Shown here piece after piece: positions 1 through 64,000 of a stretch of 64,000 nt of DNA (position 1 is the stretch's first letter; each line of letters starts with the position of its first letter). This stretch comes from the human T2T-CHM13v2.0 reference genome, Homo sapiens, in assembly GCA_009914755.4 (NCBI GenBank), contig CP086569.2, positions 62,048,001 to 62,112,000 of the forward strand, written 5' to 3'. Both the position numbers and the translations under genes were made by a program. The notes beneath the pieces are model-generated. The model did no database searches, had not been told where the DNA came from, and saw only the letters and a list, made by a program, of their open reading frames with translations.

Positions 1-13430: not shown

Positions 13431-16400
13431 TTCCATTGCATTCGATTCCATTACATTAGACTCCATTCCATTCAAGTTCATTCCATTCGAGTCCATTCGA
13501 TTCCAGTGAATTGCATTCGAGTCCATTACATTTGATTCCATTCCGTTCCATTCCATTATATTCGATTCCATTCCATTCCAATCCATTCCATTCGATTTCA
13601 TTCCATTCAATTGCATTCCATTAGATTGCATTCCATTCGATTGCATTCCATTCGAGTTCATTCCATTCGAGTTCCTTCCATTCGAGTTCATTCCATTCGA
13701 GTTCATTCCATTCCAGTCCAATCCATTCGAGTCCATTCCATTCCAGTCCTGTATTCGATTCCATTCCATTCCATTCCACTCGATTCCATTCCACTCGATT
13801 CCATTCCACTCGATTCCATTCCATTTGATTCTATTCCATTCCATTCCATTGCATTCAATTCTATTCCATTCCATTCGATTCCTTTCTTTTTGGGTTCATT
13901 CCATTCTAGTCCACTCCATTCCAGTCCACTCCAATCAAATCCATTTCATTCCATTCCAGAAGATTCCATTCCATTCAAGTCCATTCCAGTCGCTTCCAAT
14001 CCATTCCATTCAAGAAGATTCCATTCCATTCAAGTCCATTCCAGTCGATTCCATTCCATTCCATTGCATTCCATTCGATTGTATTCCATTCCATTCCATT
14101 AGAATAGATTCCATTCCATTCTATTCCATTCCATTCGATTCATTTCCTTTCGAGTCCATTCCATTCGAGTCCATTCCAATCAAGTCCATTTCATTCCAGT
14201 CCATTCCATTCGATTCCCTTCCATTCGATTCTATTCCATTCGATTCTATTCCATTCGATTCTATTCCATTCAATTCTATTCCATTCGATTCCATCCCGTT
14301 TGATTGCATTCCATTCGATTGCATTCCATTCGAGTCCATCCAATTGAATCCATTCCATTTGCATCCATTCAATTCGAATCCATTCCATTCGTGTCCATTC
14401 CATTCCATTCCATTCCCTTTGAGTCCATTCCATTCGATTCCATTCCATTCCAGTCCATTCCATTCGGTTCCATTCCATTCCTTTCCATTCCATTCGATTC
14501 CATTCCATTCGATTCCATTCCATTCAATTCCATTCCATTCGAGACTGTACTATTACACTCCATTCGATTCCATTCCATTCGATTACATTCCATTCGATTC
14601 CATTCCATTGCATTCCATTCCATTCCATTAGTTTCCATTCCATTCAATTCCATTCCTTTCGTTTCAAATCCCTTCCATTCAATTCCATTCCATTCAATTC
14701 CATTTCATTCGATTCCATTCCTTTCGAGTCCATTCCATTCAAGTCCATATCATTCCAATCCATTCCCTTTGAGTCCATTCCATTCCAGTCCATTCCACTA
14801 CAGTCCATTCCATCCAATTCCATTCCATTGGATTACATTCCATTCGAATGCATACCATTCGATTACATTCCATTCGAGTCCATTGAATTACACTCCATTC
14901 CATTCCATACCATTCCATTCCATTCGATTGCATTCCATTCAAGTTCATTTCATTGAATTCCATTCCATTCCGGTCGATTACATTCGAGTACAATCCACTC
15001 TATTCCATTCCATACCATTCCATTCCATTCGAGGCGATTCCTTTCAAGTCCATTGCATTGCAGTCCGTTCCATTTGATTCCATCCCATTTGATTCCATCC
15101 CATTCGAGTCCATTCCATTCAAGTCTGTTCCATTCGAGTCCGTTCCATTCGAGTCCGTACCATTCTATTCCATTGCTTTCCTTTCCTTTCCTTTCCTTTC
15201 CATTCCATTCCTTTCCATTCCATTCCATGCGAGTCCATTCCATGCGAGTCCTTTCCATTCCAGTCCATTCCATTCAATTTCGATTGCATTCCATTCCATT
15301 CTAATCCGTTCCATCCGATTGCATGCCATCCGATTGCATGCCATCCGATTTGATTCCATTCTGTTCTATTCCATTCCATTTGATTCCTCTTCCTTTCGAG
15401 TCCATTCCATTCTAGTCCATTCCATTCCAGTCCATTCCATTCGAGTCCATTCCATTCCATTCTAGTCCATTCCATTCCATTAGATTCCAGTGCATTTTAT
15501 GCCATTCCACTCGATTCCATTCCATTCCATTCCATTCCAGTCCATTCGATTCCATTCCATTCAAATCAATTCCATTCCAATCCATTCCATTCCATTCTAT
15601 TCCATTCCATTAAATTTGAATCCATTCCATTCCATTCCAGTCCATTCCTTTCAAGTCCATTCAATTCCATTCCGTTCGAATTCATTCCATTCCATTCCAT
15701 TTGATTCCATTCCATGCCATTCCATTCAATTCAATTCCATTCGATTCCATTCCATTCAAATCAATTCCATTCCAATCCATTCCATTCCATTCTATTCCAT
15801 TCCATTCCACTCTATTCCATTCCATTAAATTTGAATCCATTCCATTCCATTCCAGTCCATTCCTTTCAAGTCCATTCCATTCCATTCCGTTCGAATTCAT
15901 TCCATTCCATTCCATTTGATTCCATTCCATGTCATTCCATTCAATTCAATTCCATTCGATTCCATTCCATTCAAATCAATTCCATTCCATTCTATTCCAT
16001 TCCATTAAATTCGAGTCCAATGCATTCCCTTCCCTTCCATTCCTTTCCATTCCAGTCCATTCCAGTCCAGTCCATTCCATTCGGATCCATTCCATTTCAT
16101 TCCATTGCTTTGAATTCCATTCCATACCATTCCAGTCCAGTCCATTACATTCGAGTCCATTCCATTCGAGTCCATTCCAATTGATTCCCTTTCATTTGAT
16201 TCCATTCCATTCGTTTGCATTCCATTCGATTCCATTCAATTAGATTCCATTCCATTCGTTTCCATTCCATTCGAGTCCATTCCATTCAAGTCCATTCCAT
16301 TCCAGTCCATTACCTTCGAGTCTATTCCATTCCATTCTATTCCATTCCATTCAATTCCATTCCTTTCGATTCCATTCCATTTGAGTCCATTCCATTCCTG

Positions 16401-17220
16401 TCCATTCCATTCCATTCAATTCCATTTCATTCCAGTCCATTCCATTCCTTTCCATTCCATTCCATTCGAGTCCATTCCATTGCATTCCATTGCATTCAAT
16501 TCCATTCGATTCCATGCCATTCCAGTCCATTCCTTTTGAGTCCATTCCATTCCATTCCTTTCGAATCCATTCCATTCCATTCCATGTCATTCCATTCCAT
16601 TCCATTCCATTCCATGTCATTCCATTCCATTCCATTCCCTTCGAATCCATTCCATTCCATTCCGTTTCCTTCCATTTGATTCCATAACATTTGATTCGAT
16701 TCAATTCCTTTCCATTCCAATCCATTCCATTCCATTCCATTAAATTCTATTCCATTCCATTTTATTCCATTTCACTCGAGTCCATTCCATTCAAGTCCAT
16801 TCCATTCCAGGCCATTTCTTTCGAGTCCATTCCATTCTATTCCATTCCATTCCATTCCTTTCGGGACCATTCCATTACTGTCCATTCCATTTGAATCCAT
16901 TCCATTCCAGTCCATTACATTTGATTCCATTCCATTCGATTCCATTCCATTCGATTGCCTTCCATTCCAGTCCATTCCATTTGAGTCCATTCCGTTTCCA
17001 TTCCTTTTGATTCCATTCCTTTCCATTCGAGTCCATTCCATTCCACTCGATTGCATTCCATTCGATTCCATTCCATTCGAGACCGTTCCATTCTGATCCA
17101 TTCAATTCGAGTCCATTCCATTCTATTACATTTCATTAGATTCCATTTCATTTGATTCCATTCCATTCGAGTCCATTCCATTCCATTCCATTCGAATCCA
17201 TTCTATTCCATTCCATTCCA
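13431..17220 (+). repeat. Human Satellite 3 (HSat3 / (CATTC)n = (GGAAT)n), block A, near-pure pentamer with typical cgagtccattc / cgattccattc variants
   Basis: About 3.8 kb of ttccattccattcgagtccattccattcgattccattcc.... Every ORF on both strands here (e.g. 13825-14631 IPFHSIPF...; minus strand MEWNGMEWN...) is a 5-bp-periodic satellite translation. No Alu-derived inserts are present in this block. Confidence 0.95.
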
Positions 17221-20200
17221 TAACACTCCCGTTCCACTTTACTCCACTCCACTCCATTAAATTCCATTATATCCAATTCCGTTCCACTCCATTCCACTCC
17301 TCTCCTCTCCACTGCACTCCACTGCACTCCATTCCACTCCATCCCATTCCATTCTGCTCCATTCCACTGCAATCCACTCCACCCCACTCATCTCCACTTC
17401 ATTCCATTCCATTCCATCCCATTCCATTCCTCTCCATTCCAGTCCACTCTACTTCACCTCACTCCACTCCACTCTAGTCCACTCCATTCCATTCCATTCG
17501 ATTCCACTGCATTCCACGCTATTCCTTTCTTTCAAAAGTATCTCACTCTGTCACCCTGCCTGCAGCACAGTGGCACAATCTCAGCTCACATTTCATTTCA
17601 CCATTCCATTCCATTCCACTCCACTCTACTCCACTCCAATCCATTCCACTCCACTCCAGTCCACTCCACTCCTTTCCATTCCATCCCATTCCATTCCACT
17701 CCTTTCCACTCCACTCCACTCCATTCCATTCCACTGCATTCCATTCCACTTTACTCCAGTCCACTCCACTCCATTTCATTCCACTGCATTGCATTCCACT
17801 CTTTTCCACTCCATTCCATTTCATTCCACTCCATTCCATTCTACTCCCTTCCACTCCTCTCCACCACATTCCACTCCATTCCATTCCCTTCCATTACATT
17901 ACATTCCATTGCATTCCACTCCACTCCACTCCATTCCTCTCCATTCCATTCCATTCCACTCCACTCCATTCCATGCCATTCCATTCCACTCCACTCCATT
18001 CCATTCCATTGCATTCCACTCCATTCTGCTCCACTCCACTCCACTCCACTCCCTTTCATTCCATTCCACTTCACTCCATTGCATTCCATTCCTTTCTTTC
18101 GACAGGATATCACTGTGTCACCCAGGCTGGAGTGCAGTGGCACAATCTCTGCTCACATTACATGTCAACTTTCCATTTCATTGCATTCTATTCCATTGCA
18201 TTCTGCTGAATTCCATTGCATTCCATTGCATTCCATTGCATTCCATTGTATTCCATTCCATTCCGTTCCACTCCACTCCACTACATTCTATAACATCCAA
18301 TTACATTCCACTCCTCTCCATTCCACTGCTCTCCCCACCACTCCATTCCACTCTATCCCATTCCATTCCACTCCATTCCACTGGACTCCGCTCCACCCCA
18401 CTTCACTCCACTTCATTCCATTCCATTCTATCCCATTCCATTCCTCTCCATTCCACTCCACTCCACTTCACTCCACTCCACTCCACTCCACTCCAGTCCA
18501 CTCCATTCCATTCCACTGCATTCCATTCCTTTCCTTTCTTTTGAGAGTATCTCACTCCATCACCCAGCCTGGAGAGCAGTGGCACAATCTCAGCTGACAT
18601 TTCGTTTCACCATTCCATTCAATTCCAATCCATTCAGTTCCATTCCGCTCCACTCCACTCCACTGCAATCCATTCCACTCCACTCCATTCCATTCCACTC
18701 CACTCCTTTCCATTCCATTCCACTCCTTTCCTCTCCAATGCACTCTACTCCACTCCATTCCATTCCACTCCATTAGATTCCATTCCTTTCTTTTGACAGG
18801 ATCTCACTCTGTCACCCAGGCTGGAGTGCATTGGCACAATCTCAGCCCACTTTTCATTTCACCATTCCATTCCATTCCATTCCACTGTACTCCACTCCAA
18901 TCCACTGAATTCCAGTCCACTCCACTCCAACCTATTCCATTCCATTCAATTCCAATCCCTTCCATTGCACTCCTTTCTTTCGACAGGATCTCCCTCTCAC
19001 ACAGGGTGCAGCGCAGTGGCACAATCTCAGCACACATTTCTTTTCACCATTCCATTCCATTCCGTTCCATTCTGTTCCATTCCATTCATTTCCATTGCAT
19101 TCCATCCCACTCCATTCCATTCCACTCCACTCCTCTCCACTCCACTCCCTTCCATTCCATGCCATTCCGTTCCTTCCTTTCCAAAGGATCTCACTCTGTC
19201 ACATAGGCTGGAGTGCAGTGGCACAATCTCAGCTCACATTTCTTTCCACCATTCCATTGCATTCCATTCCATCCCATTCCATTCCTCTCTATTTCACTCC
19301 ACTCGACTCCATTCCACTCCAGTCGACTCCATTCCACTAAACTCGACTCCACTCAACTCCATTCCATTCCATTCCATACCATTTCACTCCATTGCATTCC
19401 ATAGCTTCTTTTCCACAGTATATCATGGTGTCACCCAGGCTGGAGTGCAGTGGCACTATCTCAGCTCATATTACATGTCAACTTTCCATTGCATTGCATT
19501 CTATTCCATTACATTCAATTGCATTCCATTCCTTTCCATTGCATTCCATTCCATTCCATTCCTTTCCATTCCATTCCACTCCGTTCGACTCCACTCCACT
19601 CCATTCCTCTACATTCCATTACATCCGATTCCATTCCACTCCATTCCACTCCTCTGCACTCCACTGCACTCCACTCCATTCCACTCCATCCCATTCCATT
19701 CCGTTCCATTCCACTGCACTCCACTCCACCCCACTCCACTCCACTTCATTCTATTCCATTCCTCTCCATTCCACGCCACTCCTCTTCACTCCACTCCTCT
19801 CCAGTTCACTCCATTCCGTTCTATTCCATTACATTACATTACACTGCATTCCATTCCATTCCATTCCTTTCTTTCGAGAGTATCTCACTCTGTCACCCAG
19901 CCTGGAGTGTAGTGGCACAATCTCAGCACACATTTCATTTCACCATTCCATTCCATTCTATTCCATCCCATTCCATTCCACTCCACTCCATTCCAGTCCA
20001 TTCCATTCCACTCCTTTCCACTCCACTCCATTCCATTCCACTCCATTCCATTCCTTTGTTTTGACAGGGTCTCACTCTGTCACCCAGGCTGGTGTGCAGT
20101 GGCACAATCTCAGCTCACATTTCATTTCACCATTCCACTCCATTCCATTCCATTCCACCGCACTCCACTCCACTCCACTCAATTCCATTCCACTCCAGTC

Positions 20201-23200
20201 CACTCCATTCCATTCCATTCCAATCCCTTAAATTCCACTCCTTTCCTTCAAAAGGATCTCCCTGTGTCACACAGGCTGTAGCACAGTGGCACAATCTCAG
20301 CACACATTTCTTTTCACCATTTCATTCCATTCCATTCCACTCTATTCCATTCCATTCCCTTCCACTCCACTCCAGTCCTCTCCATTCCACTCCACTCCAC
20401 TCCATTCCACTCCATGCCACTCCATGCCAATCCACTCCATTCCATTCCACTCTACTCCACTCCTCTCCATTCCACTCCAATCCACTCCACTCCATTCCAC
20501 TCCATGCCAGTCCACTCCACTCCATTCCATTCCACTCTATTCCACTCCACTCAACTCAATTCCACTCCCCTCCACTCCACTCCATTCCACTCCATTCCAC
20601 TCCCCTCCCCTCCATTGCATTCCCTTCCATTCCATTCCTTTCTTTCCACAGGATCTCACTCTGTCACAAAGGCTGGAGTGCAGTATCACAATCTCAGCTC
20701 ACATTTATTTTCACCATTCCATTGCGTTCCATTCCATCCCATTCTATTCCACTATATTTCACTCCACTCCACTCCATTCCATTCCACTCCATCCCATTCC
20801 ATTCGACTCCACTCCATTCCACTCCATTGCACTCCACTCCACTCCATTCCATTCCACTCTACTTCTCTCCACTCCACTCCCTTCCATGCCATTCCATTCC
20901 ACTCCACTCCTTTCCATTCCATTCCACTCCACTCCATTCCACTCCACTCCATTCCATTCCACTCCATTCCATGCCATTCCATTCCACTCCACTCCATTCC
21001 ACTCTACTCCATTCCACTCCACTCCACTCCATTCCTTTATTTCTACTGGATCTCACTCTATCAACCAGACTGGAGTTCAGTGGCACAATCTTAGATCACA
21101 TTTCATTTCACCATTCCATTCCATTCAATTCCATTCCATACCACTCCGTTCCACTCCACTCCACTCCACTAAATTCCTTTACATCCGATTCCATTCCACT
21201 CCATTCCACTCCTCTCCTCTCCACTGCACTTCACTCCATTCCACTCCATCCCATTCCACTCCATTCCACTGCAATCCACTCCACCCCACTCATCTCCACT
21301 TCATTCCATTCCATTCCATCCTATTCCATTCCTCTCCATTCCAGTCCACTCCACTTCACCCCACTCCACTCCATTCCATGCCATTCCATTCCACTGCATT
21401 CCATTCTATTCCTTTCTTTTGAAAGTATCTCACTCTGTCACCCAGCCTGGAGCGCAGTGGCACAATCTCAGCTCACATTTCATTTCACCATTCCATTCCA
21501 TTCCATCCCACTCCACTCCACTCCACTCCAATCCATTCCACTCCATTCCACTCCACGCCATTCCAGTCCACTCCACTCCTTTCCATTCCATCCCATTCCA
21601 TTCCACTCCTTTCCACTCCACTCCACTCCATTCCATTCCTTTCTTTTGACAGGATCTCACTCTGTCACCCAGGCTGGTGTGCAGTGGTACAGTCTCATCT
21701 CACATTTCACTTCACCATTCCATTCCATTCCATTCTATTCCACAGCACTCCACTCCACTCAATTCGACTCCACTCCACTCCAATCCATTCCATTCCAATC
21801 CCTTCCATTTCACTCCTTTCTTTCGACAGGATCTCCCTCTGTCACACAGGTTTAGTGCAGTGACACAATCTCAGCACACATTTCTTTTCACCATTTCATT
21901 CCATTCCATTCCGTTCCATTCCATTCCATTCCATTACACTCCATTCCATTCCACTGCATTCCATTCCACTCTACTCCAGTCCACTCCACTCCATTTCATT
22001 CCACCACATTCCATTCCACTCTTTTCCACTCCATTCCACTCTATTCCATTCCATTCCACTCCTCTCCACTCCACTCCATTCCATTTCATTCCATTCCACT
22101 CCATTCCATTCCCTTCCATTCCATTCCCTTCCATTACATTCCATTCGATTGCATTCCACTCCACTCCACTCCATTCCTCTCCATTCCATTCCACTCCACT
22201 CCATTCCATACCATTCCATTCCACTCCATTCCATTCCACTCCACTCCATTCCATTGCATTCCACTCCACTCCACTCCACTCCATTCCATTCCATTTCACT
22301 CCATTGCATTCCATTCCTTTCTTTTGACAGGATATCACTGTGTCACCCAGGCTGGAGTGCAGTGGCACAATCTCTGCTCACATTACATGTCAACTTTCCT
22401 TTTCACTGCATTCTATTCCATTGCATTCCATTGCTTTCCATTGCATTCCATTCCATTCCATTCCACTCCACTCTACTCCACTCCATTCCATACCATTCCG
22501 TTCCTTTCTTTCCAAAGGATCTCACTCTGTCACAGAGGCTGGAGTGCAGTGGCACAATCTCAGGTCACATTACATGTCAACTTTCCATTTCTTTGCATTC
22601 AATTGCATTCCATTCCTTTCCATTACATTCCATCACACTCCGACTCCGACTCCACTCCACTCCTCTACATTCCATTACATCCTATTCCATTCCACTCTAT
22701 TCCACTCCTCTCCACTCCACTGCACTCCACTCCACTCCATTCCACTCCATCCCATTCCATTCCTCTCCATTCGGCTGCACTCCACTCCACCCCACTCCAC
22801 TTCATTGCATTCCATTCCATCTCATTCCATTCATCTCCATTCCACTCCACTCCACTTCACTCCACTCCACTCCTCTGCAGTCCACTCCATTCCATTACAC
22901 TGCATTCCATTCCATTCCTTTCTTTCAAGAGTATCTCACTCTGTCACCCAGCCTGGAGCGTAGTGGCACAATCTCAGCTCACATTATATTTCCCCATTCA
23001 ATTCCATTCTATTCCATTCTATTCCACTCCACTCCACTCCAGTACATTCCACTCCACTCCACTCCAGTACATTCCACTCCACTCCACTCCTTTCCAGTCC
23101 ATTCCAGTCCTTCCCATTCCATCCCATTGCATTCCACTCCTTTCCACTCCACTTCCCTCCACTCCAATCCATTCCATTCCACTCCATTCCATTACATTCC

Positions 23201-24788
23201 TTTCTTTTGACAGGATCCCACTCTGTCACTCAGGCTGGTGTGCAGTGGCACAATCTCAGCTCACATATCATTTCATCATTCCACTCCATTCCATTCCATT
23301 CCACTGCACTCCACTCCACTCAATTCCACTCCACTCTACTCCAATCCATTCCATTCCATTCCAATCCCTTCCATTCCACTCCTTTCTTTTGACAGGATCT
23401 CCCTGTGTCACACATTTCTTTTCACCATTTCATTCCATTCCATTCCACTGCATTCCATTCCATTCCCTTCCACTCCACTCCACTCCTCTCCATTCCACTC
23501 CAGTCCACTCCACTCCATTCCAATCCGTGCCACTCCATTCCACTCCACTCCATTCCATTCCACTCTACTCCACTCCACTCAATTCCACTCCACTCAATTC
23601 CACTCCACTCCACTGCATTCCATTGCACTCCATTCCATTCCGTTCCATTCCTTTCTTTCCACAGGATCTCACTCGGTCACAAAGGCTGGAGTGCAGTGGC
23701 ACAATCTCAGCTGACATTTCTTTTCACCATTCCATTGCATTCCATTCCATCCCATTCCATTCCACTGTATTTCACTCCACTCCACTCCACTCCGTTCCAC
23801 TCCATGCCATTCCATTCCACTCCACTCCACTCCATTGCTTTCCATTCCTTTCCTTCGACAGGATATCTCTGTGTCACCCTGGCTGGAGTGCAGTGGCACA
23901 ATCTCAGCTCACATTACATGTCATCTTTCCATTGCGTTGCATTCTATTCCATTGCATTCCATTCCATTCCATTCCTTTCCATTCTGTTCCATTCCATTCA
24001 ATTCTCTTCCATTCCACTCTGTTCCACTCCACTCCCCTCCACTGCACTACATTCCATTACATCCGATTCCATTACACTCCATTCCAGTCCTCTCCACTCC
24101 AGTGCACTCCACTCCACTCCATTCCACTCCATCCCGTTCCATTCCGCTCCATCCCACTGCACTCCACTCCACCCCTCTCCACTCCTCTTCCTTCATTCCA
24201 TTCCATTCCACCTTTTTCCATTCCTCTTGATTGCACTCCAATCCACTTCACTCCACTCCACTCCAATCCATTCCATTCCATTCCACTGCATTCAATTCCA
24301 TTCCTTTCTTTAGAGAGTATCTCACTCTGTCACCAAGCCTGGAGTGCAGTGGCACAATCTCAGCTCACATTTCATTTCACCATTCCATTGCATTCTACTC
24401 CATTAAATTCCACTCCACTCCACTCCAATCCATTCCACTCCACTCCACTCCATTCCAGTCCACTCCAGTCCTTTCCATTCCATCCCATTCCATTCCACTC
24501 CTTTCTACTCCACTCCACTGCTCTCAACTCCATTACATTCCATTCCACTCCATTCCATTCCAGTACTTTCTTTTGACTGTATCTCACTCTGTCACCCAGG
24601 CTGGTGTGCAGTGGCACAATCTCAGCTCACATTTCATTTCACCATTCCATTCCATTCCATTCCACTGCACTGCACTCCACTCAATTCCACTCCACTCTAC
24701 TCCAATCCGTTCCATTCCATTTCAATCCCTTCCATTCCACTCCTTTCTTTCGACAGGGTCTCCCTCTGTCACACAGGCTGTAGTGCAG
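17221..24788 (+). repeat. HSat3 block B: a distinct subfamily (CACTC/CATTC mix) organised as ~1.3-1.6 kb higher-order repeats containing recurrent ~65-bp Alu 3'-end fragments
   Basis: The composition switches at ~17221 (taacactcccgttccactttactccactccactcc...). Alu-derived units have the form ttcctttcttt(c/t)gacaggatctcactctgtcacccaggctggagtgcagtggcacaatctcagctcacatttcatttcaccattccattcc. They occur about 25 times, at ~17530, 18100, 18545, 18795, 18975, 19175, 19405, 19870, 20055, 20250, 20645, 21045, 21415, 21640, 21820, 22320, 22505, 22920, 23205, 23385, 23650, 23855, 24305, 24570 and 24750. Distinguishable variant types recur with a ~1.3-1.6 kb period. The agtatctcactctgtcacccagcctgg type is at 17535/18545/19875/21425/22925/24315. 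The gatatcactgtgtcaccc...cacattacatgtcaactttcc type is at 18100/19410/22325/22540/23860. The gatctccctctgtcacacagg...cagcacacatttcttttcacc type is at 18985/20255/21825/23390/24760. Long flanking satellite stretches are also colinear between periods, e.g. 17280-17570 vs 21190-21480. Confidence 0.9.
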
Positions 24789-27700
24789 GTGATGAGACTA
24801 TTTTATAGTCTCTGTGTATGGGGGCATTTTGACCTATCTCTGCACTGATCACCCAAGTGATGTAACACTTGACTATGCTCTGCCTATTGGGGCATAGTGA
24901 CATATCACTGCATTGATCACTCAGATGTTGTAGCTCTTGCCTAGGCTCTGCCTACATGGGCATTGTGACACATCTCTGAACTGATCAACCAAGTGATGTA
25001 ACCCTTGTCTAGGCTCTGCCTACAGGAGCTTTGTGACATATCTCTGCACTGATCACCCAGGTGATGGGACTTTTGTCTAGGCTCTGCCTACAGTGGCATT
25101 GTGACATATCTCTACAGTAATCAACCAGGTGATGTAACTCTTGTCTAGGCTCTGCCTACAGGGGGCTTTGTGGTATAACTCTGCACTGATCACCCAGGTG
25201 ATGGGACTCTTCTCTAGGTTCTGCCTATTGGGGGCATTGTCACATATTTCTGCACTGATCACCCAGGTGACGGACTCTTGTCTTGGATCTGCCTATGGAG
25301 GCAATGCGACATATCTCTGAACTAATCACCCAGGTGATGTAACTCTTGTTTAGGCTCTGGCCACAGGGACATAGTGACATATATCTGCACTGATCACACA
25401 GGTAATGTAACTCTTCTCTAGTCTCTGCCTACAGAGGGCGTTGTGACATCACTCTGCAATGATCACCCAGGTGATGTAACCATTGTCTAGGCTCTACCTA
25501 CATGGACATTGTAACATGTCTCTGCACTGATCACCCAGGTGATGTAAATTTTGTCTAGGCTCTGCTCACAGGGGCATTTTGACATATCTCTGCACTGATC
25601 ACCGACATGATGTAACTCTTCTCTGGGCTTTGCCGACAGGACTAATTGAGACATATCTCTGCACTGATCACCGAGGTGATGCAACTCTTGTCTGGGCTCT
25701 CCTTACAGGGCGCATTGTGACATATCTGCCCTGATCACCCAGGTGATATAACTCATTTCTAGGTTCTGCCTACAGGGGCGTTATGACATATCTCTGAAGT
25801 GATCACCGAGGTGATGTAACTCCTGTCTAGGCATTGCTTACAGGGTGCATTGTAACATATCTCTGCACTGATCACCCAGGTGATGTAACCCTTGTCTAGG
25901 ATCTGACTAAAGGTTGCTTTGTCACATAACTTTGCACTGATCATCCATGTGATGGGGCTTTTGTCCAGGCTCTGCCTATGAGGGCATTGTGACGTATTTC
26001 TGCACTGATCATCCAGGTGACAGACTCTTGTCTTGCATCTGCCTCTGGGGGCACTGTGAAATATCTCTGCACTGATCACCCAGGTGATGTAACTGTTATA
26101 TAAGCTCTGCCTACAGGGGAATTGTGAGAGATCTCTCCACGGATCACCCAAGTGATGTAACAATTGTCTAGGCTTTGCCTACAGGGGGTTTTGTGACATA
26201 TCTTTGCACTGATCACCCAGGTGATGTAACTCATCTAAGCTCTGCCTACAGGGGCCTTGTGACATATCTCTGCACTGATCACCCCGGGGAGAGAATTCTT
26301 GTCTAGGCTCTGCCTACAAGGGGCTTTTTGACATATCTCTGCACTGATCACCTAGGTGATGTAACTCTGATCTACCCTCTTCCTACAGGGGGCATTGTGA
26401 AGTATGTCTGCACTGATCACCCAGTTGATGCAACTCTTGTCTAGGATCTGCTGACAGGAGGTATTGTAAAATATCTCTGCACTGATCACCTGGGTGATGT
26501 AACTCGTCTACCCTCTGCCTACAGGGGGTATTGTGAAATATCTCTGCACTGATCAACTAGGTGATGTAACTCTTGTCTAGGCTCTGCCTACAGGGGCGTT
26601 TTGACATATCTCTGAACTGATGACAAAAGTGATGTAACTCTTGCCTAGGCTTTGCCTACAGGGGACATTGTGACATATCTCTGCACTGATCACCCAGGTG
26701 ATGCAACTCTTCTCTATGCTCTGCCTACAAACGGCATTGTGACATATCTCTGCACTGATCACCCAGGTGAAGTAACTTTTCCAGTCTCTGCCTACAGAGG
26801 GCGTTGTGACATCATTCTACACGGATCACCAGGGTTATGTAAGTCTTGTCTAGGCTCTGCCTATGGGAGCACTGTGACGTATCTCTGCACTGATCATCTA
26901 GGAGATGTGACTCTTGTCTAAGCTCTGCCTACAGGGGCATTGGGACATATCTCTGCACTGATCACTGAGATGATGTAACACTTGTCAAGGCTTTGCCTAC
27001 AGTGAGATTTATGACATATCTCTGCACTGATCACCCAGTTGATGTAACTCTTGTCTAGGCTCAGCTTACAGGGGGTATTGTGAGATATCTCTGCACTGAT
27101 CACCCAGGTGATGTAACTCTTGTTAGGCTCTGCCTACAGGGGCATTTTAACATATCACTGCACTGATCACCGAGATGATGTAACTTGTACAGGCTTCGCT
27201 GACAGAGGTCTTTGAGACATATCACTTCACTGATCACCGAGGTGATGCAACTCTTGTCTGGGATCTGCCTACAGGGGGCATTGTGACATATCTCTGCATT
27301 GATCACCGAGGTGATGTAACTCTTGTCTAGGCTCTGCCTGCTGGAGACATTGTGACATATCTCTGCACTGATCACCCAGGTGATGTAACTCTTGTCTAGG
27401 CTCTGCCTACATGGACATTGTGACATGTCTCTGCACTGATCACCCAGGTGATGTAAATTTTTTCTAGGCTCTGCCCTCAGGGGCATTTTGACATATCTCT
27501 GCACTGATGACCTAGATGATGTAATTCTTTTCTGGGCTTTGCCGACAGGAGACATTGAGACATATCTCTGTACTGAACACGGAGGTGATGCAACTCTTGT
27601 GTGGGCTCTGCCTACAGGGGGCATTGTGACATATCTCTGCCCTGATCACCCAGGTGATGTAACTCTTGTCTAGGCTCTGCCTAAAGGGGGTATTGTGACA

Positions 27701-30700
27701 TATCTCTGCACTGATCACATAGGTGATGTAACTTTTTCTAGGCTCTGCCTACAGGGGCGTTTTGACATATCTCTGAAGTGATCACCGAGGTTATGTAACT
27801 CTTGTCTAGGCTTTGCCTACAGGGGGCATTGTAATATATCTCTGCACTGATCACCCAGGTGGTGCAACTCTTCTCTAGGCTCTTCTTACAGGGGGCATTG
27901 TGACATATCTCTGCACTGATCACGCAGGTGACTTAACTCTTCTCTAGGCTCTGCCTACAAGGTGCTTCGTGACATCACTCTGTATTGATCATCAAGGTGA
28001 TGTAACTTTTGTCTAGGCTCTGCCTAAGGGGGCATTGTGACATACCTCTGCACTGATCACTGAGGTGATGTGAACCCTGTCTAAGCTCTCCCTATGGGTG
28101 CATTGTGAGATATCTCTGCACTGATTCCCCAGATGATGCAACTCCTTTCTAGGCTTTGCCTAAAGGGGGATTTGTCACATCTCTATAGTGATCACCCAGG
28201 TGATGTAACCCATTTCTAGGCTCTGCCTACAGGGGAATTGTGACATATCACTGCACTGATCACCCAGGTGATGTAACTCTTCTTTAGGGTGTACTTTCAG
28301 GGGGCTTTGTGACGTACCTCTGCACTGATCAACTAGGCGATATAACTCTTTTCTAGGCTTTGCCCTGAGGGGGCATTGTTACATATCTCCATACTGATCA
28401 CCCAGGTAATGCAACTCTTTTCTACTCTCTGCCTACAGCGGCATTGTGACTTATCACTACACTGATAACACAGGTGATGGGACTCTTCCCTACACTCTGC
28501 CTACAGGGGTCTTCATGACATATCTCTGCACTGATAACTCAGGTGATGGGACTTTTCTCTATACTCTGCCTAAAGGGGGATTTGTGACATTTCTGCACCG
28601 ATAACCCAGGTGATGGAAGTCTTGTCTAGGCTCTGTCTACAGGGATTTTTGTGACATATCACTGCACTGATCACCTAGATGATGTAACTCTCATCTAGGC
28701 TCTGCCTACAGAGGCATTTTGATGTATCACTTCACTGATCACCCAGGTGATATAACTCTTGTCTAGCCTCCGCCTACGGGGGTATTGTGACATATCTCTG
28801 CACTGATCACCCAGGCAATGCAACTCTTCTCTAGGCTCTGCCTACAGGGGTCTTTGTGACATATCTCTGCACTGATCACCCAGGTGATGGAAGTCTTGTT
28901 TAGGCTCTGTCTATGGGGTCATTGTGTCAAATATCTGCACTGATCACCCAGGTGATGTAACTCTTGTTTAGGCTCTGTCTGAAAGGATTTTTGTGACGTA
29001 TCACTGCACTGATCACTTAGATGATTTAATTCTTGTCTAGGCTCTGCCTACAGGGGCATTTTGATGTATCATTGTATTCATTACCCAGGTGATGTAACTC
29101 TTGTCTAGGCTCTGCCTATAGGGGGCATTGCGACATATCTCTGCACTGATCACCCAGCTGATGGAACACTTGTCAAGGCTCTGCCTACATGGGCATTGTG
29201 ACACATCTCTGAACTTATCAACCAAGCGATGTAACTCTTGTCTAGCCTCTGCCTACAGGGGTTTTGTGACATATCTCTGCACTGATCACCCAGCTGATGG
29301 AACTTTTGTCTAGGCTCTGCCTACGGGGGCATTGTGACATATCTCTACACTGACCACCCAGGTGATATAACTCTTGTGTTGGATCTGCCTATGGGGACAT
29401 TGCGACATATTTCTGCACTGATCACCCAGGTGATGGGACTCTTTTCCAGGCTCTGTGTATGGGGGCTTTGTGACATATCTCTGCACTGATCACCTACGTG
29501 ATGAAACCTTTGACTAGGCTCTGCCTACTGGGGCATAGTGACATATCACAGCATTGATCACTCAGATGATGTAACTATTGTCTAGGTTCTGCTTAAAGGG
29601 GCCTTGTCACATATCTCTGCACTGCTCATCCAGCTGATGAAACATTTGTCTAGGCTCTGCCTACATAGGCATTGTGACACATCTCTGAATTGATAAACCA
29701 AATGATGTAACTCTTGTCTAGGCTCTACCTACAGGGGCTTTGTGACATATCTCTGTACTGATCAGCCATGTGATGGGACTTTTGTCTAGGCTCTGCCTAC
29801 GGGGGCATTTTGACATATCTCTACACTGATAATCGAGGTGATTTAACTCTTGTGTTGGATCTGCCTAGGGGGCATTGTGACATATTTCTGCACTGATCAC
29901 CCTGGTGATGGGACTCTTGTCTAGGCTCTGTGTATGGGGGCTTTGTGACATATCTCTGCACTGATGACCCAGGTGATGTAATGCTTGACTAGGCTCTGCC
30001 TACTGGCGCATAGTGACATATCACTGCATTGATCACCGAGGTGATGTAACTGTTGTCCAGGCTCTGCCTATAGGGGGCCTTGTGACATACCTCTGCACTG
30101 ATCATCTAGGTGATGTAACTCTTGCTTATGCTCTGCCTGCAGGGGCATTGTGAAATATCTCTTTACTGAACCACCAGGTGATGTAAATCTTGTCTAGGCT
30201 CTGCCTACAGAGGGCATTGTGGCATAACTCAGCACTGATCACCTAGGTGATGGGACTCTTCTCTAGGCTCTGCCTACAGCGGTCATTGTCACATATTTCT
30301 GCACTGATCATCTAGGTGACGGACTCCTGTCTTGGATGTGCCTATGGGGGCATTGTGACATATCTCTGCACTGCTCACCCAGGTGATGTAACTCTGGTGT
30401 AAGCTCTGCCTAAAGGGGCACCGTGACAGATCTCTGCACTGATCACTCAGGTGATGTAACCATTGTCTAGGCTCTGCTTAAAGGGGCCTTGTCACATATC
30501 TCTGCACTGATCACCCAGGTGATATAACTCTTGTCTAGGCTCTGCTTACAGGGGGTATTTTGGCATATCTCTGCACTGGTCACCTAACTGATGTAACACT
30601 TGAGTAGGCTCTGCCTGCAGTGGCATTTTGACATACCTCTGCCCTGATAAGCAAGGTGATTTAACCCTTGTCTACGCTGTTCCCACAGGGGGATTGAGAC

Positions 30701-33700
30701 GTATCTCTGCACTGATCCCGAGGTGATCCAACTCTTTTCTGGGCTCTGCCTACTGGGGACATTGTGACATATCTCTGCACTGATCTCCCTGGTGATGTAA
30801 CATTTGTCTGGGCTCTGGCTACACGGCATTGTGACATATCACTGCACTTATCACCCAGGTGATATAACTCTTGTCTAGGCTCTGCCTACAGGAGGCTTGT
30901 GACATACCTCTGCACTGCTCACCCAGGTGATGTAACTCTTGTCTAGGATCTGCCTACAGGGTGCTTTGTGACATATCCCTGCAATGATCACCCAGATGAT
31001 GTACCACTTGTCAAGGCTCTGCCTACAGGGGCATTGCGATGTATCTGCACTGATCACCTAAGTCATGTAACTCTTATCTAGGCTCTGCCAACAGTGGCAT
31101 TGTGACATATCTCTGCACTGATCACCCCGTGGAGAGAATTCTTGTCTAGGCTCTGCCTACAGGGGCCTTTGTGAGAGATCTCTGCACTGATCACCTAGGT
31201 GATATAAAACTTATAAGCTCTGCCTACAGGGAATTTTGACAAATCTCTGTACTGATCACCTAGGTGATGTAACTCTTGTCTACCCTCTGCCTACAGGGGG
31301 CATTGTGAAATATCTCTGCACTGATAACCCAAGTGATGCAACTCTTGTCTAGGATCTGCCTACAGGGGGTATTGTGAAATATCTCTGCACCGATCAACTA
31401 GGTGATGTAACTCTTTTCTAGGCTCTGCCTACAGGGGCGTTTTGACATATCTCTGAACTGATGAGAAAGGTGATGTAACTCTTGCCTAGGCTTTGCCTAC
31501 AGGGGACATTGTGACATATCTCTGCACGGATCACCCAGGTGATGTAACTCTTTTCTAGTCTATGCCTACGGACGGTGTTGTGACATCACTCTGCACATAT
31601 CACCCGGGTTATGTAACTCTTGTCTGGGCTCTGCTTATGGGAGCATTGTGACTTATCTCTGCACTGATCACCCAGGTGATGTAACTCTTGTCTAAGCTCT
31701 GCCTACAGGGGCATTGGGACATATCTCTACACTGATCACTGAGGTGATGTAACACTTGTCTAGGTTTTGCCTACAGTAGGATTTATGACATATCTCTGCA
31801 CTGATCTCCCAGTTGATGTAATTCTTGCCTAAGCTCTGCTTACAGGGGTATTGTGAGATCTCTGCACTGATCACCCAGGTGATATAATTCTTGTCTAGGC
31901 TCTGCGAACAGGGGCATTTTAACTTATCACTGCACTGATCATCGAGGTGATGCAACTCTTGTCTGGGATCTGCCTACGGGTGGCATTGTGACATATCTCT
32001 GACCTGATCACCCAGGTGATGTAACTCTTGTCTAGGCTCTGCCTGCTGGAGACATTGTGACTTATCTCTGCACTGATCACCCAGGTGATGTATCTCTTGT
32101 CTAGGCTCTGGCCACAGGGACATAGTGACATATATCTGCACTGATCACACAGGTAATGTAACTCTTCCCTAGTCTTTGCCTACAGAGGGCGTTGTGACAT
32201 ATCTCTGCACTGATCTCTCAGGTGAGGTTACTCTTGTCTAGTCTCTGCCTACAGAGGGCGTTGTGACATCACTCTGCAATGATCACCCAGGTGATGTAAC
32301 CATTGTCTGGGCTCTACCTACATGGACATTGTAACATGTCTCTGCACTGATCACCCAGGTGATGTAAATTTTGTCTAGGCTCTGCTCACAGGGGCATTTT
32401 GACATATCTCTGCACTGATCACCGAGATGATGTAACTCTTCTCTGGGCTTTGCCGACAGGACTAATTGAGACATATCTCTACACTGATCACCGAGGTGAT
32501 GCAACTCTTGTCTAGGCATTGCTTACAGGGTGCATTGTAACATATCTCTGCACTGATCACCCAGGTGATGCAACTCTTCTCTAGGTTTTGCCTACAGAGT
32601 GCATTGTGACATATCTCTGCAGTGATCTCCCCGGTGATGTAACCTTTGCCTAGGCTCTGGCCACGCGTCATTGTGACATATCACTGCACTGATCACCCAT
32701 GTGATATAACTCTTGTCTAGGCTCTGCCTATAGTGGCATTGTGACATATCTCTGCACTGATCACCCATGTGATATAACTCTTGTCTGGGCTCTGCCTACA
32801 GTGGCATTGTGACATATCTCTGCACTGATCACCCAGGTGATATAACTATTGTCTAGGATCTGCCTACAGGCTGCTTTGTGACATATCCCTGCAATGATCA
32901 TCCAGGTGATGTACCATTTGTCAAGGCTCTCCTTAAAGGGGCATTGCGATGTATCTCTGCACTGATCACCTAGGTCATGTGACTCTTGTCTAGGCTCTGC
33001 CTGCAGTGGCATTGTGACATATCTCTGCACTGATCACCCAGGTGATATAACTCTTGTCTGGGATCTGCCTAAATGGACTTTGTGACAGAACCCTGCACTG
33101 ATCATCCAGGTGATGGGGTTTTTGTCTAGGCTCTTCCTACGGGGGCATTCTGACTTATTTCTGCACTGATCACCCAGGTGACGGACTCTTGTCTTGCATC
33201 TGCCTATGGGGGCATTGTGACATATCTCAGCACTGATCACCCAGGTGGTGTAACTGTTGTATAAGCTCTACCTACAGGGGAATTGTGAGAGATGTCTTTA
33301 CTCATCCCCCAAGTAATGTAACTATTGCCTAGGCTTAGCCTACAGGGGGCTTTGTGACATAACTTTGCACTCACCACCCAGGTGATGTAACTCATTTAAG
33401 CTCTGCCTACAGGGGCTTTGTGACATATCTCTGCACTTATCACTCCTGGAGAGAGAATTCTTGGCTAGGCTCTGCCCACAGGGAGCTTTGTGACATATAT
33501 CTCTGCACTGATCACGTAGGTGATGTAACACTTTTATAAGCTCTGCCTACAGGGAATTTTGACAAATCTCTGCACTGATCACCTAGGTCATTTAACAGTT
33601 CTCTACGCGCTGCCTACAGGGGGCAATGTGAAAAATCTCTGCACTGATCACCCCGGTGATGCAAGTCTTGTCTAGGATCTGCCTACAGTGGGTATTGTGA

Positions 33701-36700
33701 AATATCTCAGCACTGATCACCTAGGTGATGTAACTTTTTTCTACCCTCTGCCTACAGGGGGCAATGTGAAAAATCTCTGCACTGATCACCCAGGTGATGC
33801 AAGTCTTGTCTAGGATCTGCCTAAAGGGGCATTTTAACATATCTCTGAACTGATGGCAAAGGTGATGTAACTCTTGCCTAGGCTCTGCCTACAGGGGACA
33901 TCGTGACATATCTCTGCACTGATCACCCAGGTGATGTAACTCCTGTCTAGGCTCTGCCTACAGGGGCATTTTAATATATCACTGCACTGATCACCGAGGT
34001 GATGCAACTCTTGTCTGGGATCTGCCCACAGGGGGCATTGTGACATATCTCTGACGTGATCACCCAGGTGATGTAACTCTTGTCTAGGCTCTGCCTACTG
34101 GAGACATTGTGATAGACATTGTGACTTATCTCTGCACTGATCACCCAGGTGATGGAACTCTTGTCTAGGCTCTGGCAACAGGGACATAGTGACATATATC
34201 TGCACTGATCACACAGGTGATGTAACTCTTTTCTAGTCTTTGACTACAGAGGGCGTTGTGACATATCTCTGCACTGATCTCTCAGGTGAGGTAACTCTTG
34301 TCTAGTATCTGCCTACAGAGGGCGTTGTGACATCACTCTGCAATGATCACCCAGGTGATGTAACCCTTGTCTAGGCTCTGCCTACATGGACATTGTGACA
34401 TGTCTCTGCACTGATCACCCAGGTGATGTAAATTTTGTCTGGGCTCTGCCCACAGGTGCATTTTGACATATCTCTGCACTGGTCACGGAGAAGATGTAAC
34501 TCTTCTCTGGGCTTTGCCGACAGGAGGCATTGAGACATATCTCTGCACTGATCACCGAGATGATGCAACTCTAGTCTGGGCTCTGCCTACAGGGTGCTTG
34601 TGACCTATCTGCCCTGATCACCCAGGTGATATAACTCTTGTCTAGGCTCTGCCTCAAGGGGGTATTGTGACATATCTCTGCACTGATCACCCAGGTAATG
34701 CAACTCTTCTCTAGGCTCTGCCTACAAGGTCCTTTGTGACATCACTATGTATTGATCATCCCGGTGATGTAACTTTTGTCTCAGCTCTGCCTACAGGGGC
34801 TTCGTGACATATCTCTGCACTGATCACCCAGGTGATGGGACTTTTGTCTAGGCTCTGCCTATGGGGGCATTGTGACATATCTCTACACTGATCACCCAGG
34901 TGATGTAACTCTTATGTTGGGTCTGCCTATGGGGGCATTGCAACATATTTCCGCACTGATCACCCTGGTGATGGGACTCTTGCTTACGCTCTGCCTGCAG
35001 TTGCATTTTGAAATATATCTTTACTGATCAACCAGGTGATGTAACCCTTGTCTGGGATCTGCCTACAGGGTGCTTTGTGACATATCCCTACAATGGTCAC
35101 CCAGGTGATATACCACTTGTCAAGGCTCTGCCTAAAGGGGCTTTGCTGTGTATCTCTTCACTGATCACCTAGGTCATGAAACTCTTGTCTAGGCTCTGCT
35201 TACAGGGGGTATTTTGACATATCTCTGCACTGATCACCTAAGTGATGTAACACTTGAGTAGGCTCTGCCTACACTGGCATTTTGACATACTCTGCCCTGA
35301 TAAGCAAGGTGATTTAACTCTTGTCTACGCTGTTCCCACATGGGGATTGAGACGTATCTCTGCACTGATCCCGAGGTGATCCAACTCTTTTCTGGGCTCT
35401 GCCTACTGGGGACATTGTGACATATCTCTGCACTGATCTCCCAGGTGATGAAACTTTTGTCTAGGCTCTGGCTACACGGCATTGTGACATATCACTGCAC
35501 TTATCACCCAGGTGATATAACTCTTGTCTAGGCTCTGCCTACAGGGACCTTGTGACATATCTCTGCACTGCTCACCCAGGTGATGTACCATCTGTCAAGG
35601 CTCTGCCTACAGAGGCATTGCGATGTATCTCTGCACTGATCACCTAGGTCATGTAACTCTTGTCTAGACTCTGCCTACACTGGCATTGTGACATATCCCT
35701 GCACTGATCACCCAGGTTATGTAACTCTTGTCTAGGATCTGCCTACAGGGTGCTTTGTGACATATGCCTGCAATTATCACCCAGGTGATGTACCACTTGT
35801 CAAGGCTCTGCCTACAGGAGCATTGTTATGTATCTCTGCACTGATCACCTGGGTCATGTAACTCTTGCCTAGGCTCTGCCTACAGTGGCATTGCGACATA
35901 TCTCTGCTCTGATCACCCAACTGATTTAACTCTTGTCTAGGATCTGCCTAAAGGGTCTTTGTGACGTAACTCTGCCCTCATCATCCAGGTGATGGGGCTT
36001 TTGTCTAGGCTCTGCCTACGGGGGCATTGTGACGTATTTCTGCTCTGATCACCCAGGTGACGGACTCTTGTCTTGCATCTGCCTATGGGGGCATTATGAC
36101 ATATCTCTGCACTGATCACCGAGGTGATGTAACTGTTGTATAAGCTCTGCCTACTTGTGAGTTGTGAGAGATCTCTCCACTGATCGCCCAAGTGATTTAA
36201 CTATTGTCTTGGCTTTTCCTACACGGGGCTTTGTGACATATCTGTTCACTGATCACCCAGGTGATGTAACTCATCTAAGCTCTGCCTACAGGGGCCTTGT
36301 GATATATCTCTGCACTGATCACTCCCGGGGTGGGAATTCTCGTCTAGGCTCTGCCTACAGGGGGCTTTGTGACATATCTCTGCACTGATCACCTAGGTGA
36401 TGTAACAGTTTTATAAGCTCTGCCTACAGGGAATTTTGACAAATCTCTGCACTGATCACCTAGGTGATGTAACTCTTGTTTAGGCTCTGCCTACAGGGGG
36501 CATTTTGATATATCTCTGCACTGATCACCCAGGTGATGCAACTCTTCTCTAGGAACTGCCTAAAGGGGGTATTGTGAAATATCTCTGCACTGATCAACTA
36601 GGTGATGTAACTCTTGTCTAGGCTCTACCTACAGAGGCATTTTGATGTATCTCTGAACTGACGAGAAAGGTGATGTAACTCTTGCCTAGGCTTTGCCACA

Positions 36701-39300
36701 GGGGACTTTGTGACATATCTCTGCACTGATCACCCAGGTGATGTAACTCTTCTCTGGGCTCTGCCTACAGGGGACTTTGTGACATATCTCTGCACTGATC
36801 AACTAGGTGATGTAACTCTTGTCCAGGCTCTGCCTATGGGGGCATTGTGACGTATCTCTGCAATGATCAATCCGGAGATGTGACATTTGTCTAAGCTCTG
36901 ACTACATGGGTCCTGGGACACTTCTCTGCACTGATCACTGAGGTTATTTAAAACTTGTCTAGGCTTTGCCTACAGTGGGATTTTTGACATATCTCTGCAC
37001 TGATCTCCCAGTTGATGTAACTCTTGTCTAGACTTTGCCTACAGGGGGTATTTTGAGGTATCTCTGCACTGATCACCGAGGTGATGTAACTCATGTCTAC
37101 GCTCTGCCTACTGGAGACATCGTGACATATCTCTGCATTGATCACCCAGATGTTGTAACTCTTTTCTATGCGTGGCCACAGGAACATAGTGACATATATC
37201 TGCGCTGATCACATATGTGATGTAACTCTTGACTATTGTTTGCCTACAGAGTGCGTTGTGACACATCTCCGCACTGATCTCTCAGGTGAGGTAACTCTTG
37301 TCTAGTATCTACCTACAGAGGGCATTGTGACATCACTCTGCAATGATCACCCAGGTGATGTAACACTTGTCTAGACTCTGCTTACATGGACATTGTGACT
37401 TGTCTGAGCACTGATCACCCAGGTGATGTAAATTTTTTCTAGGCTCTGCTCACAGGGGCATTTTGACATATCTCTGCACTGATCAACGAGATGATGTAAC
37501 TCTTGTCTGGGCTTTGCCTACAGGAGGCATTGAGACATACCTCTGCACTGATCACCGAGGTGATGCAACTCTTGTCTGGGCTCTGCCTACAGGGACATTG
37601 TGACATATCTCTGCTCTGATCACCCAGGTGATGTAACTCTTGTCTGGGCTCTGCCTACAGGGGTTATTGTGACATATCTTTGCACTGATCACTCAGGTGA
37701 TGGGACTATTTTCTATACTCTGCCTAGAGGTGGATTCGTGACATAGTCTCTGCACTGATAACCCAGGTGATGGAATTCTTGTCTAGGTTCTGTCTATGGG
37801 GGCATTGTGTGAAATATCTGCACTGATCACTCAGGTGATGTAACTCTTGTCTAGGCTCTGTCCACAGGGATTTTTGTGACATATCACTGCACTGATCACA
37901 TAGATGATGTAACTCTTGTCTAGGCTCTGCCTACAGAGGAATTTTGATGTAACACTGCACTGATCACCCAGGTGATGTAACTTTTGTCTAGGCTCTGCCT
38001 ATAGGGGGCATTGTGACATATCTCTGCACTGATCACTCAGGTGATGTAACTCTTGTCTAGGCTCTGCCTACAGGGGGTATTGTGACATATCTCTGCACTG
38101 ATCACCTAAGTGATGTAACACTTGTGTAGGCTCTGCCTACAGGAACATTTTGAGATATATCTGCACTGTTAACCGAGGTGATGTAACTCTTGTCTAGGCT
38201 GTCCCCACAGGGGGATTGAGACATATCTCTGTACTGATCCCGAGGTGATCCAACTCTTGTCTGGGCTCTGCCTACTGGGGATATTGTGACATATCTCTGC
38301 ACTGATCTCCCAGGTGATGAAATTTTGTCTAGGTTCTCGCTACATGGCACTGTGACATATCTCTGCCCTGATCACCCGAGTGATGTAACTCTTGTCTAGG
38401 ATCTGCCTACAGGGTGCTTTTTGATATATCCCTGCAATGGTCACCCAGGTGATATACCACTTGTCAAGGCTCTGCCTACAGGGGCATTGCGATGTATCTC
38501 TGCACTGATCACCTAGGTCATGTAACTCTTGTCTAGGCTCTGCCTACAGTGGCATTGTGACATATCTCTGCCCTGATCAACCAGGTGATGTAACACTTGT
38601 CTAGGATCTGCCTAAAGGGACTTTGTGACATAACTCTGCACTGATTATCCAGGTGATGTGGCTTTTTTCTAGGCTCTGCCTATGGGGACATTGTGACGTG
38701 TTTCTGCCCTGAGCACCCAGGTGATGGACTCTTGTCTTGCGTCTGCCTATGGGGGCTTTGTGACATATCTCTGCACTGATCACCCAGGTGATGTAACTGT
38801 TGTATAAGCTCTGCCTACAGGGGAATTGTGAGAGATCTGTCCACTGATCACCCAACTGATGTAACTATTGTCTAGGCTTTGCCTACAGTGGGCTTTGTGA
38901 CATATCTTTACACGGATCACCCAGGTGATGTAACTCATCTAAGCTCTGCCTACAGGTGCCTATGACATATCTCTGCACTGATCACCTGGGTGATGTAACA
39001 CTTTTATAATCTCTACCTACAGGGAATTTTGACAAATCTCTGCCCGGATCATCTAGGTGATGTAACTCTTGTCTACCCTCTGCCTACAGGGGGCATTGTG
39101 AAATATGTCTGCACTGATCACCCAGGTGAGGCAACTCTTGTCTAGGATTTGCCTACAGTGGGTATTGTGAAATATCTCTGCAATGATCACCTAGCTGATG
39201 TAACACTTGTCTACCCTCTGCCTACAGGAGGCATTGTGAAATATCTCTGCACTGATCACACAGGTGATGCAACTCTTGTCTAGGATCTGCCTACAGGGCA
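24789..39300. repeat. Beta satellite (68-bp Sau3A family), ~213 tandem monomers
   Basis: The monomer is tgatcacccaggtgatgtaactcttgtctaggctctgcctacagggggcattgtgacatatctctgcac. It is 68 bp, carries the GATC Sau3A site, and is repeated head-to-tail from 24789 to 39300 with ~10-20% inter-monomer divergence. Minus-strand ORFs here (e.g. 27100-27624, 25759-26163: MISAEICHNAPCRQSLDKSYITWVISAEICHN...) are periodic artefacts. The 68-bp unit is not a multiple of 3, so the reading frame rotates. Confidence 0.9.
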
Positions 39301-42910
<3,610 letters not shown>

Positions 42911-43780
42911 ACTGTGTGAACAAGGAATTCTTTGTCACATCTGTGCTTTGGTCAGTAATAGACCAGCAAGCAATTCATCCAGTCATCGTGGGCGTGGCTC
43001 CAGGAGGACTTCCTGCGTCCATGGAAGGGATCATCCCTGGAGGCATCCCAGTGACTCACAACCTCCCGACAGTGGCACATACTTCCCAAGCGCCCTCTCC
43101 CAACCAGCCCACAATCACGGGGACAATCGAGAGCAACCCAACGAGAAATAGTAGTGAATGCCGGAAGGTAATCATTTTGATACACTTGGGAACAAGGACA
43201 GTGAAAAATAGATGAACTAAGAGAAAAAGAATCTGACGCTCTTTTTAGCTGATTCTGGACATATGCATTATTGATGTTGCAGTGTTAAAACTACAAGCGT
43301 TAGAAAGTTGAAGATGTTGTCTGTTTACGGAAGCTCTGAAAGACTAGGGTGTGATTTATTAACGACCAGCTTCCGTTATTGTGTGTTAAGTTTTTCATCT
43401 GTGCGTCAAATCACAAAGAATAAATAGAACTTTTTCCTTTATCAGTCCCTTGGGCACAGCAGGTCAGGAACACCCTGCTCAGAATGTTGCATCAGGACTT
43501 CAAACATCAAAATAAAAACCATGAGGAGGAAATCCCCATCTTGTCACTTGAGTCCCTTCAGTCTACAGGGACTGGTTACAGCTTTTTGCTAATAGGAAGA
43601 TCACATTATTAGAAAATGTGGAGTAAACTATTTGCCTGTGGTAGACACCTGCACGCATAGGATTGAAGACAGTACCGGCTCCTGTACAGAGAAGCGTCTC
43701 TCACATCTGAACTGCATGCTGAGTGGGCAAGTTGGTTGTAAGTTCAGAAAAAGCCTCCGATAATGCAAAAAAAAAAAAAA
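42911..43780 (+). other. ~870-bp non-repetitive segment bounded by the L1 poly-A (5') and a second A14 run (3'): candidate L1 3' transduction or appended retrocopy
   Basis: Sequence directly after the L1 poly-A (ctgtgtgaacaaggaattctttgtcac...) is unique, partly GC-rich (42930-43170), and ends ...gaaaaagcctccgataatgcaaaaaaaaaaaaaa at 43767-43780. No canonical AATAAA lies within 30 nt of the second A-run. Confidence 0.3.
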
Positions 43781-45329
43781 CAGTATTAAGTTTCACAAGC
43801 TGTTTGTAATCAAAAATATTTTCTCAGTTTCAGATGCTCTGCTATTTTATTGAGTGGAAAGTCTTGCACTAAAAAGACTCAAGAAAAATAATGTTGCTTT
43901 TTCTGTCACAAGAAACACTTTTAGTGGTAACTTGTCAGATTGTCTATGAACAAATCCACTTTTTAAGACACTGATAAAGTCTTCTTTTCTTCACGTTGTA
44001 TTTTATACAAGAACACTTCAGATGTATTGGATGTGACTGATTTTAACAAATCCTATTTGATTTGCATCGATTAGTTACATGTTCTGTTCATAGTCTTTTG
44101 TGAATCATTGCCTTTTTGTTTAAAAAATGGCCTATTTTGATCGTTTGGTTAGGTACCTTCCTGTTTTTGTGACAAAAGAAAAACTTTAAAATTGTCACAA
44201 ACAGAAAAATAATGGCTATCAGAAGTATCCTTTGTTTTAGTGCGAGTTAACGTTACTGTAGTTGTTTATTGTAAAGATGGACATTTAGCATTCAGTGCAG
44301 TTTTCAATAAAATGTAATTAGAAAAAAACTACGTAATTAACAAAAACAGAGCATAGACAACAAAATAATATTAGAAGTGATACATAAAGAAAATGAGATA
44401 TCAATAAAAAGATTTTTAAAAACCAACAAAAACTGTGAATCTGAACAACACAATAACTAGTTGATGATACTGTAGTTATAAATACTGAGTCATGAAAACA
44501 AATTATTTAAACAGAATAGAGAAAAAAATATGGGACGTACTGCACACCATCAAGTAGACCATTGTATTTATAAATGGAGTCTTAGAAAAAAAATACAGCA
44601 GAAAAGTAATAAAGAGATTATTTTTAAAAAGTAGCTGAGAAATCCCCAGATGACAAGGTAATTAAACAAGAAGATATACTGCCAAACAAAAACCTTCAAC
44701 TGGAATAATTTCACTTCAGAAATAAAAAAAAAAAAATAAGCCTTTCCAGAATAAATAAAAGTTGAGTGTGTTACTAACCACTAGATCAGTCGTAAAGGAA
44801 ATGTAAAAGAAAGTCTATCAAGTACAAAAATGAAATGATGCTGCACAGCATCATAACAGCATATGAAAATAGAAAGTGCTATATTAAAGGTAAATATATA
44901 AACAGGTATAGAAATCTCTATTGTCATAATGATGGTGCACAAAATTTTCAAAATATTGCTATGGAGTTTAAAAAATGAAGCATAAATCTGCATAAATGTG
45001 TGTTCATAGTTACTCAATAAGAAAAGATAATATGTGATATTAATAACACAGTGGGGGTATGAAAAGGTACAACTTTGCATTCAGTTGAAATATGGTTGTT
45101 ATATATTATCATAACTGTAAGATGATTTATGAAGTCTTTATTTCTCAAGATGATTACCAAAAATACCTGTAGACCTCTGGTCGTCCTCCCACTGCTACAT
45201 TCCCACTAGCGCCACCACAGTTTACAGATGCCATGGCAATATCAGAAATTTACCCTACATGGTCTTAAAAAAAAAAAGGAGGCATAAATAATCCACCCCT
45301 TGTTTAACATATTATCTAGAAATAACCAT

Positions 45330-45505
45330 AAGAATGGGTAACCAGCAGCCCTCGGGCTGCTCTGTCTATAGAGTAGCCATTCTTTTATTCTTCTACTTTC
45401 TTAATAAACTTGCTATCACTTTACTCTATGGACTCGCCCTGAATTCTTTCTTGCACCAGATCCAATAACCCTCTCTTGGAGTCTAGATCAGGACACCTTT
45501 CCTAT
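45330..45505 (+). repeat. LTR-like fragment (retroviral R/U5-like end motif); family not identified
   Basis: ttcttaataaacttgctatcactttactctatggactcgccctgaattctttcttgcaccagatccaataaccctctcttggagtctagatcaggacacctttcc resembles the AATAAA...CTTGCT...GGGTCTGGATCGGGACCCCTTTCC terminal region of ERV LTRs. This is recognition from memory only. Confidence 0.2.
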
Positions 45506-45696
45506 AACAGAAGGATGGGAAACAACTGGAACCTTCATCAACAGCTGGCAGATTGTAAACTGATACAGCCACTGCAAAATTTTTAGCAGTATCTCCTAAA
45601 ACTGTACACATGCTCTATAAAGCACTTGCACTCCCAGACAGAGATCAAATTAAAGTACACAGGTGTGCACCAAAAGGTAAGGACAAGAAAGTTCAG

Positions 45697-45977
45697 GGCC
45701 GGGAACAGTGGCTCATGCCTGCAATTCCAGCACTTTGGGAGGCCGAGGCAGGCAGATCACCTGAGGTCAGGAGTTCGAGACCAGCCCGACCAACATGGTA
45801 AAACCCCGTCTCTACTAAAAAAAAATTAGCCAGGCGTGGTGGTGGGCACCTGTAATCCCAGCTTCTTGGGAGGCCGAGGCAGGGAGAATTGCTTGAACCC
45901 AGGAGGTGGAGGTTGCAGTGAGCTGAGATTGTGCCATTGCACTCCAGCCTGGGTGACAAGAGCAAGACTCCATCTCC
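45697..45977 (+). mobile_element. Alu (AluS/Y-like), full length
   Basis: ggccgggaacagtggctcatgcctgcaattccagcactttgggaggccgaggcaggcagatcacctgaggtcaggagttcgagaccagcc...gtgccattgcactccagcctgggtgacaagagcaagactccatctc. Confidence 0.95.
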
Positions 45978-45980
45978 AAA

Positions 45981-46035
<55 letters not shown>

Positions 46036-46137
46036 GAAAGAAAAGAAAGAAAAGAAAGAAAGAAAAGAAAGAAAGAAAGAAAGAAAAGAAAGAAAGAAGG
46101 AAAGAAGGAAAGAAGGAAAGAAGGAAAGAAGGAAGGA

Positions 46138-46196
<59 letters not shown>
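45978..46196. repeat. (AAAG)n / (GAAA)n tetranucleotide tract, ~55 units with GGAA and AAAAG variants, expanded from the Alu poly-A tail
   Basis: caaaaagaaagaaagaaagaaag...ggaaagaaggaaagaaggaaag...aaagaaagaaagaaagttag. ORFs 45836-46204 (+) and 45815-46213 (-) (ERKKERKK / FLSFFLSF) are translations of this tract. Confidence 0.95.
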
Positions 46197-46445
46197 TTAG
46201 TTAATAATGGCATTACTCATAATGGACCCAAGCTTGGAAGAACCTGAATGTCAGCCAACAGCAGAACAGATAAACATATTGTGCAATATTAGTAAAGCTG
46301 AATGCACACAACAATAAACAAACCACTGCCATGTGCAACACCATGGATAGAGCTCACAAGCCTAAAGCTGAGAAAAGCAGCCAAAAGAAAAGATCCCATT
46401 TATAAAGCGAATAATAGGAAAACTAATCTATAGTGTAAAAAGTCA

Positions 46446-46793
<348 letters not shown>

Positions 46794-48054
46794 TTAGGTG
46801 TTAACTATGTGAAAATTTTGAGTTGTACGTTCATGATCTCCTTACCTGTATGCCTCTCATACCACAATAAAAAAAATTAAGTACGAGACTAACATAATAG
46901 AGCTTGAAATGTGCAGAAATTGAGGGAGCTCGCCCAAGGAAATCATTACTAAACAGATACTAAAAGATTTCAGACAGGAGGAAAATGATCCCAAGTGGAA
47001 GATCTGGGATATAAGAAGAAATGAAGAGCAGGAAAAAGACAGGTGAATATATGGATAAAACTAAACAAATGTGAAATGTATAAAACAATAGAAGTAATGT
47101 CCCATGAAATATAAAAAGAAAAATGATAAAATATATCAAAACAACTTTGATGGGTCACAAGATAATTATGCTGAATAAAAAAACTCAATCTCAAAATATT
47201 AGACATTGTATGGATTCATTTACATGTGTTCTTGAAATAAAGTTACAGAGATGAAAAACCCATTAGTGGTTGCCAGGGGTCAGGGAGTGAGGAACGTGTT
47301 TGTGACTATAAAATGGGTAGCACAAGGGATCCATCCTTCTGATGGAACTCTTCTATATCTTGACGATGGTGATGGTGATTAGGTATCTAATCTATGTACA
47401 CGATAAAATTTCATAGCACTAAATACACAAAAAAACCTAAAAGTGCACATAAAACTGGTGAAATCTGAACAAGGTAGTTATGCAAGACGTTACCATTGGG
47501 AGAAACTGAGTGAAGACTATATTGGATTTCTTTATATTATTTCTTAAAAGCACCTGTGAATCTGCAATTATGTCAAAACAAAAAGTTGAAAATATACTGT
47601 TGTAGCATAACTCAAGAGGAGTTTAATGCAATGAAAGTATTCTTAAGTTATCCTATCACCCAGGAGGAGGATAAATTTTCAACTTTCATAACTTAAATAT
47701 GCACATTTAAATTAGCATGACAGTTACTAAAAGAATATAAACAAAGACTAACTTAAAATGACTAGAGAAGAAAAAAATCCCACCAATTGAAAAGAAGGCA
47801 AGAAAGGAAAAAAGAAACATAAGTAGGATAAATAGAAAGTGACAAAATGACACAAACACACATGCATGTACATACACACCACTCACCATCTATACAGAAT
47901 CCAAGTATGTCAGAATACAAATACATGCAAATGGACTAAGTAATCCAATTAAAGATGGATAAATTGTTAAAATCCCATTCCATGCTATTTATAAGTCATA
48001 TTTAAAATACAAAGATATAGAATGATTTTAAAAGGTATTAAAATATGTATCAGA

Positions 48055-48334
48055 GGAGCTGGACTTGGCGGCACATGCCTGTAATCCCAGTGACTCAGGA
48101 AGCAGAGGTGAGAGGATCACTTGAGACCAAGAGCTCAAGACCAGCCTGGGCAATATAGCCAAATTCTATCTCTAAAGAAATAAAAACAATTATTTGGCAG
48201 TGGTGGCACACATCACTCTAAAGACTGAGGTAGGAGGATCATTTGAGCCCAGGAGTTTAAGGCAGCAGAGAGCCACAGTCACGCCTGTGAACAGCCCCTG
48301 CACTATAGCCTTGGCAGCACAGTGGAAAAAAAAA
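48055..48334 (+). mobile_element. Alu (older, AluJ-like)
   Basis: ggagctggacttggcggcacatgcctgtaatcccagtgactcaggaagcagaggtgagaggatcacttgagaccaagagctcaagaccagcctgggcaatatagccaaa...gagccacagtcacgcctgtgaacagcccctgcactatagccttggcagcacagtggaaaaaaaaa. Confidence 0.85.
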
Positions 48335-48358
48335 TACACACACACACACACACACACG
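48335..48358. repeat. (AC)n microsatellite
   Basis: tacacacacacacacacacacacg, immediately 3' of the Alu tail. Confidence 0.9.
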
Positions 48359-48940
48359 TGAAAGATACACAGTGCAAAGTTTAACCAAAGTTACCATAGC
48401 TATATCATACATAATGTTGAAAGCATACATAAATGAAGGAAAACATTTCATTTTGATAAAAGTTCAAATTAAAAAAAAGATGTATATTTTTTGAATCATA
48501 TGCACCCAAGTACAGCCTCAAAAAGCAAAAGTTGACAGATGAGGAGACAGACAAATCCATGCTTCTAGTAGGATATTTAATATATCTCTCAGTAAATAAA
48601 GTATAAAAATAATTAGGGAGGATGAAGATTTAAAATTATGAAAAAATAGACTAAATGCACACATACAGAACATGAGATTTAACTGCAGAAATAGACTTCC
48701 CTTCAAGAAACTGTGGACACGTTCAAAAATTAACCATATAGACGAGTGTTAAAACAAGTAAAAAATTTCAAAGAAAGTGGAGAGATCATAATTTCTGGTA
48801 ACAATTTTAGAAACTTTCTAAAAGTATACTTTTAAATAGCCCATAGCTTGAAGATAAAATAAGGCAAATTCATCATCAATTCTACATATTTAAAACTGTA
48901 GGATATAATTAAATCCATTCATAAGGGGAAAATGATAGTC

Positions 48941-49155
48941 TTTTTTTTTTTTTTTTTTGAGATGGGGTCTCACTCTGTCACCCCGGCTAGAGTGCAGTAG
49001 CACAATCTTGGCTTACTACCCTCCACCTCCTGGGCTCAAGTGAGCCTCCCACCTCAGCCTCCTGAGTAGCTGGGACCACAGGCTCACACCACTACACCTG
49101 GCTAATTTTTTGTGTGTTTGGTAGAGATAAAGTTTCACCATGTTGTCCAGGCTGG
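48941..49155 (-). mobile_element. Alu (antisense), lacking the Alu 5' end
   Basis: ttttttttttttttttttgagatggggtctcactctgtcaccccggctagagtgcagtagcacaatcttggcttactaccctccacctcctgggctcaagtgagcctcccacctcagcctcctgagtagctgggaccacaggctcacaccactacacctggctaattttttgtgtgtttggtagagataaagtttcaccatgttgtccaggctgg. Confidence 0.9.
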
Positions 49156-49215
49156 GGAAATTTATAGTCTTAAATGAGAACATTAGAAAAGGAACTTGGG
49201 AAAAACATCAACAGA

Positions 49216-49467
49216 CCGGGCACAGTGGCTCAAGCATGTAATCCCAGCACTTTGGGAGGCCGAGGCAGGTGGATCATGAGGTCAAGTGATCGAGACAATC
49301 CTGCCCAACATGGTAAAACCCCATCTCTACTAAAAATACAAAAATTAGCTGGGTGTGGTGGCACACACCTGTAGTCCCAGCTACTCGGGAGGCTGAGGCA
49401 GGAGAATTGCTTGAGCCGAGATTGTGCCACTGCACTCCAGCCTGGTGAAAGAGTGAGACTACGTCTC

Positions 49468-49495
<28 letters not shown>
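49216..49495 (+). mobile_element. Alu (AluS/Y-like) with ~40-nt poly-A
   Basis: ccgggcacagtggctcaagcatgtaatcccagcactttgggaggccgaggcaggtggatcatgaggtcaagtgatcgagac...gagattgtgccactgcactccagcctggtgaaagagtgagactacgtctcaaaaaaaa... Confidence 0.95.
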
Positions 49496-49500
<5 letters not shown>

Positions 49501-49629
49501 GCATCAGTCAACAAATCAGACAAAGAACAAGTTAAATTCAAAGAAAGAAAAAGGAAAAACATAACAAACAAATGAAATACAAAAGAAACACACAATAGAA
49601 TCAGCCAAGCTAAAACTTGTGGTTCTTTT

Positions 49630-49782
49630 GGTTTTCAGATAGGGTCTCATTCTGTTGCCCAGGCTGGAGTGTAGTGGCTTAATCACAGCTTAGTACAGCC
49701 TCCCCCTTACAGGCTCAAGCGATCTTCCCACCTTTTCCTCTCAAAGTGCTGGGATTACAGGTATGAGCCACCATGCCCTGCT
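49630..49782 (-). mobile_element. Alu partial (old, antisense, internally shortened)
   Basis: ttttcagatagggtctcattctgttgcccaggctggagtgtagtggcttaatcacagcttagtacagcctcccccttacaggctcaagcgatcttcccaccttttcctctcaaagtgctgggattacaggtatgagccaccatgccctg. Confidence 0.75.
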
Positions 49783-49914
49783 AAAATCTGGTTCTTTAAA
49801 AATACATTATAAAATTCACAGACCTTTAGCAAGATTTGTCAAGAAAAAGCAGTCAAACAACAATCTTGCACAGGAGGACTGTACTACAGATAGAAAGACT
49901 CTGAAAGGAAGTCA

Positions 49915-50217
<303 letters not shown>

Positions 50218-50268
50218 TCATAATGTAAAATTATGAATACCTTTATGCCAACAGACTTTAAAGCATAG

Positions 50269-50571
<303 letters not shown>

Positions 50572-50932
50572 TGAGATATGAATTTCTAGGGAAAAAAATC
50601 AAAATTCACTCCAAAAGTAGAAAAAAAACTTACATAGATTAAATATATTGAATCAGTCATGAAAATCTTCCCATAAAGAAATTTGTAGGCCCAAGTGCCT
50701 TCACCAAAAAGTTCCATGAAACATACAAGAGAAACAAACCAACCAAACAAACAAAAAAAAACTCTTCCACTAACACAAACAGAGAATACAGAAAGAAGAC
50801 TCCCCAGTTCATTTTACAAGGTTAAAATAAAAATAACCTTGATATCAAAACCCAATAAGGCAAGGGCAAGAAAAAATATTTGCAGGCCATCATTATTCAA
50901 CGTGGATCAGAAATTATTTTTAAGATGTACTA

Positions 50933-51222
50933 GCCAGGTGTGGTGGTCATACCTATAATCCTAGTAGTTTGGGAGGCCCGAGTGAGAGGATGGCCTGAGC
51001 TCAGGAGTTTGAGACCAGCCTGGGCAACAAGGCAAAATCCCGTCTTTATAAAAAATACAAAAATTAGCTGGGCATGGCAGCACACCTATAGACCCAGCTA
51101 TTCGGGAGGCTGAGGTGGGAGGATCACTTGAGCCTAGCAGGTTGAGAATGCAGTGATCCCTGATCATGCCACTGTGCTCCAGCCTGGGCAACAGAGTGAG
51201 ACCCTGTCTCAAAACAACAACA
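50933..51222 (+). mobile_element. Alu, with candidate target-site duplication aagatRtact
   Basis: gccaggtgtggtggtcatacctataatcctagtagtttgggaggcccgagtgagaggatggcctgagctcaggagtttgagaccagcctgggcaacaaggcaaaatcccgtctttataaaaaatacaaaaattagctgggcatggcagcacacctatagacccagctattcgggaggctgaggtgggaggatcacttgagcc...gtgctccagcctgggcaacagagtgagaccctgtctcaaaacaacaacag. The flanks are ...tttaagatgtact|Alu|...gaaagatatactgacc. Confidence 0.9.
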
Positions 51223-51869
51223 GAAAGATATACTGACCACCTGTGATGCTGGCCAGGATGGCGTATGCATGCTATGGCCTGTCATTTCCACTGATCACAA
51301 TTTGAAACTCTGGACAAAATATAAATAGCAATGACCTAAGAACTCTGAAAAGTAACCAGCAGACAGGTTGGGAAACGTCAAAACCTGAAGAATTATCTGG
51401 ATGGCGGTGGTGAGAGATCATATTCTGAGTCATAAAACAAACCCTGAAGTTAAACAATTAAAATTCAGTGAATTATTTTCTCTGATGACAGAATTAAACT
51501 AGGAATCTAGAACATTTCTAGAACATTCCCAAATATGAGAAGTTAAATGGTGTACTTCTAAATGGCCCATAGGTCAAAGAGAGTATCTTAAGACAAATTG
51601 GAAAACAGTTTGAACTTAATAAATATGACATCATCTTATCAAAATATGTGCTTACAGGGCAATTTATAGCACTAAATTATGAGAAATGAAGCATCAAATC
51701 AATAATGTAAGCATTTACTTTAAGTAAAAAAAGAACCAAATAAACTCAAATCAGGCATAAGAAAAACAGACTAAATCAGTAATATTTAAACAAAAACAGT
51801 AAAGGAAAAAAATTCAACGAAATCCAAAGTTGGTTCTTTGCAGGGGTGGTGGGAGGTGGAAATCAATCA

Positions 51870-52560
51870 AATGAGGAAGCCTCTAGCAGACTGACAAAGG
51901 AAGAAGAGAAAACACAAATTGCCAATACCAGAAATGAAAGGAATATTATTACAAATCCTGTAGACACTAGAAGGCTATAATGGATACTACAAAAACAAAA
52001 CAAACAACTATATGCTTCTAAATTCTACAAATTAGGTGAAATAGATCAATTCCTTGAAAGACAGACTACCAAAACTCAAGAAGAAACAGACAGCTTGAAT
52101 ACCCCTGTATTTATTAAAGAAACAGAAGTGGCACAGCACTTTGGAAGACAATTTGGCAGGTTCTGATAAAGTCAAACGTACACGGACCATGTGACTCGGC
52201 AATCCTACCCTTAGGCATTTGCACAAGTGAAATGAAAACCTATGCTCAGACAAAAAGCACTTTGTGAATTCCAATCCACTTATAATTTACCAAAAAGTGA
52301 AAATAGTCCATATTCCTCCAATGACAAACCAATAAGCAAACCATGTAGTATTTATACAATGGATTACTATTTGGCAATAAAAAGGAATAACTGTTGATGC
52401 AGTACATGAAAGTAGCCAGACTCAAAAGGCTACATCCTGAACGATTCCATTTGTATAAAATTCTGAAAAAAAAGCAATGCTAGAGGAACACAGATCAGTG
52501 ATTGCCAGAAGTTTACAATGGAAGGTTTTACTATAAAGGGCAAGGTAATTTTTGGAGTGA
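51870..52560 (+). mobile_element. Ancient L1 (L1M-like) ORF2 and 3'-end fragments
   Basis: The plus frame of ...ctatatgcttctaaattctacaaattaggtgaaatagatcaattccttgaaagacagactaccaaaactcaagaagaaacagacagcttgaatacccctgtatttattaaagaa reads KFYKLGEIDQFLERQTTKTQEETDSLNTPVFIKE, corresponding to the L1 ORF2 N-terminal segment (L1[36 protein letters not shown]..). Downstream, ...atggattactatttggcaataaaaaggaataactgttgatgcagtacatgaaagtagccagactcaaaaggctacatcctgaacgattccatttgtataaaattctg... resembles old L1 3' ends (MEYYSAIKRNE..). Exact limits are uncertain. Similar diverged L1-like sequence may continue to ~52980. Confidence 0.5.
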
Positions 52561-54225
52561 TCATATAATTTTGTAATCTACCAAAAACAAACATAATAAA
52601 TGGGCAGATAAGTAAAGTTCACGGATTGGAAAGTTCAATATTGCAAAGGTCTCCCAAAAATGACCTATCAATTTAATCCCAGTGGAAATTCCAATCAGTT
52701 TTGTGAAGGCTGCTAAGTCAACTCTAAAATGGCCAAGAATAGACAAGATCACCGGAGAGGAAACAGGGAGGTGGACACAAATATCTTCTGATTGATGAGT
52801 GAAATCATTAGAAGGCCAGCAAAAATACAAGTAAGCCAGAATTTCTAAAGCACCACAAAAGAACACTAGTTAGTAGTGCATCTAGGTATCTCTCAAATTT
52901 GTTGTAAACATAGGCCTTTAAAAAAACATTAGAAACTGATATTTAAAGAGATATAAACTCATATTAAGCTTTTAAAAAATTCTAAGCAAGGGCCTCACCT
53001 AATTTCATAAAAGGTTGCATAGAAGCAACCATTGCTGCAAACGATGTGCTGCCCTGAGATGTGAGGATCCCAGTGGTCCCTCTGGGTCAACAGCAGCTAC
53101 CGCGGCTGAGCCCAAACTCTGACACATTATCTATCTACAATCATTATTTTTAACAATTTATATCAATGCTACCCATAAGGCACAGAGAAGCAGAAATGTT
53201 TATGTGGCCTCCTGCCAAAAACAATCACTTGCACTTATTTCTAGGACTACTCCAGAAGACAGTATTAGAAGTTTTTCAATTTAGAAAAACATTTACAGCA
53301 AAGAAAAAAATCTCTGTAAATTTCCTGCTTAACCAATCTAGTGAATTGTGATGAGCCATATAAATTCATTTAGCCACCTTATGAAAGACTTAATCCAAAG
53401 TCACTTCTAACTTCTAGAAGAGCTAATGCATTATAATAACAGTTGTGAAAGACTCAAAGGCCAGAAATGTCAAGGTGTGGTCTATATCTTAAATCCAGAA
53501 AAAAAACAAAAAGCAAGATGTACAGGCCAAATGATTGCCAATTTCTTCTGCCTATGTCATCTTTCTTCACTATAACCTGAAATTACATTTCATGTTTGAC
53601 AATTCTCAGCAAGGAGACAAAACAAGCTTATGAGTAAAATAATAGAAAGCAGAGCCACAGAGAGTACGAGAGGCAGGAGTCATCTCCCAAGTCCAAGTTC
53701 AACTTCTATATTATTAGACAGGGCCTCAGTGTCTTTGAACTGTAAGGAATTAATATTGATTGTAGCATGAGTAAAACCTATCTTCTACTCATCATGAAAA
53801 GTCACAGTCGTTTTGTTTAAAGACTCCAGAATTATTATGGGCAGAAACAAGAAGGTTACACACTTATTTGGTGAAATGAGGAATCAGGAATGAGCATTCC
53901 CAAGAGAATACAATTACAAAAGTAAAATATCCTAGAGTTTTTGGGCTGCTTAAAAAACCCAGAAAGAAGTGCCAAATGAGAAAATAATCAAATTCAGTGG
54001 AAAAACTCACTTGAAGGTATCATGGTCAGCTGGGTTTCCACCCCTTTGTTGCACTTCAAATCCTGTGTCTTCCACAAAGACTTGCTCCTTTCTAAAGGCT
54101 ATGGTTCACGTTCAACAGAATAGCAGCAACCACCATGAGCCTGAGGGCTGGCTAGTCTTTAGTATTCTGCCTTATTCAAAGAAACGATCATTTCCCTCAT
54201 TCCTAAAGAACTCCCATGTCCATTA

Positions 54226-54585
<360 letters not shown>

Positions 54586-55084
54586 CTAAACACTTCCCCA
54601 GGCCAGTGCATTAGCAGTTAGCTCCTTACTGAATATTATCTGCAGCAAACAGTAGCTGACTCCTAGCTCTCTTCAGTGAACTTGAATTGAAATTTATAGA
54701 ATTCTCATGACTTCTATTTCATCTTGAAACCCAGAGACTCCTTCCCTTTCCTAGTGATTTACCTTTCAATTATAGGCAGACTGAACCAGTCCCAGCTGTC
54801 TTTAGTTGGTCTCTATTCAAACACTGTACTTTTGTTTCTTGATTACATCTTCAATTATTTTAGTTATTTCTGAGATTCTCCCCTGTAATTTCTCCAACTA
54901 TCTAGGGCATAAAGAGTGCATGAATAACATTATGAAGGCTGTGAGACTTCAAATAAATGAGTAGCCTTTCTGAGCCTCAGTTTTCTCCTCTGTAAACCAG
55001 GAATAATTTTTACTGAACAAAGTTGTTCTAAGGATTAGTGAAATGTATGTGCAGCCTTTAGCTTAATAGGTGATCAAATGGTAA

Positions 55085-55307
<223 letters not shown>

Positions 55308-55482
55308 TTTTAACCAGTCTTAAGTGTGCAGTTATTGGCATTAAGTGCATTCATGTTGTTGTACAACCATCACCACCATCCATCTCCAGAACATTTTCAT
55401 CATCCCGAGTGAAACTCTGTACCCAGTAAGCAATAAGCCCTCATGCCTCTCTACCCCAGCCTCTGGCAACCACCAAACTACC

Positions 55483-55775
55483 TTTTTTTTTTTCTTTTTT
55501 CTGACAGGGTCTCTCTGTCGCCCAGGTTGGAGTACAGTGGCATGATCATAGTTCACTGAAAGCTTGAACTCCCAGATTCGAGTGATCCAACCCACCTCAG
55601 CCTCCCCAGTAGTTGGGACTACAGGTATGTTCCACCACACCTGACTTTTCTTTTTAAAGTAGAGATGAGGTCTCCCTATGTTGTCTAGCCTGGTCTTGAA
55701 CTCTTGGGCTGAAGTGATCCTCCTGCCTTATCCTTCCAAGATGTTGGGATTACAGGAATGAGCCACTGAGCCTGA
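55483..55775 (-). mobile_element. Alu (antisense, older subfamily)
   Basis: tttttttttttcttttttctgacagggtctctctgtcgcccaggttggagtacagtggcatgatcatagttcactgaaagcttgaactcccagattcgagtgatccaacccacctcagcctccccagtagttgggactacaggtatgttccaccacacctgacttttctttttaaagtagagatgaggtctccctatgttgtctagcctggtcttgaactcttgggctgaagtgatcctcctgccttatccttccaagatgttgggattacaggaatgagccactgagcctgac. Confidence 0.9.
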
Positions 55776-57250
55776 CTATCCTACTTTGTTTCTATGAATT
55801 TTACTGATCTAGATATCTCATATAAGTGGAATCATATATAAGGGAGGAAAAATATTTTTCCTCCACCCTTCTAATTTCTTGGCTGGGGATCTTTTAACAA
55901 AAGACAGATTAACAAGAGAAAAGCATACACATTTACTTAACATAAGTTTTATATGACACAGAAAAAATTGACTTTTCTGGAAGTAACTTGATATAACTAG
56001 GAGCCTTTGTAAGGAAATAAAGACCTGAAGAAACAGTTAAACATATGTCTTTGTATATTAGGTTTGTCAAAAGACTAAATTACAACAAATTAGGTTTTAT
56101 ATTATCAGAGGACTACAACAAATTTATAGATTTAATTGGCTTTTATTCATGATTCATGAATCTGGGCACCTTCCACTCTACAAAACAGAATGAGAGTTCC
56201 CACTGGGCAATAGCAGAACCACAGGTTTTATGAGGTAGCAACAAGGAAACAGAATAGAAAAACCTGATTGGTTAACATCAAGCTACTTCAGTTACTTTTT
56301 TTAATGGTTAAAGCAGAGGGCACTTCCTTCTTCCACTGATTTAAGTAGACTGGAATCTCATGTTTTCAGGAAAAACTGGTCTGTTTGGGGATCTGCTTCC
56401 TTAAAGTTTCAGTTTGATGACACAGCATTTAGCATAAGTAATTCCATTTTGGTTTGGTCTGATCTGTTGAAGGCTAGTGCAGGGGCTCAGCCCAAAAGAA
56501 TGACCTCCCATAATTTTTAACAGTTTGATAAAGAGTGGAGAGAAGCAGAAAATTGCGAGAGGACAAAAAGGGTTAGGAGCTAAGTGTAGTAAACTGGGAG
56601 GAACAGCAGGAACTATCATTCAGATTCCTCTCAGCGTTATCTTAAGAGACAAAGATGCTCCTTCCTCCAGGGACAGGGACGGCACCTCTCACCCAAGGGC
56701 CTTGTGACCTGCATCAGAGAAGAGGGTGAGAAGGTCAGAGTGTCCTTCCTATCATTTCTGAGTTTCCTTCAGCTTCAAACATTCAATATGCTAAGGTGGC
56801 TATTTTGGAGATTATCAAGAAGCTGATCACATAAAATACTTGTTCTTTGGTGACTGGTTTATTTCATGTGGCATAATGTCTTCCATGTTCATCCATGGTG
56901 TAGCATGTGTCAGAATTGCCTTTCTCTGTAAGCCTGAATAGTATTCTACTGCATATAGTGTATATATACCATATTTTTTTATTCATTTGCAGATAGACTC
57001 TTGGCTTGCTTCCACCTTTTGGCTATTATGGATAATGCAATGGTATATTTTAACTACAGATCTTTTTACACCAAATAGACATAAACAATCAAAAGAATTT
57101 ATCCTAGGCCCACAGAGAAGGCAGATGGGGTCCTTGATCAATTACAGGGGTTCTCTTTTTAAAATGACTTCTTCATAAACCTATGTGAGGGGAATACTGA
57201 CAGTACCTACTTTTTATAGATGGAAATTCTATTTAAGAGCTCTCATGTCT

Positions 57251-57541
<291 letters not shown>

Positions 57542-57751
57542 TTCTCATTACTTTCTCATATTACACAGAGGAGCTAAATATGACAATTAACTGAAGAAAG
57601 ACAAACTGCTAATCTCAAGCAGTTATTACAAACTGTCAAGTTAATATAGACAGCAATCTGCAGTTTAAAAATGCCAATCACTACAAATCACAGGGAAAAC
57701 ATCTGTGCTTCAGTGGAAACACTACATTGTTTAGATCACACTCCTTCAGAC

Positions 57752-64000: not shown

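What the first reader, a model, noticed from the sequence alone, without database searches (positions are those of the whole stretch)
13431..17260. Two different HSat3 subfamilies abut at ~17.2 kb with no spacer
Block A (13431-17220) is near-pure CATTC with cgagtccattc and cgattccattc variants and contains no Alu-derived units. At ~17221 the composition changes within a few pentamers to a CACTC-rich, C-richer pentamer mix (ccactccactccattcc...). From 17527 onward every period carries Alu-end fragments.

Adjacent HSat3 subfamily blocks usually mark different amplification histories. The switch point is a candidate ancient array-array junction, or an unequal-exchange breakpoint.
Basis: seen in the sequence. 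Interest (0 to 1): 0.5.

Follow-up and report, generated by a model that had tools for sequence, protein, structure and literature searches.

The report
Old boundary between two pentamer satellites
At about 17.2 kb a plain CATTC satellite meets, with no spacer, a related CACTC-rich satellite that carries a short Alu fragment in every subunit; the same join occurs in other diverged copies, so it is an old, inherited and fairly ordinary feature of primate pericentromeric DNA.

Summary
A held-out 5-mer likelihood test puts the change point at 17222. CACTC rises from 3.2 to 44.6 per kb, and CGA falls from 22.9 to 2.5 per kb. All 24 antisense Alu 3'-end fragments lie at 17526-24785, and none lies in Block A.

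Block A (13431-17221) is a degenerate HSat3-type array with no long-range repeat. Block B (17222-24785) is a diverged nested repeat. Five Alu-bearing subunit types (S-D-P-K-M) form units of about 1.0-1.55 kb, present about 5.3 times. Block B ends inside an Alu fragment against a 14.5-kb beta-satellite array.

A B-specific 24-mer retrieved at least 120 metagenome contigs. Two of them (L111, L051) carry the same A|B junction, with flanks 89-94% identical to the window. Four carry the same B|beta-satellite junction. The junction is therefore old and belongs to a duplicated module. It is not a recent local exchange or an assembly error.

In the two other copies of the junction (L111, L051) the pentamer register runs unbroken across the junction. 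This favours an exchange within shared CATTC repeats (inferred).

Whether B is one of the published HSat3 subfamilies could not be tested. Interest is low: this is known pericentromeric architecture.

The parts
12920..13386 (+). Truncated L1 ORF2 3'-part fragment that flanks the satellite block on the left
   Evidence: Read directly. Recognised as L1 ORF2 from my own knowledge of the L1 consensus; not tested with a tool.
13387..13429 (.). (TG)n(TA)n microsatellite between the L1 fragment and Block A
   Evidence: Sequence (13380-13430).
13431..17221 (+). Block A: degenerate HSat3-type (CATTC)n array with frequent CGAGTCC and CGATTCC variants, no Alu fragments and no long-range higher-order repeat
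   Evidence: TRF finds period 5 and period 15 at 78% matches. CATTC is 91.5/kb, CGA 22.9/kb and CACTC 3.2/kb. There are only 8 pentamer-phase runs in 3.8 kb. No Alu hits. No recurrent long period in 300-bp windows scanned at offsets up to 1.3 kb.
15400..16050 (+). Local ~215-bp duplication inside Block A
   Evidence: The best ungapped self-identity is 0.91 at offset 215 for the 300-bp window starting at 15531. One search shows an 86% copy at offset 215.
17200..17230 (.). The A|B junction interval. The last A-type CGA variant (cattcgaatcc) sits at ~17190-17200, and B-unit homology begins at ~17222-17224. This copy carries a secondary 4-bp deletion here.
   Evidence: Change point at 17222. Homology to other B copies rises to ~85% from ~17240 and is at background to the left of ~17217. 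Alignments A1 and A2. Register shift in the window only.
17222..24785 (+). Block B: CACTC/CATTC pentamer tracts plus 24 copies of a ~64-nt antisense Alu 3'-end fragment, organised as a diverged nested (higher-order) repeat
17222..17521 (+). First, partial B unit: only the CACTC-rich part of the tract that precedes an S-type subunit
   Evidence: 80-97% identity per 30-bp bin to the equivalent tract of the five later copies, against ~70-75% for control tracts. Alignment A1.
17522..24300 (+). Five full nested-repeat copies: 17522-18530, 18531-19863, 19864-21408, 21409-22914 and 22915-24300. Their canonical subunit order is S-D-P-K-M; the full set of five is seen in copies 2 and 3, and the other copies lack or reorder subunits.
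   Evidence: Lengths are 1009-1545 bp and pairwise identity is 79-85%. Subunits cluster by type; each subunit's nearest neighbour is of the same type in 21 of 23 cases (88-95% identity) against 75-87% for array neighbours.
17526..17589 (-). First Alu 3'-end fragment (S type). The others are at 18093-18156, 18535-18598, 18787-18850, 18972-19035, 19174-19237, 19406-19469, 19868-19931, 20055-20118, 20242-20305, 20639-20702, 21036-21099, 21413-21476, 21640-21703, 21816-21879, 22318-22381, 22505-22568, 22919-22982, 23201-23264, 23652-23715, 23849-23912, 24305-24368 and 24567-24630.
   Evidence: Anchored listing with identical boundaries. Coordinates and consensus.
24301..24785 (+). Last, partial nested-repeat copy (S, D, truncated P)
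24741..24788 (-). P-type Alu fragment truncated by the beta-satellite junction (gtagtgCAG|gtgatgagact). The CAG at 24786-24788 is shared by both partners.
   Evidence: Sequence. The identical breakpoint occurs in L035, L071, L074 and L086.
24786..39298 (.). Beta-satellite array: 68-bp unit, ~213 copies, with a 137-bp dimer periodicity
   Evidence: TRF. Recognised as beta satellite from the 68-bp unit; the 68-bp definition is.
39299..40500 (+). L1 ORF2 5'-part fragment that abuts the beta satellite. It is not contiguous with the left-hand L1 fragment.
   Evidence: Sequence and A-rich skew. L1 identity rests on my own knowledge and was not tested with a tool.

Best explanation
The switch at ~17222 is an old, inherited boundary between two pentameric satellites with separate amplification histories.

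Block A is a degenerate HSat3-type (CATTC)n array. Block B derives from the same pentamer but went through further steps:
1. It acquired an antisense Alu.
2. The Alu was cut down to its last ~64 nt.
3. A CACTC variant spread through the pentamer tracts.
4. The tract-plus-Alu-fragment unit was amplified and diverged into five subunit types (S, D, P, K, M).
5. The five-subunit block of ~1.4 kb was amplified again.

The left end of B is a real breakpoint relative to the B unit. It falls where each B unit passes from a CATTC-rich tract into its CACTC-rich tract, and at the junction Block A replaces that CATTC-rich tract. In L111 and L051 the pentamer register is unbroken and there is no filler. 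The most likely origin is therefore an in-register ectopic exchange between CATTC repeats of an A-type array and the CATTC-rich tract of a B unit (inferred).

The right end of B was joined to beta satellite inside a P-type Alu fragment, with a 3-nt CAG overlap. The resulting A|B|beta-satellite module was then copied to several loci. Afterwards the number of B units changed between copies: 7.6 kb here, at least ~2.3 kb in L111 (the contig ends just short of where the beta-satellite junction would be), and ~0.9 kb in L035.

Shown: the step change, the structure of B, both junctions, and their presence in diverged copies. Inferred: the order of events and the recombination mechanism.
For: - Change point at 17222 in held-out data, with stepwise k-mer sharing and motif counts.
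- All 24 Alu fragments share one truncation point and one flank, so they descend from one insertion.
- Subunits cluster by type rather than by position, and there are five full copies of 1.0-1.55 kb.
- The K-M-S-D subunit order recurs in many other contigs. L111 reads S-D-K-M-S-D, matching the last units of the window.
- B-unit homology stops at the junction. The A-side flank is no more similar to the tract that precedes the switch in B units than random A segments are (null fractions 0.10-0.57). In L035, by contrast, that tract is present and homologous beyond every null at 40-80 nt.
- The same A|B junction occurs in L111 and L051. Colinear alignments cross it (L111 655-1973 to window 16141-17441; L051 2498-4613 to 15589-17671). 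The 125 bp on each side are 91-94% (L111) and 89-91% (L051) identical, against at most 87.8% for any other A segment. See also alignment A2.
- The register is continuous for more than 200 bp on both sides in L111 and L051.
- The same B|beta-satellite breakpoint occurs in four contigs, and L035 aligns across it at 87% over 942 bp.
- The literature reports that HSat3 units often include fragments of old transposable elements and form nested tandem repeats. It also reports that tandem ACTCC (= CACTC) is a pericentromeric repeat spread over chromosomes 13, 14, 15, 21 and 22.
Against: - The species and chromosome of the window and of the metagenome contigs are unknown, so L111 and L051 could be orthologues from other primates rather than paralogues. 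The junction would still be old, but 'duplicated module' would be weaker.
- No contig matches the window above 91.4%.
- An unbroken register is expected by chance in 1 of 5 non-homologous joins, so the recombination mechanism rests on weak evidence.
- Inside pentamer repeats the breakpoint cannot be placed more precisely than ~17200-17224.
Confidence: 0.78

Rival explanations
1. B was born in place. A segment at the edge of the A array, already carrying the Alu fragment and CACTC variants, was tandemly duplicated. The 'junction' is then simply the left edge of the first duplicated unit, not a join of two separate arrays.
For: Both blocks have the same strand, no spacer, and an unbroken pentamer register in L111 and L051. 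B units themselves contain CATTC-rich tracts. B still has 51 CATTC per kb.
Against: B-type arrays occur in many other contexts: next to alpha satellite, next to unique sequence, and next to HSat3 with the CGGGTTG motif. In L035 the B unit is preceded by its own specific CATTC-rich tract, which A replaces at the window junction. The subunit order is shared across loci, so the repeat was formed before it was dispersed. This model also still requires a pre-existing compositional switch at the duplication edge.
Confidence: 0.15
2. The junction is a recent, locus-specific unequal crossover or other rearrangement between two neighbouring arrays.
For: The window shows a +1 pentamer register shift exactly at the switch.
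Against: The same junction is present in L111 and L051, whose flanks differ from the window by 6-11%. The register shift is a 4-bp deletion private to the window copy.
Confidence: 0.03
3. The junction is an assembly artefact: two satellite contigs were joined wrongly through shared CATTC repeats.
For: Satellite arrays are prone to collapse and false joins.
Against: Independent assemblies from other samples contain the same A|B join (L111, L051) and the same B|beta-satellite join (L035, L071, L074, L086).
Confidence: 0.02
4. There is no discrete junction. B is A after gradual T-to-C drift and CpG decay.
For: CATTC to CACTC is a single transition. B has far fewer CpG (6.6 vs 28.2 per kb).
Against: The change is complete within ~25 bp. 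All bins on each side are uniform. B-unit homology starts at the same point.
Confidence: 0.02

Closest known systems
Human satellite 3 (HSat3; classical satellite III; 11 HSat3 subfamilies A1-A6 and B1-B5 of Altemose et al. 2014, PMC4022460)
   Same: Both blocks are built on the (CATTC)n pentamer on one strand. Block A has the usual CGA-containing variants and a 15-bp sub-periodicity. Adjacent arrays with distinct composition are the basis on which the subfamilies were defined.
   Different: Neither block contains the CGGGTTG (CAACCCGAGT-type) motif. Neither contains any of the 14 most common subfamily-specific 24-mers. B is nearly half CACTC, a variant class that the 2014 study set aside as not forming large arrays.
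ACTCC (= CACTC) pericentromeric simple satellite (PMC11305138)
   Same: B contains 83 tandem CACTC runs of up to 5 units, interleaved with CATTC. The paper reports ACTCC at ~13 kb per genome, spread over the pericentromeres of chromosomes 13, 14, 15, 21 and 22, and suggests it forms arrays nested in HSat3. This fits the beta-satellite and HSat3 neighbours seen here.
   Different: The paper describes only the short-read k-mer. It does not describe the Alu fragment, the five-subunit nested repeat or the fixed junctions.
Nested tandem repeats and transposon-fragment-bearing satellite units (Altemose et al. 2021/2022; HSat1B/DYZ2 with one Alu per 2.47-kb unit)
   Same: A transposon fragment was captured once and then amplified as part of the satellite unit. 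A simple repeat is organised into kilobase-scale units.
   Different: Here the unit is pentamer-based rather than AT-rich. The Alu part is only ~64 nt. The copies are old and diverged (79-85%), not homogeneous.
Beta satellite (68-bp Sau3A family) arrays of acrocentric short arms and pericentromeres
   Same: The right-hand neighbour is a 14.5-kb array with a 68-bp period. Beta satellite is enriched on acrocentric short arms.
   Different: It is not part of the A|B junction itself. It matters only as the third member of the recurring module.

Membership tests
HSat3 (satellite III) | Derived from a tandem (CATTC)n / (GGAAT)n pentamer | tested here: met
   TRF finds period 5 over 13431-24562. CATTC rotations make up 35-54% of 5-mers in A and 16-46% in B.
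HSat3 (satellite III) | Interspersed A(T/C)TCGGGTTG (CAACCCGAGT-type) motif. This is the classical definition of Prosser et al. 1986, recalled from my own knowledge. | tested here: not met
   CGGGTTG occurs 0 times in A and 0 times in B. It is present in some related contigs, for example L035 (3) and L056 (12). Not all modern HSat3 subfamilies carry the motif, so this lowers but does not exclude membership.
One of the 14 published HSat2/3 subfamilies (Altemose 2014) | [quoted passage not shown] | tested here: inconclusive
   Only the most common 24-mer of each subfamily could be tested. There were no exact or 1-mismatch hits except two 1-mismatch hits to HSat3A2. At 2 mismatches or fewer, A is nearest to A1 and A2. 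The held copy of Dataset S2 is cut within the subfamily-sorted list and only its opening (2A1) part was viewed, so the full list could not be run.
HSat2 | The HSat2-specific 24-mers of Altemose 2014 (for example CATTCGATTCCATTCGATGATAAT) | tested here: not met
   No hit to the HSat2A2 or HSat2B top 24-mers at 2 mismatches or fewer (the 2A1 24-mer was checked only against the related contigs).
ACTCC/CACTC simple satellite | CACTC repeated in tandem, in a pericentromeric setting | tested here: met
   For B: 83 runs of at least 2 units and 29 runs of at least 3 units, against none in A. B is flanked by HSat3-type sequence and beta satellite. Related contigs abut alpha satellite.
Nested tandem repeat / higher-order repeat | Units at the same position of different copies are more alike than neighbouring units | tested here: met
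   For B: mean identity is 0.87 within a subunit type and 0.81 between types. The nearest neighbour is of the same type in 21 of 23 subunits. For A: no long period, apart from one local 215-bp duplication.
Composite (transposon-fragment-bearing) satellite | The same transposon fragment, with the same truncation point, in every unit | tested here: met
   There are 24 fragments, all ending at Alu position ~224 with the flank ATTTCATTTCACC or its M-type variant. The boundary 24-mer occurs 15 times at 2 mismatches or fewer, against 0 expected.

The most novel reading that the evidence does not exclude
Block B may represent a distinct, so far unnamed composite satellite family. Its features would be CACTC/CATTC pentamer tracts, a fixed ~64-nt Alu 3' fragment, and five subunit types in a ~1.4-kb nested repeat. 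Its fixed junctions to HSat3-type arrays and to beta satellite would define a module copied among acrocentric and pericentromeric regions. The two junction sequences could then serve as markers for tracing exchange between non-homologous chromosomes.
Probability: 0.2. Interest if true: 0.35.

Novelty: new member of a known kind. Interest (0 to 1): 0.2.

Why it matters
This has little consequence beyond annotation. It shows that a sharp compositional switch inside a pentamer satellite can be an inherited breakpoint shared by diverged copies. It gives exact coordinates and signature sequences for the A|B and B|beta-satellite joins. It also links the short-read 'ACTCC' satellite to a concrete repeat architecture.

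Junction k-mers of this kind can help to place reads in satellite-rich regions and to follow duplication or exchange among acrocentric short arms.

One possible functional side effect is inference only: replacing GGAAT by GGAGT should lower the density of GGAAT-based factor sites that are reported for HSat3. CATTCC falls only from 63.8 to 46.7 per kb, so the effect would be modest.

Tried and rejected
1. Out-of-register join. The window shows a +1 pentamer phase shift exactly at the switch, which suggested a non-homologous join. I rejected this because L111 and L051 have an unbroken register, and the window carries a private 4-bp deletion.

2. B homology hidden inside the end of A. By eye the A-side flank resembled the CATTC-rich tract of the B units. 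Against 290 random in-register A segments the resemblance is not significant.

3. The whole satellite block as an insertion into one L1. The left flank is a 3' part of ORF2 and the right flank is a 5' part of ORF2, both on the plus strand. They are not the two halves of one interrupted element.

4. Classification against the published 24-mer sets. Only the top 24-mer of each subfamily was available. The held copy of Dataset S2 is cut within the subfamily-sorted list, and the part viewed held only 2A1 24-mers.

5. A Repbase/Dfam name for B (HSAT5 or HSAT4 was my lead from memory). The literature searches returned no sequence description, so the lead remains untested.

6. Scans of genome contigs and viral contigs for the junction pattern found nothing.

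7. No related contig shares the non-satellite flanks of the window. Only Alu-to-Alu matches were found.

8. Alu subfamily. The fragment consensus (GTGAGCTGAGATTGTGCC...GAGATCCTGTC) shows S-like and J-like features against consensus sequences recalled from memory. I leave it as 'old Alu with all CpG sites decayed'.

9. A fuzzy-regex search timed out and was replaced by blastn.

10. Ungapped autocorrelation does not reveal the B nested repeat because of indels. Subunit clustering was used instead.


Full report
**What is in the window.** The 13.4-39.3 kb region is a patchwork of three satellites between L1 fragments.
- An L1 ORF2 3'-part fragment ends at ~13386. It is followed by (TG)n(TA)n up to 13429.
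- A 5-bp-period array runs from 13431 to ~24785 (TRF).
- A 68-bp-period array, beta satellite, runs from 24786 to 39298.
- It abuts an L1 ORF2 5'-part fragment at 39299.

GC content steps from ~0.40 to ~0.47 between the 16-17 kb and 17-18 kb bins, while GC skew stays strongly negative. So the pentamer array keeps one orientation but changes composition.

**Checking the observation.** In 250-bp bins the share of CACTC rotations is 0.00-0.08 up to bin 17001 and 0.10-0.41 from bin 17251. CGA drops from 2-9 per bin to 0-3 per bin.

I trained 5-mer models on the two cores and scored the untouched stretch 16701-17800. The cumulative log-likelihood ratio turns at 17222. Every 50-bp bin before bin 17201 is negative and every bin from 17201 on is positive.

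Counts, A versus B:
- CACTC: 12 vs 337, against CATTC 347 vs 388 (Fisher p = 7.8e-57)
- CGAGTCC: 25 vs 0

Tandem CACTC runs number 0 in A and 83 in B. Sharing of 12-, 16- and 24-mers between 500-bp bins is three to ten times higher within blocks than between them, and only the straddling bin is intermediate.

There are 24, all antisense, all ending at Alu position ~224 next to ATTTCATTTCACC or a variant of it.

**Structure of Block B.** The Alu-bearing subunits fall into five types (S, D, P, K, M). For 21 of the 23 full subunits the nearest relative (88-95% identity) is a same-type subunit elsewhere in the array, usually 1.3-4.4 kb away. Neighbouring subunits are only 75-87% identical.

Cutting at the S subunits gives five full copies of 1009-1545 bp. 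They are 79-85% identical to one another and carry large indels. There is also a partial first copy (17222-17521) and a partial last copy (24301-24785).

B is thus an old nested tandem repeat seeded by one Alu insertion. In the fragment consensus every CpG of the Alu has decayed.

**Structure of Block A.** A has no long-range repeat. It shows a 15-bp sub-period, seven phase shifts in 3.8 kb and a single local 215-bp duplication near 15.4-16.05 kb.

**Where B homology ends.** I aligned the 620 bp upstream of the first S subunit to the same tract of the five later copies. Identity is ~85% from ~17240 rightwards and at control level to the left of ~17217 (alignment A1).

In later copies the CACTC-rich tract is preceded by a CATTC-rich tract that follows the M-type Alu fragment. 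I tested whether the end of Block A is that tract in disguise. Against 290 in-register A segments it is not (null fractions 0.10-0.57). So 17222 is a true breakpoint relative to the B unit, placed at the unit's own CATTC-rich to CACTC-rich transition.

**Related sequences.** The B-specific boundary 24-mer GCTCACATTTCATTTCACCATTCC occurs 15 times in the window at 2 mismatches or fewer, against 0 expected. These are presumably host DNA.
- Nearly all are B-like, with Alu fragments every few hundred bases.
- None matches the window above 91.4%.
- None shares its non-satellite flanks.
- Nine contain the most common HSat3A4 24-mer exactly, L035 contains the HSat3B4 24-mer and L056 the HSat3B5 24-mer.
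- Several abut alpha satellite.

**The junctions are shared.** L111 and L051 have an A-to-B change point whose sequence matches the window's on both sides.
- Colinear alignments cross the junction: L111 655-1973 to window 16141-17441, and L051 2498-4613 to window 15589-17671.
- The 125 bp on the A side are 94.0% (L111) and 91.0% (L051) identical to the window. The best unrelated A segment reaches 87.8%.

L035, L071, L074 and L086 all carry the window's B|beta-satellite breakpoint, gtagtgCAG|gtgatgagact, inside a P-type Alu fragment. L035 aligns across it at 87% over 942 bp.

L111 reads S-D-K-M-S-D after the junction. That equals the last 1.6 units of the window, so its B is at least ~2.3 kb against 7.6 kb here (the contig ends just short of where the beta-satellite junction would be). 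L035 has only ~0.9 kb of B. There the CATTC-rich tract upstream of the switch is present and homologous to window copy 5 beyond every null at 40-80 nt.

**A retracted inference.** In the window the pentamer phase shifts by +1 exactly at the switch, which at first suggested a non-homologous join. L111 and L051 show an unbroken phase for more than 200 bp on each side. Alignment A2 shows that the window has a private 4-bp deletion (CCATAACAC----TCCCG against CCATTCCATACCACTCCG). The ancestral junction was in register.

**Interpretation.** The junction is an ancient boundary inherited by at least three diverged copies, and it is one edge of an A|B|beta-satellite module. Three features point to an in-register exchange between the CATTC repeats of an A-type array and the CATTC-rich tract of a B unit:
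- There is no spacer.
- The register is unbroken.
- The break sits at the edge of a CATTC-rich tract of the B unit.

This step is inferred. An unbroken register alone has a 1-in-5 chance under random joining. Later unequal exchange among B units explains the different B lengths. The evidence above contradicts three alternatives: a recent local exchange, an assembly error, and gradual drift. In-place birth of B at the edge of A remains possible but is less likely.

**Comparison with what is known.**
- HSat3 subfamilies are defined by distinct composition in separate arrays.
- HSat3 and other satellites often carry old transposon fragments in their units and form kilobase-scale nested repeats.
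- Tandem ACTCC (= CACTC) is a reported pericentromeric repeat of the acrocentric chromosomes and was proposed to sit inside HSat3 arrays.
- The study that defined the subfamilies excluded CACTC-type variants.

I could not test B against the full 24-mer lists, so 'two HSat3 subfamilies' is only partly supported. The phenomenon is known. The particular repeat and its two fixed junctions were not found described in the papers I could search.

**Verdict.** This is a real, sharp and old junction, and ordinary for primate pericentromeric or acrocentric DNA. Interest is 0.2, and I rate it a new member of a known kind.

Noticed in passing
window 24741-24800: Block B meets the beta satellite inside a P-type Alu fragment (gtagtgCAG|gtgatgagact). 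Three bases (CAG) are common to both partners. The identical breakpoint is present in contigs L035, L071, L074 and L086.
   Followed up: yes
window 24786-39298: A 14.5-kb beta-satellite array with a 68-bp unit, ~213 copies at 78% matches, and a 137-bp dimer periodicity. Its internal structure and orientation changes were not examined.
   Followed up: no
window 39290-39310: The beta satellite ends abruptly against an L1 ORF2 5'-part fragment on the plus strand. The L1 fragment on the other side of the satellite block (12920-13386) is a later part of ORF2, so the two are not halves of one interrupted element.
   Followed up: partly
window 13387-13429: A (TG)n(TA)n microsatellite sits exactly between the truncated L1 fragment and the first pentamer of Block A. 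It may be filler or a slippage product at that junction.
   Followed up: no
window 15400-16050: The only clear longer repeat inside Block A is a ~215-bp segment duplicated in tandem at ~91% identity.
   Followed up: partly
window 17219-17228: This copy of the A|B junction has a private 4-bp deletion relative to L111 and L051. The deletion shifts the pentamer register by one base.
   Followed up: yes
L001-L120 (metagenome contigs): At least 120 metagenome contigs (340 kb) carry this primate satellite, evidently host DNA in metagenome assemblies. Nine contain the exact top HSat3A4 24-mer. L038, L049, L082, L085, L092 and L093 join B-type repeats to alpha satellite.
   Followed up: partly
L049, last ~150 bases (oriented): A further pentamer variant array, (CACTA)n with occasional CATTA, lies next to B-type sequence.
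   Followed up: no
L035 1-1100 (oriented): Canonical HSat3 with CTCGGGTTGATT and TCGTGTTGATT motifs, and the exact HSat3B4 top 24-mer at position 630, runs directly into a short B block and then beta satellite. This hints that B-type repeats may be related to HSat3B4 arrays.
   Followed up: partly
window 12000-12915: L1 ORF2 sequence in antisense orientation lies directly upstream of the sense-oriented L1 fragment at 12920-13386, so the left flank is itself a rearranged L1 patch.
   Followed up: no
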